Positions 1 through 64,000 of a stretch of DNA of 64,000 nt are shown here, piece after piece. Location: assembly GCA_965223505.1 (NCBI GenBank), contig CBDCWP010000044.1, positions 249,292 through 313,291 of the forward strand, given 5' to 3'. Each line of letters starts with the position of its first letter. Position 1 is the first letter of the stretch. The notes below the pieces were generated by a model. That model saw only the letters and a program-made list of their open reading frames with translations, was not told the origin of the DNA and searched no databases. The position numbers were made by a program, and so were the translations under genes. Origin of the DNA: Planctomycetota bacterium (GTDB lineage: Bacteria; Planctomycetota; PLA2; JAEUHO01).

Positions 1-438
1 CACGACGATGATGCCCGCCGCCATGAGCTGGATGGGGGCGGCGCCCCACTCGGCCGGCCAGAACGGAGCGACCGACTCCGCCAGGCCGAACGCGTACAGC
101 GTGAGGCTCAGGGTGCGGCACAGGAAGAGCGGAATCCCGATCGCCCCGCCCAGCTCCTTGCCGAGGCTCCGCGAGACCATGTAGTACTCACCGCCGACCC
201 CGACCTTCATGTTGGTGGAGATGGCGGACGCGCTCAGACCGGTGATCAGCGTGATGCCGCTCGCGAGCAGCACCGTCAACAGCGCGAGCGGCAACCCCAG
301 ATTGCCGAGCACCCACCCGAAGCGCAGGTACATCATCACGCCGAGAATCGTCAGGATGCTCGGCGTGTAGACGCCGAGGAAGGTCCCGAACTTGGTCGCA
401 GGTTGGACCGGCACCCCGGCTGTCGTGCGGCTCGTCAC
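1..438 (-). CDS. Amino acid permease / SLC12-like cation-chloride cotransporter, N-terminal part (runs off the window's left edge)
   Basis: Manual translation: KFGTFLGVYTPSILTILGVMMYLRFGWVLG...STNMKVGVGGEYYMVSRSLGKELGGAIG, the SLC12/APC signature; GTG start at 438 assumed. Confidence 0.88.
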   Translation of the reverse strand, partial: MTSRTTAGVPVQPATKFGTFLGVYTPSILTILGVMMYLRFGWVLGNLGLPLALLTVLLASGITLITGLSASAISTNMKVGVGGEYYMVSRSLGKELGGAIGIPLFLCRTLSLTLYAFGLAESVAPFWPAEWGAAPIQLMAAGIIVV

Positions 439-583
439 GGGAGCGAAGACTACAGCCCCACTACCACGCGCCGCTACGATCGGTTTTCCGCGCGCAGCGG
501 CCCGGCGCGCGGGTCGCCGGGCGGTGGGGGCGCCGCGCAGCGCCGCTGACGGTAGACTCTCGCTCCGACTTCAGGAGCCCTCG

Positions 584-2233
584 ATGTCGCTCAAGCCTCG
601 TCACCTCAAGCGCTACAAGGACCTCTTCGTTCTGTTCCTGAAGCACCGCAAGCAGATGGCGGTCGAGGCGATGGCGAAGACGCCCGCCTTCATCAACGAC
701 GCCGTCGACAGCTCGAAGATCCCGGACGGCAAGCCCGAGGAGCTGGCCGCCGACCTCGAGCGGATGGGGCCGACGTTCATCAAGCTCGGCCAGGTGCTCT
801 CGACGCGCGCCGACCTGATGCCGAAACCGTATCTCGACGCGCTCGCCCGGCTCCAGGACGACGTCAAGCCGTTCGCGCTGGAGGACGTCTCGGCGATCGT
901 CGAGGAGGAGCTCGGGATCGGCGTCGACGACGCCTTTTCGTCGTTCGATCCGGAGCCGTTGGCCGCGGCGTCCCTGGCGCAGGTCCACCGCGCCACGCTC
1001 GCCAACGGACGCGACGTGATCGTCAAGGTGCAACGCCCCAACATCGTGCAGACGATCATGGACGATCTCGATGCGCTCGACGACCTGACCAAGTTCATCG
1101 ATCGCCACACCGACGTGGGCCGGCGCTATTCGTTCAACGACATGTTCGAGGAGTTCCGCGTCAATCTGCTCGCCGAGCTCGACTACCGCCAGGAGGCGCG
1201 CAACCTCGAGCGCATGAGCGAGATCCTCTCGGGGTACGCGCGCATCACCCTGCCGTCGTCGGTGCCCGAGTGCACTACGCGCCGCATCTTGACGATGGAC
1301 TTCGTCGAAGGCCGGCCGATCGACGACGTCGGCAAGTTCGGGCGGACGGAGATCGACGGACGCGGGTTGGCGGAAGATCTGGCCGAGGCGTACCTCGATC
1401 AGATTCTCGTCGAGGGGTTCTTCCACGCCGATCCGCATCCGGGCAACGTCCTGCTCACGCCCGACAGCAAGATCGCGTTGCTCGACCTGGGCATGGTCGT
1501 GCGCGTCGAGCCCGACTTGCGCTACCAGCTGGTTCGCCTGCTGATGTCGCTCGGCGACGGCCGCGGCAACGACGTGGCGCGCATCCTGGCGGACCTGGGC
1601 ACGCGCCTCGAAGACTTCGACGAGCAGGACTACACGCGCACGATCTCCAACCTGGTCGTGCGTTACAGCAACGTGGTGGTCTCGGAGGCCAATCCGGGCC
1701 GCATGCTGATGGACATCGCCCAGGCCGCCGCGCAGACCGGGCTGCGGCCGCCCGCGAGCCTCGTCATGCTCGGCCGGACCATGGCCCATCTGGCGGACGT
1801 CACGGAGGCGCTCGATCCCAAGTTCAATCCGAACGCCCTCATGCGCCGCCGCGCGCAGAAGCTGATCCGCCAGCACATGACGCAGCGCCTGTCGCCGGCG
1901 GAGATCTTCAACACCTTCCTGGAGTCCGGTGACCTGGTCCAGCGCCTGCCAGAGCGGCTCAATCGGATTCTCGAGACCGCCTCGAACAACGACTTCAGGA
2001 TCAAGCTCGGCATGGCCGACGGCAACGCGGCGACCAGCTTCCGTCGTACGGCCAACCGCATGATCCTCGGCATCTTGCTGGCGGCGCTCCTGATCGCGGC
2101 GGGGCTGTTCAGCGGCTCGGACTCCGAGGCTCGCATCTGGGGCTACCCGGCGATCTCGATGCTGCTCATCATGGCGGCCGTCGGGCTGGGGATCTTCCTC
2201 CTGCTCGGGCGCCTCCTCGGCCGGGATCAGTAG
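584..2233 (+). CDS. ABC1/AarF/UbiB family atypical kinase with C-terminal TM helices
   Basis: GPTFIKLGQVLSTRADL, AAASLAQVH, VKVQRP, FFHADPHPGN, LLDLGMV; AGGAG RBS before ATG 584. Confidence 0.93.
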   Translation: MSLKPRHLKRYKDLFVLFLKHRKQMAVEAMAKTPAFINDAVDSSKIPDGKPEELAADLERMGPTFIKLGQVLSTRADLMPKPYLDALARLQDDVKPFALEDVSAIVEEELGIGVDDAFSSFDPEPLAAASLAQVHRATLANGRDVIVKVQRPNIVQTIMDDLDALDDLTKFIDRHTDVGRRYSFNDMFEEFRVNLLAELDYRQEARNLERMSEILSGYARITLPSSVPECTTRRILTMDFVEGRPIDDVGKFGRTEIDGRGLAEDLAEAYLDQILVEGFFHADPHPGNVLLTPDSKIALLDLGMVVRVEPDLRYQLVRLLMSLGDGRGNDVARILADLGTRLEDFDEQDYTRTISNLVVRYSNVVVSEANPGRMLMDIAQAAAQTGLRPPASLVMLGRTMAHLADVTEALDPKFNPNALMRRRAQKLIRQHMTQRLSPAEIFNTFLESGDLVQRLPERLNRILETASNNDFRIKLGMADGNAATSFRRTANRMILGILLAALLIAAGLFSGSDSEARIWGYPAISMLLIMAAVGLGIFLLLGRLLGRDQ

Positions 2234-2324
2234 CTCACGGCGTCGGTTCGGCGGTCGAGGGTCGAGAGTCCCGCTCGCGCCGCGTACGAGTCGATATTCT
2301 TGAAACGATATCGCCCCCGGTGTC

Positions 2325-4979
2325 GTGGAAGAGTTGATGAGCCGATCGAGCGACCCCGTCGAAGTCGAGAGCCTGCTGTCGCATCGCCGCTGGATTCGTG
2401 GTCTGGCTCGATCGCTGCTTCGCGACGAGAACCTCGTCGACGACGTCGAACAGGAAACCTGGATGACGGCGATGCGCAGCCGGCCCGCTCAGGGCCCGCG
2501 CATCCGCGGGTGGCTTCGCCGGGTCGTACGCAGCCGCGCGATCGACCTGCGTCGGGCCCAAGCGCGACGCGAGTTGCGGGAGGAAGCCGTAGCCGCCCAG
2601 CGGCCTGCAGCCGCCGCGGCGCATCTCGTCGATCAGGCGGACATGCAACGCGCCGTCGCGCAGTCGGTGGGTGACTTGTCCGAGCCGTACCGCTCGACGG
2701 TTCTCTTGCGCTACTTCGAGGAACTCTCGCCGCGGGAGATCGCCGATCGACTCGACGTTCCCCAGGCGACCGTTCGAACGCGACTGCATCGAGCCCACGA
2801 GATGTTGCGCGTTCGGCTCGAATCCGAGTTCGGCGGCGGGCGCCGGGACTGGCGCGGCTCGCTCGCTCTGCTCGCCGTTCCGCCGTCGCGTTGGGCGACG
2901 CCCGCGGCAGCGGGGCTCTCTACGGGAGGGATCGTGATGACGTTCGTCCAGAAGTGTGTCGTGGTGGGGGCGCTGCTGCTGATCGGCGCGGCGCTCATCG
3001 GCTACGGCATCCATGAGTGGGACTTCGCGGAGGACAGCCACGATCTCGGCGAGGCGGATCGTGGTGGCGGCGCCGACGACCTGGATCCGGACGGTGCGGC
3101 GGCCCTGGAAGGCCGCAGCGACGGCGGCGAGCTGTCGGCCGGCGACGCCGGGGGCGACAACGCCGACCGCGGATCCCCCGCCACGGAACCCGCGCAGCGC
3201 ACCCCGGCGACGCATCTGCTTCGCGGCAGCGTTCGCGGCGTCGAGAAGAACGCAGTGGCCGAAACGAAGGTCGCGGTGTTCGTCCTTCGAGAGTACGGCT
3301 GGGTCGACACCGACATCGAGCCGTTCCGGGGTGAGGTGCGCGCGGACGGCAGCTACGAGGTGGACCTGTCCGGCGTGTTTCAGATGGAGAGCGTTCCGAA
3401 CAACCTCCGCGTTCGATTCGATCACCCCGACTACGTCGTGGCGAAGCCGACGCTCCTGACGAGCAGCGGCCGAACGAAGACCGGACGTCCTACGGAGTTT
3501 CGCGTCGATGTGACCCTGAAGCGCGCGACCGTGGTCGCGGGGCGCGTATTGCGGCCGGACGGCAATCCTGTCGTCGGCGGCACCGTCGCCCTGCTCGTGC
3601 GTCATGACGGGCGCTTCCGCTTGAACGACGTGCAGGAGCCGAAGGCCGCCGAGAAGTCGAAGACCGAAGCGGACGGTACGTTCCGTTTGCGAACGGACCG
3701 AACCGGCGAGTACGTGCTCGCGGCGCTCACGCAGGACCTCTTGCCGGCGAGCCGGATCATGGCGGTCGAGCACGGTGTCGCGCCGGACCCGGTCGAGATC
3801 GTCATGCAGGCGGGGCTCTCCATTCGCGGTCGTGTCATCGTCAACGGCAGGCCGGTCGCGGACGCGCAGGTCGAGGCCTACGCGCCCGACCCGGCGTTCG
3901 AGTTTCAGATCGACCACCACGACCTCGTATGGCGAGACGAGCGTCTCGTGCCGGGTGATCAGAAGGCGACGACCGACGCAACGGGCGCCTACGAGATCAA
4001 GGCGCTCGACGAGCCGTTGCGCCGGACGAAGGTCTCCAGGGTGAAAGGTCTCCCGATCTGGTATCCGTTGCTCGAGGCCAGCAAGCGCGTCGTCCAGCCC
4101 GGATCGGACGGCGTCGACTTCGAGATCGAAGGCGCGCACGTCGAGGTGCGCGTGCAATCCGGCGAGCAACGGCTCGAGGGCGCACGTGCCACCGTTCTCT
4201 CGCCCGGGAAGGAGCACGGCGATGCGTATCAACAGTCCGATGACGAAGGGCGTGTCCGCTTCATCCTGCCGCCGGATGCGGCGTTGAGGCTCTCGGTCTC
4301 TCACGAGGGCTACAAGACGGTCGAGCGCGAGTTCCGCACGCTGGGCGTTCGTACCCAGAGCGAGGAGATCGTGGATCTCGGTCCCTCGCTCTCCGGCACG
4401 CTCGTGCTGACGTTGCGTGATCCCAAGGGCAAGCCGATTCGCAATGCGGAGATCCGCGTTACGAAAGAAGATGACGGGTTCGGATTCGGTTTCAACGATC
4501 CCATGACGAGCGAGATCGGCGTATACCGCCTCGAGCATCTCGAGGTGGGGGAGTCCCTGCTGCTTGTGCGGCCGGGCCGGAAAGCGGGCCTGGAGTTTAC
4601 GAGCCACTTCCTGCCGATCCGCGAGCGGATCCAGCTCGACCTGGGCAAGGAGACGATGCTCAGTCTCACTGCCGAGCTCGGCGGGCGGTTGCGCGTGACC
4701 GTACGCGACGAAGCGGGACAGCTGATCGGCGCGAGCGCGACGCTGCGCGACGAGCGGGGGCAGAAGCGCCGCGTGATGTACGTGACGCAGGGCGAGGGGT
4801 TCGCGACGATGTCGTCGGGCGGGCCGGGTACGGCGAGTGTCAGTCGGGTCGAACCGGCGCTCGAGCCGGGCGAGTACCACATGGAGCTGTCGGCGAACGA
4901 CCGCGAGACGAAGCGCGTGAGCGTGACCGTGCGCGCCGGCGAGACCCACGACATCGAGGTCACGCTGCGCAAGCTGTAG
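2325..4979 (+). CDS. ECF sigma-70 factor fused to a TM helix and carboxypeptidase-regulatory-like (beta-sandwich) repeats
   Basis: Region 2 (DDVEQETW..GWLRRVVRSRAIDLRR) and region 4 (LRYFEELSPREIADRLDVPQATVRTRLHRA); hydrophobic segment VVVGALLLIGAALIGYGI; repeated GRV..PDGNPV / DG.F.L motifs. Confidence 0.88.
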   Translation: MEELMSRSSDPVEVESLLSHRRWIRGLARSLLRDENLVDDVEQETWMTAMRSRPAQGPRIRGWLRRVVRSRAIDLRRAQARRELREEAVAAQRPAAAAAHLVDQADMQRAVAQSVGDLSEPYRSTVLLRYFEELSPREIADRLDVPQATVRTRLHRAHEMLRVRLESEFGGGRRDWRGSLALLAVPPSRWATPAAAGLSTGGIVMTFVQKCVVVGALLLIGAALIGYGIHEWDFAEDSHDLGEADRGGGADDLDPDGAAALEGRSDGGELSAGDAGGDNADRGSPATEPAQRTPATHLLRGSVRGVEKNAVAETKVAVFVLREYGWVDTDIEPFRGEVRADGSYEVDLSGVFQMESVPNNLRVRFDHPDYVVAKPTLLTSSGRTKTGRPTEFRVDVTLKRATVVAGRVLRPDGNPVVGGTVALLVRHDGRFRLNDVQEPKAAEKSKTEADGTFRLRTDRTGEYVLAALTQDLLPASRIMAVEHGVAPDPVEIVMQAGLSIRGRVIVNGRPVADAQVEAYAPDPAFEFQIDHHDLVWRDERLVPGDQKATTDATGAYEIKALDEPLRRTKVSRVKGLPIWYPLLEASKRVVQPGSDGVDFEIEGAHVEVRVQSGEQRLEGARATVLSPGKEHGDAYQQSDDEGRVRFILPPDAALRLSVSHEGYKTVEREFRTLGVRTQSEEIVDLGPSLSGTLVLTLRDPKGKPIRNAEIRVTKEDDGFGFGFNDPMTSEIGVYRLEHLEVGESLLLVRPGRKAGLEFTSHFLPIRERIQLDLGKETMLSLTAELGGRLRVTVRDEAGQLIGASATLRDERGQKRRVMYVTQGEGFATMSSGGPGTASVSRVEPALEPGEYHMELSANDRETKRVSVTVRAGETHDIEVTLRKL

Positions 4980-5127
4980 ACCAGCGACCGATCCGCCGAA
5001 GTCGATCTGTCCGACCGCGCGGCGGGCTTTCACACCCGGGACCTACGCCCACCGAATCACATGGCGTCGCAGGGTGCCGGCGCGTTCGTACATGCGGGCG
5101 ACGGCGGTAGGGGGGCGGAGCCAGCGA

Positions 5128-6843
5128 ATGCGCGTTCGGCGGAGTCTCACTGCGGCGTTCTTGCCGCTGCTCGTGTTCGCCTTCGCGCCCCGGTCCGTCG
5201 CTGCGGACGACGCCAAACGTCAGATGCGTGCCTTCGAGCAGGCGCTTGCTTCCCATGACTGCGTGCAATGGGATCGCTCGCTTTCCGCGCTGTCCCGAAT
5301 GGACCACCCTGCTGCCGTGTTGATGCTCGCGCGGTTCTACGTGGAGCAGGAACGCTACGAAGGCGAGTGGACGAGCTTGCACACGCGGTCGGCCGCGCGC
5401 GTGCGCAGTGCCGACCCGCTGCGCGCCTACGCCGCGCGGCTGTCGAGTCACGGCAACGTTCGATCGTTGCGCGTCATGGTGGACGCGCTCGACGACGAGG
5501 ACGGCATCGAGGTCGAGCTCTTCACCGAGGCGCTGCGCGGCAATCCGGCGCTTCACCTCGTCGACGATCCGCTGCGCCAGGGGCTTCAGGTCTCGTTGCG
5601 CAAGGGCAAGGACGAGATCGCGCGGCGCTACCTGGCGTTGTTGTGGGGCCGGCTGCACGCCGGGGACGTAGCGTGGGTCGAGGCGCTGGTTGCGAATCCT
5701 CGCGTCGACGAGGTGCTGCGTCTCGAGCTTCTGGAGACGTTTCCGTTCCACGACCTCTGGCGGCGCTTGCTAGCCCATGCCGACGAGGACCCGGTGCTCG
5801 ACACCGCGGCGTTCGTCGCGGTGATCGCCGAGCAGCTGGAGCTGCCGCTGTCGAGCGCGAGAGCGGCGCGGTCCGCCCTGGAGCGCGTCCGCTCCGATGC
5901 CGATCAAGTCGAGCAGGTGCTCGCCGAGAACGAGAAGCTCGACGAGGCGATCGGCGGCGTGTCGCGCCCACGGGCACGGGCCGCGCTGCACGAGCTCGTC
6001 CAGCGCGAATGGAAGGCGCTTTTCGAAGAGCCCGCGATGGAGGCGCTTGCGTCGTTGCACGCTTCGTTCGTGACGATCCGTTACGCGCGTTCGTTCCGAC
6101 GGGATCGCTACTTCTTCCAGAAGGAACAGCGGCAGCGCTTCGACAAGCGCATCGACGACGCGAAGATCGTCCAGCGATCGGGTTCGATCGATCTTACGCG
6201 ACCGCCGTTGGCGGGGCGCGTAACGAAGCTGGCCGTTCTCGAAGAACGACTCGACGCGCTCGCAAGCGACGTGCCGACGGTGCGCGTGGGAGCGCCGTAC
6301 CACCGCGAGCTACTGGCGCTGAACAGGCACGGTGCGTGCGACGTCGAGTCGATCGCGTTCACGCCCGCCGAGCGCGCGTGGCGAACGCGGCGCGACGAGG
6401 TGCTCGCCTACAACGCGGCCGCCCGAGGACCCACGCCCGCGGAACGCGAGAACGTGGCGTTGGTGAACGCGTATCGGCTTCAGTACGACCTGCTGCCGCT
6501 ACGCATCGACGCCGACCTGACGGTCAGCGCGCGCAAGCACTCCGCGTTCCAGCGCTCGATGGGCCAGATCGCGCACGAGTTTCCGGCCGGCCGGGAGCCC
6601 GAAGGCCGAACGGCCGTGCAGCGCATGGTGCGCGCCGGCTACCCGTTGCGGTATGCCGGAGGCGAGAACGTGCTGGTCGGCTCGAGTGACCCGGCGCGCG
6701 CGTTCCGCTGGTGGCAGGGGTCTCCGGGGCACCGCGCCAACATGCTGAGCCCCGCCTGGACCGAGATCGGTGCCGGTCGCAGCGGCAAGTACTGGACGCA
6801 GAACTTCGGTCGTGAGCCCTACGATCAGGACGATGACGAGTGA
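5128..6843 (+). CDS. Secreted protein with C-terminal CAP (SCP/Tpx-1) domain
   Basis: Signal peptide; LVNAYR..ARKHS..GENV..WWQGSPGHRANML..EIGAG..YWTQNFG. Confidence 0.88.
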   Translation: MRVRRSLTAAFLPLLVFAFAPRSVAADDAKRQMRAFEQALASHDCVQWDRSLSALSRMDHPAAVLMLARFYVEQERYEGEWTSLHTRSAARVRSADPLRAYAARLSSHGNVRSLRVMVDALDDEDGIEVELFTEALRGNPALHLVDDPLRQGLQVSLRKGKDEIARRYLALLWGRLHAGDVAWVEALVANPRVDEVLRLELLETFPFHDLWRRLLAHADEDPVLDTAAFVAVIAEQLELPLSSARAARSALERVRSDADQVEQVLAENEKLDEAIGGVSRPRARAALHELVQREWKALFEEPAMEALASLHASFVTIRYARSFRRDRYFFQKEQRQRFDKRIDDAKIVQRSGSIDLTRPPLAGRVTKLAVLEERLDALASDVPTVRVGAPYHRELLALNRHGACDVESIAFTPAERAWRTRRDEVLAYNAAARGPTPAERENVALVNAYRLQYDLLPLRIDADLTVSARKHSAFQRSMGQIAHEFPAGREPEGRTAVQRMVRAGYPLRYAGGENVLVGSSDPARAFRWWQGSPGHRANMLSPAWTEIGAGRSGKYWTQNFGREPYDQDDDE

Positions 6844-6907
6844 TCCAACCGAGCGGCTCTTGACGCGCAGCGGCTTCGCTTGGTGAGGTAGAGGACTCCG
6901 AAGAGGA

Positions 6908-8167
6908 GTGGCTGTGCGGAAAACGTGCCTCTGGCTGATGCTCTTGGTGCCGCTCGTTCCGGCCGGCTGCGGCAGCAGTGGTGGTGGTGGCGGCGGCGGC
7001 ATCACCGTGACCGGGCAGGTGACGAGCCGGAGCGGCGCGCCGCTTCGCTTCGCCCCCGTGGTGATCAACGGCGTGCTGTACGTGACGGACTTCGACGGCA
7101 CGTTCACGGCGCCCGGCGTAAGCGTGCCCTACACCGCGGTGCTCGTGGACACCGGCGCGACCGCGTCGCCGCAGGCCACCGTCTACCAGGGACTCACGCG
7201 GGCGGATCCGATCCTGACGATGTTCTTCGAGGACAGTGGGTTCACGGGCGGGTTCCTGGGCAGCCTCACGGGCGGCGTCGGGTATCCGCTGCCACCGAAC
7301 CACGAGACGCGCGTGCGTGTGGTCGGGTCCGGCAATCTGGACACCCTCGGCCTCGTCAACGAGGCCAGCGGGAGCTACAGCGACTTCGGGCCGGGCGCGG
7401 CAACCTGGTCGGGAAGCGGCATGGTGCCCGCGCTTGTCCTGGCGTTTCAGCACGACACGCTCAACGACACGTATCCCTTCTTCGGATTTACCGCAGGCAT
7501 CCTGAATGCGGGCGCGGATGTCTTCATCCCGCAGATCGCGATGATCCCCACCACGGCGACCGAAGTGAAGTCCGGAACGATCACGTTTCCGGCCGGCTAC
7601 GGCTTCGCGGAGCTGTCGACGAGCGTGATCATCACGCCCGCGTTGATCGCCCCGATTCGGTTCCTCACCTCCGACCCGGGCATCAACTTCACGACACGCG
7701 TACCGGTGTTCGGCACGGCGACGTACGAGCTGGTCGTGACAGGCACCCACGCGAACGGAACCACGACGCGCGCGCGCATGGAGGTGCCGCAGGGCGCGTT
7801 CGGCATCGCTCTCGACCCTCAGCCGGCGAACAGTCTCATCGCGCCGGCGAACGGCGCGGCGAACGTGGATCACTCGACGGTCTTCAGCTGCACGCCGTCG
7901 TCGCTCGGTGTGCACAAGTTCCTGTTTTTCGGCGTTGACAGCCGCATCGCCGTCTTCACCACCGCGACGCAGGTGACGGTCCCGGATCTCTCCGAGTACG
8001 GCGTGCGGCTCGAACCGGGAGCGGCCTACAACTGGCGGGTCGTCGGCCACGGACCGTTCGCGTCGGTCGACGCGCACTGTGGCGTGGCAGGTTCGTACCC
8101 GACGGGGATCGGGGTGATCGGTTACGAGACGCTGTCCGACTTCCGGGTGTTCACCACGGCGCCGTAG
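6908..8167 (+). CDS. Lipoprotein, beta-rich, unknown function
   Basis: Lipobox PAGC followed by a Gly/Ser linker; GAGGAG RBS. Confidence 0.75.
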   Translation: MAVRKTCLWLMLLVPLVPAGCGSSGGGGGGGITVTGQVTSRSGAPLRFAPVVINGVLYVTDFDGTFTAPGVSVPYTAVLVDTGATASPQATVYQGLTRADPILTMFFEDSGFTGGFLGSLTGGVGYPLPPNHETRVRVVGSGNLDTLGLVNEASGSYSDFGPGAATWSGSGMVPALVLAFQHDTLNDTYPFFGFTAGILNAGADVFIPQIAMIPTTATEVKSGTITFPAGYGFAELSTSVIITPALIAPIRFLTSDPGINFTTRVPVFGTATYELVVTGTHANGTTTRARMEVPQGAFGIALDPQPANSLIAPANGAANVDHSTVFSCTPSSLGVHKFLFFGVDSRIAVFTTATQVTVPDLSEYGVRLEPGAAYNWRVVGHGPFASVDAHCGVAGSYPTGIGVIGYETLSDFRVFTTAP

Positions 8168-8180
8168 TGCGTCGGCCGCG

Positions 8181-8678
8181 TCAATCGACGAGTTTCGTGA
8201 GCGCGCCGGTCGCTTCACCGTGGCTCCACCCGTCGAGCTTGGGAGGCGTCACGCCCAGGCGCCGGAGCATGAACGACGCTTGTCGGCGGTGGTCGTTGGC
8301 GTGGTTGAGGACCTGCACCAGCACGACCCAGCGCTTGAAGGCGTAGCCGTCGGACGCTCGAATCTCCCGCTCCATCTCATGCTCCGAGTCGTCGACGAGG
8401 GCCAGCAGGCCGTCGCCGCTCTCTTTCGCCGAGGTTTGCAGCTCCTCGTACGCAGCGGGCTCGAACCGCTCTCCGTCGGGTTGGTGCAAGAGGCACAGAT
8501 AGTCCTTCTGGCAGTTCACGAGGTGGATCAGTGTTTCTCGTAGGGACCACGCGTCCGGGTCGTCGCGGGCGTCGAGCTGTTCGTCGGAGAGGCTCGCGCA
8601 CGCTTCGAGCAGCGTGGCATTGGCCCAGTTGTTGTGTTCGAGCAGCTTGACGAGCGCGAATGCAGACATGGAGTTCAC
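8181..8678 (-). CDS. DinB/DUF664 family protein
   Basis: HNNWAN..SLRETLIHL..QVLNHANDHRRQ His pattern. Confidence 0.85.
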   Translation of the reverse strand: MNSMSAFALVKLLEHNNWANATLLEACASLSDEQLDARDDPDAWSLRETLIHLVNCQKDYLCLLHQPDGERFEPAAYEELQTSAKESGDGLLALVDDSEHEMEREIRASDGYAFKRWVVLVQVLNHANDHRRQASFMLRRLGVTPPKLDGWSHGEATGALTKLVD

Positions 8679-8727
8679 CTCGTGGGAACGATCCTACCGA
8701 TTCGGAAACGAGCAGTCGATTCCGACT

Positions 8728-9570
8728 TCAGCCCAGCTCGAAGGTCGTGACGCCGAACACGCGCCCGAGATCGATGTCGGGTTCGCCGCCGGTGTACATC
8801 CGCGCCGTCTCGAAGACCGGCTGCATGTCGTTCGTCTCGGCCAGACTCACCGCGGCCGCGTTCGGAAGGGGAACGTCGAGGAAAAGCGGTTCGCCCGGAA
8901 CGGCGGCGCGCAGCGCCGCGAAGAGCTTCGCCGCGGTGCCGGCGTCGTCGGCGAACAGCGGGCCGACCTTGTGACCGGTCCGGCAACGTCGAAGGACCGC
9001 GTAGCCGCGCAACCCCGCGCTCCCGGACACGGCGTAGCCGACGCTCTCGGGTAGCGCCACCCAATGCTCGAGGAACGCGTCGCGAGGGGCAGGAAAACAG
9101 GCGCGGTCGTAGTCGGTGATCTGTTCGAACGGCACGTTCTCGAGCGGCGTCACGCCGTTCGGCATGCGACCGCCGCCGGCGCCCTCGTAGCGCTGGTTAC
9201 CGTAGGCGTAGCGAAAGCCCGAGCGTTCGTAGTTCGCCTGCTGGTCGACGACGCCGTCGAGGCCGACGTTGCGCGAGCCCAGGTACGCCATGCCGGCCTG
9301 CCAGATGGTCAGCCCGAAGCCCTGGCCGCGATGGTTCGGATGAACGATGTAGAAGCCGAGGAATCCGAACGCGTCGCCGTAGGTGACGACGGAGATGCAA
9401 GCGACGGGCTCCTCGTCGAGCGTGCCGACCAGGAAGCCGCTCGGGTCGGCCGCGTAGAACGCGTCGGCGTCGTGCAACCCCGGGTTCCAGCCCTCGGCGG
9501 CGGCCCAGTCCACGGCGATGTCGAGCTCGTCGCGCGACATGGTCCGGACTTGGTCGAGCGTCGTCGTCAC
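8728..9570 (-). CDS. GNAT N-acetyltransferase with YitH-like C-terminal domain
   Basis: WAAAEGWNPG, HRGQGFG acetyl-CoA motif, KVGPLFAD, FETARMY. Confidence 0.9.
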   Translation of the reverse strand: MTTTLDQVRTMSRDELDIAVDWAAAEGWNPGLHDADAFYAADPSGFLVGTLDEEPVACISVVTYGDAFGFLGFYIVHPNHRGQGFGLTIWQAGMAYLGSRNVGLDGVVDQQANYERSGFRYAYGNQRYEGAGGGRMPNGVTPLENVPFEQITDYDRACFPAPRDAFLEHWVALPESVGYAVSGSAGLRGYAVLRRCRTGHKVGPLFADDAGTAAKLFAALRAAVPGEPLFLDVPLPNAAAVSLAETNDMQPVFETARMYTGGEPDIDLGRVFGVTTFELG

Positions 9571-9672
9571 CTGCGCAGCGTACCCCGCACCGTTGCGCGC
9601 ACGATCGCGTCATTCACGCCGCTTTTGTATGCTCCTGTCGTTGAAGACTGGCTTTGTTTGGGGAGTGAAGAG

Positions 9673-10132
9673 GTGAAACAGCGAGAATCTTGGCTTCCGG
9701 CCGCGCTCGTGGTGTACCTACTCCTTTTCGGCGTCGGCGCGGCGGTCTGTCTGGTCGTCAATTTCCCTGCGCAGAGGATCGTCGACAACCAGGCTCAGGT
9801 GGACTTCGGGAAGCAGATGCAGCTCTGGTGGTGGACGGGCAGGACGCGGAGCGCAAAGACAGCGGCGCTCTCTTCCGCGGCCCGTCGTGTCGAAGGTGGC
9901 TCCGAGCCCCGTCAACAAGACCGATACAGCGGTCGACGTCCTCGGGAAGGACTTCACGAAGGGAGCGGTCGTCGTGGCGGACAAGACGGAGTGCGGGACG
10001 ACGTTCGTGTCGGCGGAGAAGTTGACGGCGGCCATCCCTGCCAATCGGCCGACCGGCAAGGTGAAGCTGATCGTGAAGAACCCCGAAGGGCTCGAGAGAT
10101 TCTCGGAGCCCGTCGAAGTCGACTTTGCCTAG
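9673..10132 (+). pseudogene. Membrane-anchored IPT/TIG-domain protein, apparently frameshifted near 9,880
   Basis: Frame 1 MKQRESWLPAALVVYLLLFGVG (TM); another frame continues VSKVAPS..VLGKDFTKGAVV..TFVSAEKLTAAIP..VKNPEG (IPT/TIG-like). Confidence 0.55.
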
Positions 10133-10153
10133 GAGGTATCGCAGTGCGTACGA

Positions 10154-12022
10154 TTGGACTGCCGGCTCGATGGAACATGGGAGCCGGCCCCGACGTACCT
10201 GCATGACCGGGAGAGCAGCCGCTTGCGCCGCGTCTTCGTCAGTTACCGCCGTGAAGACAGCGCGGATGTGACCGGGAGGATCTGCGATCGCCTCATCAGT
10301 CATTTCGGCCGCGAGAACGTCTACATGGATGTCGATGCCATTCCCCTTGGTGCGGACTTCCGTGACCACATCGACGAGGCGGTCGGTCGGTGCGACGCAT
10401 TGTTGGCGGTCATCGGACCGAAGTGGGCCGGAATCTGCGATGCGGAAGGGAAGCCTCGTCTCCAGGACGTCAACGACACACTGCGAACAGAGATCGGGTC
10501 GGCGCTGGCACGTGGGATTCCCGTGATTCCGGTGCTGGTTCGAGGGAGCGAGATGCCCAGCCCCGAGTCGTTACCTGCGGATCTCAGAGAACTCTGCGAC
10601 CGCAACGGAACCCCGGTGAGGCCCAACCCCGATTTCGACGCCGACATGAGCCGCGTCGTCGAGGCGTTGGAGGGGCGCGGCCGATCCCCCGCCGCCGGGC
10701 GGCGCCGTCGTCCGAATAGCCGCAAGCGCCGTTGGGTTCCGATGGTGGCGCTGATGCTCCTCGTCGCCGCCGCGGCGCTGTCGTCGGGCATCGTTCCCAT
10801 GACTCTTCTCGATGACGACGTTTCCGGCCCGGCCTGGGCGAGGGTGGCCGACGATCAGATGGCGGAGGCGAAGCGTCTCGGGGTACCGGTCGCATTCGAA
10901 GACCCGCTCGGCGTCCGATTCGTGCTCGTTCCGACCGGCACGTTTGAAATGGGGTCGTCGAGACGCAGAAGTACAGAGAGATACGAGTGGCCGCAGCACG
11001 AGGTCACACTCGGACCCTTCTACATGGCGACGACCGAGACCACCCACGGGACGTGGGAGGCCGTCATGGGCTCGAACATCTTCGACTTCAGTGACCGATC
11101 GCTTCCTGCGAGAAATGTGTCTTGGAGTGACTGCCGGCGCTTTCTCGATGCGTTGAACCAACGCGGCTACGGGACGTACCGCCTGCCTACTGAGGCAGAG
11201 TGGGAGTACGCGTGCAGGGCCAACAGCGCGGAGCCCTGGTTCTTCGGCAACGACGAGACGAAGCTGCATGAATACGCCTGGTTCGAAAGCAACAGCGGGC
11301 AGCGCGTCCATCCTGGAGGGGGGCGGAAGCCCAACGCCTGGGGACTCTACGACGTGTACGGAAACGTGATGGAGTGGTGCGCGGACTCACGGCACAGTTC
11401 CTACGTCGGCGCTCCCGTCGACGGGACCGCATGGGTGGACCATGGCGACGGCTACCGCATCGTCCGAGGCGGTTCGTCCCGAAGCTCGGCCTTGCGCGCG
11501 CGTTCGGCAAGCCGGAACTGGCAGCGCGAGGGCGATCGCTTCAATGATGTGGGATTTCGACTGGTTCGGTCGTCGCTGGATCCGCCCCGAGAATTCCTTT
11601 CCCAGGGGTGGGTCAAGCTCGTCGCCGCCGCGCTGGTCGTACTGGTCATCGTCGCGTTGATTCTCTCGTTCCGCAGGCGTTCTTCGCCGAAGGCGGCGCG
11701 GGCAGCCAACGCGCTGCCCGCCGAAGAGATTCGCTCGGAGGCGTTGCGTGACGAGCTAGAGAAGACGCGAGCTGACATCCAGCGGCACAAGGGGACGGTC
11801 GCCAAGCTGGTCGTTGTTGCGCTGATGACACTCGGAGGCATGTGGCTCGCGTTCGCGGCCAGCGCGAGAAGCAGTCCGACCGGGGACGGGAGTCCGGTCA
11901 TCGTCATTGTCGGCATCATCATCGCCTCGATTCTGTTCGCCTGCGCGGAGGCCTGCTCGAAACGGAAGAAGAAGCTCGTCGAGAGAGAGCGGGAATTGCT
12001 GGACGATCTCACGTCGGGATGA
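10154..12022 (+). CDS. TIR_2 - TM - formylglycine-generating-enzyme (FGE/SUMF1, C-type-lectin fold) - multi-TM protein
   Basis: VFVSYRREDS..MDVDAIPLGADF..RTEIGSALARGIPVIPVL (TIR); YRLPTEAEWEYACRA, PNAWGLYDVYGNVMEW, GFRLV (FGE); four hydrophobic segments; start uncertain. Confidence 0.9.
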   Translation: MDCRLDGTWEPAPTYLHDRESSRLRRVFVSYRREDSADVTGRICDRLISHFGRENVYMDVDAIPLGADFRDHIDEAVGRCDALLAVIGPKWAGICDAEGKPRLQDVNDTLRTEIGSALARGIPVIPVLVRGSEMPSPESLPADLRELCDRNGTPVRPNPDFDADMSRVVEALEGRGRSPAAGRRRRPNSRKRRWVPMVALMLLVAAAALSSGIVPMTLLDDDVSGPAWARVADDQMAEAKRLGVPVAFEDPLGVRFVLVPTGTFEMGSSRRRSTERYEWPQHEVTLGPFYMATTETTHGTWEAVMGSNIFDFSDRSLPARNVSWSDCRRFLDALNQRGYGTYRLPTEAEWEYACRANSAEPWFFGNDETKLHEYAWFESNSGQRVHPGGGRKPNAWGLYDVYGNVMEWCADSRHSSYVGAPVDGTAWVDHGDGYRIVRGGSSRSSALRARSASRNWQREGDRFNDVGFRLVRSSLDPPREFLSQGWVKLVAAALVVLVIVALILSFRRRSSPKAARAANALPAEEIRSEALRDELEKTRADIQRHKGTVAKLVVVALMTLGGMWLAFAASARSSPTGDGSPVIVIVGIIIASILFACAEACSKRKKKLVERERELLDDLTSG

Positions 12023-12359
12023 CACAGGACGTCGCCGTTCGCGAGACGCAGGTGTCCGATCGGGCTTCCCGTTCCGGGTCGGTGCGTTGGCGCAATGCCG
12101 TGGGTCGGACGTGCATCGGTGCACGTGCTTGCAGCGAGCCAAGCCGTGCGGTGAAATGGGATTGGGAGATTCCAGCCCTATCTGTGGTGGACGATGCGAA
12201 TTCCGCTGCGAATTCCCGCTTACCTGGACCTCGCCGGCGCAGAGGCGACAGCACCGCGAGCGCTCGCCCACAGGATCACGGGCGCCGGGGCACCATTGCA
12301 GCGTGTGCACGCGCGAGAGATCCGCATGGTGCGGAGCGTGGCACGGGAGGACAGCTGAG

Positions 12360-13979
12360 ATGCGTAAGGTCGTCCTCGCCTTGCTCCTCGGCGGCACGAC
12401 CACTCTGCTCGGGACCCCGTCGTGCGGCAGGTCCGTCCCGAGCTTGTTGTCCATCGATCCTCCTGAGGGCTATCCGCGCCAGATGCTGAGCGTGACGGGT
12501 GGACATCGCGGTACGACGCTCATCTGGGACGTTGATCTGGAATCCGAGCATGAGATCGTCGCACAGGCGCCGGACTCGCGCTATTTCCAGATTCCGCGTA
12601 CGGCCGGACCCGGCACCCACCGCGTAGCGATCCGCGACGCCAGCGGAACGTCGAATGCGCTGGACGTGACGGTCTTGGAGCGGCCCGAGGGCTTTCCCAC
12701 GCCTCGCATCGAAGACGTCGGCGTGTTCGAGGTTGCGAGCGAGAACGTCGAGGCGAACACGGCGGATGTGCTTCTCACGGTCTCCGCCGCGAATCTGGAC
12801 ATCGACGCCGAGATGATCATCAACGGCAAACCCGTACCAACCGTCTTTTGGAGCGGCCTTCCGATCGATCACATGCAGTCGGAGAGGCCGGGTGCCTACG
12901 CCTATCCGATCTACCACTACGGCCAACTGCTCGGTGTGTTGGAGGATGTCCCCTGGGGAACGACGTTCGAGGTATCGGTTCGCAACGACGACGATGGCCC
13001 GTTCGACACCAGGCCGTACACCCTGCCCTCTTCGGCGGTGCTGCTCGACAGCGACGGCGATGGGATCACGGACGTGGCCGAGAAGCGTGGGTTCCGACCG
13101 CCGGGCGGCGGCGGTGTGATCGACATCGCCGCAATGGGGTGCACGCACCTGCGAAAGGACATTCTCGTCGAAGCCGATTGGATCAGGGCGGCGAAGCCCG
13201 ACAACTCGATCTGGGCCACAATTCAAGCGGTGTTCGCGAATGCGCCCGTCCTCAATCCCGACGGATCTCGAGGCATCGATGTCATCATCGACCGCGGTCA
13301 GGGTGGAGCCTTCCAGGACGGCGGAGACGAGTTGGCCGACCACGCGATCATCGACTTCGAGCTCACGTTGCCGGGCGTGAAGAACTATGTGAGCTTCTAC
13401 ACCTACAAGAACGCCAGCTTCGATCGAGACCGGCTGAGAATCTTCCACTACTGCGTCTTTGGACGGGCTCGTCCGGGGAACCACTCGGGACGGGGTGAGA
13501 TCTGGGGCAACGACTTCATCGTCTCGTTCTCGGACTGGAAAGAGTGGTCCAGCCCACTTGCCCAGGTCGGGACGTTCGTTCACGAGCTCGGACACAATCT
13601 CGGCCTGCGTCATGGTGGGATCGACAACGGCGCACCCGACATGGACGAAGTGTACAAGCCGAACATGGCGTCCACGATGAACTATCGTTGGCAGTTCGGA
13701 GGAGTCTCGAACGACTGCGACTGGAGCTCGGAGGGGTTTCATACGTTCAGCTCGGGTGTGTACCGCGTCATCGATGAACGAAAGGTGTACGAGAAGCAGG
13801 GCATCTGCGGTTCATTCGCCCTGGACATGAACGAGGACGGCAAGATCTCCAATGGCGTCGGCATCAACACGAATGTCGATGGCGACAATGACAAGACGGA
13901 TCGCCATGTGGACTACAACCAGTGGGGCAACTTGCTGCTCGACTTCGATGCCGCCGGCTCCCGTTGGGGTAGCAACTGA
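12360..13979 (+). CDS. Secreted zinc metalloprotease (HExxH) with N-terminal Ig/IPT-like domains
   Basis: Signal/lipoprotein leader; GTFVHELGHNLGLRHGG and downstream STMNY Met-turn; DSDGDG Ca-binding motif; GGAGG RBS. Confidence 0.85.
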   Translation: MRKVVLALLLGGTTTLLGTPSCGRSVPSLLSIDPPEGYPRQMLSVTGGHRGTTLIWDVDLESEHEIVAQAPDSRYFQIPRTAGPGTHRVAIRDASGTSNALDVTVLERPEGFPTPRIEDVGVFEVASENVEANTADVLLTVSAANLDIDAEMIINGKPVPTVFWSGLPIDHMQSERPGAYAYPIYHYGQLLGVLEDVPWGTTFEVSVRNDDDGPFDTRPYTLPSSAVLLDSDGDGITDVAEKRGFRPPGGGGVIDIAAMGCTHLRKDILVEADWIRAAKPDNSIWATIQAVFANAPVLNPDGSRGIDVIIDRGQGGAFQDGGDELADHAIIDFELTLPGVKNYVSFYTYKNASFDRDRLRIFHYCVFGRARPGNHSGRGEIWGNDFIVSFSDWKEWSSPLAQVGTFVHELGHNLGLRHGGIDNGAPDMDEVYKPNMASTMNYRWQFGGVSNDCDWSSEGFHTFSSGVYRVIDERKVYEKQGICGSFALDMNEDGKISNGVGINTNVDGDNDKTDRHVDYNQWGNLLLDFDAAGSRWGSN

Positions 13980-13991
13980 GAGGAGATCCAG

Positions 13992-14735
13992 ATGCGCGGT
14001 TCGATCGTTCTGTGTCTCGCGCTCTCATGCGCGGCCTGCGGAGATGAAGAGGAATCGCCCAAGCCGCGTCATCCGGCACTGTCCGGTCTTTCCCCACCTC
14101 CGGTGAACGCACCACTGCAGCCCCCTCGGGGACAGGCGGCGCAACAGCCTCGCGCGAGCCTTCCGCCCGGCGAGCACCCCGCGGAGCTCGCGCTTCGGGA
14201 CGACGTTCCCGTGACGGGTACGGTGCAGTTGGAGGGAACCGCCGACCTGTCGCCCGGGTCCATCGTCGTGACGCCGGATCAGGGCAGCCCACTCGAACTT
14301 CTCTACCGCCTCCCGAAGAACATGCTCTCTCCCTCCCTGGTTCCCGAGCGCGTGACGGCGACGATCAGCGAGAAAGGCGGACCGCACGGCGCGGATCGCC
14401 TCTTCGTCCTCATGGGGGACGGGCAGCTGACCTACGCGACGGCGTGGCGGTCTGCAGGCGAGCCCGTGGTCGTCACACTGACGGGGTCCGTCAGGCTCGA
14501 ACAGCGACAGGCGGAGAGGGCTACGGCCGGTGGCTATTCGCTGGCGCGGCTCTTCGTCATGGACGGAGACCGAGAGGCTGCAGAAGTGCCGATCGGAGAG
14601 CCAACGCGTGTGAAGACGACAGCCGGCTCTTTGGCCGTGTACGCGCAGATGAGTCACCGGCACTTCGTCGCGGAGGAACGGAGTGACGCCGGGGACCAAT
14701 ACATCCTTCGCGCGTGGGTGACCGGGCAGAAGTAG
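13992..14735 (+). CDS. Lipoprotein, unknown function (likely co-transcribed with the protease)
   Basis: Lipobox CAAC, AGGAG RBS, 12 bp after the upstream stop. Confidence 0.75.
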   Translation: MRGSIVLCLALSCAACGDEEESPKPRHPALSGLSPPPVNAPLQPPRGQAAQQPRASLPPGEHPAELALRDDVPVTGTVQLEGTADLSPGSIVVTPDQGSPLELLYRLPKNMLSPSLVPERVTATISEKGGPHGADRLFVLMGDGQLTYATAWRSAGEPVVVTLTGSVRLEQRQAERATAGGYSLARLFVMDGDREAAEVPIGEPTRVKTTAGSLAVYAQMSHRHFVAEERSDAGDQYILRAWVTGQK

Positions 14736-14788
14736 CCGTTCGGACCCATCATACGGTACCGGGGTTTTTTCGACGGCCACACAGCGCC

Positions 14789-15910
14789 TCAGCGTCCGAT
14801 CGCTCGGTAGAAGCGCACCATCGCCTCGACCTTCTCGGGCTCCTTGCGAAGCGCATTCCAACGAAACACCATCGCGCCCGTCGCGGGCAATCGCGTACCG
14901 TGATCGAGCACGGTCTCGATCTGTTCGACGGGCACGGCCTCGCCCCAGTCGCTGATCTGGACGATCGGCCAGATCTTCACACGCTCCTCCGGGCGACCGC
15001 GAAGACCGAGGTGCTCGCCCAACCACGCCGTCTGTTTCGAGATCCACGCGGGGTCGTCCGCATGCCCGAAGCGCGCGTGGTACGGCATCGGGCTGAACAC
15101 GTCGACGTAGGGCTTCTGTCCGCGCAGGTCGATCGCCAGCTTCGCTTCGAGCGCGCCGTCGTGATCCTCGGTGCTCCACGGACAATGAAACGTGCCCAGC
15201 AGCGCGTTCGGTCGGGTCTCGTCGCGTACGTCGCGAAATGCTCGCACCCAGTCCGTGAACACGCCGCAGCGCCAGCGGATCCACGCCTTGCGCTGTGCAC
15301 CGTCCTTCTTCGCCAGGAACGACGCCATCGCGGCGGGCGAGTCCGCGCCCTCGGTGCCGGTGTCCTTCCGAAACTGGGCGAGGCAGCGTGCGCAGAAGCA
15401 CGTGTCGGGTAGCGCAGGTTCGGCACGTTCCCAGCTCGAGTGCGCGTGGTGGTAGTCGAGCCATACGCCGTCGAGCGGGTGTGTCGAGAGCAGCTCGCGA
15501 AACGCGTTCATCCGCCACTCGCGATAGGCGGCGTGGGTGGGGCAGATCCCCTGCCAGCCATGCGGCGCCGGCGCGCGCTTCCCGTCCAATGCCACCGGCG
15601 CGGCGTCGGGATGTTCTTTGAGGTACTCGGCGCGGTGAAGGGTGTTGAACTCCGCGAAGACGCGCGCGCCCTGCGCCTTGAGGGCGGCAACGCGTTCCTT
15701 CGTGAAGCCGCGCTCGCCGATCCAGACCGCGTTCACGCCCGACCCCGAGAGCGTGCGTCCGTTCTCCATCAACATCTTGGGCACGCCGCCGTAGATGCCG
15801 CGCACCTGGACGTGCTTGCGCGCCGGCGGCCTCTCGTCGCCTACGACGGTGCCGGCGAGCAGAAGTAGAAAGGCAAGCGACAGGTGGGCGCGCACGTCCC
15901 CGTGATACAC
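14789..15910 (-). CDS. Secreted putative glycoside hydrolase (GHL10-like TIM barrel)
   Basis: ICPTHAAYR..LDGVWLDY..CFCARCLAQF..DVFSPMPY. Confidence 0.7.
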   Translation of the reverse strand: MYHGDVRAHLSLAFLLLLAGTVVGDERPPARKHVQVRGIYGGVPKMLMENGRTLSGSGVNAVWIGERGFTKERVAALKAQGARVFAEFNTLHRAEYLKEHPDAAPVALDGKRAPAPHGWQGICPTHAAYREWRMNAFRELLSTHPLDGVWLDYHHAHSSWERAEPALPDTCFCARCLAQFRKDTGTEGADSPAAMASFLAKKDGAQRKAWIRWRCGVFTDWVRAFRDVRDETRPNALLGTFHCPWSTEDHDGALEAKLAIDLRGQKPYVDVFSPMPYHARFGHADDPAWISKQTAWLGEHLGLRGRPEERVKIWPIVQISDWGEAVPVEQIETVLDHGTRLPATGAMVFRWNALRKEPEKVEAMVRFYRAIGR

Positions 15911-15983
15911 GGCTCGCGGTCATCAATCCACTCACCGGCGGGTCCGGGACAACTCGGCGTCCCAGCAGGCGGTGCTCTCCGCG

Positions 15984-17210
15984 TCAGCGGCTCGACAACA
16001 CCTCTGCGACCCTCCCTGCCTGCTCGCGCTCAGGCCCCGTGACCAGCGCGTTGTTCGCGAAGTCGCGGACCGCGCTCAGTTGCTCCCGGGACCCGAGCTT
16101 CTCCAGAATCTCGAGCAGTCCGCGCCGTACATGAGGAGATGTGCTGGCCGCCAGTGCCTTCGCGGCTTGTTCTGCCGCGAACGGCCGATCTTCGGGCAAC
16201 GTGTTTCGCACGACGCGTCCGGTCAGCAACCCGCCGTCGTGATTTCCCTGGGGGCTTCCGAGAGTCTCGAAGACGACCTCGATGATCGGACGGTGCATCG
16301 GCTTCATCTGCCCCAGAATGTGGAACCACAGTCCGACGCTCCGCCCGGTCTTCTGGTGACGGCGCCAGGCATCTGCGACGGCTTCGTGCACTTCGAGAGT
16401 GGCGGGTCGTCCGCGCAGGTAGTTCGCGGCGTCTCGCGCTCGATCAACGTTTTCGTCACGAATCAGCTCCTCGAAGAGCGCGGCAAGCTCGCCTTCGATC
16501 CTGCCACCGGTTGCGAACATCGCCGCGCCGGCGAGTCCCAACTCGGCCTGGGAGTCCTCTCGTGCGAGCTCGATGTAACGAGGCACGTCGCGGTCTGCGT
16601 CGGAAGCCATGCTGTTGAGCGCGTACGCCGCGGACACCCGCATTCCTCCGACGCTCGACTCCAGGTGCCGGACCAGCAGCGGTCGCCAGGTTTGAGCGTC
16701 CGTATCCACGTTTCGCAGTTGCGGCAGCACGCGCAACGCCGCCCAGACGGTGGCCTGGTCGTTCGAGCCAAGCATCGCAACCAGGTCGCGGATTCCCTCT
16801 TCGCGTTCGGACGCATCAGCGATTTGAAGAACCTTGCTCTGTGCGGCTTGCGCACGACGCACGGCATCTTGCGTCGGCGACGGGTTCTGCGGGCGGACGC
16901 CGGGCCGCGGTACGAGCTTGGGCCGGGGTCTTGGCGTTGCCGCGCGTGAGTCATTCGGCCTACTCGTGGGTCTCGAACTTCCGCGTTCCGGCGCGCGCCC
17001 AAGCAACGGGGTCGCATTGCGCTTGCGATTGTCGTTCGCACGCCGCTCGCCCAGCGCCTCGAGCTTCCTCTCGATGTGGATCAGACGGTCGGCCAGAGCC
17101 GTCGTCGTGCGAAGCTGCTCGTCCCGCCGTTCGAGAAGCTGCCAGGCGACGTACCCGTTGACCAGCACTGCACAACCCATTATCGCGACCACGATCCTCA
17201 TGGGCACCAT
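15984..17210 (-). CDS. Membrane-anchored HEAT-repeat protein
   Basis: N-terminal TM, coiled coil, helical repeats (VWAALRVL, MRVSAAYAL, VRRGLLEIL). Confidence 0.7.
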   Translation of the reverse strand: MVPMRIVVAIMGCAVLVNGYVAWQLLERRDEQLRTTTALADRLIHIERKLEALGERRANDNRKRNATPLLGRAPERGSSRPTSRPNDSRAATPRPRPKLVPRPGVRPQNPSPTQDAVRRAQAAQSKVLQIADASEREEGIRDLVAMLGSNDQATVWAALRVLPQLRNVDTDAQTWRPLLVRHLESSVGGMRVSAAYALNSMASDADRDVPRYIELAREDSQAELGLAGAAMFATGGRIEGELAALFEELIRDENVDRARDAANYLRGRPATLEVHEAVADAWRRHQKTGRSVGLWFHILGQMKPMHRPIIEVVFETLGSPQGNHDGGLLTGRVVRNTLPEDRPFAAEQAAKALAASTSPHVRRGLLEILEKLGSREQLSAVRDFANNALVTGPEREQAGRVAEVLSSR

Positions 17211-17311
17211 CCTAGCGCTTTTGGAACACTGCACCTGCCGTGGATCTTGAACTAGGATGCTCTTGGTGCGCGGGGTGAGCGCGCCCCACACGACGCGCAC
17301 TGCGAGGTGTC

Positions 17312-18553
17312 ATGTCACGAGCCGTTTGGATAGTGCTCCTGCTGCTGCTCGCCACGAACGCCGCCTGGGTCGTTGCGTGGATCGGAGGAGACGAACCCGA
17401 TTCGACGGATGTCGCGGACACTGCCGTTCTCGAAGAGACGATCACGGAGCTGCAAGAGGAGCTGTCGGCGTTGCGGCGGGCAGAGCCGATCTTGATCGGA
17501 TCCAACGAGGCGAGCGGCCACTCGACAGCGGCCGAGGCCGACGGCGGCACGCATCCGACGGGCGAGCGTCCTACGCCGACGGAGGAGGATCCCGCCGAGC
17601 AGGCCGAGCGCGAGGCCGAGGCGGCGAAGGTGGCCGAAGCGGACGCGGCCAGGCAGAAGGCCTACGAGGAAGCCCGCGCGGCGATCACGGCGATGTACAG
17701 CAAGGTGATGCAGGTCGCCGACCCGGCGCTTCGGGAAGAGGGGCTGCGCGAGATCGCCGCGGCGCTTCGCGGCACCGATCCCTACCTGACCGAGTACGCC
17801 CTCAGCGCGCTCTACTCCCTTCGAAACGTCGAGTTCGAGCGGGGCGAGTTCGCCTCGTTGGCGCGCGGGCTGTTGCAGTCGGAGAACGGCGGCATCCGTC
17901 GATCCGCCCTCTACGCGTTGGCGGCGATGGACCCGGAGGGTTCCGACCCGCGCGTCGCGATCGACAGCGCGAGCGACCCCGACCCGATCGTACGCATGCA
18001 CACGGCGAAGCTGCTCACGCTCTATGGCGGGTCGCGCATCGAGGGCGACGCGGCAGACGCGGTGCTCCTTCTGCTGGAGGACGATGACACGAGGGTGCAG
18101 CGCGGGACGTTGCGCGGGCTTGCGGGTGCTCAGGTCGCACCTGCGATCGAAAGCCGGCTGATCGAGCTGACGACCGATCCGTCGCGGCGGCAGGAGGCGG
18201 TGCAGTTCGGGCTGGGCCCGCTGAAGGAGAAGTCACGCGAGGTGATCGATGCGCTCTTCACGCATCTGGGCGACGAGAACGGCCGCGTTCGGCAGCACGC
18301 GCACAAGGGGCTTCAGCAGGGCGTTCCGAAGGGCGAGCAGCTCTACGTGGCGAAGCGCTACGCGGATCAGCTGGGGACGTTCGTGAATCCGAAGACGCAC
18401 CGGGAGGCGTTGAAGCTGATCACGCAGTACGGGGACGCGAGCCTGAGGCCGCAGCTCGAGGCGTTCGCAGAGAACGAGCTCGTGGACGCCAAGGTGCGGG
18501 CGCTGGCGCGCAAGGCCGCGGACTATCTCGTCAACAAGAAGCCGGATCGTTAG
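17312..18553 (+). CDS. Membrane-anchored HEAT-repeat protein
   Basis: N-terminal TM, coiled coil, HEAT repeats (IRRSALYAL, DPDPIVRMHTAKLL, DDDTRVQRGTLRGL). Confidence 0.8.
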   Translation: MSRAVWIVLLLLLATNAAWVVAWIGGDEPDSTDVADTAVLEETITELQEELSALRRAEPILIGSNEASGHSTAAEADGGTHPTGERPTPTEEDPAEQAEREAEAAKVAEADAARQKAYEEARAAITAMYSKVMQVADPALREEGLREIAAALRGTDPYLTEYALSALYSLRNVEFERGEFASLARGLLQSENGGIRRSALYALAAMDPEGSDPRVAIDSASDPDPIVRMHTAKLLTLYGGSRIEGDAADAVLLLLEDDDTRVQRGTLRGLAGAQVAPAIESRLIELTTDPSRRQEAVQFGLGPLKEKSREVIDALFTHLGDENGRVRQHAHKGLQQGVPKGEQLYVAKRYADQLGTFVNPKTHREALKLITQYGDASLRPQLEAFAENELVDAKVRALARKAADYLVNKKPDR

Positions 18554-20796
18554 GAGGCTAGACCGACGTCGCCGAGGAGCGCGACGCCGCCTCGATCGCG
18601 GTAGACCTCGAGCGCTTCCGCGTAGGCCCGCGACGCGACGTCCACGATGGGCGCGAGACGTCCGTCCGCCCGGACCGGTTCCAGCCACGGATCGCGTCGC
18701 ATGGTGTCCGCACAGCAGAATCCCTTCGCGACGATCGCCTCGAGCATCTCGAGGCCTAGCGCTTCGTCGCCGACATGGACCGCATCGCGGGCGAGGAGAT
18801 ACCAGCCCTCGGGATCGTGGAAGCTCGACTCGAACACCCGACGCGCCGACGTCGACGTGAGCTCCCGGTCGCCTTCCAGTGCGCCGCGCGCGGCCGCGAG
18901 GTTGGCGCGCAGGACCGGATGGTCTCCAGCGCGTGCTTCGGCCTCGCGCACCGTCGCCAGCGCCTCCTCCGTGCGTCCCAGCAATGGCAACGCGGCGTGA
19001 TGGACCCAGCGCATGTCCTCGTCGTCCGCCTCGATGGCGGCCTCGTAGTCGCCCCGCATCCAGTACGTGTAGGCCACGCTGGTTCGGACGGCAGGGTCGA
19101 GTCGCCGCGCGCGGCGGTCCGCTTCGACCGAGGCGTCGAAGAGCCCACAGAACCGGCAGGCGACGACGAGGCCGGCCAGAAGATCCGGGTTCGTCGGTGC
19201 GTTGTGGGCTTGGTCGAGCAGCCGCGCCATGGCGTCCTGCGGGCGTCCGAGCTCCTCGATCTCGAAATAGGCGAAGAGGTTGTGCGCCAGCGCGAGGTCG
19301 GGCGAGAGTTCCAACGCGCGCCGGAAGGCCTCCTCGGCTCTGACGATGTCGTCGTCCTCGCCTTGTCCGTACTTCGCCATGACGCGATAGGTGCGTCCGA
19401 GCTTCGCCCACGCGGGCGCGAACCGCGGGTCTTCCTCGAGTGCCGCGAGGTAGAGATCGCGTGCCGCGGGCAGCGTGCCGGTGTTGTAGCTCAGCTGATT
19501 TGCGCGCAGGAAGTACTCGTAGGCCTTGCCGGTCGCCGGTACGTCGATGCGTCCCTCGGCCGACGTCGTGCGCCGTGCGAGTTGCAGGGCGAGCGAGCTC
19601 GAGATTTCCGACGTGAGCTGGTCCTGCAACGCGAACACGTCTTCGAGTCCGCCCTGTCGCGTGTCCGACCAGAGGACGTCGCCCTCGGGCACCTCGACGA
19701 CCCGGGCCGTCACGCGGACCTGTTCGCCCGCGCGCAAGATGGTTCCCGTCAAGACGAGCTGTACGCCGGTCTCCCGGGCGACCTCGACGGGGTCGATCTC
19801 GCCGGCCCAGCGTTCGCCTCCCGCCTTCACGACCAGCCCGTCTCGATTCGAGAGCGACGAGACCAGGGCGTCGGCGAGCCCGAGCGGGAGGAAGTCGATC
19901 TCCGCGTCGGGCCGAAGGAGGCGGAACGGGACGACGAGCAGCCTGCGCACGCGTTGGGACGATGCCTGGTCGCCCTCGTGGACCAACGGAAGCGCCGCTT
20001 GGAGCTCGGCCGACATCGCGCCCGCGGACGTAGGACGGTCGTACGGGTCCTTGGCGAGCGCGCACTGCACGACCCGATCGACGACCTCGACGCCGGGCCC
20101 TCCCGTGAGGGACGGGGACGGCTGACGCGCGATCGCGTCGTAGACGTCGAGCGCGTTCTTGCCCGGGAACGCCGGGTCGCCGCTGACCATCTCGAAGAGG
20201 ATCGCGCCGACGGAGAACAGATCGGCCGCCGGCGTCACGTCGGATTCGATCCACTGTTCGGGCGCCATGAACGCCGGTGTCCCTACGATCGTCCCGGTCT
20301 GCGTGAGGCGGTCGTCGGCGTCCTTGAAGGCGCTCTCGATCGGCAAGGCGACGCCGAAGTCGAGCAGCTTGATGCCGCGCGGCGTGAGAAACACGTTCGA
20401 CGGCTTCAGGTCGCGATGGACGAAGCCGCGTGCATGCAGCGCGGCCAGGGCATCGAGGATTTCGATGGCGATCCGAATCGCCTCCGCGACGGGGACGGCG
20501 CCGCGGTCCATGCGGTCGGAGAGAGGCTCGCCGTCGAGGCGCTCCATGGCAAGGAACAGTTGCCCGTCGTGTTCTCCGATTTCGAACACCTGGCAGATGC
20601 CCGGGTGGTTGACGGCCGCGGCCGCTCGCGCCTCGCGCCGCAGGCGCGCTCGCATCGTGTCGTCGGCGAGCTGCTTGTGGAGCGTCTTGATGGCGACGTC
20701 GCGCCCGAGGTCCTCGTCGCGGGCAGCGAACACGGACCCCATGCCGCCTTCGCCGATCTTCGCGACGATCGTGTACCGTCCGATCGACTCCTGCAC
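18550..20796 (-). CDS. Hanks-type Ser/Thr protein kinase with TolB_N-like and TPR domains
   Basis: IGEGGMGSV, VAIK, HRDLKPSN, LLDFG, GTPAFMAPE, followed by helical TPR repeats. Confidence 0.92.
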   Translation of the reverse strand: MQESIGRYTIVAKIGEGGMGSVFAARDEDLGRDVAIKTLHKQLADDTMRARLRREARAAAAVNHPGICQVFEIGEHDGQLFLAMERLDGEPLSDRMDRGAVPVAEAIRIAIEILDALAALHARGFVHRDLKPSNVFLTPRGIKLLDFGVALPIESAFKDADDRLTQTGTIVGTPAFMAPEQWIESDVTPAADLFSVGAILFEMVSGDPAFPGKNALDVYDAIARQPSPSLTGGPGVEVVDRVVQCALAKDPYDRPTSAGAMSAELQAALPLVHEGDQASSQRVRRLLVVPFRLLRPDAEIDFLPLGLADALVSSLSNRDGLVVKAGGERWAGEIDPVEVARETGVQLVLTGTILRAGEQVRVTARVVEVPEGDVLWSDTRQGGLEDVFALQDQLTSEISSSLALQLARRTTSAEGRIDVPATGKAYEYFLRANQLSYNTGTLPAARDLYLAALEEDPRFAPAWAKLGRTYRVMAKYGQGEDDDIVRAEEAFRRALELSPDLALAHNLFAYFEIEELGRPQDAMARLLDQAHNAPTNPDLLAGLVVACRFCGLFDASVEADRRARRLDPAVRTSVAYTYWMRGDYEAAIEADDEDMRWVHHAALPLLGRTEEALATVREAEARAGDHPVLRANLAAARGALEGDRELTSTSARRVFESSFHDPEGWYLLARDAVHVGDEALGLEMLEAIVAKGFCCADTMRRDPWLEPVRADGRLAPIVDVASRAYAEALEVYRDRGGVALLGDVGLAS

Positions 20797-20949
20797 GCGC
20801 GCGCGTCCTCCCGTGTCCGCCGACGATTCGGATCGGTAGGATACGGGATGTCCGGTACCGGTTCTTTCGCGGGCCCGGGGTGCCCGGCGTCAGGACCGCT
20901 TCTTGCCCTCTCGGCTTCGGATCGACGGGGCGCGGTTCGTGCGAGGCGG

Positions 20950-21507
20950 CTAGGGGATGATCAGCAGAGAGGGGTCGCCGCCGGCGCCGCCGCCGACGCC
21001 CATGTTGTAGCGGTCACCGCTCGGGCCGCCGCGGAGGCTGAAGCTCACGTATGGTTCGGCCGCGGCGACGACCTCCTTGACGACGCTGGTGACGTCCAGG
21101 GAGATCGTGTAGACGCCACCGGGGATGTTCCACAAGTCGGCCAGCAGGGTACCGGCATCCCACTCGTCGGGACTGACGTTCCCGTCGCCCGCGAAGGGGT
21201 AGACCTCGAGGGTGCCCAGGGGCAACCCTGCATCGATGTTCACGACAGGGATCTTCAGGATCGCGGTCGAGATCGAGGCCGGGAGGTCGGTCACGGCGAA
21301 GTGCATGACCGTACGGTCTTCGGTTCCGGCGTTGATGCTCAGGTGCGTGAGCGCGATCACGTTGACGCCGTTGTCGAAGCTCCTCAGCCCGGACGCATGC
21401 GCCGCTGCGACCTCGACCATCGCGGATGCTGCGCCGGTGTCTCCTCCCCGTCCGCCACCGCAGCCTGCAAGGAGAACGAGGATGAACAGAGTCGTCGTGG
21501 CGCGCAT
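20950..21507 (-). CDS. Lipoprotein, unknown function
   Basis: Lipobox LAGC; AGGAGG RBS. Confidence 0.75.
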   Translation of the reverse strand: MRATTTLFILVLLAGCGGGRGGDTGAASAMVEVAAAHASGLRSFDNGVNVIALTHLSINAGTEDRTVMHFAVTDLPASISTAILKIPVVNIDAGLPLGTLEVYPFAGDGNVSPDEWDAGTLLADLWNIPGGVYTISLDVTSVVKEVVAAAEPYVSFSLRGGPSGDRYNMGVGGGAGGDPSLLIIP

Positions 21508-21653
21508 GGCGTTCCTCCTGTGCCGGGTCGAATCGCGGCCTTTGTTCGTGGGAGTCACGACGGGCGTTCGAATTGCGGGAGAAAATCGCCCCCCACGAGA
21601 CGCCCCGTGGGGCGGTCGGCGTTCGGGACCGATGCCGGCCCTTGGCGCCCCCC

Positions 21654-21908
21654 GAGCCGAACGACGCGCGCCTCCGGGCTCGCCTGCACCAGACGATCGA
21701 GGAGTTCCTGCGCCTGCCGTGGCAGGGCGGCGCCCTGAGGGGGCTCTGCGCAGGAGGAAACGTCGTTCGTCGAGGCGGCAGTACGATGACGCCGAACGAC
21801 ATCGACAACGGCCGGGTGATCGTCGTGATCGGCGTCGCGCCGGTCAAGCCGGCTGAGTTCGTCGTCTTCCGCATCGGCAAGCTCGCCGCGGCGGCGGGTG
21901 ACGCGTAG
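21654..21908 (+). pseudogene. C-terminal remnant of a contractile tail sheath protein (eCIS/Afp-type)
   Basis: EPNDARLRARLHQTIEEFL..WQGGALRG..TMTPNDIDNGRVIVVIGVAPVKPAEFVVFRI matches the sheath C-terminus; the N-terminal bulk is absent. Confidence 0.8.
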
Positions 21909-21913
21909 GACGC

Positions 21914-22342
21914 ATGCCCAGATCCGACCCGCTGCGAAACTTCCGATTCCGTCTCGAGATCGACGGCATCCCGCGAGCCGGATTCAGCGAAGTCACCGGC
22001 TTCGACGCGACGCTCGAACCCAGCGAGTGCCGCGACGGGAACGAAGAGACGAACCTTCGCAAGGTCCCGGGGCCCACGAAGTACGGCAACCTGATGCTGA
22101 AGCGGGGCGTCACGAACACGTTGGATCTACGGAAGTGGTATGAGGACGCCGCTGGCGGGGACGTGCGCCGCAAGAACCTCGTCATCGTGGTGCTCGACGA
22201 GGCCGGCGCCGACGTCGCTCGCTTCGAGGTGATCGAAGCGTGGCCGTGCAAGTACGCGCCCATGGATCTGAGTGCGAAGGGCAACGACGTCTCGATCGAG
22301 ACACTTGAGATTTGCCACGAGGGTGTGAGGCGCGTCGCGTAG
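21914..22342 (+). CDS. Phage tail tube protein (T4 gp19-like, Afp1/5 type)
   Basis: DPLRNFRFRLEIDG..AGFSEVTG..RKVPGPTKYGNLMLKRGVT..AWPCKY..VSIETLEI. Confidence 0.92.
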   Translation: MPRSDPLRNFRFRLEIDGIPRAGFSEVTGFDATLEPSECRDGNEETNLRKVPGPTKYGNLMLKRGVTNTLDLRKWYEDAAGGDVRRKNLVIVVLDEAGADVARFEVIEAWPCKYAPMDLSAKGNDVSIETLEICHEGVRRVA

Positions 22343-22378
22343 TGCGCCGGGGCGTTCGGTTTCGCGGACGGGCGACGA

Positions 22379-22966
22379 CTATCCTCCCCAGTCGGTTCGC
22401 TCGCCCTTCTCGAGGTAGCGTCGAAGCGCCTTCATGAGCTTGACGTTGCTCTGCGAGAAGAACCGGAGCAGCTTGTCGAGCTCTTGCGCGTCGCCGTAGC
22501 CGATCCCGTACGACACGATGCGCGTCTCGTTCTCGGAGAGCTCCTCGAACAGGACGACGTTCGAGAGCTTGTCCCAGTCCTTCTTCAGGATCTCGGGCCA
22601 GTTGGGGCTGACATCGGCCCGCATGGTGAGTACGCGCTCGGGCACGTAGTTGATGATGCGCAGCGTATTCGTAGCGGGGTCGCCGATCTTCGCGCCCTTG
22701 CCGTAGTGCGTGCGGATGGTGCCTCCGACGCGCAGATCGACCTCGGCCACCGGCGCGGCCCACGCCGTGAAGCCCTCGGCGGTGGTGTAGGCCTTCCACG
22801 CCTTCGCGACGGGCGCGCGGACCACGACGTCCTGAACGAGGATGCGTTCCCCGGCGGCGGTCTTGATGACCCGGCTGCCGACGGCGCTGCGTTCCTTTTC
22901 GCCGAGCGCCGGGACGGCGAGTGCGGAAGCGACGAGACAGATGGTGAGCAGAGTGGCGGTTCGCAT
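22379..22966 (-). CDS. Secreted SRPBCC/AHSA1-like protein
   Basis: Signal peptide; VVVRAPVAKAWKAYTT..EVDLRVGG. Confidence 0.8.
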   Translation of the reverse strand: MRTATLLTICLVASALAVPALGEKERSAVGSRVIKTAAGERILVQDVVVRAPVAKAWKAYTTAEGFTAWAAPVAEVDLRVGGTIRTHYGKGAKIGDPATNTLRIINYVPERVLTMRADVSPNWPEILKKDWDKLSNVVLFEELSENETRIVSYGIGYGDAQELDKLLRFFSQSNVKLMKALRRYLEKGERTDWGG

Positions 22967-23026
22967 GGCGGACTCCTTGGGTGCCCAAAACCCTAGGGCC
23001 TGCGCTCGAGCCGTCTTGAAGGTTTC

Positions 23027-23860
23027 TTACTCGACGTCGTCGTCGGGGAAGAAGTTCACGCGATCGTGTTCCTGGGCTGCGAACTCGCTGGGCCGATAGC
23101 CGGAGAACGCTCGAAACTCGCGGATGAAGTGGGCCTGGTCCGCGTAGCCGAGCTCCAGGCTCAGACCGGCCCAGTCCACGGACGACTGCGATTGGAGCCG
23201 CTCGAACACCTGATAGAAGCGCAGGATGCGTTGCATGCGTTTCGGCGTGGGCCCGACGTGCCGGCGGAAGAGCTCGAGGAATCGGCGGTACGACACCGAT
23301 CCCTCCTCGGCGACGAGGTCGGTGAATCGCACCGTGCCGGGTGTCGCGAGGAGGTGCTTCATCACGAAGCGGATCACCGGCGGCGCTTCGCGGGATGGGT
23401 CGTGGCGGTCGCAAAGCCACGTGTGCAGCGCAGCCAGGCCGGCCATGGCTTCGTTTGCGAGGAGCGAGTCGCGCAGCGTGGCGATCTCGGGGCCGAACAC
23501 CTCGCTTGCGGGTACGACCCGGTCGCAGTAGCGGTCGAGGTCGTCCGGCAGGAGGCAGCGCGCGCGGCCGGGCGCAAACTGCGCGGCGACGAGCTTCGAG
23601 GCGGGGCGCGTTTCACCGATCGTGATGTAGTTGCCGTGCACGCCGGACAGCCATGCGCCTTTGCAGGGTTGTCGGGGTTCACCGGTCTCGTTGTCGAAGA
23701 CGTATCGAGTTCGTCCGTCGAGCTCGATCACCAGATGAATGCGACCGTCGGGGACGAGTCGTTCGAGCCGGTGTTCCGGTTCGTAGCCGGAGACCGAGAA
23801 CATGTTCTCGACGACGCCGACGAGCGGCGGCTCTGACGGGACGTACGGCACGTACTCCAT
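23027..23860 (-). CDS. AraC-family transcriptional regulator (DUF6597 + HTH_18)
   Basis: RLVPDGRIHLVI; FRRHVGPTPK..LELGYADQAHFIREFRAFSGYRP. Confidence 0.9.
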   Translation of the reverse strand: MEYVPYVPSEPPLVGVVENMFSVSGYEPEHRLERLVPDGRIHLVIELDGRTRYVFDNETGEPRQPCKGAWLSGVHGNYITIGETRPASKLVAAQFAPGRARCLLPDDLDRYCDRVVPASEVFGPEIATLRDSLLANEAMAGLAALHTWLCDRHDPSREAPPVIRFVMKHLLATPGTVRFTDLVAEEGSVSYRRFLELFRRHVGPTPKRMQRILRFYQVFERLQSQSSVDWAGLSLELGYADQAHFIREFRAFSGYRPSEFAAQEHDRVNFFPDDDVE

Positions 23861-23953
23861 CCGTAAAACGTACGGAGGGTGGGGCGGCGGTGCCATGCCT
23901 CCTGCCGATCGTCATCGCGGATTCCGGATCGCGCGGTGGGGGCGCGAGAGAAG

Positions 23954-24000
23954 TGGTGGGCGTTACTGGACTCGAACCAGTGACCCCCAGCTTGTCGAGC
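23954..24000 (-). tRNA. 3' fragment of tRNA-Val(GAC); probable att site, not a complete tRNA
   Basis: Reverse complement GCTC-GAC-AA-GCTGG-GGGTC-ACTGG-TTCGAGT-CCAGT-AACGCCC-A-CCA; no D-arm or 5' acceptor strand upstream. Confidence 0.85.
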
Positions 24001-24034
24001 GAACGAGCAGCTTGGCGGGGAACCGCTCCGACCT

Positions 24035-24920
24035 CTAGCGAACGCCCTCGAAGACGACCGCAGTCCCGTTCGTGGTGCCTCGTTGCGGAGCACCGACGAC
24101 GACCGTCGTTTCGGCGGCACCGGCGGCGTAGCCGAAGCGATCGCCGGAGAGGGGGTTGGGGGCGGACAACACTGCGCCCTCGCGCTGCGTCCACCCTGCA
24201 GGGGTCGCATCAAAGAGATACGCCGCCCCCTCTCCACCCGCGCCTGGAGCCCCAAGGAGAATGACCCCAGCAAGGGCCGCCACCGACCCGCCGAGTTGGT
24301 CTCCGGCCTCGCCGCCCACGACAGTGAGTGCAGGCAAGGACGACCAAGAGCCGGTGGATCGCTCGAAGACGTAGCCTGCCCCAGCGTTCGCAACGCCACC
24401 CACATCGTGAAGAGGTGCGCCGACTGCCAGCAAGTCTCCGCGCAACGACACGTTCGTGCCGAAGCGGTCACCCGTAGCAGCGTCGCTTGCTTGGACTCGC
24501 TGCTCAAGTGACCAAGTGGATCCAGTGCGAACGTAGATGTACGCTGCGCCGGCGCCTGACTTCCCGCCGTGCGACTCGAGTCGGCCCCGACTGCCGCCGT
24601 GTCTCCGTCGATGGCGGCCGCGAACCCGAACTCGCCCCAGATACTCGAGAGCAACTTCGCTTCCGGAACTGTGTTCCACCCCGCCGCGCCTCGGCGGAAG
24701 ACGTAGGCCGCACCCTCGACGTGGGCCCCTACCACGATAGTGTCAGCGTCGATGGCGACTACGCGGCCAAACTGTGCTCCGCCCCCGCCGTTCGGGAGCA
24801 GTTTCGTGTCGAACTGCCAGTCCGTTCCGCTCCACTCGTACACGTATGCAGAACCTGCCTGGGATGCCCAGTCATCGTCGAGGACCGCCCCGATAACGAG
24901 GGTGTCGGCGACATCCTTGC
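24035..24920 (-). pseudogene. FG-GAP/integrin-like beta-propeller repeat protein, frameshifted and 5'-truncated
   Basis: GSAYVY, FGRVVAIDADTIVVGA, GDRFGTNVSLRGDLLAVGAP, GAGYVF; frame change near 24,590. Confidence 0.8.
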
Positions 24921-25029
24921 GGACAAGACGCGCGGGACCAGGCCTCGCGAGCCCATGCCCCGCCAAGCGAAAGCGAGGTTCTGGCGCGGGATGCCGCCAC
25001 CGAGAGAGCCCCCAGAGCCAGCCGGCCAA

Positions 25030-25330
25030 GTTGACGGCGCTGGAATACCGATTCTCCCTCCGAGAACGAGAGCTGGTTCCCAGACGGAGCGGCCAGAGCG
25101 ACGCGTAGGCCTCGGCAGGTGCTCAACGGGGTGTTCTGGATTCTCCGCACGGGAGCGCCGTGGCTTGACCTGCCGGAGTGCTACGGACCGTGGACGACGG
25201 TGTACTTCCGCTTTCGCGAGTGGGAGCGAGACGGCGTCATCGATCGGATGGTGGCCCGGTTGCAGTCGCGCCGGGCTCGGGGCGCGAACATCGACGGAGC
25301 ACTCCTCGAGCGTCTACGCGTCCAGGGTGG
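25030..25330 (+). pseudogene. IS5-family transposase N-terminal fragment (DUF4096)
   Basis: VLNGVFWILRTGAPWLDLPECYGPWTTVYFRFREWERDG. Confidence 0.85.
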
Positions 25331-25403
25331 CGACGGGTCGGTCCGATCACCTGCTGCCCCGCTTCCAGAGCGAGCCGAGGCACCAACGGAGATCGGCATC
25401 TTC

Positions 25404-25820
25404 CTAGATCGCCGGAAGTTGCGCGATGGGGGTCGTCATGATGCCGCGGTCCTCGGGATCGCGGAGGTCCACGACCGCCTTGAGCGGCACGCCCAACGGG
25501 TCGGGAGGCGGGGTCGTCATGATGCCGCGGAACACCGCAATCCATCGCCGCGGGTTCATGTCGATCGGGACGACCTTCGAGGTATCGCCCATGTGGGCGC
25601 GGCCCTCGTTTGCGGCGGCCTCCGTGGCGAAGATCTTGTTGTGGTTGTGGCACTTGGCAGCGTTGGAAACCCGGCGTCCCTTGCCCGAGAGCAGGAAGGC
25701 CTTCGTGGCGTCGACGCCCTGCGGAGGGCCGCTGCCGCCGCCGCAGCCGACCAGGCCAACGGCCATGGACGCTCCGGTGGCCACGATGAAGCCCCGGCGA
25801 GTCAGGCGAACGTTGCTCAT
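25404..25820 (-). CDS. Small Tat-exported lipoprotein
   Basis: LTRRGFI twin-arginine motif, lipobox LVGC, CHNHNK and RAH motifs. Confidence 0.7.
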   Translation of the reverse strand: MSNVRLTRRGFIVATGASMAVGLVGCGGGSGPPQGVDATKAFLLSGKGRRVSNAAKCHNHNKIFATEAAANEGRAHMGDTSKVVPIDMNPRRWIAVFRGIMTTPPPDPLGVPLKAVVDLRDPEDRGIMTTPIAQLPAI

Positions 25821-26465
25821 GCGACCGTCACTCCCGGGAAAAAGGGGGTGGAGGGCGTCTCCCGACCGCCCCGCCAGCTCCGCCTTGTGAGCGGGTCCGA
25901 CTTTGCTCTGGGACTTACTTGCGGGGGGGACCGTTCACGGGACGTCTCATCGTCCGCCTTACACGCTCCTTAGCCGAGGCTGTTGCGCTTTTCTTATCCG
26001 ACCCCTGATATTACCTCCACAGGCTTACCACACCTTGGATCTACGAAAGCCGACGGCCCCTGTCAAGCCGGTAAGTCGCGCGGTACGGAGTCCGGACCGA
26101 TTCCGGACGTTTATTGCGGGAGTGCCTGAGGCAATACTCAAGGCTGATCTTCCCTGAGGATTGGTGAGGATTCCGACCGAGCAGAGGGCGATGCTTGCTC
26201 GCGGCCAACCAACCGACATTCGTGTCTTTCCAAGCCGGAACTTGGTCCCCCGAAACGAACATGCGGAGATCGTGCGGCCCACGCGCTGCTTGCTCCCAGG
26301 TCGCCTCATCAATCAGATCGGTCCGCACGCCAAGGTTGTCCATCTTTGATGCCGTTCGTACGACCTTGTCTCCCTCGACGAATAGGTGACCTGCGAAGGG
26401 CAGGAAACCGGTGTTGATAAGGCTCTCTCCTTTGGCTGGCCTATGTGCCAGGGAAAGGAAGAGAG

Positions 26466-27827
26466 ATGAACGACGATACGAAGGCGCCCGAGAGGTTGGA
26501 CGGCCCGCTTCCGAAGGGAGGCGGAGGCGACGAAGTCGCCGGAGCCGAGCGGAGGAAGCGGGCCGTGAGCGGCTACGTGCCCCGCGGCACACGCAGCCGT
26601 CGTGCGCGAACGGTGCGAAGCGACGCATCGCGTAGCGCGGAGTTCACGGGCGAGCAGCGCCTGTTGGCGCTTGACTGTTGGTTTCGCAGCGAGCTTGCGG
26701 CCACGGAGTTCGCGCCGCTGATCGGCGTGAGCACGGCGTCGCTGTACGCGTGGCGTCGCAAGTTCGAGGAGGAGGGCCCCGCCGGTTTGCTCGGGCACAA
26801 GCGCGGCATGAAGGGCAGCGGGCTGCCCGAGCCGGCGCGCCGTGCGATCCTGATGATGAAGGACGCGCATCCGGACTGGGGCCAGGATCGGATCCACGAC
26901 ATGCTGATCCGAACGGAGGGTATCTCGGTTTCAGGCGGCGCGGTTCAGCGCGTGCTGAAGGAAGCGGGCTACGAGGTGGAGGCGGTTGCGCCGGCGCGCA
27001 ACCCGCCCAAGGTGAAGCGATTCGAGCGCAAGCGACCGAACGAGCTTTGGCAAACGGATCTATTCACGTTTCTCCTGAAGCGCGAGCGTCGGCGCGTGCA
27101 CCTGGTTTGCTACCTGGACGACTTCTCGCGTTTCATCGTGGGCTTCGGGCTTCACGCATCGGCGTCGGGTGCGATGGTTCGGGAGACGTTCGAGCAGGCG
27201 ATCGCGAACTTCGGCGCGCCCGAGGAGATTTTGACCGACAACGGCGCGCAGTATCAGACCTGGCGCGGGAAGAGCTCGTTTCGCAAGCTTTGCGAGAAGC
27301 GCGGCATCAAGCAGATCGTGGCCAGGCCGAGGCGGCCGCAGACGCTTGGCAAGATCGAGCGTTTCTGGGGCACGCTGTTTCGCGAGCTGATCGACGGAGC
27401 GATCTTCCGCGGCATGGAGGACGCCAAGACGCGCATTGCCCACTTCATCGGCTTCTACAACTTCCAGCGCACCCACCAGGGCATTGGCGGCCTGGTTCCA
27501 GCGGACCGATTCTTCGAAGCCTCGCAGAGCGTGCGCAGCGCCCTGCAGGAGGCGGTTGCAACGAACGCCAAGGAGTTGGCGCTTCACGGTGAGCCGCGCA
27601 AGCCCTTGTACCTGGCGGGTCGAATCGGCGACGAGCCGGTGTCGCTTCACGCCGAGGGCGACAAGGTGCTGTTGACGGACAAGGACGGCGTTCGCGAAGA
27701 GGTCGACTTGCGGGCATCGGGCAAGCGCAAGGATGCGGCCAAGGAGGGGCCGGGCGAGAGCGTGCTCGACGACGTGCTCGAGGAGCTCAAGGCCCTTGAC
27801 GAGGCGCCCACGAAGGAGCAGGAGTAA
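26466..27827 (+). CDS. IS481-like DDE transposase (HTH + rve integrase core), ORF1
   Basis: HPDWGQDRI; RFERKRPNELWQTD, ILTDNGAQY, PQTLGKIERFW, YNFQRTHQGIGG; RBS before ATG 26,466. Confidence 0.92.
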   Translation: MNDDTKAPERLDGPLPKGGGGDEVAGAERRKRAVSGYVPRGTRSRRARTVRSDASRSAEFTGEQRLLALDCWFRSELAATEFAPLIGVSTASLYAWRRKFEEEGPAGLLGHKRGMKGSGLPEPARRAILMMKDAHPDWGQDRIHDMLIRTEGISVSGGAVQRVLKEAGYEVEAVAPARNPPKVKRFERKRPNELWQTDLFTFLLKRERRRVHLVCYLDDFSRFIVGFGLHASASGAMVRETFEQAIANFGAPEEILTDNGAQYQTWRGKSSFRKLCEKRGIKQIVARPRRPQTLGKIERFWGTLFRELIDGAIFRGMEDAKTRIAHFIGFYNFQRTHQGIGGLVPADRFFEASQSVRSALQEAVATNAKELALHGEPRKPLYLAGRIGDEPVSLHAEGDKVLLTDKDGVREEVDLRASGKRKDAAKEGPGESVLDDVLEELKALDEAPTKEQE

Positions 27828-28333
27828 TGCCTACGAAGAAGAAGAACGTGACGACGATCACGGCGAGCAAGACGTCGCGCAAGCACGTGGCAGTGATATT
27901 GGAAGCGCTCTCAGGCGAGATCGGCACGAGCGAGGCGGCTGAGCAGATGGGCGTGTCGCTCTCGCGCTACTACCAGCTCGAAGGCCGTGCTTTGAAGGGC
28001 ATGCTGCGGGCGATGGAGCCGAAGAAGCGCGGCATCCAGAAGACGCCGCAGCGCGAGATATTGGCGCTGAAGGCCGAGAAACAGCACCTGGAGAAGGAGC
28101 TTCGGCGGCACCAGTCCCTGCTTCGTGCGGCCAATCGAAGCCTGGGGCTGGCGCGCGGCGGGCGCAAGCAGGCATCCTCGAAGAAGGGCCGCAGCGCCAA
28201 GCGCGGCCACCGCGGCAAGACGGTGCTGAAGACGCTGCGCACGGGCCTTGAAGAGAAAGGAAACGGCGATGGGACGGCGAAGCGAGATGCCGACGCTGGT
28301 GGCGCGCACGTCGGCGAGCGAGACGGCGCGTGA
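27827..28333 (+). CDS. Small HTH + coiled-coil protein, ORF2
   Basis: ILEALSGEIGTSEAAEQMGVSLSRYYQLE; TAATG coupling with ORF1. Confidence 0.85.
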   Translation: MPTKKKNVTTITASKTSRKHVAVILEALSGEIGTSEAAEQMGVSLSRYYQLEGRALKGMLRAMEPKKRGIQKTPQREILALKAEKQHLEKELRRHQSLLRAANRSLGLARGGRKQASSKKGRSAKRGHRGKTVLKTLRTGLEEKGNGDGTAKRDADAGGAHVGERDGA

Positions 28334-28664
28334 GCGCGTGAAGGTGATTCTGCTCACGCTTGGCCGGCAGTGGAGCGTTGGCGATGCGTGCGAGCGTTTG
28401 GGCATCGGCCGAACGCGCTTCCAGGATCTTCGACGTAGGTTCTTGCAGGCCGGCGTTGAGGCGCTTGAAGGCGGCGCTTGTGGCCGGCCGCGCGCCGTGC
28501 TGCCTGACGACGATCATGAGCTTGAGCGCGAGGTGTCGAAGCTACGGCACCGAGTGCGCGTGGTGCGAACGCAGGTGGACATCTTCGATTGCGGGCTTGG
28601 CGAGGCGCCGCGGGTTCGGCACGCGCTGCATGTGGCGCACCAGGGAGGATGGAGGCAGGGATGA
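28269..28664 (+). CDS. Small HTH protein, ORF3
   Basis: VILLTLGRQWSVGDACERLGIGRTRFQDLRRR..GRPR; overlaps ORF2. Confidence 0.8.
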   Translation: MGRRSEMPTLVARTSASETARERVKVILLTLGRQWSVGDACERLGIGRTRFQDLRRRFLQAGVEALEGGACGRPRAVLPDDDHELEREVSKLRHRVRVVRTQVDIFDCGLGEAPRVRHALHVAHQGGWRQG

Positions 28665-29767
28665 GCGAGAGGATGTCGTACGAGGAGCAGGTGAAGTTCC
28701 GGCTTCAGGCCGTGGAGGTGATGCGGCGAAGTGGCTGGGACAAGGAAACACGCGCCTACCTGGCGCGAGTCCTTGGCGTGGCCGAGCGAACGATCAGGCG
28801 GTGGGAGCTTCGCGTTCGCCAGGGCAAGCCGGTGTACGAGAAGCGTGGCCGCAAGGCCGATGACGTACCACGAGCGAAGCGGCAGAAGGTGCTGCGTGCG
28901 ATGTTCGAGCTCGGGCCGTTCTCGGGTGTGACCGTACTTCGGGGAATGTTCAGCGACGTGCCGTATCGAGTGCTCTCAGAGATGAAGAGGCGCCTGCTAC
29001 GGGTGGCGCTGCGTCGATGGCGCTGGTATCGGAGGCGGCTAAAGTGGGTTCGTGCCGGGGCGGTGTGGGCGGCGGACTTCACCAGGCCCAAGGCTGGCCT
29101 GTGGCAGGGCAAGGATCGACTGTTCCTGGTTCGCGATCTCGGAAGCGGAGCGCAGCTGGCGGCCGTAGCCTGCCGGGGCGAGAAGACGAAGACTGTGTGC
29201 GCGGCGCTGCTCGCATTGATCACGCTGTTCGGAGCGCCGCTCATTCTGAAGAAGGACAACGCCGGCGCATTTCGCTCGGAACAGACGGCCGCGTTGCTCG
29301 AGGAGCACGGCATCACGCCACTCACGTCGCCGCCGTACACGCCCGCCTACAACGGCGCGTGCGAGCGCAGCGGCGGGAACTTCAAGCGACGTGTACAGCA
29401 CATCGCGCAGATGGAAGGACATCCCCGCATCTGGCTACCTCAAAACCTCGACGACGCCTTGCTCGTTGCGAATACGACGGCGAGGCCATGGGGTGCGACC
29501 GGGCCCACGCCGGCGGAGGCCCTCGAAGACCGCCGGCCCATCACGAGGCAAGAGAGAACGGCATTCGCGCACGATCTGAAGATCGAGACCGATGCCGCGC
29601 TCAAGACATTCAAGGAAAGAAACGCTAGAATGCCGACGTGCATCGAGCGCGCGTCAATCGACCGCAGCGCGACGCAGAGAACGCTCTGCAAGCACGGCTA
29701 TCTACAGTTCCGGAGAGGGCGTTTATCAACACTAGTTTCCGCTTGGCGGAGGCGGCCTAACGCGTAG
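28661..29767 (+). CDS. Second DDE integrase-core transposase, ORF4
   Basis: N-terminal HTH (LARVLGVAERTIRRW); WAADFT, LKKDNAGAF, PAYNGACER; ATGA coupling with ORF3. Confidence 0.88.
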   Translation: MSERMSYEEQVKFRLQAVEVMRRSGWDKETRAYLARVLGVAERTIRRWELRVRQGKPVYEKRGRKADDVPRAKRQKVLRAMFELGPFSGVTVLRGMFSDVPYRVLSEMKRRLLRVALRRWRWYRRRLKWVRAGAVWAADFTRPKAGLWQGKDRLFLVRDLGSGAQLAAVACRGEKTKTVCAALLALITLFGAPLILKKDNAGAFRSEQTAALLEEHGITPLTSPPYTPAYNGACERSGGNFKRRVQHIAQMEGHPRIWLPQNLDDALLVANTTARPWGATGPTPAEALEDRRPITRQERTAFAHDLKIETDAALKTFKERNARMPTCIERASIDRSATQRTLCKHGYLQFRRGRLSTLVSAWRRRPNA

Positions 29768-29838
29768 GGGACACAACGACACCCAGCCGTCGAAAAACCC
29801 CTGCGACGCCCGTCTCACTAGATCACAATCAAGTAACG

Positions 29839-31617
29839 ATGCAAAAACGCGCAACGGTCGTCGCTGCTAGTACAGCTGTCGCTATTCTCCTCGCCCTTTG
29901 GCTCTTCCTGGCGGAGGGTGAAGTGGGTTCCGACACTGGGCCTCACGAGTCCGCCGACGTGCAGAATGGAATTGCTGCGGGGCTGGATGTGCGCACTGGA
30001 CGAGTATCAGCGAGTACGAATGAGAGGGGCGACGACGCCCAGTCGAGCGACTACGTCGCGCGGATTGCCGGAACAGTCGTCGATGAGTGGGATCAACCTG
30101 CTTCGGGAGGACGCCTTCGGCTCCTACGTGCGCCTCCAGGCACCAAGTGGGCAGCTGAGCCGATCGTCTCTCCAGAGGGGCGTTTCGAGACGGAGATAGG
30201 ATTCGCGGATCCAGCACGCGTGGGTCTGATCTACATCGGGCCAAAGGAGCTTAGATCTGTAGTTGAGTGGGTAGATCTCAAGCCAGACGCCGATGTCGCC
30301 GAGCTAACTCTGTTTGCGTTTCGCGCAGCACGACTTCGAATCAGAGTGATGGACGCCACTGGAAGAACCGTTGAAGGTGCACGGATAGCCCAAGTGCCCT
30401 TGAACATGCTGACTGGTTCCGTCCTTACTGACTCCCAAGGCTGGGCGGACGCGCTGGTGCCCGCCGAACCGTTGTCTGCCGTGAGGGCGACTGGCCCGGA
30501 CGGCACGAGCGGTCAAACCAAGGGGCTGTTCCTGCTGCCCGGCGAAGAGCGCGAAGTCGATATTCGACTCTTGGATTCGGCCCTGCGTGTTCCGGTTTCG
30601 CTTGTGTCAGGCGGCGACGCGAATGTTGGCGGGAAGAGAATGTCGATTCGATTCGACCTCCCTCCTACTGAAGTCGTGCAGGCGATAGTCGACGGACCGC
30701 CGATCTTCGTTGATCTCACTCCGCGGCAACGACGACTCAGCGCACGCGTCTGGGGTGATGGAATCGATGCGACAAGGCACAGTTGGCAGGACGTCCTCAA
30801 ACCCGACCTACTCGACGGGCTGTCAATACCGGTCGGGTTCAGGTCGCGAACGACGGTAGTCGTGACGGATGCGCGCGGCGATCCACTACGCAACCTTCAC
30901 GTTGAGCTCGTGCGCTCCGATTCCAACAGAACGACCCCACGAGTACTGAGAGCCACCACGGATTGGAACGGGGCCGCCCAGTTCAATGCGCTGCACCACG
31001 GTGAATACGTCGCTAGCGCTTTCGGCCAGCAGTTGGGGAGGCTCGTTGTCGATGCGCCTAGGTCGGTTCATCAGTTGTCACTCATGTCGGCGGGTGTTGT
31101 GGGAGGAAACTACGCCGGACCTGACCGTATTGGGCGGACCTTGATCGGCTTGAGTGTGAGATCGGAGTCAGGCCAGACGTTCAGATGGCCCTCCGCCGGT
31201 TGGCACTCGAACGCGCGCTGGGAGGTATGTGTCCCATTCCCTGCAGGATCATCGGTAGCGATCGAACTGATTAGCAGCAGAAAGACCGTTGCCGGTCCCA
31301 TCGAGTGTGCTGTTGGAGATCGGCAAGTGGAACTCCCACTGCCGACGTTTACACAAATCAATGTTCGTGCAGGAAAGCGAGTGCGCGTGCGGGGTTGGCT
31401 ACAGTTGCGGCGCGAAGGCGAAGCCGGGGGTAAGAACTTCCCGATTGACAAACGAAACAGCACAGTCGTGCTTCCACGACTTGAGCCGGGAACGTATCAA
31501 GTGTTCTACTCCACAACCCTGTGGGGAAACTCCGTTCTCGGTACAAAGCACGCGCCGGTGGCGTCGCTCGTTGTTCTGGACGGCCAGACCGCGTATGAGG
31601 TCGATGTTGGGTCTTGA
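29839..31617 (+). CDS. Membrane-anchored carboxypeptidase-regulatory-like domain protein
   Basis: N-terminal TM; IAGTVVDEWDQP, RVMDATGRTVEGA, VTDARGDPL..TDWNGAAQF. Confidence 0.75.
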   Translation: MQKRATVVAASTAVAILLALWLFLAEGEVGSDTGPHESADVQNGIAAGLDVRTGRVSASTNERGDDAQSSDYVARIAGTVVDEWDQPASGGRLRLLRAPPGTKWAAEPIVSPEGRFETEIGFADPARVGLIYIGPKELRSVVEWVDLKPDADVAELTLFAFRAARLRIRVMDATGRTVEGARIAQVPLNMLTGSVLTDSQGWADALVPAEPLSAVRATGPDGTSGQTKGLFLLPGEEREVDIRLLDSALRVPVSLVSGGDANVGGKRMSIRFDLPPTEVVQAIVDGPPIFVDLTPRQRRLSARVWGDGIDATRHSWQDVLKPDLLDGLSIPVGFRSRTTVVVTDARGDPLRNLHVELVRSDSNRTTPRVLRATTDWNGAAQFNALHHGEYVASAFGQQLGRLVVDAPRSVHQLSLMSAGVVGGNYAGPDRIGRTLIGLSVRSESGQTFRWPSAGWHSNARWEVCVPFPAGSSVAIELISSRKTVAGPIECAVGDRQVELPLPTFTQINVRAGKRVRVRGWLQLRREGEAGGKNFPIDKRNSTVVLPRLEPGTYQVFYSTTLWGNSVLGTKHAPVASLVVLDGQTAYEVDVGS

Positions 31618-31920
31618 GGCCTCAGCCCCATGGTCAACGGCGGCGGGCACAGTGCCTTGCCTATGGGCAGAGCTGTGGTGAGCAAGATGAGAGTGGAGGA
31701 GCCGCCCGGATGGCGCCAAGAAGACGCCAGTCGGAAGGTCTTGGCGCAACGGACCTGACCCTCCCCAAGGCGTAACCAGCTCTCAGCGTCGCCTAGTGGC
31801 AACTCCATGCCAAAGCGGGCCTGAGCGAAGCGACCGAATCGTAGTCCAAGAGCTGGGGCACCTCGAGTGACTTTCCCCGGGTAGGCAGCCTGTCGAGGCA
31901 CGTCAAGAGAAGCGTTGGAA

Positions 31921-32385
31921 CTACTCCTCGGGAATCGTGACCGCGACCCGAAACCCAACTACGGATTCCCCCTTCTGTGGTGGGAATCTCTGTCTTGAAG
32001 ACGCGCGCAAGTCGTGCGGACTACTCAGCCACGTCCCGCCCCGGACGACTCGCTCAATCCCGGTCGTCGGGCCTGTCGGGTCTCTCGTCGGCGAGTCTCG
32101 GTAGTAGGACTCTCCGAACCAGTCCGAACACCACTCGCACACGTTGCCGAGCATGTCGTAAAGGCCCCACGGATTAGGAGCAAATGAGCCCACCGGCGCA
32201 CTGACACGATATCCGTCGTCGTGGGCGAACGAGGCCCAGTCGAGCCCGAACAGTTGCGCGGTCGTGGAGTCATTCGCGTTGGCAAAGCAGTGCGCATGGC
32301 TGTCGTCGTCGCCCCAAAAGCGGGTCGTGGTGGTCTCCGCTCGGCAGGCGTACTCCCACTCGGCCTCAGTCGGCAATCGGTATAT
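31921..32385 (-). pseudogene. FGE-sulfatase domain C-terminal fragment (5'-truncated)
   Basis: YRLPTEAEWEYACRA..PNPWGLYDMLGNVCEW..RVVRGG..GFRVA; no N-terminal half. Confidence 0.85.
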
Positions 32386-32439
32386 ACAGCCCTTCAGGCC
32401 GTTCCCCCAGCTTCGCGAGTTCGCCACATCGTGGGCGAC

Positions 32440-32525
32440 GAAGAACGCTCCTGGCAAGTCAACGCTGCTTCTCAACATGATCCTGCAAGACCTAAAGTCC
32501 GGAGAAGGACTGGCGCTCGGGCGGG
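32440..32525 (+). pseudogene. Short VirD4/TraD/HerA-like P-loop ATPase fragment
   Basis: PGKSTLLLNMILQDLKSGEGLAL resembles the Walker A region of T4SS coupling proteins. Confidence 0.4.
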
Positions 32526-32761
32526 AGCCCTACGCGCCCTTTGTGACCTGCGCAATACCAGATCGGCGCGTGGTCCACGGTCCACGACGCAGCGTGTCAC
32601 ACTGACCAACGGTGAGTGACACCTGCGTCGGACCTAGGACGTATCCTGTGGGAGACGGAAGGGTCAGCGGGCCCCGCGAGGGGGTATGGGGGTTCTATGA
32701 ACGGCTGGTGCGTCAGGCAATCGCTGTGTAGCGCAGGCAAGACACTTCAGCGTGCGCGGTT

Positions 32762-33644
32762 CAGTCTGGCTTCGCCACGCTGCGCCGTGTGGCGACGTAC
32801 GCCGTCGTACGCCGTTTGCGCGGCGGGCGCCGAGGCGATGCGAGTGCTGATCAACGAGTCCATGAGAATCGAACGCAGGCCTTCCTCGGCGCTGAACCGC
32901 ACGAGCGCAGCGAGCAGCGTCGGGTACGCGGGTTCAAGCCCAGCGCGTTCGCGTCGCCGCTGTTTTACCCATCGAGCCTTGAACGCGGCCAGCGAAGCGA
33001 GAGACAGTTTCGTGGCAGCTCCACGAGCGTGTCGCGAGCAGCTGCGCTGCTCGATGAAGTGGCGCACACGGCCGCTCGGGGCCAAGTACCTCGTGCTCGA
33101 TGCCCGCTACGAGAAGGTGCGCCACGGCGGATCGGTGCGCGACTGCGCGCTGTCATCGCCATCGGCATCGGCCACGACGGCAGGCGCAGCGTGCTGGGAA
33201 CGAGCGTGAGCCTTTCGGAAGCCGAGGTTCACTGGCGCGAGTTCCTCAGCTCGCTTCCAGGACCACTGCATGGCGTCGAGCTCATCACCAGCGACGGCAC
33301 GCTTGGCCGCCGCGCGGCCCTTCGCCGGTGTGCGCTTCGAGCTTCGACGCGACGTCGCCGCTGATCTTCGCGCCGCGTTCAACGCACGTCGCGGCGCGGC
33401 AGAAGCTGAGGCCTTCGTAAAGAACCGTGACAAGCCCGGCCGCTTGGCGCCGAGGAGAAACGATTCAACGCCACAGGGCGCACCACCAACAGCCTCAGAA
33501 GATCCGCGCGTTGCGCCACGAAGCGTCCTTGCTGCGGCGAGACAGACGACGAATCGAAACCGGACGGAGGTACCAAGCTGGCTTGCCCAGTCTGGCCCAC
33601 GCTGCGCCGTGTGGCGACGTACGCCGTCTTTTGCGCGGCGGGCG
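32762..33644 (+). repeat. ~60-bp imperfect direct repeat (32,762-32,829 and 33,588-33,644) flanking a degenerate IS256 segment
   Basis: CAGTCTGGC..CCACGCTGCGCCGTGTGGCGACGTACGCCGTC..TTTGCGCGGCGGGCG occurs twice. Confidence 0.85.
32828..33573 (+). pseudogene. Heavily deleted IS256 transposase copy (possibly an assembly artefact)
   Basis: Colinear with 46,211-47,298 but with many small deletions. Confidence 0.8.
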
Positions 33645-33858
33645 TTCAGCCAGTGTGCCACAGGGCCGTACGCGGCCCTGTTGCGCTTCGAGACTGCATG
33701 GCTGAGACCGTGCGGCCGCCGCCAACGAACGCCACAGGGCGCTCAGAAGCGCGCACGCCACTTTGCGGCGACAGACACGCTCGCCCAATCTAGGACCTGT
33801 TCTTTGTTGCGCGTCCTCGACGAATCTGCAGTGCGACATCAGTGGTCAGCAGGGCTCC

Positions 33859-34722
33859 CTACTTCGACTGCAACGACGCGACGACGCGGAATCCGATGAA
33901 GTCGATGGCGTAGTCCGCGTACGCCGACCATCGGTTCGCCGAGCGCGCCTGCCAGGATGCATTGAGCCAACTGCCCCCACGCAGAGCTCGCTGCCTTCCC
34001 CATGGATGCACCAGCTCATCCGCGCACCACTCCCAGACATTGCCGTGCATGTCGTATAGGCCCCAAGGATTCGGGGAGTACGTGCCCGCGTTCACAGTCC
34101 GGTTGGGCGCACTTGCTGACCGATCCGTTGGTAGGTAGAGCCCGTATCCATTCCAGTTGGCGTCCTTTACGGAGATGGTCTCCCCCGTGGAGAACGGCGT
34201 CTTCGTTCCGGCCCGACAGGCGTACTCCCACTCTGCCTCCGTCGGGAGCCGATAGTGGTGCCTCGGGTCCCGGTCGCTGAGCCATCTGCAGAACGACATC
34301 GCATCGTCCCACGAGACCTTGATCACAGGCTGGTCGGGCGCGTCGCCGGGCAACTGGTCTACGCCGCTTATCATGTTCCCACTGTCGTGCACGGGTCTGA
34401 ACCTCGTGTACTGGGAGTTCGTAGTCTCCGTCGTGTGTATATAGAAATGGCGCTCGACCTGTACGGTTCGTAGCTGCTCGTCTTCGTGTCGGGCGTGTTC
34501 CGATTCCGGAGAGCCCATCGTGAAGGACCCCGCGGGAATCAGAACGAATCGCATCCCGATATCGTTCTCCCACGCCACGGGAATGCCTAGCCTAGCGGCT
34601 TCTCGCCTCTGCTCGTCGCTCCCCTTGAACCAGGCCGGAGGTTCGGGAGGGAGAGCGTTCGGGTCTTCGCCGCAAGCTGCAAGAAGGAGGCTCATTACGA
34701 CTGTCAACAGGCACCGCGTCAT
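33859..34722 (-). CDS. FGE-sulfatase (SUMF1/EgtB/PvdO-like) domain lipoprotein
   Basis: Lipobox LAAC; FVLIPAGSFTMGS, YRLPTEAEWEYACRAG, PNPWGLYDMHGNVWEW, GFRVV. Confidence 0.9.
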   Translation of the reverse strand: MTRCLLTVVMSLLLAACGEDPNALPPEPPAWFKGSDEQRREAARLGIPVAWENDIGMRFVLIPAGSFTMGSPESEHARHEDEQLRTVQVERHFYIHTTETTNSQYTRFRPVHDSGNMISGVDQLPGDAPDQPVIKVSWDDAMSFCRWLSDRDPRHHYRLPTEAEWEYACRAGTKTPFSTGETISVKDANWNGYGLYLPTDRSASAPNRTVNAGTYSPNPWGLYDMHGNVWEWCADELVHPWGRQRALRGGSWLNASWQARSANRWSAYADYAIDFIGFRVVASLQSK

Positions 34723-36859
34723 CTCAGAGAAGATGGTAGCGCGCTCGAGCCAAAGCGGCCCCAGCGCAGCTACTTGCCGTTCTTTGGGGGGAAGGGGGCG
34801 AGCCGCAGTTGGACATCCTCACCTGTGGAAACGGTCTCCTCTGCCTTCCATACGACGTCATCCGGCGCGCGACACCACACACGAACGGTCCAATTCGAAT
34901 CCGGGAGCCCTTCGATCCTAAAACGTCCCTCGCTGTCGGGAGTACTGCCGGGTAGCCACCTTCGTCGATTGTCCGTGATGCTAATGCGAACTCTGGAGGA
35001 GTTCTTCGGGCGATTGACGATGCGACCGTCGATAGCTCCTCCAGTTCTTCGTTTGAGAACAAGCGATCCTACCTCGGCCGGGAATTCGACGTAGACGTAC
35101 TCTCCATCGACCGGGGTCATCCACGCCGCGTACGTGTCGCCGGGAACGAGGCCGTCGAGTGTCAGCCTGCGGCTGTTCCTCATTGAGAACACCGGGCTCA
35201 GGCTCCGGAAGTAGTCCCATCCTTCTTCCGTGAGCCTGATCACCGCTACTCGCGTCGCGTCGAAGTGTTGGCGGGAGAATCCTTTGGGGGCTCGGCCTAG
35301 CGCGGCAGTCTTTGGGATTACTACCGTAGCGCTGATCGTCGCCGGAAGACGGAACGTGACGTCGGTCAAGTCCTCTATCACGTTCAGTCTTGTCCACTTG
35401 CGAACCGGAGGCGGCGAATCCAGGGAGTACCTCTCTCGGGGTCCATAGCTCGCGTCCCACATCGTCTCGCGCTGGCGGTCGACGATCCCGCCCATATCGC
35501 CGCCATCGTCCAACCCCATGTAGATCACTCCCGCCGGAACGCCATGAAACTCAAAGCTCCCGTCATGGGTAGTCGAGTAGACGCCGAAGCCAACGCTCGT
35601 GCACATTCCAACGTGGCAGTTCTTCACGGGGAGGTCATTGGTGTCCAGGACCTGCCCCGAGACCATGTATCCCTTCTCGAGTTGAATCGTCGTCTCAGCT
35701 GGTATCCAGTGCTCAAGCGCGTATTCCGCGAGAAACGGGGGCTTCCTGGGCTCCGCCTTTGGCTGCCCGTGCCAGGAAGGTGTTGGATCCCTGATGATCT
35801 CGTATTCGTAGTAAGGGTTGACGGTCAGCTTGTAGGTCCGCTCCGGATCCACACGCTCAAGCACAGCGACGCCTTGCGCGTTGGTTCGTGCGTGAGTGAT
35901 CGACCCGAACCCGTTCTCACCCGGTTTCATCAACCGTACGTAGGCGCCTTTGACTGGCTTCAGCTCCGGCCCGACTACGGTTACACGTGCGTGGGTGGGG
36001 CTGCGAACACGAAGCTCCAACGGGTTGTCGCTCACGCGAACCTCTTGCTTGATCCGTAGAAATGGCCTCGGCACGTTGACGCTCAGTTCGTGAACGATGT
36101 CTCGAAAGAACGCGACGCGGAATCGTCCGGCCTCGTCTGTCCGAACGATCGTCTTGAGCCCCTCGTGGGGCAGTCTCTGCGGAAGCGCGGTCGAGGGCGA
36201 CTCAACGCCGGCGTCGATCAGATCATCGTCATCGATCGTCTCCCACCAGCGGTCTAGAGGACGAAGCTCGATCTCGAAAGACTCCGCAAAGGGCCCTCGC
36301 TGGCCCAGCACCACGCCCTCAACCACGGCCCCGCGTTGCATCCGTATGTCTACTTCGCTTCGTTCAAGGGCAAGCGGTCCAACGCGTACCGGAGCGTAGG
36401 GCAGCCCATGGTCGCTTGTATCGCGTGCGCCCCAGACTTCGAGGTCTGCGTGGGCCCATTGCTCGGCCTCGCCCTTGAGAGTGAGCGTGCCGTCGGCCCC
36501 AGTGCCGAGGTCCATGTATCCGTTCGGTGACAGCAGCCGAGCGTCGAATCGCGGTACGGGAATTCTATCCGGGCTCAAGACGCGTATCCGCAGTGTTCCG
36601 GACGACGGTGTGAGTCGGAGTTGGAGGTCAGTGACTCCCGTGTTCGTCCAGCTCTCAGCTGTGAGACGCTGCGTCCCCTCGATGACAAAGGCGCACACCC
36701 TGTAGCAACCCTCTTCAGGCACCTCAAACACGAAGGAGCCGTCTTCGGCGACCGTCGTGCTCACGACGCTCTCGCTGCCCTGCCGCACCGCGAGTACTTC
36801 GGTGCCGATAGTGGGGCGGCCGTCACCGCGAGTTACGCGGCCACCGACCTTGAAAGAGG

Positions 36860-38257
36860 GGCAGAGCAACGTTCTTTCTGTAAATCGCTGAGCGGTTGAT
36901 CAAGCGTCGTCCCTCGGCAAGTACCTCCGTCCGGTTTCCCATTCCTCGCTGATCTCGATGAGCACCGCGCTTGCGAGCCGCAGCAAGGACGCTTCGTTCG
37001 GAAACAATCCGGCGACGCGAGTGCGGCGGCGGATCTGCTGATTCAGGTTCTCGAGGCTGTTGGTGGTGCGAAGGCGCTTGCGCTGCGCTTCGTTCAGGCC
37101 GAGATCGAACACGGTGAAGCCCTGCGGAATGTTCTCTTCGGCCCAGCGCGCCAGGTCGGGCGCGGGCTTGTCCCACTTCTTCACGAAGGCCTTGAGCTTC
37201 TCTTCGGCCTCGCGACGCGACGTCGCATTGAACGCGGCGCGAAGGTCAGCGGCAACGTCGCGTCGAAGCTTCTGGCGCGGAACGTAGCTCTGCGCGTTCT
37301 GCTGCAGGTGGAACTGGCAGCGCTGCCAGGCCACGCCGGCGAACCGCGCCGCCAGCGCGGCCGCAATGCCCTTGTGGCCGTCGCTGGTGATGAGCTCGAC
37401 GCCGTGAAGGCCGCGATCCTGGAGAGAAGCGAGGAACTCGCGCCAATGGACCTCGGCCTCCGAGAGGCTCACGCTCGTTCCCAGCACGCTGCGCTTGCCG
37501 TGAGAATCGACGCCGATGGCGATCAGCACAGCGCAGTCGCGCACCGATCCGCCGTGGCGCACCTTCTCGTAGCGAGCGTCGAGTACGAGGTACTTGAACG
37601 CGCCGAGCGGACGTGTGCGCCAGCGCTCGAGCTCCTCGTCGAGCAGCGCAGCTGCTCGAGACACGCTCGTGGAGCTGATCTCCAGGCCGTTGCAAAGCAC
37701 CTTCGTGATCGCCTCGACACGCCGCGTCGAGACGCCCTGGACGTACATCTCCGCCAGGGCCAGCGTGAGCGCTCTCTCGCTTCGCTGGCCGCGTTCGAGG
37801 CTGGAGGGGTAGAACGTGTCGCCGCCCTCGACGTCGCGAACCTGGGGCACCTGGACGTCGATCTCGCCCAAGCGGGTTCTGACGCGCTTGCGCTTGAAGC
37901 CGTTGGCGTAGCCGCGGCGCTGATCCGTGCGTTCGTGGGGCTCGGCGCCGAGGAAGGCACTGCGTTCGACCTTCATGGCCTCGTTCACCAGCACCCGCAT
38001 CGCCTCAGCCATGCCGTCGAACCCGTTCTCGCTGAGCGCTTCCAGTGCGTCGCCCCAAGGCGTACGCTGTTCGTGGTGGGTCACGTCGTTCCTCCTTTGC
38101 GTGGTGTCGTTACCTGCAAAGGTACGGCGTTGATCCGCCACTCAGTTCGCCCCGGGAGATGGCGGCGCGCCCGCTTCGCTTGAATCAGCTAGCTGATTCA
38201 AGCGAAGCGAGCGCCTCTCCTCCGGGGAGCCATTTACAGAAAGAACGGTACACCCTC
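36860..38257 (-). mobile_element. IS256-family element, copy A, with 8-bp TSD GAAAGAGG
   Basis: 26-bp imperfect IRs sharing CGTTCTTTCTGTAAAT; GAAAGAGG at 36,852-59 and 38,258-65. Confidence 0.95.
36900..38084 (-). CDS. IS256-family transposase
   Basis: EMYVQGVSTRRV, LDARYEKVR, ITSDGHKG, QRCQFH, RTTNSLENLN. Confidence 0.95.
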   Translation of the reverse strand: MTHHEQRTPWGDALEALSENGFDGMAEAMRVLVNEAMKVERSAFLGAEPHERTDQRRGYANGFKRKRVRTRLGEIDVQVPQVRDVEGGDTFYPSSLERGQRSERALTLALAEMYVQGVSTRRVEAITKVLCNGLEISSTSVSRAAALLDEELERWRTRPLGAFKYLVLDARYEKVRHGGSVRDCAVLIAIGVDSHGKRSVLGTSVSLSEAEVHWREFLASLQDRGLHGVELITSDGHKGIAAALAARFAGVAWQRCQFHLQQNAQSYVPRQKLRRDVAADLRAAFNATSRREAEEKLKAFVKKWDKPAPDLARWAEENIPQGFTVFDLGLNEAQRKRLRTTNSLENLNQQIRRRTRVAGLFPNEASLLRLASAVLIEISEEWETGRRYLPRDDA

Positions 38258-38587
38258 GAAAGAGGCGACAGCAGTTTCGTGTCCGTGGCGACCGAGGGTC
38301 GGCGACTGGTCACTATCGGTAGAAGTCGGCGCGTCATGGTCGCCCCAGGGCTGGGCGCCACGATCCCAAAGCGCGAACCAGCCAATCACGGCAACAACAC
38401 ACACTGCCAATAACACCCATCGCGTGCGCATGGGCCACCTCCGCAGCACGCAGGGTACCAACGGTGCGGCTGGGCATCCTTACGGAGAAGAGCACCGTTG
38501 ATTGTCGGTCTCACATTGTCAGCCACTACGCCTGCCAAAGGGGGCAACGTCGTCAGACGCGCGCGTTGCATGTGTAAGATGGGAGCG

Positions 38588-39226
38588 ATGTTCCGCGCTC
38601 CTGTGCTTCTGCTGGCGATTCTCGGCGTGGGGGGGTGCGGAGATCCGACCGCGGCACCAACCACGAGGCTTGAATGCGCCTTTGATCAGAGAGCCGCCAA
38701 TCTAGCTCAGCACCTCTGGGAGGATCATCTAGGCGGCCGCGCATCACTCCCTGACGGAGAGGACGCTTGGTTCGCGCGGTTGAATGCCGCGCAAGCTGGC
38801 TCATCCGAGGGCCCCGCCCCGCAATGGCCGGGAGACGGTGGGAAGATCACGTTGTTTCGCGACCAAAGAGCAGCCTACGAACGTCCGCAGCAAGACTTCG
38901 AAAAAGGTTCCATCGCGGCAATCAAGGCGACGGGCGCATGGAAGCTCGGGCCAGACGAGGTGAGGCCAAGGCTCCTGACTCTCGAATTGTCTGAAGTCAA
39001 TGGAGTCGTCATGGACACGAAGCTGGAGTGGACGCTCTCTGTAAAGGGGCCCGTGGCAATCACGTTCGACTTTCCGGAACTTGATGACCCTGACGATCCG
39101 CCTCGCGAAACTTCTACTGTGGTGTTTCCGGGGCAGGCATCCAATGGAGTGAGCATCGCCCTTCGCCCCGTACCGCTTGTGTACAAAGCCCAGCTCGACA
39201 TCGAGAACTGGCTGATTGAGAAGTGA
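38588..39226 (+). CDS. Lipoprotein, unknown function
   Basis: MFRAPVLLLAILGVGGC lipobox. Confidence 0.65.
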   Translation: MFRAPVLLLAILGVGGCGDPTAAPTTRLECAFDQRAANLAQHLWEDHLGGRASLPDGEDAWFARLNAAQAGSSEGPAPQWPGDGGKITLFRDQRAAYERPQQDFEKGSIAAIKATGAWKLGPDEVRPRLLTLELSEVNGVVMDTKLEWTLSVKGPVAITFDFPELDDPDDPPRETSTVVFPGQASNGVSIALRPVPLVYKAQLDIENWLIEK

Positions 39227-39366
39227 CGGTGCGTTCGCGAGGTGACTACCGCTCGTAGGGTCGACTGGAGGTTTCGACCGGACCCGGATGAGCGCTGCCT
39301 GGCGCTGGCAGCGGCCCAGCAGCGCGTCGTCTGACAGATGACGGACCGCCGGGCGACAATATCGTC

Positions 39367-40370
39367 ATGAAGGCGCCGTCGGAATTTCGGTGGAAGCAGA
39401 TCCGTCAGCTCAGTGCGGGCGGGCAAGCCAACGTATTTCTGGTCGAACCCACCATCGATGACCCAGAATTTCGGGGGCAGTACGCGCTGAAGGAGCTCAA
39501 GCGCCAGGACCACCCGCAGGCGATCTCTCGATTCGTTCGTGAGATTCGGGCGACGACCCAGATTTCACATCCTGGCATCGTCGATATTGTGGACCATTCG
39601 GGCGAGAGGGACGACTACCACTTCTACGTGATGCCCTATGTCGACGGCGCGAAGACGCTTGACAAGGTGGCCTTCTCGGAGAGTTCGCCATTCAAGGGTA
39701 ATGCGCGTTCGACGCTGCGCTTCATCATGCGATGTGCGGAGGCTCTCGGTGCGGCACATGTGGCGAAGGTCGTCCATCGAGACATTAATCCGAAGAACAT
39801 TCTGGTGCTCCCGAACGGAGAGCCTTTGATTATCGACTTTGGGTGCTGCTACGTAGACGCCGGCGAGTGCGTGACCCTGGTCGATGAAGGCATTGGTACT
39901 CGTGACTATGCCGCACCAGAATGCGGCCCTGGTGCTGCGGAGAACATCACCGTACAGACAGACATCTACTCGCTGGGCAAGATCATGTGGGCCATGATCA
40001 CCGGTGAGCGTGCCTTCGCGAGAGAGCGGCCGGCATTCTCGAACAAACGGCTGGACAAGGTTCTGCCAGATTGTCCCGAGGTCTGGCTACTGGCTGAACT
40101 CTTCAAGCGCACGATTCGCCGTGACCCGAAGCACCGTTGGGCAATGTAACCAACTTCGCCAAGGAGTGCCATCGTTACCTAGGCATGATCGGGCGAGTGC
40201 TGCCGATGGAACTCGTAGAGGGGCGCTGTCCTCGCTGCGGCGCAGACGACGCACGTCGGCTAGGATTCGAGAAGTTGAGCAAGCCGTTTGTGGTGGACTT
40301 CAAACTCCTGATCAACAATCCGCACATGCACACGACTGTGCATGTGTGTCGTTGGGAATCTGTAGCCTAG
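39367..40370 (+). CDS. Ser/Thr protein kinase; probable frameshift near 40,145 before a C-terminal CPRC zinc-ribbon-like tail
   Basis: GGQANV, ALKEL, HRDINPKN, IIDFG, GTRDYAAPE, DIYSLG; second frame ..GRCPRCG.. Confidence 0.82.
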
Positions 40371-40764
40371 GTGGCGGCAAACGCGTCGGGCCAGTGGAAC
40401 TCAGCATGATGCAACCCAATACCGACATCTCGATGCGTCAGCTCTCACAGGTCTTCTGCAACGGAGACGAACCGAGCTGCCCGCAGGAGTTGAAGAGCCA
40501 CTACGCCGGCCTCGTCGATCTTCACGGTCACCAGCAGGCGACAATCCAAGTGCTGCTGAAGTGCGTTGATGTACCCATGTGACTCTGACTCCAGGGTCGA
40601 TACCGAGCGAGCATTTGACCCTGACCCGAAGGGGTGCTCGACGCGGTGTCCGTACCGTACGAGCACTGCCCGTCGAGGAACGAGGTCCGGTGTGACCGTA
40701 TGGTCAGAGATCCTTCCGAGGGGGCAGGCCGAGTTGCCGACGACGTCGCTGGCGGCTCGGCGGA

Positions 40765-41104
40765 GCACCGAGCACACGTCGAGGCAGCCGGGTTCTGCAC
40801 GCGGCCGCAGGACCGCCTGTTCCCGACCAATGGAACCGTCAATGCGGACCTCAGGTATGCCGGACTTGATGGCGAAGATGACCATGGGCGCGTCGTCGAC
40901 TTTCACAGTCTGCGCGTGACGATGATCAGCCGGTTGTCGGCCGCCGGCGTTCACCCGCGGACAGCACAGGCACTCGCTCGTCACAGCAAGCTTGAACTCA
41001 CGATACGGACCTACACCGATGTGCGCCTGCTGGACCTGCGGGACGCAGCGGAATCCGCTCTGCCGGCCGATCGGCTGCCCTCGCCGCGACGTCGGCAGGC
41101 ATGA
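40765..41104 (+). pseudogene. Tyrosine integrase C-terminal fragment
   Basis: GRVVDFHSLRVTMISRL..HPRTAQALARHSKLELTIRTYT (HxxR...H...Y). Confidence 0.88.
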
Positions 41105-41418
41105 GCGGGTTGAAGCTCGGGCGGGAGAAGGCTCTTCGCGGCAGTCGATGTCGTTACGACTCGTACGAGTGGGAGTTCGGCGTATGCGCGGGACCGTAGC
41201 TCGCAGTCGGCCTTCCCGAGCAAGAACGGAACTAGGCTCGACTTTTTCACTGCACTGCTCCGCCGAGCTCTGCAACACGTCTCAAGTGCGAACGCACGTG
41301 TCCGACTCCCGGGAAGAAACCCGTCCCTGCGAAGGTGTTGGCGAAGAGAAAATTGGCCTGCGGCATGTTCTAGGTTTGCCGCCGCAAGGCCGGGGGGATC
41401 GTCGGTACGATCTGCCGC

Positions 41419-42168
41419 ATGAGCGAAGACGCCGAGAAGGAGAAGTCAGAAGGCGAACCCGAGAAGAAGCCGACCTTCTTCGCGGATGCCCTCATGGACA
41501 TTTTTGGCGGCCCTCCCAAGCCTCCCGGTCCGGTGGTGCTGCCGAAGCCTGAGGAGTTCACGCATGTGCGCGACTTCGACGAGGCACTCAAGGACACCGA
41601 TCCGTTCACGATCTTCCTGCGCGGGCATCTCTGGATCGAGAGGGCGCTCCACGAGTCGATCCTCGCCAACGGAATCAGGCGAGTGGATCAGTACGACAAT
41701 CTGAAGCTGGGATTCGTGAACACCGTGTACTTGGCGTCATCCCTCGGCGTCCTTCATCCGTCGAACATCCCGGCGTTCAAGAAGCTCAACAGCTTTCGCA
41801 ACAGGCTAGCCCACGATCCTCGCTTCAAACTTGACGAGGATGCCATCAAGGACTTCGTTAACGCCGCGCTCCCTAGACTTCGCAAGGCGTATGAGGGGGT
41901 CATGATGGACGCCTACAAAAAAGAGGGTGCTATCTACGATCCGACCGCCCTCATCACGCAGTTCCGGAATTCGCTACAAGTGCTTCACATGATCGCGGAC
42001 ATGGGGCGGGTGAAGGCGGAGGAGCGGAAGCAAGAGCAGGCGGAGGAGCGCGAGAGGCGCGCTACCGCCAACGAAGAACTCGCGAAGAAGCTTGGTTATG
42101 ACGACTTCAAGCACATGAAGCGCGAGTGGACCAAGAAGTCCACCGAGGATGACGCAACGCCGAGCTAA
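41419..42168 (+). CDS. HEPN-domain protein (MtlR-like), putative RNase
   Basis: LRGHLWIERAL helix followed by the Rx4H motif RNRLAH. Confidence 0.65.
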   Translation: MSEDAEKEKSEGEPEKKPTFFADALMDIFGGPPKPPGPVVLPKPEEFTHVRDFDEALKDTDPFTIFLRGHLWIERALHESILANGIRRVDQYDNLKLGFVNTVYLASSLGVLHPSNIPAFKKLNSFRNRLAHDPRFKLDEDAIKDFVNAALPRLRKAYEGVMMDAYKKEGAIYDPTALITQFRNSLQVLHMIADMGRVKAEERKQEQAEERERRATANEELAKKLGYDDFKHMKREWTKKSTEDDATPS

Positions 42169-42458
42169 GTGCCCCGTTGGCAACCTCATGCCCAGTGATC
42201 AATGGCCGATCCGGGCCACGGGAGTCACAGCGCACCTGCACTAGGCGTCCATGCACCGAGAAGCGGCTTCTCGTAGCGGTCGTTTGGGCCACTCTCGCAT
42301 TCGGCGCAGAGGAGTGGCTCTGGGCCGGCGCGCGCAGCGACTATGACCACTTCTTTGCTGTTCTTCTGCCACGACCTCGCACACGTCTACGCACTCGCTC
42401 CGGCTGCCCAAGTTCGCTACAGGCCCAGTTCGCGCGATCGATGGCAGACTACGGGCAC

Positions 42459-42923
42459 ATGCGACGAGCCCTTCCCCTCTGCCTCCTGTTGCTGGCGCCG
42501 TGCGGCCGGTACTCCGGGCCTGACGACATTGTCGGAGTGATCCAGTGGAACCACGTCGGTGGAGTCCAGGACTGGCTCGAACACGGTGGCGATCCGAATC
42601 TGATGATCGAAGGAAAGAGCCTGGCCTACATCGCATGCGGCCCAAAGGGAGGAGCCAAGGTGCTCAGGGTGCTCCTGGAGGCCGGTGCGGATCCGAACCT
42701 CGGGACGGACGGCGGCACTACACCGTTGATGAACGCTGCCTCGTGGGCGTCGTTGGAGCGATGCCGCTTGCTGGTGGCGCACGGCGCAGATCCCAGCGCT
42801 CGCCGTGACGACGGGCGGACAGCGATCAGCGCCGCCTTGGCATGTTCGAATTCTGAAGATGTCGTTGCCTACCTGAAGTTCCTGGTCGCCAAGCGTGCTG
42901 TGGATAGCCCGTCTGCCGATTAG
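42459..42923 (+). CDS. Exported ankyrin-repeat protein
   Basis: LLEAGADPN, GTTPLMNAA, LVAHGADP, GRTAISAA. Confidence 0.85.
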   Translation: MRRALPLCLLLLAPCGRYSGPDDIVGVIQWNHVGGVQDWLEHGGDPNLMIEGKSLAYIACGPKGGAKVLRVLLEAGADPNLGTDGGTTPLMNAASWASLERCRLLVAHGADPSARRDDGRTAISAALACSNSEDVVAYLKFLVAKRAVDSPSAD

Positions 42924-43263
42924 CGCGGGACCCACTCGAACACGGCACTCAGCGCGGCGGGCGCAATCGCACGACCACTGTCACGACCCTTGTGGCCGGC
43001 CAACCTGGACCATCGCGATGGGGCGGCCAAGTCGCAGGGTTCTGCAAGCGGCCGAGGAGGCCCCGTCGAGCGCACTAAGCTGTTCCGCCTGTCGCCGACA
43101 GCTCGCGCAGGAATGACTATGACCATTTCTTTGCTTCTTTTTGCGCACGACCTCGCACGTCCTTGCACATCGCTGCGAGATGTAAGGAATCGGGCGCGTC
43201 GGTAGGGGAGCGGCCCCAAGCGCGCAAGGTCGCGCAGGTTAGGGCAGGGACGCGCAGGAAGAC

Positions 43264-43315
43264 TGGCGGGAGTGACGGGACTCGAACCCGCGACCTCCGG
43301 CTTGACAGGCCGGCG
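43264..43315 (-). tRNA. 3' fragment of tRNA-Asp(GTC); probable att site
   Basis: Reverse complement CG-CCGGC-CT-GTC-AA-GCCGG-AGGTC-GCGGG-TTCGAGT-CCCGT-CACTCCC-G-CCA; 5' third absent. Confidence 0.85.
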
Positions 43316-43827
43316 AGCCCAAGTCGTAACTGTTTGGAGCGCCGCGAGTTGCGGATTCGGCCTCGAGCGTCTTTGCCACAAATCGGCATGACTGTGCGCA
43401 CGTCCTTGCACGACCCCGCACGATCTGCGCCGAGTGGGGGAGTTCGGCGCGTGTCCGCTGGCTGCATCGTAACCAGGACGGCGCGAGCCGGATCCGCGCG
43501 CCAGAACGCCGACGTTGCGCCCTGGCCGCGTCGAGGGGCGTGCACAGGGCGGGCCGGCGCCGCTCGCGCGCACCACGGGCCAACACGTTGACTCTCGATG
43601 GAGATCGACGATTCCCCGTCCTGCGCCCCCTCGCGAGTGCCGCGTAGCTCTCTCCGATTCAGACGACACGAACAGGCCGAGGGTGCGGGCGCATGTGTCA
43701 CCCACATCCTCCTCGCACGGAAACGCCCCACCGAAACAGCGCGGCAAGAGTCCGGAGCCGCTACAGCGGATCAGGTCAATTGAAAATCACCTACTCCCGC
43801 CTCTTGGGCGATTCCGCAGGAGTTCCC

Positions 43828-44820
43828 CTAGCGCCGCCATTCGGCCTGAGCACGCAAGACGGACTCTGGCGACACGTAAGGAGGCCGGAGGACGCTCGGA
43901 GCGACTTGGACCCATGCCTCGCACGACTGCTTGCCGAATCGTCTCCAGATCCGCCGTTCCCACTCGGTCGCGAACGGTATCACCACGACGACCGAGAGCC
44001 CGAGCTTCCGAAGTCGGGGGGCAATCGCGCCTTCGCTATTCTCAAGGTGCCCGATTCCGTAGAAGATGACCAATCGTCTGAGATTCCGCTTGCCGCTCTC
44101 GAGTAACAGGGACGCAGCGGTCCGTAGGACAACGGAATTGGCATCGTTCCAGGCATTCTCGATTTGGACACGAGTCTTGCTCGCCGGACGCCGCTTCATG
44201 TCCGGTACGCCGTCGTCGCGAACCCTGGAAGGACTCGATTCGCCAGCAGCCACGAGGCGCACCCCCAAGCGTGCCAGTTCCGACAGCTCGGCAGCCAGCG
44301 GGACAACGGGCCAAGCCCATGCGTCCTGGAGTAAGTCCAGCAATGCGTGTCCTCGTCGAGTCGACGAAACAGCGACATCAAGTTCGGACTGCATCGTCAC
44401 CGGAACGTGCTCCAGTGCGACAACGATGTCACCTTCTTTGGACCCAGTTCCGATCAGAAAGTCACGACAAAGAAGGCGGCACGTCGAGGCACAGCCTGGA
44501 AGACCATGAACGTCTCCCACTAAGATGACGTCCGCGTTGAGGAGCGCTGTTCGAGCCTCTTGATCTGTCAAGACCTGTGTCAGGCTACTCCTCGGAATTG
44601 TGTCACCGAGTTGCCGAAAGAAACGAGTTGACTTCGCCACGCCCTGCAGGGGTGAGTCTACGAGTATCTGCTCACACTGATCTAGCGTCGCGCCGCGATC
44701 AGGCCCGCAATGCGCCTGATCGATGACTGGCTCGAGCGGCTCTCTGTCTGTCCAAAGCCAATCCCGGAGGCACAACGCGCATGCAAGTACGACAAGCGCT
44801 TGCAGAACGCGGGGCTTCAT
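43828..44820 (-). CDS. ChaN/TIKI/EreA-superfamily-like exported protein
   Basis: Signal peptide; ADVILVGDVH, VVALEHV, VIFYGIGHL. Confidence 0.6.
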   Translation of the reverse strand: MKPRVLQALVVLACALCLRDWLWTDREPLEPVIDQAHCGPDRGATLDQCEQILVDSPLQGVAKSTRFFRQLGDTIPRSSLTQVLTDQEARTALLNADVILVGDVHGLPGCASTCRLLCRDFLIGTGSKEGDIVVALEHVPVTMQSELDVAVSSTRRGHALLDLLQDAWAWPVVPLAAELSELARLGVRLVAAGESSPSRVRDDGVPDMKRRPASKTRVQIENAWNDANSVVLRTAASLLLESGKRNLRRLVIFYGIGHLENSEGAIAPRLRKLGLSVVVVIPFATEWERRIWRRFGKQSCEAWVQVAPSVLRPPYVSPESVLRAQAEWRR

Positions 44821-45185
44821 AGATCGGCTCTCAGAAAACTGCCGTGGCTAGGTAGAGTAGTCTAACCCTCCGGACACGGGTCGAGCTCCGGCCAGACGGG
44901 GAGCGGCGCAGACGGGAACCACGGGCCACGCACGTTGTGTCCCGGTTCCACGATGGAGATCGACGCCTTCCCGCTCTGCGTCTCCGCGACGCGGCGTAGC
45001 TTCTTCGATTTAGATGACACGACCGGGCCGGAGGTGCGCTCGCGTCTGTCACTCACGTCCTCATCGCATCCATACTCCGCGCTGAAACGGCGCGGCAAGA
45101 CTCGTGGGCCGCTACAGCCGCTACACTAGTTACGTTGTCGGCCGTTGATGTCTTTGCCATGAATCGGCATGACTAGCGACCACCC

Positions 45186-45488
45186 CTAACAGCACCAATC
45201 GTGGTGTACTGGTTCACGACGTCTGAAGGTCGCGACGTTCGCCCCGGCAAGGGGATCGTGGATCGACTTGAGGCGGTAGATCGAGTCGCGCGTGTGGGTG
45301 ACGGAAAACCCGCTCGGGTAGACGATCGACGTCAACGAGCTCGCGTCGGTGAACGTCGTCGTGACCGTCTTCCACTTCTCCTGTCCGACGGTGTTGTAGC
45401 CCTGTTTCTCCTTTAGCAAGTTGCCGATGCTGTCCCAGGTCAGCTCGACCTGGTAGTCGTTGTCAACGGCGCTCTTGATGCGGTTGAG
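45186..45488 (-). pseudogene. RHS/YD-repeat protein fragment
   Basis: LNRIKSAVDNDYQVELTWDSIGNLLKEKQ..LTSIVYPSG..TRDSIYRLKSI. Confidence 0.7.
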
Positions 45489-45963
45489 CTACGCGTTCAG
45501 AGGTCCCTGCGGACGTCCCTGGTGTCGGCATCCCCGTCAGGTTCGGCATAGCCAGCCCTCTTCTTGTTGAGCGGTGAGACCGGCTTCGACACCAGACGGT
45601 GGCACTTGACACGGCGGGTGTGATAGCGCGACGCTGGGAGTACAATTAACGGTCGACGGCTGATAGGAGAGAAGCGATGACCAGTCGTACCTGGATCTTC
45701 TTCGGTCTAGGTTTCGTGTTCTTCTTTGGCTGTGGCAACCCAGCACAGAATGACGCACCTCGCGAGTTGGTTTGGCAGCGAGTTCGGAGTCCCTTCGTGT
45801 CGACCTCTGGGGTACCAGTGCCCTGGAGCTACTCACGGTTCCGTGTTGTGGATGCAGAGACTGGACGAGGACTTGTCGACGCACGAGTGTTCCCCAATGC
45901 AAGCTATGAGCGCGGAAGTCCCCAGACTCTCGAGTCAGTGGCGCCCATAACTACTGATCGACA

Positions 45964-47360
45964 GAGGGTGTACCGTTCTTTCTGTAAATGGCTCCCGAGA
46001 GAGAGGCGCTCGCTTCGCTTGAATCAGCTAGCTGATTCAAGCGAAGCGGGCGCGCCGCCATCTCCCGGGGTCAACTGAGTGGCGGATCAACGCCGTACCT
46101 TTGCAGGTCTACGACAACTTGCATTGGAGATCGACGTGACCCACCACGAACAGCGTACGCCGTGGGCCGACGCCCTGGAAGCGCTCAGCGAGAGCGGATT
46201 CGACGGCATGGCCGAGGCGATGCGAGTGCTGATCAACGAGTCCATGAGAATCGAACGCAGTGCCTTCCTCGGCGCTGAACCGCACGAGCGCAGCGAGCAG
46301 CGTCGCGGGTACGCCAACGGGTTCAAGCCCAAGCGCGTTCGCACGCGCCTAGGCGAGATCGACGTACAGGTGCCTCAGGTGCGCGACGTCGAGGGCGGCG
46401 ATGCGTTTTACCCATCGAGCCTTGAACGCGGCCAGCGAAGCGAGAGAGCGCTCACGCTGGCTTTGGCGGAGATGTACGTCCAGGGTGTTTCGACGCGCCG
46501 TGTCGAGGAGATTACGAAGGTGCTTTGCAACGGCCTTGAAATCAGCTCCACGAGCGTGTCGCGAGCAGCTGCGCTGCTCGATGAGGAGCTTTCGCGTTGG
46601 CGCACACGGCCGCTCGGGGCATTCAAGTACCTCGTGCTCGATGCCCGCTACGAGAAGGTGCGCCACGGCGGATCGGTGCGCGACTGCGCGCTGCTCATCG
46701 CCATCGGCATCGGCCACGACGGCAGGCGCAGCGTGCTGGGAACGAGCGTGAGCCTTTCGGAAGCCGAGGTTCACTGGCGCGAGTTCCTCAGCTCGCTCCA
46801 GGACCGCGGACTGCATGGCGTCGAGCTCATCACCAGCGACGGCCACAAGGGCTTGGCCGCCGCGCTCGCTGCCCGCTTCGCCGGCGTCGCCTGGCAGCGC
46901 TGCCAGTTCCACCTGCAGCAGAACGCACAAGCTTACGTGCCGCGTCAGAAGCTTCGACGCGACGTCGCCGCTGATCTTCGCGCCGCGTTCAACGCGACGT
47001 CGCGGCGCGAGGCTCAAGAGAAGCTCGAGGCCTTCGTAAAGAAGTGGGACAAGCCCGCGCCCGACTTGGCGCGTTGGGCCGAGGAGAACATCTCGCAGGG
47101 ATTCACCGTGTTCGACCATGGCCTCAACGAGGCGCAACGCAAGCGCCTGCGCACCACCAACAGCCTCGAAAACCTGAATCAACAGATCCGGCGGCGCACG
47201 CGTGTTGCCGGACTCTTTCCAAACGAAGCGTCCTTGCTGCGGCTTGCGAGCGCGGTGCTCATCGAGATCAGCGAGGAATGGGAAACCGGACGGAGGTACT
47301 TGCCGAGGGACGACGCTTGATCAACCGCTCAGCGATTTACAGAAAGAACGTTGCTCTGCC
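45964..47360 (+). mobile_element. IS256-family element, copy B, with 8-bp TSD GATCGACA
   Basis: Same IRs as copy A; GATCGACA at 45,956-63 and 47,361-68. Confidence 0.95.
46136..47320 (+). CDS. IS256-family transposase
   Basis: Same motifs as copy A with some substitutions; GGAG RBS before GTG. Confidence 0.95.
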   Translation: MTHHEQRTPWADALEALSESGFDGMAEAMRVLINESMRIERSAFLGAEPHERSEQRRGYANGFKPKRVRTRLGEIDVQVPQVRDVEGGDAFYPSSLERGQRSERALTLALAEMYVQGVSTRRVEEITKVLCNGLEISSTSVSRAAALLDEELSRWRTRPLGAFKYLVLDARYEKVRHGGSVRDCALLIAIGIGHDGRRSVLGTSVSLSEAEVHWREFLSSLQDRGLHGVELITSDGHKGLAAALAARFAGVAWQRCQFHLQQNAQAYVPRQKLRRDVAADLRAAFNATSRREAQEKLEAFVKKWDKPAPDLARWAEENISQGFTVFDHGLNEAQRKRLRTTNSLENLNQQIRRRTRVAGLFPNEASLLRLASAVLIEISEEWETGRRYLPRDDA

Positions 47361-49354
47361 GATCGACACGGCTGGACGCGTGAGCCTTATCCGGGCAACC
47401 CTCGCGACACGATCTGTACTGTCATTTGCCCCGGGTACGGGACCTATTCTGGACCTTGGCCGGGCTACGGACTTCTCGAACTCAAGCGCACCCGGGTGCT
47501 AGGTGTTGAATTGCGAACCAACCTCAACGAACCCCTTCCAGGTGCGACTATTGAGTACCGTGCCGCTGCTGGACCACACCCTCCAGCATTCACAACTCGA
47601 ACTGGGGCGAATGGCAATGCGCGGATCCAAGCGTTTGCAAGCGACAGTGGCGGGTTCTTCTGGATCACGGGCGATGGGATTGCTTCGGTAGATACTGATG
47701 TTCCGGACAGCCTGCGTGAACCAGGTCCAGTTGTGCTATGGACAAGCCCAGGTGTGACCTTTTCGGGCCAACTACTTGATCACGATGGCCAGCCGATCGT
47801 GGGTGCGCTGCTGGCGGGCACGGTGTGGCATCGCGGCCCCTGGACGCGAACCAACGCCGATGGGCGTTTCAAGTTGGTGGGACTCTCACACGGCGAGCGG
47901 GTGACAGTCCGCCTTCCAGAACAAACGCGTTCCTCGCCGACCCAGTGGACATATGCGCTTCCTCACGGGGAATCAGCGGTTCTGCGACCATCAGGACTAC
48001 TGAGTAGAGGGAGCAAGACGAAACCTCTGTACGTCTCAATCACTACCGGAGATGGCCGACCGGCGTCAGCAGTCGTTACAGCATGGCGGCTCAAGGATGG
48101 AATGTGTGGAGCCTCCGCGACTGGGCACCACGGGGTCAAGCCCGGTGATGCCCACAAGCTCCATCTCCCGGATGGGGAATACCTACTCACCGTTGACGGA
48201 GCGCCGGGAGGTCACGAGTCGGTGCGCACGACCGTTGAGCTAAGGGGACGTCGCAGGGAGCTCGAACTCAGGCTTGGACCGTTCCCCTTCTGGCGGGTGA
48301 AACGACTGGTGCTGCCGCCAGACCAGTCTGCCTACCTGGCTACAGCGCAGCACGTTCGAGAGGTAACGGCCGAACTCGCGGCGGGGGCAATCAGAGCGCC
48401 GACCGGTGAGCCGACGTCCATCTACGTGCAGGCAGACGTTCACGACGACACCGTTGCTCCCCGAACCTACACCCACCTTCCGTTCTCGCCTCCCGTAATC
48501 GGCGATCCTCCTGTGCGGGTCGCTCCGCTGGCAGAGATGCCGCTTGACGTCAGACTGCTTGACGGGGAAGGCCGCCCTACTGAGGGCAAACTCCGCTGGG
48601 AGCCTCTCGCTGGATACGTGTTCCCAGACACGGGGCCCGAGTGGCAGAGTCGTGACGGGCTACTCTCGCTTGGGGTTCCCAGATGGCCTGGCATCACGCT
48701 ATCTGTAGTCCCGACAAACACCACGCTGGTCCCATGCATGAGAACACTCGCATGGCCGACGTCAGGAGACGACTCATCGGACGATGCAAACGTTGTTCAA
48801 CTGGCGACAAGAGTGTCCAACGCGGTTGAGTTGCACCTTCCGAGCGGCGTGGCCATTGAGGAGGTGGAATTTCGGGTTGTCTCACCCGCGGGCGTGATTC
48901 GATCCGTCGATCCGGACGACCTCGTCAGCGGACAGTTCCCGTGGCCGCTTGGCGGTTCAGTCCTTTCCGCGCGAACTGACGGGCATGCACCGCTGTATTC
49001 GCGGCTCGCGCCGCGAGGGCCGTGGACGGTTCGCTGGCCATCCGGATCGCTGGAGATAGAGCTGCCGGCGCACGTTCGCCTGCTCAGTAGCGTCGCGATA
49101 GTCGGAGGCCACAGGCTAACGTTCCAAGATGGCGCCGTCGCCATTGGTGGCCTAGAACCTGGATCCTATGAGGTGTTGATCTACTCCGACGACGGGACCG
49201 GCCTTCTTACCACCGTAGCTCTCGCCAAGGGGGAGGCGCGAGTGATCGCGGTACCCGACACGCGATTACGCTAGCACCAGCACCTCGATCGGCCAGCCGC
49301 TAGAGTTTGCGGTGACTACGCTGATTGGCGCCCCCGCAGCCCCCCTTGCACTTG

Positions 49355-50836
49355 TGTAGCGGCCCACGAGATTTGACAACGAGGAGAAGGCCATTTCTTC
49401 GGGCCGATCTTTGACCCCCTTGTACCGGCCCAAGACCTTTGACAGTTGGCCACAAACGCCTGACTTCTGGGCTTTGCACCCGCCCCCTCGTGCGCCGATA
49501 GATTCCCGCGATGCACGAGGCCCTGATCCTGATCGCCCGCGCCATCGCGCTCGCTCACGACCACTGGCGCCGAACGATCGGTCGGCGCCGTCCGCTATCG
49601 GGCAAGATCGCCGTGCTCGAGGAGAGGGTCGAGCGGATCGAAGCCGAAAACGGACTCCTTCGCGCACGCTTTGCCCGCGTTGCGTCCCGCCGACGCCCGC
49701 ACTACCGCCCGCATGAGCGCCTCGAGATCCTGTGGCACGCCGCGCGATATCGCATGTCCGTGACGCGCACGGCCACGGCGTTCGGAATCACACGGCAGAC
49801 GATTCTGAACTGGAGGCGCTTGTCGCGCCGGAAAGACCCGCGGCTGCTACCGCGAATCGGAACGCTCACGGATCTCGTCATTGAACTGGCCCACAGGATG
49901 AAGCGCGAGTGGCCGCGTTGGGGTACGCGGCGCATCGCCGGAGAGCTGGCTCGGCTCGGCGTGGAGGCGTCGCGCTCGAGTGTGCAGCGCATCCTGTGCA
50001 AGCCGATGTCGCCCGCTCCCGAGAACCGACTCGTAACCCAGGCCGCGCCGGGCCTCCTGGCCAGGCGACCCAACCACGTCTGGATGATCGACTTCACGCG
50101 GCTCAAAGGTGTCGTGAAGCCGATGTTTGTGGGCGCGGTCATCGACGCCTACTCCCGCAGGGTGCTCGCGGTCGGCGTCATCGGTGGCGAGCCCAACGGC
50201 AGCTTCGCGACGCGACTGCTTCGGCGCGCGATCCGATGCCACGGCGCGCCGACGTGGCTCGTCTCGGACAAGGACCGCGCGCTTCGCAACAAGCTCGTGA
50301 ACGCCCTGCTTCGGCGCTTCGCAATCCGCCGCCGCTACGGCGCCGTCGGCAAGAAGGGCTCGATCTCGATGATCGAACGATTCTGGCGTTCGATGAAGCA
50401 GGAGTACGTGCGTGGCCTCTTCCTCTACCGCTCGACCGCCGCCATCGAGACGAAGCTTCGTCGCTACGCCCGTTGGTTCAACCACGAGCGTCCGCACCAG
50501 GGACTCGGACAGCGAACGCCCGACGACGCGTACTTCGAGCGACCAGAGCAACCGACCCGCAATCTGACTGACGGCACGTTGCACGTTCGGTTCCTCGATG
50601 GAGATCGACGCCTTCCCGTTCTGCGTCTTCGCCACGCGGCTTAATTCTCACGTGATCACACCAATGGCCGGGCCAGAAGTCCGTGCACACGTCTGCGCTG
50701 GAACGTCAGCGGCACGGAGTCAGCTCGAATAACGGCTCGAAACGACCCGCCAAGACTGTTGGGCCCCTACAGGGGGTCAAAGATCGGCCCGAAGAAATGG
50801 CCTTCTCCTCGTTGTCAAATCTCGTGGGCCGCTACA
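49355..50836 (+). mobile_element. IS with 66-bp perfect TIRs (TGTAGCGGCCCACGAG...) encoding an integrase-core transposase
   Basis: 49,355-49,420 is the exact reverse complement of 50,771-50,836; no TSD seen. Confidence 0.9.
49511..50644 (+). CDS. DDE integrase-core (IS481/IS3-like) transposase
   Basis: PRWGTRRIAGEL, PNHVWMIDFT, LVSDKD, IERFWRSMKQE, NHERPHQGLG. Confidence 0.9.
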   Translation: MHEALILIARAIALAHDHWRRTIGRRRPLSGKIAVLEERVERIEAENGLLRARFARVASRRRPHYRPHERLEILWHAARYRMSVTRTATAFGITRQTILNWRRLSRRKDPRLLPRIGTLTDLVIELAHRMKREWPRWGTRRIAGELARLGVEASRSSVQRILCKPMSPAPENRLVTQAAPGLLARRPNHVWMIDFTRLKGVVKPMFVGAVIDAYSRRVLAVGVIGGEPNGSFATRLLRRAIRCHGAPTWLVSDKDRALRNKLVNALLRRFAIRRRYGAVGKKGSISMIERFWRSMKQEYVRGLFLYRSTAAIETKLRRYARWFNHERPHQGLGQRTPDDAYFERPEQPTRNLTDGTLHVRFLDGDRRLPVLRLRHAA

Positions 50837-50842
50837 GAGCTG

Positions 50843-52528
50843 CTACTCCAGGCGAAGAGTCACCGACTCCGTGCCTCCGTCTCCTGACGCCCGGAGTTTG
50901 ACGACGGCACTTCCAATGCCGGGCTTTGACACTTGAATCTCCGCGTGGCCCTTCGGGAGCCACAGAACCGGTCTCCAACGTTCGGACGCGAATCCGCTGA
51001 ACTCGTCTGCGCTCTCCGGGAAGTCCCAGTGTTTTGCCACCCTGCTGTCAGACGTCGGCACACTAACGTCATAACCGACGACCCGAACCCCAGTGGAGCT
51101 AACGACGTTGAGGCGCACCGGCGTCGCAATGAGTGGTAACTCAACTTCGGCCTCACGCTGGTGCTCGCTCACTTCAAAAAACTGTTCCGGCCCTGCTCGC
51201 CTGCACCACATCCCAGCGGTGCCTTCGATCTCGGGCTGCGCATGATACCTCCCAGGCGGAAGCGAGTAGGGAAGGCGCAGGGCTCGTTGGAACGACGTCG
51301 GAGCGACGTCGGCAGTCCGCTTTGCTCCATTGAGGTTAATGACATGAGGTTCGTCTTCGGACTCATGACGGATCATGAGGCGAATAGGTCCAGTCGCGTG
51401 GTTGGAGCCGATGAAGTGGGGCGAGAATCGGACCGACGTTGGCCGTCCTGCGAACGTCGGTGTCATCTGGACCGTTGCTTTCGTCATGGTCCACGGCGCT
51501 AGACTAACGGTGGAGGTGCTGGTCTCGTATCCCGGCGCGGACACCCTCAGCCGAATTCGGACGAGACGGCTGGAGCCGTCCGCGGCTACGAAGTAGAGGA
51601 TCGGCTCCTCCCATAGACCTTTGACTCTGCTCGGAGCTCTCTGTAGGTGCTGTTCCGATGGCGTCATGTGGGGCTCAATCACGGCGGAGGGTGCATCCGC
51701 ACTCACTCTTCGGAGTGCAATGTCAACTCCGGAGTTCGCGTCTCGTACTCGAATTGCCAACGCTAGGCGCGGCAACATCACGACGCTCGCCTCGACGCTA
51801 CCTGGGAATGTGTGAATCGCCGTTCGAGGATGCCAACCCAGTCTCCTTGCGCTGATGGAGTACCTAGTTCCGCGACTAAGCCCACGAAGTGTGAATCGCC
51901 CTTCCCAGTCCGAGGTTGCAGACGCGGTTACTCGGATAGTCGAGATCGGAATTGCGGTCCTTGCCACTGGCCACTCAGGGAATTCGCCTTCAGCGACGCA
52001 CCAAACCTCCGCGCCGGGAATCGGCTCGCCGCCAATGTCTTGAACCCTGCCATGGATCGATGACCCCTCCTCGAGGGATACCTCGAAGTGCCTCTTGGAC
52101 CCCAATGCACCCAGCCAAGGGACTCGCCCCGGTGCACCGACGAATAATTTGGCGTGATTGGCGCCTACTACGATTTCGAACTCGCCGCTTTCGTTGGTCT
52201 CGACCCAGCGCTTGCTTCTCTCTTCAAACACCGCTCCGTCGCAGACCGCAACGATCGGGCCGACGCGAGCAAGAGGAGCCCCTGTCTCTGCGGCCACGAC
52301 GCGCCCAGTCACGGCCTGACCGTTGGCTTCTGGCTCCAGGGGGGGAGATTCGGTCGCACCACTCGCTTCATCCTGCTCGACAGCGCCGGGGCCAGGACGG
52401 AGCCCTGCCCTCTCAACGGCACCTATGCGTTCTGGCGATTGCGGGTCGCGCTCGACTTCACAGAAGAGGTCTACGAAGAGCACTAGGACAGCAAGAGCGC
52501 CAACAAGGCAGAGCATGCGAAAGGCCAT
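50843..52528 (-). CDS. Membrane-anchored carboxypeptidase-regulatory-like domain protein
   Basis: N-terminal TM; VTGRVVAAETGAPL, IHGRVQDIGGEPIPGA, SDWEGRFTLRGL. Confidence 0.8.
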   Translation of the reverse strand: MAFRMLCLVGALAVLVLFVDLFCEVERDPQSPERIGAVERAGLRPGPGAVEQDEASGATESPPLEPEANGQAVTGRVVAAETGAPLARVGPIVAVCDGAVFEERSKRWVETNESGEFEIVVGANHAKLFVGAPGRVPWLGALGSKRHFEVSLEEGSSIHGRVQDIGGEPIPGAEVWCVAEGEFPEWPVARTAIPISTIRVTASATSDWEGRFTLRGLSRGTRYSISARRLGWHPRTAIHTFPGSVEASVVMLPRLALAIRVRDANSGVDIALRRVSADAPSAVIEPHMTPSEQHLQRAPSRVKGLWEEPILYFVAADGSSRLVRIRLRVSAPGYETSTSTVSLAPWTMTKATVQMTPTFAGRPTSVRFSPHFIGSNHATGPIRLMIRHESEDEPHVINLNGAKRTADVAPTSFQRALRLPYSLPPGRYHAQPEIEGTAGMWCRRAGPEQFFEVSEHQREAEVELPLIATPVRLNVVSSTGVRVVGYDVSVPTSDSRVAKHWDFPESADEFSGFASERWRPVLWLPKGHAEIQVSKPGIGSAVVKLRASGDGGTESVTLRLE

Positions 52529-52580
52529 TCTGATGATCCTCTCGCCCCACGATAGTGCGAACTGCGGGTGCGCGTAAGCT

Positions 52581-54135
52581 CTACTGCTCAGAAGGCGCTA
52601 GCCGCGCTGGCGCCTTCTTGTCCGCTAGCCCGAGGCCCTCGTTCTTATCCAGAAGCTGTGGGCCGGCGGGGGCATACCAACTACTCCCCGGGTACACAAA
52701 CCAGTTCATCGACCCAGTCTCCGGATCGGGCGTTGGTGATGGCCCGCCAGTACCCATAGCTTGACCGGAAGTTCCGAATGTGATGATCAGAGTGCTGCTG
52801 ATGGTGTCGCTCGTTCGGCCGGTCGTGAGGTCGTCGCCGTCCTCTTTTTTGAAGTTCATGTTCATCGTGATTGTCTTCTGGCCGTCCGCCCCGGAAGGCT
52901 TCAGCTTCCTCAGCAGACCGCCCAGCAAGTCGTACGGCGCATCTGGGGATGGGGCACCGCCATCGTGGATCCTCAAAGTAGACGCGCTCGAGACGAACGT
53001 CGGCCAGACTGCCAAGAACTGGTCCTCAAACTTCTGTTCCGAGGTCGTCGGGTGGTCCGGGGCCTCGCGTCGTGTAGCCAAGTATTCGCGGATCGTCGCC
53101 ATGTAGTCCGGTTCTTCCGGGTATGCGGCTACGAACACGACGGGAAGGCTGTCTTTGCCATAAGCCTCCCGCATCTCCTTGGGGCCACGCAGGGCACCAT
53201 CGTCCTTCCAGCCCCTGTATTCGTTACTGAGCATGCCTTTCTCCGCCACCATCAGATGCAACTCGTAGTTCTTGCCGCCGACCGTTACCTCTTCCTTCCC
53301 CCTTCGTTGGTAGCGCGCCCGACCGTCGATTCCGCGCCATGACAGAGAAATGGCCTCTTCGTGAGCCTTCAAGGCGTCGAGAGAGAGTTCGAGACGCCAT
53401 AGCGCTTTCTCGATGTCGCCCTCTGCTTCCGCGATCTTTCGCTCCAGCTCAGCGGTCGGCTGGCCGGAACGCCTGGCATCTCGTAGTTGGGTTCTAAGCT
53501 CATTGAGTGTCGTGATTGCGCGAGCGAGAGCGCGCCTCCTGGCCTCCATTTCTCTGACGAGCTTCATGAACCTGTGGACCTCTTTGTCAAGTTGCTCTTT
53601 CTCTCTGTCCCTGGTCGGGTCCCTTGGCTCAACCGATTTGTTGAGGTCCCCTGGTTGATCCTCAGGCAGCGGCGGTGGGGCCATGAGGATATCCCCTTCC
53701 CAGTCTGCTTCCGTTGGCGGAACCAGGCCAGGTTGAGTCTGTCCCTCACCGAGCGCCGTCAACTGTGCCTGAATACGAATGAGTTCGTCCTGGAGCCGAT
53801 CGGCCTCTTCGAGGCTCCCGGCGCCCAGAGCGGCGTTCTTCAGTTCTGACTCGATGTCGCGAAGCAGTGCGATCATCTCGCCCTCTGTTAGGTGCGGCTC
53901 ACCGTTGGCTTCAAGCTCCTCGTTAAGACTCTCAAAGTCGCGAGCCTCTCGAACCGCATCCCTAACGAAGCCTAGAAGTTCCTTTCGAGGCTCGCTCGCC
54001 TCTCGAGCCGCTCTGGGAAGGTCCGGATTCTCAAGTTCCTCGACCTTCCGCATCACCTTCATTAGCAGCTCGAGGGTCCTCTTGGCTTCCTCCTCCCCTC
54101 GCGGCGTCCTGCTTCGCAGCTCCTTCTCGAGGTTG
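52581..54135 (-). pseudogene. C-terminal part of a large coiled-coil protein cut by the dual-DDE element
   Basis: Frame stays open to the element boundary (NLEKELRSR..LLMKVMRK); coiled coils then a unique globular tail. Confidence 0.7.
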
Positions 54136-54141
54136 TGTCCC

Positions 54142-55248
54142 CTACGCGTTAGGCCGCGTCCGCCAAGCGGAAACTAGTGTTGATAAGCGCCCTCTCCGGA
54201 ACTGTAGATAGCCGTGCTTGCAGAGCGTTCTCTGCGTCGCGCTGCGGTCGATTGACGCGCGCTCGATGCACGTCGGCATTCTAGCGTTTCTTTCCTTGAA
54301 TGTCTTGAGCGCGGCATCGGTCTCGAACTTCAGATCGTGCTCAAATGCCGTTCTCTCTTGCCTCGTGATCGGCCGGCGGTCTTCAAGAGCCTCCGCCGGC
54401 GTCGGCCCAGTCGCACCCCATGGCCTCGCCGTCGTATTCGCAACGAGCAAGGCGTCGTCGAGGTTTTGAGGTAGCCAGATGCGGGGATGTCCTTCCATCT
54501 GCGCGATGTGCTGTACACGTCGCTTGAAGTTCCCGCCGCTGCGCTCGCACGCGCCGTTGTAGGCGGGCGTGTACGGCGGCGACGTGAGTGGCGTGATGCC
54601 GTGCTCCTCGAGCAACGCGGCCGTCTGTTCCGAGCGAAACGCGCCCGCGTTGTCCTTCTTCAGAATCAGCGGCGCTCCGAACAGCGTGATCAAAGCGAGC
54701 AGCGCCGCGCACACAGTCTTCGTCTTCTCGCCCCGGCAGGCTACGGCCGCCAGCTGCGCTCCGCTTCCGAGATCGCGAACCAGGAACAGTCGATCCTTGC
54801 CCTGCCACAGGCCAGCCTTGGGCCTGGTGAAGTCCGCCGCCCACACCGCCCCGGCACGAACCCACTTTAGCCGCCTCCGATACCAGCGCCATCGACGCAG
54901 CGCCACCCGTAGCAGGCGCCTCTTCATCTCTGAGAGCACTCGATACGGCACGTCGCTGAACATGCCCCGAAGTACGGTCACACCCGAGAACGGCCCGAGC
55001 TCGAACATCGCACGCAGCACCTTCTGCCGCTTCGCTCGTGGTACGTCATCGGCCTTGCGGCCACGCTTCTCGTACACCGGCTTGCCCTGGCGAACGCGAA
55101 GCTCCCAACGCCTGATCGTTCGCTCGGCCACGCCAAGGACTCGCGCCAGATAGGCGCGTGTTTCCTTGTCCCAGCCGCTTCGCCGCATCACCTCCACGGC
55201 CTGAAGCCGGAACTTCACCTGCTCCTCGTACGACATCTTCTCGCTCAT
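54142..55248 (-). CDS. Second DDE transposase, ORF4 (copy 2)
   Basis: Four amino-acid differences from copy 1; D-D-E intact. Confidence 0.88.
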   Translation of the reverse strand: MSEKMSYEEQVKFRLQAVEVMRRSGWDKETRAYLARVLGVAERTIRRWELRVRQGKPVYEKRGRKADDVPRAKRQKVLRAMFELGPFSGVTVLRGMFSDVPYRVLSEMKRRLLRVALRRWRWYRRRLKWVRAGAVWAADFTRPKAGLWQGKDRLFLVRDLGSGAQLAAVACRGEKTKTVCAALLALITLFGAPLILKKDNAGAFRSEQTAALLEEHGITPLTSPPYTPAYNGACERSGGNFKRRVQHIAQMEGHPRIWLPQNLDDALLVANTTARPWGATGPTPAEALEDRRPITRQERTAFEHDLKFETDAALKTFKERNARMPTCIERASIDRSATQRTLCKHGYLQFRRGRLSTLVSAWRTRPNA

Positions 55249-55640
55249 CGCTGCCTCCAACCTTCCTGGTGCGCCACATGCAGCGCGTGCCGAACCCGCG
55301 GCGCCTCGCCAAGCCCGCAATCGAAGATGTCCACCTGCGTGCGCACCACGCGCACTCGGTGCCGTAGCTTCGACACCTCGCGCTCAAGCTCATGATCGTC
55401 GTCAGGGAGCACCGATCGCGGCCGGCCACAAGCGCCGCCTTCAAGCGCCTCAACGCCGGCCTGCAGGAACCTACGTCGAAGATCCTGGAAGCGCGTTCGG
55501 CCGATCCCCAAACGCTCGCACGCATCGCCAACGCTCCACTGCCGGCCAAGCGTGAGCAGAATCACCTTCACGCGCTCACGCGCCGTCTCGCTCGCCGACG
55601 TGCGCGCCACCAGCGTCGGCATCTCGCTTCGCCGTCCCAT
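55245..55640 (-). CDS. Small HTH protein, ORF3 (copy 2)
   Basis: Near-identical to 28,269-28,664. Confidence 0.8.
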   Translation of the reverse strand: MGRRSEMPTLVARTSASETARERVKVILLTLGRQWSVGDACERLGIGRTRFQDLRRRFLQAGVEALEGGACGRPRSVLPDDDHELEREVSKLRHRVRVVRTQVDIFDCGLGEAPRVRHALHVAHQEGWRQR

Positions 55641-56082
55641 CGCCGTTTCCTTCCTCTTCAAGGCCCGTGCGCAGCGTCTTCAGCACCGTCTTGCCGCGGT
55701 GGCCGCGCTTGGCGCTGCGGCCCTTCTTCGAGGATGCCTGCTTGCGCCCGCCGCGCGCCAGCCCCAGGCTTCGATTGGCCGCCCGAAGCAAGGACTGGTG
55801 CCGCCGAAGCTCCTTCTCCAAGTGCTGTTTCTCGGCCTTCAACGCCAGAATCTCGCGTTCCGGCGTCTTCTGGATGCCGCGCTTCTTCGGCTCCATCGCC
55901 CGCAGCATGCCCTTCAAAGCACGGCCTTCGAGCTGGTAGTAGCGCGAGAGCGACACGCCCATTTGCTCAGCCGCCTCGCTCGTGCCGATCTCGCCTGAGA
56001 GCGCTTCCAATATCACTGCCACGTGCTTGCGCGACGTCTTGCTCGCCGTGATCGTCGTCACGTTCTTCTTCTTCGTAGGCAT
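55576..56082 (-). CDS. Small HTH + coiled-coil protein, ORF2 (copy 2)
   Basis: Near-identical to 27,827-28,333. Confidence 0.85.
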   Translation of the reverse strand: MPTKKKNVTTITASKTSRKHVAVILEALSGEIGTSEAAEQMGVSLSRYYQLEGRALKGMLRAMEPKKRGIQKTPEREILALKAEKQHLEKELRRHQSLLRAANRSLGLARGGRKQASSKKGRSAKRGHRGKTVLKTLRTGLEEEGNGDGTAKRDADAGGAHVGERDGA

Positions 56083-57443
56083 TACTCCTGCTCCTTCGTG
56101 GGCGCCTCGTCAAGGGCCTTGAGCTCCTCGAGCACGTCGTCGAGCACGCTCTCGCCGGGCCCCTCCTTGGCCGCATCCTTGCGCTTGCCCGATGCCCGTA
56201 GATCCACCTCCTCGCGAACGCCGTCCTTGTCCGTCAACAGCACCTTGTCGCCCTCGGCGTGAAGCGACACCGGCTCGTCGCCGATTCGGCCCGCCAGGTA
56301 CAAGGGCTTGCGCGGCTCACCATGAAGCGCCAACTCCTTGGCGTTCGTTGCAACCGCCTCTTGCAGAGCGCTGCGCACGCTCTGCGAGGCTTCGAAGAAT
56401 CGGTCCGCTGGAACCAGGCCGCCAATGCCCTGGTGGGTGCGCTGGAAGTTGTAGAACCCGATGAAGTGAGCAATGCGCGTCTTGGCGTCCTCCATGCCGC
56501 GGAAGATCGCTCCGTCGATCAGCTCGCGAAACAGCGTGCCCCAGAAACGCTCGATCTTGCCAAGCGTCTGCGGCCGCCTCGGCCTGGCCACGATCTGCTT
56601 GATGCCGCGCTTCTCGCAAAGCTTGCGAAACGAGCTCTTCCCGCGCCAGGTCTGATACTGCGCGCCGTTGTCGGTCAAAATCTCCTCGGGCGCGCCGAAG
56701 TTCGCGATCGCCTGCTCGAACGTCTCCCGAACCATCGCACCCGACGCCGATGCGTGAAGCCCGAAGCCCACGATGAAACGCGAGAAGTCGTCCAGGTAGC
56801 AAACCAGGTGCACGCGCCGACGCTCGCGCTTCAGGAGAAACGTGAATAGATCCGTTTGCCAAAGCTCGTTCGGTCGCTTGCGCTCGAATCGCTTCACCTT
56901 GGGCGGGTTGCGCGCCGGCGCAACCGCCTCCACCTCGTAGCCCGCTTCCTTCAGCACGCGCTGAACCGCGCCGCCTGAAACCGAGATACCCTCCGTTCGG
57001 ATCAGCATGTCGTGGATCCGATCCTGGCCCCAGTCCGGATGCGCGTCCTTCATCATCAGGATCGCACGGCGCGCCGGCTCGGGCAGCCCGCTGCCCTTCA
57101 TGCCGCGCTTGTGCCCGAGCAAACCGGCGGGGCCCTCCTCCTCGAACTTGCGACGCCACGCGTACAGCGACGCCGTGCTCACGCCGATCAGCGGCGCGAA
57201 CTCCGTGGCCGCAAGCTCGCTGCGAAACCAACAGTCAAGCGCCAACAGGCGCTGCTCGCCCGTGAACTCCGCGCTACGCGATGCGTCGCTTCGCACCGTT
57301 CGAGCACGACGGCTGCGTGTGCCGCGGGGCACGTAGCCGCTCACGGCCCGCTTCCTCCGCTCGGCTCCGGCGACTTCGTCGCCTCCGCCTCCCTTCGGAA
57401 GCGGGCCGTCCAACCTCTCGGGCGCCTTCGTATCGTCGTTCAT
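56082..57443 (-). CDS. IS481-like DDE transposase, ORF1 (copy 2)
   Basis: Protein identical to copy 1 in the ORF track. Confidence 0.92.
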   Translation of the reverse strand: MNDDTKAPERLDGPLPKGGGGDEVAGAERRKRAVSGYVPRGTRSRRARTVRSDASRSAEFTGEQRLLALDCWFRSELAATEFAPLIGVSTASLYAWRRKFEEEGPAGLLGHKRGMKGSGLPEPARRAILMMKDAHPDWGQDRIHDMLIRTEGISVSGGAVQRVLKEAGYEVEAVAPARNPPKVKRFERKRPNELWQTDLFTFLLKRERRRVHLVCYLDDFSRFIVGFGLHASASGAMVRETFEQAIANFGAPEEILTDNGAQYQTWRGKSSFRKLCEKRGIKQIVARPRRPQTLGKIERFWGTLFRELIDGAIFRGMEDAKTRIAHFIGFYNFQRTHQGIGGLVPADRFFEASQSVRSALQEAVATNAKELALHGEPRKPLYLAGRIGDEPVSLHAEGDKVLLTDKDGVREEVDLRASGKRKDAAKEGPGESVLDDVLEELKALDEAPTKEQE

Positions 57444-57542
57444 CTCTCTTCCTTTCCCTGGCACATAGGCCAGCCAAAGGAGAGAGCCTTATCAACACCG
57501 GTTTCCTGCCCTTCGCAGGTCACCTATTCGTCGAGGGAGACA

Positions 57543-58160
57543 CGAGCGTGAGCCTTTCGGAAGCCGAGGTTCACTGGCGCGAGTTCCTCAGCTCGCTCCA
57601 GGACCGCGGACTGCATGGCGTCGAGCTCATCACCAGCGACGGCCACAAGGGCTTGGCCGCCGCGCTCGCTGCCCGCTTCGCCGGCGTCGCCTGGCAGCGC
57701 TGCCAGTTCCACCTGCAGCAGAACGCACAAGCTTACGTGCCGCGTCAGAAGCTTCGACGCGACGTCGCCGCTGATCTTCGCGCCGCGTTCAACGCGACGT
57801 CGCGGCGCGAGGCTCAAGAGAAGCTCGAGGCCTTCGTAAAGAAGTGGGACAAGCCCGCGCCCGACTTGGCGCGTTGGGCCGAGGAGAACATCTCGCAGGG
57901 ATTCACCGTGTTCGACCATGGCCTCAACGAGGCGCAACGCAAGCGCCTGCGCACCACCAACAGCCTCGAAAACCTGAATCAACAGATCCGGCGGCGCACG
58001 CGTGTTGCCGGACTCTTTCCAAACGAAGCGTCCTTGCTGCGGCTTGCGAGCGCGGTGCTCATCGAGATCAGCGAGGAATGGGAAACCGGACGGAGGTACT
58101 TGCCGAGGGACGACGCTTGATCAACCGCTCAGCGATTTACAGAAAGAACGTTGCTCTGCC
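57543..58160 (+). pseudogene. 3' half of IS256 (copy C) truncated by the dual-DDE element
   Basis: Matches 46,743-47,360 including the right IR; 5' half missing. Confidence 0.92.
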
Positions 58161-58651
58161 GCCGCGTCGCCTTGGCGTTGCGCAGCTTGGTTCAGAGGAG
58201 GAGTACTGTGAGTTCGTCCGACACCTCACTCGGAGTCGCGGCAGCCTCCCCACTCCTAGCGAGCCCACTGGAAAGCGCCTTCGGGACTGGCGCAGGGAGC
58301 GAGCCATCAGCTTCGCCGCGGGCGGCCGTGGATAGCCCTGGCTGGCCTGGGCGTGGCGTCGGGGATGCGGTGGGCCGCGCCCGCTTATCGTCGATTCAGC
58401 AGACCTCGACCGGCCAACCCCTGCTAGAGCGCTCTTTCTCCCGCCCAATCATCAGACCCCCCCCCGCCATGCCCCGGCAGCAACGGCGTCGGGAAAGTGC
58501 CGCATAGCCGGGGGCTGAGTGCTGTACCGCGGGCTAGTCTGGCGCCGGCCGCCGCCGGACTTGGCAGGCCAGCCTCCGCTTCCCTTCTGGCTTGGCACCT
58601 CTGTTCATGCCCTGATTCTGCTGTCCGAGGAGCGGGCTCTGCCCAAAGACT

Positions 58652-59983
58652 CTAGTGATCGGGTAGGTCATTGACGTTACACACGCCAAGGCCTGCAAAC
58701 GTACGCATGTCCTCGGCAGTCTCTGTGGCCGCAATGGCGTAGACAAAGCCGGTGCCCTCGTCATCGCTGTCAAGCACCGGCAGTGTCGCAGTTGCCTCCT
58801 CGACACCGTTGAGTGTGTAGGTGAGTTCCAGCGTTTCGTCAGCAGCTGTCACAAAGAACACTCTCATCGACGCCGAAAACTGAGAGCCGTGAAATGTAAC
58901 TGTGTGTGCTTGACCGTCGGAGAGAACAACACTGGGACTGCACAGGATCAACTGCGGCCCAGCAGGCACCACAACGTACCGGTTTGAGTGTTCCGGTGAA
59001 CCTGAGAAACTGATCGCAAGCGTCTCATCAAGTACCGGCGCTGGTGAAAGCGCTACGGGCGCCGACCCGCCAGCCAAGATCGTACCTGATCCAAGGAGAG
59101 TCGTCGGCTCGCCACTCGCGTCGAGCCGCCAAACCTCCGCGACTGATCCTTCACTGCCGTCAACCGTGATCGAGCTTTGACCAACGTACGGCAGGCCCTG
59201 AGCCTTGGGCGCGAACCAGATATCGCCGGAGATCGCCTGCGTGTCCGCGACAAGATCACCCGTCGTGTCTGAGTATCTCGCGTACGGAAGTTCATCCCCC
59301 CCGACTCCTTCAAGATGAGACTCGTACGCGTCGACGGCTGAACCACCGAAGCACTCAATGACCCTCGTGCTGAGTAACTCTGGCCAAGTGTCAGATTTTG
59401 CGAAGGGCAGAAACTCAGGTGAGTCGGCCCAGCCATCTCCGCTACTGTCAGTCGCAACAAGTACGTCTTGGCATCGAGCGTCAAGCATGAACAACGAACC
59501 GCTCTCGGTGTCATGCGTCATCGATACTACATATGAAGGGGTGGGTCCAAGAGTGAAGAGCTCCGTAAGCGTCGCCAGATCCCACACCCCATCTGAGTCC
59601 GAGTCGTGCATCCGATGGACCTTGAGTTCTTCATTCGGATGCAGGATGGCCAGCAATAGGTAGCTAACACCACCAACTGCCTGAACCTCAGTTGCGAGAA
59701 CGCCGTCTCCAGGAAGCTGAAGTGTTGTGTTTCCGGCCTGCTTCACAACCAGCATTTCTGAGCTGCCCGACTTGATCCGCCAAAATCCGCTCTCTAGGTC
59801 GCCGTGATGCACGGACTCTGGCGGCGTGGATAGAACGACGGCACTCGTTGGCCGCGTGAATGACGGTTGAGCTATCTCGTCTTCAACGCCGCAACCCACT
59901 AATAGTTGGGAGGAGAGCAGGAGGGTCGCGAGAACTCGACTGCGTAGTCCATGGTTCACGGTCGAACTATGCAAAGCATCCAT
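58652..59983 (-). CDS. Acidic lipoprotein, unknown function
   Basis: Lipobox LVGC; DSDSDG / DSSGDG Ca-type motifs; AGGAGAGG RBS. Confidence 0.7.
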   Translation of the reverse strand: MDALHSSTVNHGLRSRVLATLLLSSQLLVGCGVEDEIAQPSFTRPTSAVVLSTPPESVHHGDLESGFWRIKSGSSEMLVVKQAGNTTLQLPGDGVLATEVQAVGGVSYLLLAILHPNEELKVHRMHDSDSDGVWDLATLTELFTLGPTPSYVVSMTHDTESGSLFMLDARCQDVLVATDSSGDGWADSPEFLPFAKSDTWPELLSTRVIECFGGSAVDAYESHLEGVGGDELPYARYSDTTGDLVADTQAISGDIWFAPKAQGLPYVGQSSITVDGSEGSVAEVWRLDASGEPTTLLGSGTILAGGSAPVALSPAPVLDETLAISFSGSPEHSNRYVVVPAGPQLILCSPSVVLSDGQAHTVTFHGSQFSASMRVFFVTAADETLELTYTLNGVEEATATLPVLDSDDEGTGFVYAIAATETAEDMRTFAGLGVCNVNDLPDH

Positions 59984-60299
59984 TTGAACTGTCCTCTCCT
60001 CTACTCGTTCTTTGGCGGGCGGCACTGAGGGATATCATCTTGCCAGTCGTCTGGTTGGCCATAGGACGCCATTTTCTGACGCACCGTCTCGAGCACGCTG
60101 AGTGCTTCCGTCTTGCACTTGTTTGTGAGCCTTCGCGCTCGGGCAACAGGCCCGTCCTCGAAACCCGGATTGCATCGCACTGCGTCAGATTCCGCCCAGA
60201 AGATCATGTTCGAAAGGTTGAAGATGAGGTAGTCAGACCTGTCAGACCTGGAGTTGCGAGTTCTTCGTTGGTGGTCGCCGTTATCGGCATTCGCTCAAG

Positions 60300-61047
60300 A
60301 CTCGCGATAGACGTGCAGCGGAGCTGAAGGCGTCGGAACTCCAACGAAAGGCCGAGATGAAGGCGGCTGGAGTGTGCGACCCGTTCGAGGAACACGCATC
60401 CAAGCCGCTCAAGGAGCACATGGCGGACTTTGAGACGACCCTGCGAGGGCGCAACGTCGTCGAGCAGTACATCGAGGACCGCATGGGCTGCCTCAGTGCG
60501 TACTCGAGAGACGTGGGACCGCGCGAAGTAGGGGACTTGGATCGCTAGCCAAAGTAAGCGGCTGGCTGACGTCGCTTAGGGAGACCGGGTTGTCGCCGCG
60601 GACGGTCAACCGGTACTACCAAGCCGTTCGGCAGTTCGGCCGCTGGCTGAAATCAACGCGTCGGCTGGGTCACGACCCGTTCGAGGGACTAAAGCCGATG
60701 AACGAAGCAGTAGATCGCCGGCGCGTCCGCCGCTCGTTGACTGTGACCGAGTTGGAGAGACTGCTGACCGCCACACGCGAACGACCTCTCAGGGCGGCCG
60801 AGAAGCACCGTGTCAACGCGGGGGTCTCGAAACGGGAGCGACAACGCCTTCAAGCGCTAGGCAGCACCAGAGCGTTGATTTATGCAATGGCGGCTGGAAC
60901 CGGCCTTCGACGGGGAGAGTTGAAGCGGCTTCGCTGGATGGACGTCGATCTTGAGAAGCGGGAGTTGACCGTGTCAGCGGCGTCCGCCAAGGCGCGGCGC
61001 GAACAGCGGGTGCCTTTGCGCTCTGACCTTGCCGACGCTCTGCAGGC
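60300..61047 (+). pseudogene. Tyrosine integrase N-terminal/central fragment, frameshifted and truncated
   Basis: KPLKEHMADFE..; LSPRTVNRY..RRSLTVTELERLL..GTGLRRGELKRLRWMD..AKARREQRVPLRSDL. Confidence 0.85.
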
Positions 61048-61296
61048 CGTCGAACCCGTTCTCGCTGAGCGCTTCCAGTGCGTCGCCAACCAAGGCGTAC
61101 GCTGTTCGTGGTGGGTCACGTCGTTCCTCCTTTGCGTGGTGTCGTTACCTGCAAAGGTACGGCGTTGATCCGCCACTCAGTTCGCCCCGGGAGATGGACG
61201 GCGCGCCCGCTTCGCTTGAATCAGCTAGCTGATTCAAGCGAAGCAGAGCGCCTCTCCTCCGGGGAGCCATTTACATGGAAAGAACGGTACACCCTC
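61047..61296 (-). pseudogene. IS256 5'-end fragment (copy D, copy-A type) with single-base insertions
   Basis: Matches 38,013-38,257 including the left IR. Confidence 0.85.
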
Positions 61297-61602
61297 CAGA
61301 TTCCGCCCAGAAGCATCATGTTCGAAAGCGTTGAAGATGAGGTAGTCAGACCTGTCAGACCTGGAGTTGCGAGTTCTTCGTTGGTGGTCGCCGTTAGCTC
61401 GGCATTCGCTCAAGACTCGCGATAGACGTGCAGCGGAGCTGAAGGCGTCGGAACTCCAACGGAAAGGCCGAGATGAAGGACGGCTGGAGTGTGCGACCCG
61501 TTCGAGGAACAACTGACGATTCCAAGCCGCTCAAGGAGCGACATGGCGGACTTTGAGACGACCACTGCGAGGGCGCAGACGTCGTCGAGCAGTGATGCAT
61601 CG
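61297..61602 (+). repeat. Error-rich duplicate of 60,185-60,474
   Basis: CAGATTCCGCCCAGAAG..GTCAGACCTGTCAGACCTG.. repeated with indels. Confidence 0.85.
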
Positions 61603-61678
61603 GTAAGCGTCCTGTGAACCGCGCCTTGCAGCGTTGTTTCGATCCGTCAGGATTCTCCGTTCTGAACGGAGATGGCCG

Positions 61679-61996
61679 ATGGCAGCGAAGAAACGGTGGC
61701 GCGGCAGAGCGACGTACGAGCGGTTGCTCGAGCAGCGCGCGCGTGAGGGCCTGACGTTTTCTGAACTCGCCGAGCGCTCCGGTGTCCCGGTTGGGACGCT
61801 TCAGCGCTGGGCTCGCCGACTGCGAAGCGAGGCGGCGAGCGCGGTCGAGCCCTTCGTGGAGCTCGCACCCGTTCAGCCGGAATCTTGCGAGGAGCGCGTC
61901 GAAGTCGTGCTGTGTTCAGGCCGCACGATCTACCTGCCGACATCGAAACCGTTCGTGGGGCTCGAGGAGCTCGTGACGCTGCTCGAGTCGTGCTGA
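61679..61996 (+). CDS. tnpA: IS66 accessory protein TnpA
   Basis: GLTFSELAERSGVPVGTLQRW HTH; FVEL..VEVVL. Confidence 0.82.
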   Translation: MAAKKRWRGRATYERLLEQRAREGLTFSELAERSGVPVGTLQRWARRLRSEAASAVEPFVELAPVQPESCEERVEVVLCSGRTIYLPTSKPFVGLEELVTLLESC

Positions 61997-62370
61997 GCCT
62001 GCCGGACGCGGTGCGCGTGTTCGTAGCGCGCGAGCCGGTGGACTTTCGCAAGGCGCACGACGGGCTGTGCCAGGTCGTTCGCGACGTCTTCGGCGACGAC
62101 CCGCTCTCGGGGCATCTGTTCGTGTTCACCAACAAGCGTCGTGATCGTATCAAGCTGCTCTTCTGGGACCGCAACGGACTGTGGCTTCTGTACAAGCGAT
62201 TGGAGCGCGGCACGTTCCCGCGCTTCTCGCTGCCCGGACGTGCATCGCGCCGCGAGGTCGATCGTTCGTGGCTTGCGATGTTGCTCGACGGATTGGAGCC
62301 GTTCTCGGCAAAAGTTCATTCGCGTCATGTCCGACGTGTGCGTATAGATGAACGCAGCGCGCATGGATGA
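61990..62370 (+). CDS. tnpB: IS66 accessory protein TnpB
   Basis: PVDFRKAHDGL..HLFVFTNKRRDRIKLLFWDRNG..KRLERGTF. Confidence 0.92.
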   Translation: MLSLPDAVRVFVAREPVDFRKAHDGLCQVVRDVFGDDPLSGHLFVFTNKRRDRIKLLFWDRNGLWLLYKRLERGTFPRFSLPGRASRREVDRSWLAMLLDGLEPFSAKVHSRHVRRVRIDERSAHG

Positions 62371-63956
62371 ACGCACGGCCCTTCTCGAACGTATCAATGA
62401 GCTCGAGAACGAGGTGTCGGCGCGCGACGCGAAGATCGGAGAGCGCGACGCTGCGATCGAATCGCGCGATGCGAAGATCGCGCAACTCCTACAAAACGTG
62501 GATGCGCTCAAGCGCATGATCTGGGGCGGCTCGGAGAAGCAATCGACCAACGCTGCGCCGCTTGAATCCGCGCAGTTGTTCCTGGCCGGCATCCTCGAGC
62601 GAGCGCTGCGCGGGCCTGAGGCCAAGGGTGCGGTGGCCACGAGCCAGATCCAGGTTCCTGCGCACACGCGCAAGAAGAAGGGGCGCCGCAACCAGTTCCC
62701 CGAGCACCTGCCGGTGCTCAAGACGACGTTCGAGCTTGCGGAGACGGAGCGCTCATGCCCCTGCGGCGGCCATTTGGAGCCGATGGGCAAGCAAACCAGC
62801 AAGGAGCTCGAGCGGGTGGAGTTCTCGCTGGTGCACGAGATCGAGCGGGTGAAGTACAGCTGCCGAAGTTGCCAAGAGAACGTGGTGACCGCGGCGGGTC
62901 CTGAGCGGGTGATCGACAAGGGCATCCTGGGTGTGGGGTTCTTGGCGCACGTGCTCACGGAGCGGTTCTTGAATCACATGCCGTATCACCGGCAGGAGAA
63001 GAAGTACGGATCGGAAGGCCTTTCGCTCTCGCGCTCGGTGCTCTCTTCTTCCTCGATCCGCTGCGCACAGCTCCTGGAGCCCATCGTGGATCAACTGCGG
63101 CGCGAGATTCTGGGTTCGGACATCGTGCACACCGACGACACACCGGTGACGATGCTTCAAGACAGCACGGGCGTGAAGCGCCAGGCGCGGGGTGTGGATC
63201 TATCGCGACATCGACGGCCGTTGCTTCTTCGATTTCACGCAGACTCGCAGCCGGGACGGGCCACAGAAGATCTTCGGCGACTTCGGCGGCTACATCGTGG
63301 CCGATGCGTTTCCGGGCTACGACAAGTTCTTCACGCACGGCACGGCCACGGAAGTGGCCTGCTGGGCACACGCGCGTCGGAAGTTCGTGGCGGCGGAGTC
63401 GAGCGAGCCGAAGCTGGCCAAGGAAGCGATTCGCCAGATCGGCGAGTTGTACGCAATCGAGAAGCTCGGCAAGGACCTGGACGCGAAAGCTCGAAGAGAG
63501 CTTCGCGTACGTGAGTCCCTGCCGCGACTTGGCGCGCTGCGGACGTGGTTCGCGGCAACGCGCTCGACGGTTCTGGACAAAGGCGCCATGGGCCAGGCCA
63601 TCGACTACGCGCTATCCAACTGGGACGCGCTCGTGCGCTACACCGAGGACGGGCGGCTTCCGATCGACAACAACGCCGCGGAGCGCGCGCTCAGAGGCGT
63701 CGCGGTGGGACGCAAGAACTGGATGTTCGTAGGCAACCAGGCCGGCGGCGAGACGGCCGCGGGAATGTACAGCCTGGTGGAGAGCTGCAAGGCCGCGGGC
63801 GTGAATCCGCGCGAGTACTTCCAGGACGTGTTGCTGCGCATCGCCACGTGCTCGGATGTGACCAAGCTCACGCCGCACGGATGGAAGGAACACTTCCTGC
63901 CGGACGTCGAGCAGCGACGCCAGAGCGCGCTGAAGAAGCTCTTCGCTCGCGCGTAG
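62363..63956 (+). CDS. tnpC: IS66 transposase TnpC, frameshifted near 63,190
   Basis: CPCGG zinc finger, HTDDTPV, CWAHARRKF, IDNNAAERALR..GRKNW; frame change in a G run. Confidence 0.88.
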
Positions 63957-64000
63957 CGTCCCCTACGTGACTCGCCGACGAACGCAAGGCGGGTTTCGCC

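Follow-up and report, generated by a model that had tools for sequence, protein, structure and literature searches.

Insertion sequences (ISs) of the IS481 family have one transposase gene within approximately 0.95 to 1.3 kb, their termini are TGT...ACA with inverted repeats (ISfinder), and their target-site duplications measure 4 to 15 bp. In the IS3 family, OrfA, a protein with an HTH and a leucine zipper, and OrfB are fused by a programmed -1 frameshift into the DDE enzyme OrfAB, and OrfA has a regulatory role through its zipper. IS21, Mu, and Tn552 combine a DDE enzyme with an AAA+ ATPase, while IS66 has three genes, one of which encodes a DDE enzyme; the helpers in these elements are ATPases or non-DDE proteins. 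Tn7 uses TnsA and TnsB together with the AAA+ regulator TnsC and target selectors, and it generates 5-bp duplications. The PiggyMac system of Paramecium is domesticated and eukaryotic, and most of its partners are catalytically dead. To our knowledge, all characterized DDE ISs have a single catalytic protein, sometimes with an ATPase or a small regulator as a helper, and we know of no well-studied heteromeric transposase other than that of Tn7, in which a DDE enzyme works with an unrelated nuclease.

We analyzed a 64,000-nucleotide stretch of a Planctomycetota contig (the window). Its self-comparison revealed inverted arms at positions 26360-29777 and 54132-57549 with 98% identity. Flank comparison of all genomic copies together with sequence reading set the true ends of the repeated unit at TGT 26367 and ACA 29775 (Table 1). 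The first-pass annotation had described a unit of 3,407 bp that is present twice; the two-copy repeat was recovered, but comparison of the copy flanks gave a length of 3,409 bp, two bases more. The genome (5.15 Mb in 44 contigs) harbors five full copies, which are 98 to 100% identical and have their exact limits in common, and two fragments, one left (query positions 1-1277) and one right (2621-3407). A distant relative has five copies with 99.8 to 100% identity and limits of like kind. In the contigs of four runs, the depth was approximately 23 to 28 within the element versus approximately 5 in the flanks. Neither a circle junction nor an empty site was detected in these contigs, which drop rare forms. 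Together, the copies show that the 3,409-bp unit is mobile in its entirety, bounded by TGT...ACA ends that each have two conserved sequence blocks. The window is also rich in other ISs, including IS256-type copies at 36860-38091 and 46129-47360, a single-gene rve element at approximately 49348-50843, and an IS4/5-type fragment at 25119.

Table 1. Positions of the element, its genes, and its terminal regions in the window
Feature	Position	Strand	Description
Element copy 1	26367..29775	+	3,409 bp, TGT...ACA termini; limits from identity among 5 full genomic copies and sequence reading
Element copy 2	54134..57542	-	Inverted, 98% identical, all four ORFs open
Left terminal region	26367..26431	+	~65 bp; terminal block starting TGT, then subterminal block GGAAACCGGTGTTGATAA...CTCTCC
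ORF1	26466..27827	+	453 aa from ATG; IS481-like DDE transposase; HTH_28/HTH_32, rve, rve_3; D198, D258, E298
ORF2	27827..28333	+	168 aa; three-helix HTH, long helix (residues 74-106), basic tail; AF2 model pLDDT 77
ORF3	28269..28664	+	131 aa from ATG; HTH_28 protein; ORF2 paralogue
ORF4	28661..29767	+	368 aa; second, divergent DDE (rve) enzyme; D139, D199, E235
Right terminal region	29711..29775	+	~65 bp; within last ORF4 codons; finishes ...GGGGACACA

The element contains four tightly packed ORFs, and the couplings by TAATG and ATGA that had been described for them were present in the ORF list: the ORF1 stop overlaps the ORF2 start in TAATG, and the ORF3 stop overlaps the ORF4 start in ATGA. 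Furthermore, ORF2 and ORF3 overlap by 65 nt, ORF1 has a GTG at 26445 in addition to its ATG, and the TAG stop codon of ORF4 lies 8 nt short of the right terminus. The motifs previously named for the two large proteins were found in the translations (WQTD, TDNG, and GKIER in ORF1; WAAD, KDNA, and GACER in ORF4). Pfam analysis revealed HTH_28/HTH_32, rve (3.4e-21), and rve_3 in ORF1, and rve (3.1e-11) with a weak N-terminal HTH in ORF4. In line with the annotation of ORF2 and ORF3 as small HTH proteins, HTH_28 was detected in ORF3 (1.3e-8) and weakly in ORF2 (1.1e-3). Only HTH and rve-type domains were present in the four ORFs; a TnsA-like domain was absent, and so was any ATPase domain, as the first-pass annotation had claimed. 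Comparison by hhalign identified ORF2 and ORF3 as paralogues (probability 99.3%; E 3.4e-20). The idea that ORF3 is a split-off piece of ORF4 found no support, the hhalign probability against the ORF4 N terminus being 11.7%.

A D/D/E triad in an integrase-type core, by which DDE enzymes (RNase H-fold, rve) are recognized, is present in both ORF1 and ORF4. The predicted structure of ORF4 has such a core (pLDDT 84.9), and the best Foldseek matches of this model were retroviral integrases and TnsB (E ~1e-9), TnsB strand-transfer complexes being among the matches. A complex prediction for ORF4 with ORF3 (score 0.10, mark 0.32) carries no weight for or against binding. Of the NCBIfam models, the IS481 model NF033577 matched ORF1 best (207.3 bits; E 3.4e-61), below its cutoff of 224, and gave 66.1 bits with ORF4. 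The best match of ORF4 was the IS3 model NF033516 (70.3 bits versus a cutoff of 160), and ORF4 is far under every IS family cutoff; the IS21 model gave 43 bits with ORF1 and 33 bits with ORF4 (cutoff, 160). The initial idea of a new class was too strong: through ORF1 and its TGT ends, the element is linked to the IS481/IS3 supergroup.

An end profile made from 32 ends matched in 73 of 88 loci, on the plus strand upstream of ORF1 and on the minus strand directly after ORF4. The left terminal region of the element matches this profile from model position 1, and the left subterminal block (GGAAACCGGTGTTGATAA...CTCTCC) recurs inverted at the right end. TGT stands at the start and ACA at the finish of each of the 31 full copies. 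In the 73 loci with end matches, the stretches between the ORFs were always free of end-like sequence. Internal matches of 18 to 21 nt to the left end, including one of 18 nt at 27650-27667, are regarded as chance, because they include bases outside the element. Asymmetry between the left and right ends was considered as a sign of end-specific enzymes and was rejected: the systematic difference is due at least partly to the stop and last codons of ORF4 inside the right end, and for this reason it is not readable in such terms.

The family of this element was analyzed in 80 listed loci found through ORF4, all of which are MAG records, labelled as many phyla. The order ORF1, ORF2, ORF3, ORF4 on one strand was found in 59 of them, 4-nt overlaps between ORF1 and ORF2 and between ORF3 and ORF4 recur across the family, and ORF2 and ORF3 are separate genes in the relatives. 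The relatives are 3.4 to 4.8 kb long, with a shorter three-gene variant of 2.9 to 3.3 kb. The ORF4 profile is matched by 911 clusters (50% identity) at E<=1e-30, and the ORF1 family comprises several thousand 90% clusters. In 10 of 13 loci with ORF4 only, the right end stands directly behind an N-terminally truncated ORF4; these ORF4-only loci are truncated right-end relics. Among the loci examined with the end profile, no standalone ORF4 element bounded by its own pair of ends was found. In 300 other Planctomycetota genomes, 34 ORF1-like places were detected, 26 of them with an ORF4-like gene downstream; the others were three contig edges, four rows (three loci) that are decayed, and one intact single-gene element. 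These comparisons show a conserved gene set, consisting of the IS481-like ORF1, one or two HTH/long-helix paralogues, and the very divergent DDE enzyme ORF4, which are translationally coupled and co-inherited.

The same data bear on the origin of the unit. In principle, a second IS (ORF2-ORF4 or ORF4) could be nested in or placed beside an IS481-type element, the two being copied jointly only here. We consider such a chance composite highly improbable. It could be suspected from the many other ISs in the window and from the internal 18-nt left-end match, though the latter extends to bases outside the element. However, it conflicts with the recurrence of one gene order within the same kind of ends (59 of 80 loci, in MAGs with labels of many phyla), with the lack of end-like sequence between the genes in 73 loci, and with the ORF4-like gene at 26 of 34 ORF1-like places, together with the failure to find a two-ended ORF4 element. 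As far as comparative sequence data can tell, the composite origin is already contradicted. The expectation that the four ORFs co-occur in constant order inside shared, family-conserved ends was borne out. Nested or tandem ISs, which had been named as the outcome speaking against this expectation, are not the case, because order and ends are shared, a lone ORF4 element was not seen, and an ORF1-like gene is nearly always accompanied by an ORF4-like one.

Searches of 72,556 plasmid records with ORF4 yielded no match at 1e-5, and those with ORF1 yielded distant IS481/IS3 transposases only (identity, <=33%). Cultured strains and plasmid collections apparently lack the element, and this may be the reason that it has escaped notice. 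The sources give generic names to the homologues of ORF1 and ORF4, such as 'DDE-type integrase/transposase/recombinase,' 'InsO family,' and 'IS481 family.' A description of such a two-DDE element was found neither in the full-text literature searched nor in the source annotations. Conceivably, the architecture is genuine and already catalogued, as multi-ORF IS481-family or unclassified ISfinder entries, so that only the present description would be new. This would fit with the scope of the novelty comparison, which consisted of literature and source annotations, and with the name 'IS481 family transposase' that some ORF1 homologues received from their sources. We nevertheless regard it as improbable, given that all listed loci are MAG records, that the homologues bear only generic names, that the plasmid records contain no ORF4 match and no closer ORF1 match than those mentioned, and that the literature search found nothing.

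The active-site residues of both enzymes are conserved. Among 37 ORF4 sequences, which extend down to approximately 30% identity, D139, D199, and E235 are each present in 95% or more; among 38 ORF1 sequences, the same is true of D198 and D258, while E298 is present in 80% or more. Ten pairs were used for dN/dS estimation, eight of which gave values and two did not. The values were 0.06 to 0.35 for ORF1, 0.10 to 0.42 for ORF2, 0.07 to 0.52 for ORF3, and 0.21 to 0.47 for ORF4, and these sequence-based estimates show purifying selection on all four genes. From the co-conservation, the two intact triads, and the purifying selection, we infer that the two enzymes may act together. The first-pass annotation had proposed a heteromeric transpososome, in which each enzyme would serve one end or one step and the HTH proteins would bind the ends, and this proposal draws on the same three observations. 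We think it somewhat probable that the element is one autonomous IS of an apparently undescribed IS481-related group, in which both DDE enzymes are needed and share transposition.

Alternatively, one enzyme, likeliest ORF1, could do all the chemistry, with ORF4 as a conserved, transposase-derived accessory (for instance, one that inhibits, that governs target choice or immunity, or that binds the ends) and ORF2 and ORF3 as regulators. The element would then be an IS481-type IS with a fixed regulatory module. Several observations are in line with this. With a mean pairwise identity of 57%, versus 38% for ORF4, ORF1 is the much more slowly diverging of the two, and it is near the IS481 cutoff (207.3 of 224 bits), while ORF4 reaches 70 bits at best. 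Furthermore, the pairwise identities of ORF3 and ORF4 are strongly correlated (r 0.76) and those of ORF1 and ORF4 only weakly (r 0.31, a value reached by 13 of 2000 permutations in a Mantel test). The slower divergence of ORF1 and its weak co-divergence with ORF4 also fit a main enzyme with a faster-evolving accessory. Nevertheless, we judge a single active enzyme to be rather unlikely: the triad that ORF4 has kept would be dispensable in an inhibitor or DNA binder, the ORF4 model folds as an integrase-type core, and it is ORF4, not ORF1, that finishes inside the right end.

The insertion sites were analyzed in the 31 full copies, and none of these has a flush direct repeat of 4 to 80 nt with at least 80% identity, i.e., a target-site duplication. 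When exact flush matches of 1 to 12 nt were sought, 20 copies had none, seven had a match of 1 bp, three of 2 bp, and one of 3 bp. Three flanking genes, the only informative ones among those interrupted, break off at the junction, and the remaining half of each is absent. Candidate open frames spanning the element-free junction arose, but Pfam analysis of the separate halves gave no continuous domain. The only signal in the flanks was a pyrimidine adjoining the ends (50 of 62 flanks). A palindromic target was rejected, since inverted flank symmetry amounted to 3.65 matches in the first 12 nt versus 3.21 in mismatched controls. Pairing of flanks across copies, as a test for inversion between them, gave one 4-nt match in the own genome (ACCT, left of copy 1 and right of copy 2) and one in the five-copy relative (CCGA). 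These two matches are too few to be distinguished from chance, and the other pairs do not match.

Judging from the absent duplication and the lost halves of the cut genes, integration seems to differ from the usual concerted, staggered attack. It might instead take place at broken DNA or be accompanied by a loss of target sequence. A published report describes a directly observed insertion of an ordinary IS481-family element with a single gene that lacks a target-site duplication and is tied to a rearrangement (PMC11708052). Absence of the duplication therefore need not stem from a second enzyme, and the duplication is not an absolute feature of the family. In the related eukaryotic IS481EU elements, duplications of about 4, 15, or 25 bp are reported (PMC10045372).

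If transposition requires catalysis by both ORF1 and ORF4 and is divided between them, the likeliest split would be between the two kinds of strand transfer of a copy-out/paste-in element: the asymmetric end-to-end joint would be formed by one DDE enzyme, and integration would be the task of the other. By analogy to OrfA of the IS3 family, ORF2 and ORF3 could serve as end-binding adaptors or dosage regulators. A more far-reaching proposal, which we make with considerable doubt, is that widespread bacterial ISs use two active DDE enzymes in one machine, with steps, strands, or ends split between them, and insert without target-site duplication, often losing target DNA. Should the two-DDE reading be true, this would be the first transposase system with two DDE enzymes to occur naturally in prokaryotes. 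A large, co-inherited two-DDE family with intact active sites offers a natural system for asking how the chemically distinct transposition steps can be divided between paralogous enzymes, and the consistent absence of target-site duplications bears on how ISs land in broken DNA and drive rearrangements. Due to its compact size of 3.4 kb and its defined ends, the element is directly testable.

Among the known systems, the element resembles the IS481 family (type IS481, Bordetella pertussis) in the HTH/rve/rve_3 layout of ORF1 and in the TGT...ACA ends. It differs in having four (or three) genes including a second DDE enzyme in 2.9 to 4.8 kb, in an ORF1 that is at most 33% identical to annotated plasmid IS481-family transposases and below the model cutoff, and in the lack of a duplication in 31 of 31 copies. 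It shares with the IS3 family (OrfA/OrfAB, e.g., IS911) a small protein with an HTH and a long helix upstream of an rve DDE enzyme. However, ORF3 and ORF4 are joined by ATGA without a frameshift fusion, ORF4 begins at a conserved start of its own and includes an N-terminal HTH, another complete DDE gene is present, and a 3- to 4-bp duplication is absent. IS21, Mu, Tn552, and IS66 are likewise multi-gene elements with accessory proteins in one operon, but the extra large protein of the element described here is a second DDE enzyme, and an ATPase domain is lacking. With the PiggyMac and PiggyMac-like proteins of Paramecium, the element has in common the principle of paralogous DDE-type proteins in a heteromeric machine, which is only proposed for the element; unlike them, it is mobile and bacterial, and both of its triads are intact. 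Finally, Tn7 embodies the idea of two different nucleases that divide breakage and joining within one transposon. While TnsA is a restriction-enzyme-like nuclease, the second enzyme of this ATPase-free element is a DDE enzyme.

The window holds an inverted repeat of 3,418 nt with 98% identity (26360-29777 versus 54132-57549), and the source genome (5.15 Mb, 44 contigs) contains five full copies of the element with 98 to 100% identity, together with one left fragment (query 1-1277) and one right fragment (query 2621-3407). The identity shared by the genomic copies ends sharply, on the left at TGTCTCCC... and on the right at ...GGGGACACA. Since it stops exactly at these sequences, the element is 3,409 bp long, with the limits listed in the table below. 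The first-pass annotation of a 3,407-bp unit present twice in the window was thus right about the two copies but not about the length. The depth of contigs from four sequencing runs was ~23 to 28 in the element versus ~5 in its flanks, a ratio that fits about five copies. Furthermore, copies on the same contig form two inverted pairs in the source genome, with spacings of 24 kb and 12.5 kb, the latter on contig C26. In sequencing run X4, position 29316 is connected back to 28024 in one low-depth contig (2.7), with 12 other letters separating the two positions. This contig may represent a rearranged or partly duplicated element copy within the population.

Features of the element and its surroundings (window coordinates; L073 and L059 are loci in other genomes)
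Feature	Position	Length or strand	Description
Element copy 1	26367-29775	3,409 bp	Limits of identity among genomic copies
Element copy 2	54134-57542	minus strand	Sequence read and genomic copies
ORF1	26466-27827		HTH_28/HTH_32, rve, rve_3 (Pfam)
ORF2	27827-28333		Start is last base of ORF1 stop codon
ORF3	28269-28664		65-nt overlap with ORF2
ORF4	28661-29767		Start in ATGA overlap with ORF3 stop; N-terminal HTH and rve core
Cut gene at copy 2			Transposase_mut from model position 204
Cut gene at L073			rve from model position 34
Cut gene at L059			BPD_transp_1 from model position 90
IS256-type elements	46129-47360 and 36860-38091		Compared with the cut one at 57543-58161

The four coupled or overlapping ORFs recognized at first pass are present, with a TAATG-type ORF1/ORF2 junction and an ATGA ORF3/ORF4 junction, and 4-nt overlaps at both places were seen repeatedly across the family. 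The absence of an ATPase was also borne out, as a Pfam analysis of ORF1 to ORF4 detected no such domain. The top NCBIfam match of ORF1, the IS481-like DDE enzyme, is the IS481 model, with 207.3 bits narrowly missing the cutoff of 224. ORF4, the second DDE enzyme, weakly matches the IS3 (70 bits) and IS481 (66 bits) models, and Foldseek comparison of its AlphaFold2 model (pLDDT 84.9; input, 23 homologues) with the PDB gave retroviral integrases and TnsB as top matches. ORF2 is predicted to form a three-helix HTH followed by a single long helix (residues 74-106) and a basic tail. By hhalign, ORF2 and ORF3 are paralogues (probability 99.3%; E 3.4e-20). The outcome of an ORF3-ORF4 complex prediction neither supported nor contradicted binding.

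In a 90%-clustered protein collection, 99 homologues of ORF4 were found, mostly of ~368 aa and on contigs of 3.3 to 3.8 kb. A search for related loci, for which 23 of them were aligned as the query, listed 80 loci, all of which are MAG records. They are chiefly labelled Planctomycetota, with Gemmatimonadota, Acidobacteriota, NC10, Myxococcota, Thermodesulfobacteriota, Verrucomicrobiota, Betaproteobacteria, Chloroflexota, and Actinomycetota as further labels, although MAG bin labels can err. Using tblastn with the four proteins, we detected the order ORF1, ORF2, ORF3, ORF4 on one strand at 59 of the 80 loci, where ORF4 can be as little as ~30% identical. Six of the remaining 21 are without detectable ORF2 or ORF3, 13 have ORF4 only, one (L077) has ORF3 and ORF4 only, and one (L085) is a deletion product. 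L073:2917-6931, on a 2-Mb contig labelled Solirubrobacterales (Actinomycetota), and L037:3082-7097, from a MAG labelled Planctomycetaceae, are 95.9% identical over 4,015 bp, and an identity of 89.6% is shared by the elements of L058, which carries the label Betaproteobacteria, and L047, labelled Gemmatimonadaceae. These similarities suggest recent cross-phylum transfer or, for short contigs, mis-binning. On a broader scale, the ORF4 profile, searched against 1.84 billion proteins, matched 911 representatives of 50% clusters at E≤1e-30, and at least 4,759 ORF1 clusters (90%) reached E≤1e-60 among 8,000 candidates scored. Among 72,556 plasmid records, there was no ORF4 match at E 1e-5, and ORF1 matches had at most 33% identity.

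Alignment of 32 termini of 16 elements revealed a ~65-bp structure common to the family at both ends, with a terminal block, TGTnnCCC...CGAAAT.TTTGCC, and a subterminal block, ...AATAGGTAGAGGAAT..CCTCCTCC. The end profile matched at 73 of 88 loci scanned, on the plus strand upstream of ORF1 and on the minus strand directly behind ORF4, and at none of the 88 did it match between genes. The arrangement proposed at first pass, four ORFs in this order within shared ends, was thus recovered. The TAG stop of ORF4 and the right terminus are 8 nt apart, which places the right end inside the last ORF4 codons. Left and right ends differ consistently; we rejected this difference as a sign of end-specific enzymes, because part of it is the ORF4 stop and coding sequence inside the right end. 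At 10 of the 13 ORF4-only loci, an N-terminally truncated ORF4 is followed by the right end, which identifies such loci as right-end relics and not as ORF4 elements having their own ends. C-terminal ORF4 fragments with a right end are the sole remnant in many genomes (e.g., G264, G162, G190, and G197 of a 300-genome Planctomycetota sample and loci L045, L048, L069, and L070), although numbers of right-end and left-end relics are not comparable in a set of loci located by means of ORF4. At a single one of the 88 loci (L031:2686-2824), a left-type and a right-type end of ~70 nt each abut head-to-tail with one base between (...ACA-N-TGT..., minus strand), 320 nt upstream of another copy. This arrangement resembles what a circle or tandem junction, or an insertion beside another copy's end, would leave behind, and as a single relic it weakly hints at end-to-end joints or at targeting of ends.

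If the element consisted of nested or tandem insertion sequences, the alternative named at first pass, ORF1 and ORF4 homologues should usually be separate. In a sample of 300 other Planctomycetota genomes, we looked for matches to ORF1 (E≤1e-40) and to the ORF4 profile and inspected unclear regions individually. The outcome spoke against this alternative: the second enzyme was present at 26 of 34 ORF1-like places, and 10 of the 13 ORF4-only loci are relics. Among the 13 places with at least 54% ORF1 identity, 11 have ORF4 downstream by 0.85 to 2.7 kb on the same strand, and the other two run off the contig end, one of them with ORF2 before it. The 21 weaker places mostly show 35 to 50% identity, plus three short fragments at 56 to 62%. 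At 15 of them, an ORF4-like gene follows ~550 to 670 nt downstream, and the single intervening gene is matched by the ORF2 profile as well as the ORF3 profile; the rest are one place at a contig edge, four entries (three loci) of frameshifted relics, and one intact single-gene element (G163; ORF1 identity, 35%). Loci L089 to L100 and L108 to L110 represent the three-gene variant (2.9 to 3.3 kb; ORF1 35 to 50% identical), with one HTH/long-helix gene between the DDE genes and TGT ends of comparable style. Since this one gene matches both profiles, ORF2 and ORF3 probably arose through duplication inside the four-gene branch. Moreover, the presence of both enzymes in the three-gene variant, together with the survey count, indicates that the two-enzyme layout predates the four-gene form and is more widespread.

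No flush direct repeats were found in 31 full copies with both flanks: 20 copies had no exact flush match at all, the exact matches of the other 11 spanned 1 bp (7 copies), 2 bp (3 copies), or 3 bp (1 copy), and none of the 31 had flush repeats of 4 to 80 nt at ≥80% identity. Five near-identical copies of a 7.9-Mb relative, included in this set, are also without duplication, showing that decay is not the cause. Duplications were likewise absent from three three-gene elements read by eye. The flanks lack inverted symmetry except for a pyrimidine adjoining the end (50 of 62 flanks). Pfam scans of frames abutting the element ends revealed three clear cases of cut genes (window copy 2, L073, and L059), and in none of them was the missing half present in the opposite flank. 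At copy 2, the adjoining IS256-type (Transposase_mut) element is cut where an intact copy has position 46743, and the 614 nt that it lacks do not occur in the opposite flank. A 2024 mBio article (PMC11708052) reports direct observation of a single-gene IS481-family element inserting in Pseudomonas fluorescens SBW25, without duplication and at the joint of a large rearrangement. The wider family thus offers a precedent, and the lack of target duplication need not depend on a second enzyme.

The 24 kb between the inverted copies of the window (29776-54133) is an IS-rich variable region with several paralogous CarboxypepD_reg-domain proteins, an FGE-sulfatase-type gene, a protein kinase, an ankyrin-repeat protein, and two IS256-type elements. 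It also harbors an ordinary single-gene insertion sequence (49348-50843; HTH_23, rve, and rve_3; 377 aa) with 73-nt inverted repeats (96%), in contrast to the four-gene element.

The ORF4 residues D139, D199, and E235 are kept in at least 95% of 37 sequences and are invariant in the 23 aligned homologues; in ORF1, across 38 sequences, D198 and D258 reach at least 95% conservation and E298 at least 80%. Nei-Gojobori analysis of ten element pairs, eight of which yielded values and two none, gave dN/dS of 0.06 to 0.35 for ORF1, 0.10 to 0.42 for ORF2, 0.07 to 0.52 for ORF3, and 0.21 to 0.47 for ORF4 (five pairs; over-extended ORF4 starts in some may inflate the values). In 16 deeply diverged elements, pairwise identities correlated with r 0.76 between ORF3 and ORF4 and with r 0.31 between ORF1 and ORF4, the latter reached by 13 of 2000 permutations. 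Divergence is far slower in ORF1 than in ORF4, at a mean identity of 57% versus 38%. This difference would suit the main rival explanation, in which a single enzyme carries out all chemistry and the other DDE protein is accessory, but the strict conservation of the ORF4 catalytic triad argues against it.

The element is one mobile unit with two-block ends and no duplications, in which both DDE genes are intact and, like the HTH/long-helix genes, co-inherited and constrained. We infer that both DDE enzymes take part in transposition. Copy-out/paste-in is the pathway usually assumed for elements of the IS3/IS481 kind. According to PMC7780238, it depends on an asymmetric strand transfer that joins the ends and on a symmetric one that integrates. 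Most likely, ORF1 and ORF4 would divide asymmetric end-joining and symmetric integration between them. ORF2 and ORF3 could be end-binding adaptors or regulators by analogy to IS3-family OrfA.

No insertion sequence with two DDE enzymes was described in the full-text literature searched, and source annotations of ORF1 and ORF4 homologues are generic names only. A two-DDE element may already be catalogued in ISfinder or TnCentral, which were outside this comparison. The listed loci are all MAGs, which may explain how a curated, mainly isolate-based database could have missed the element. With its putative two-enzyme mechanism, the element is of high interest for transposition specialists. It is devoid of the helpers that define Tn7, IS21, Mu, and IS66, and its gene number, length, and lack of duplication do not fit the IS481 family, whose model cutoff it narrowly misses, but it works like the IS481/IS3 supergroup and descends from it.
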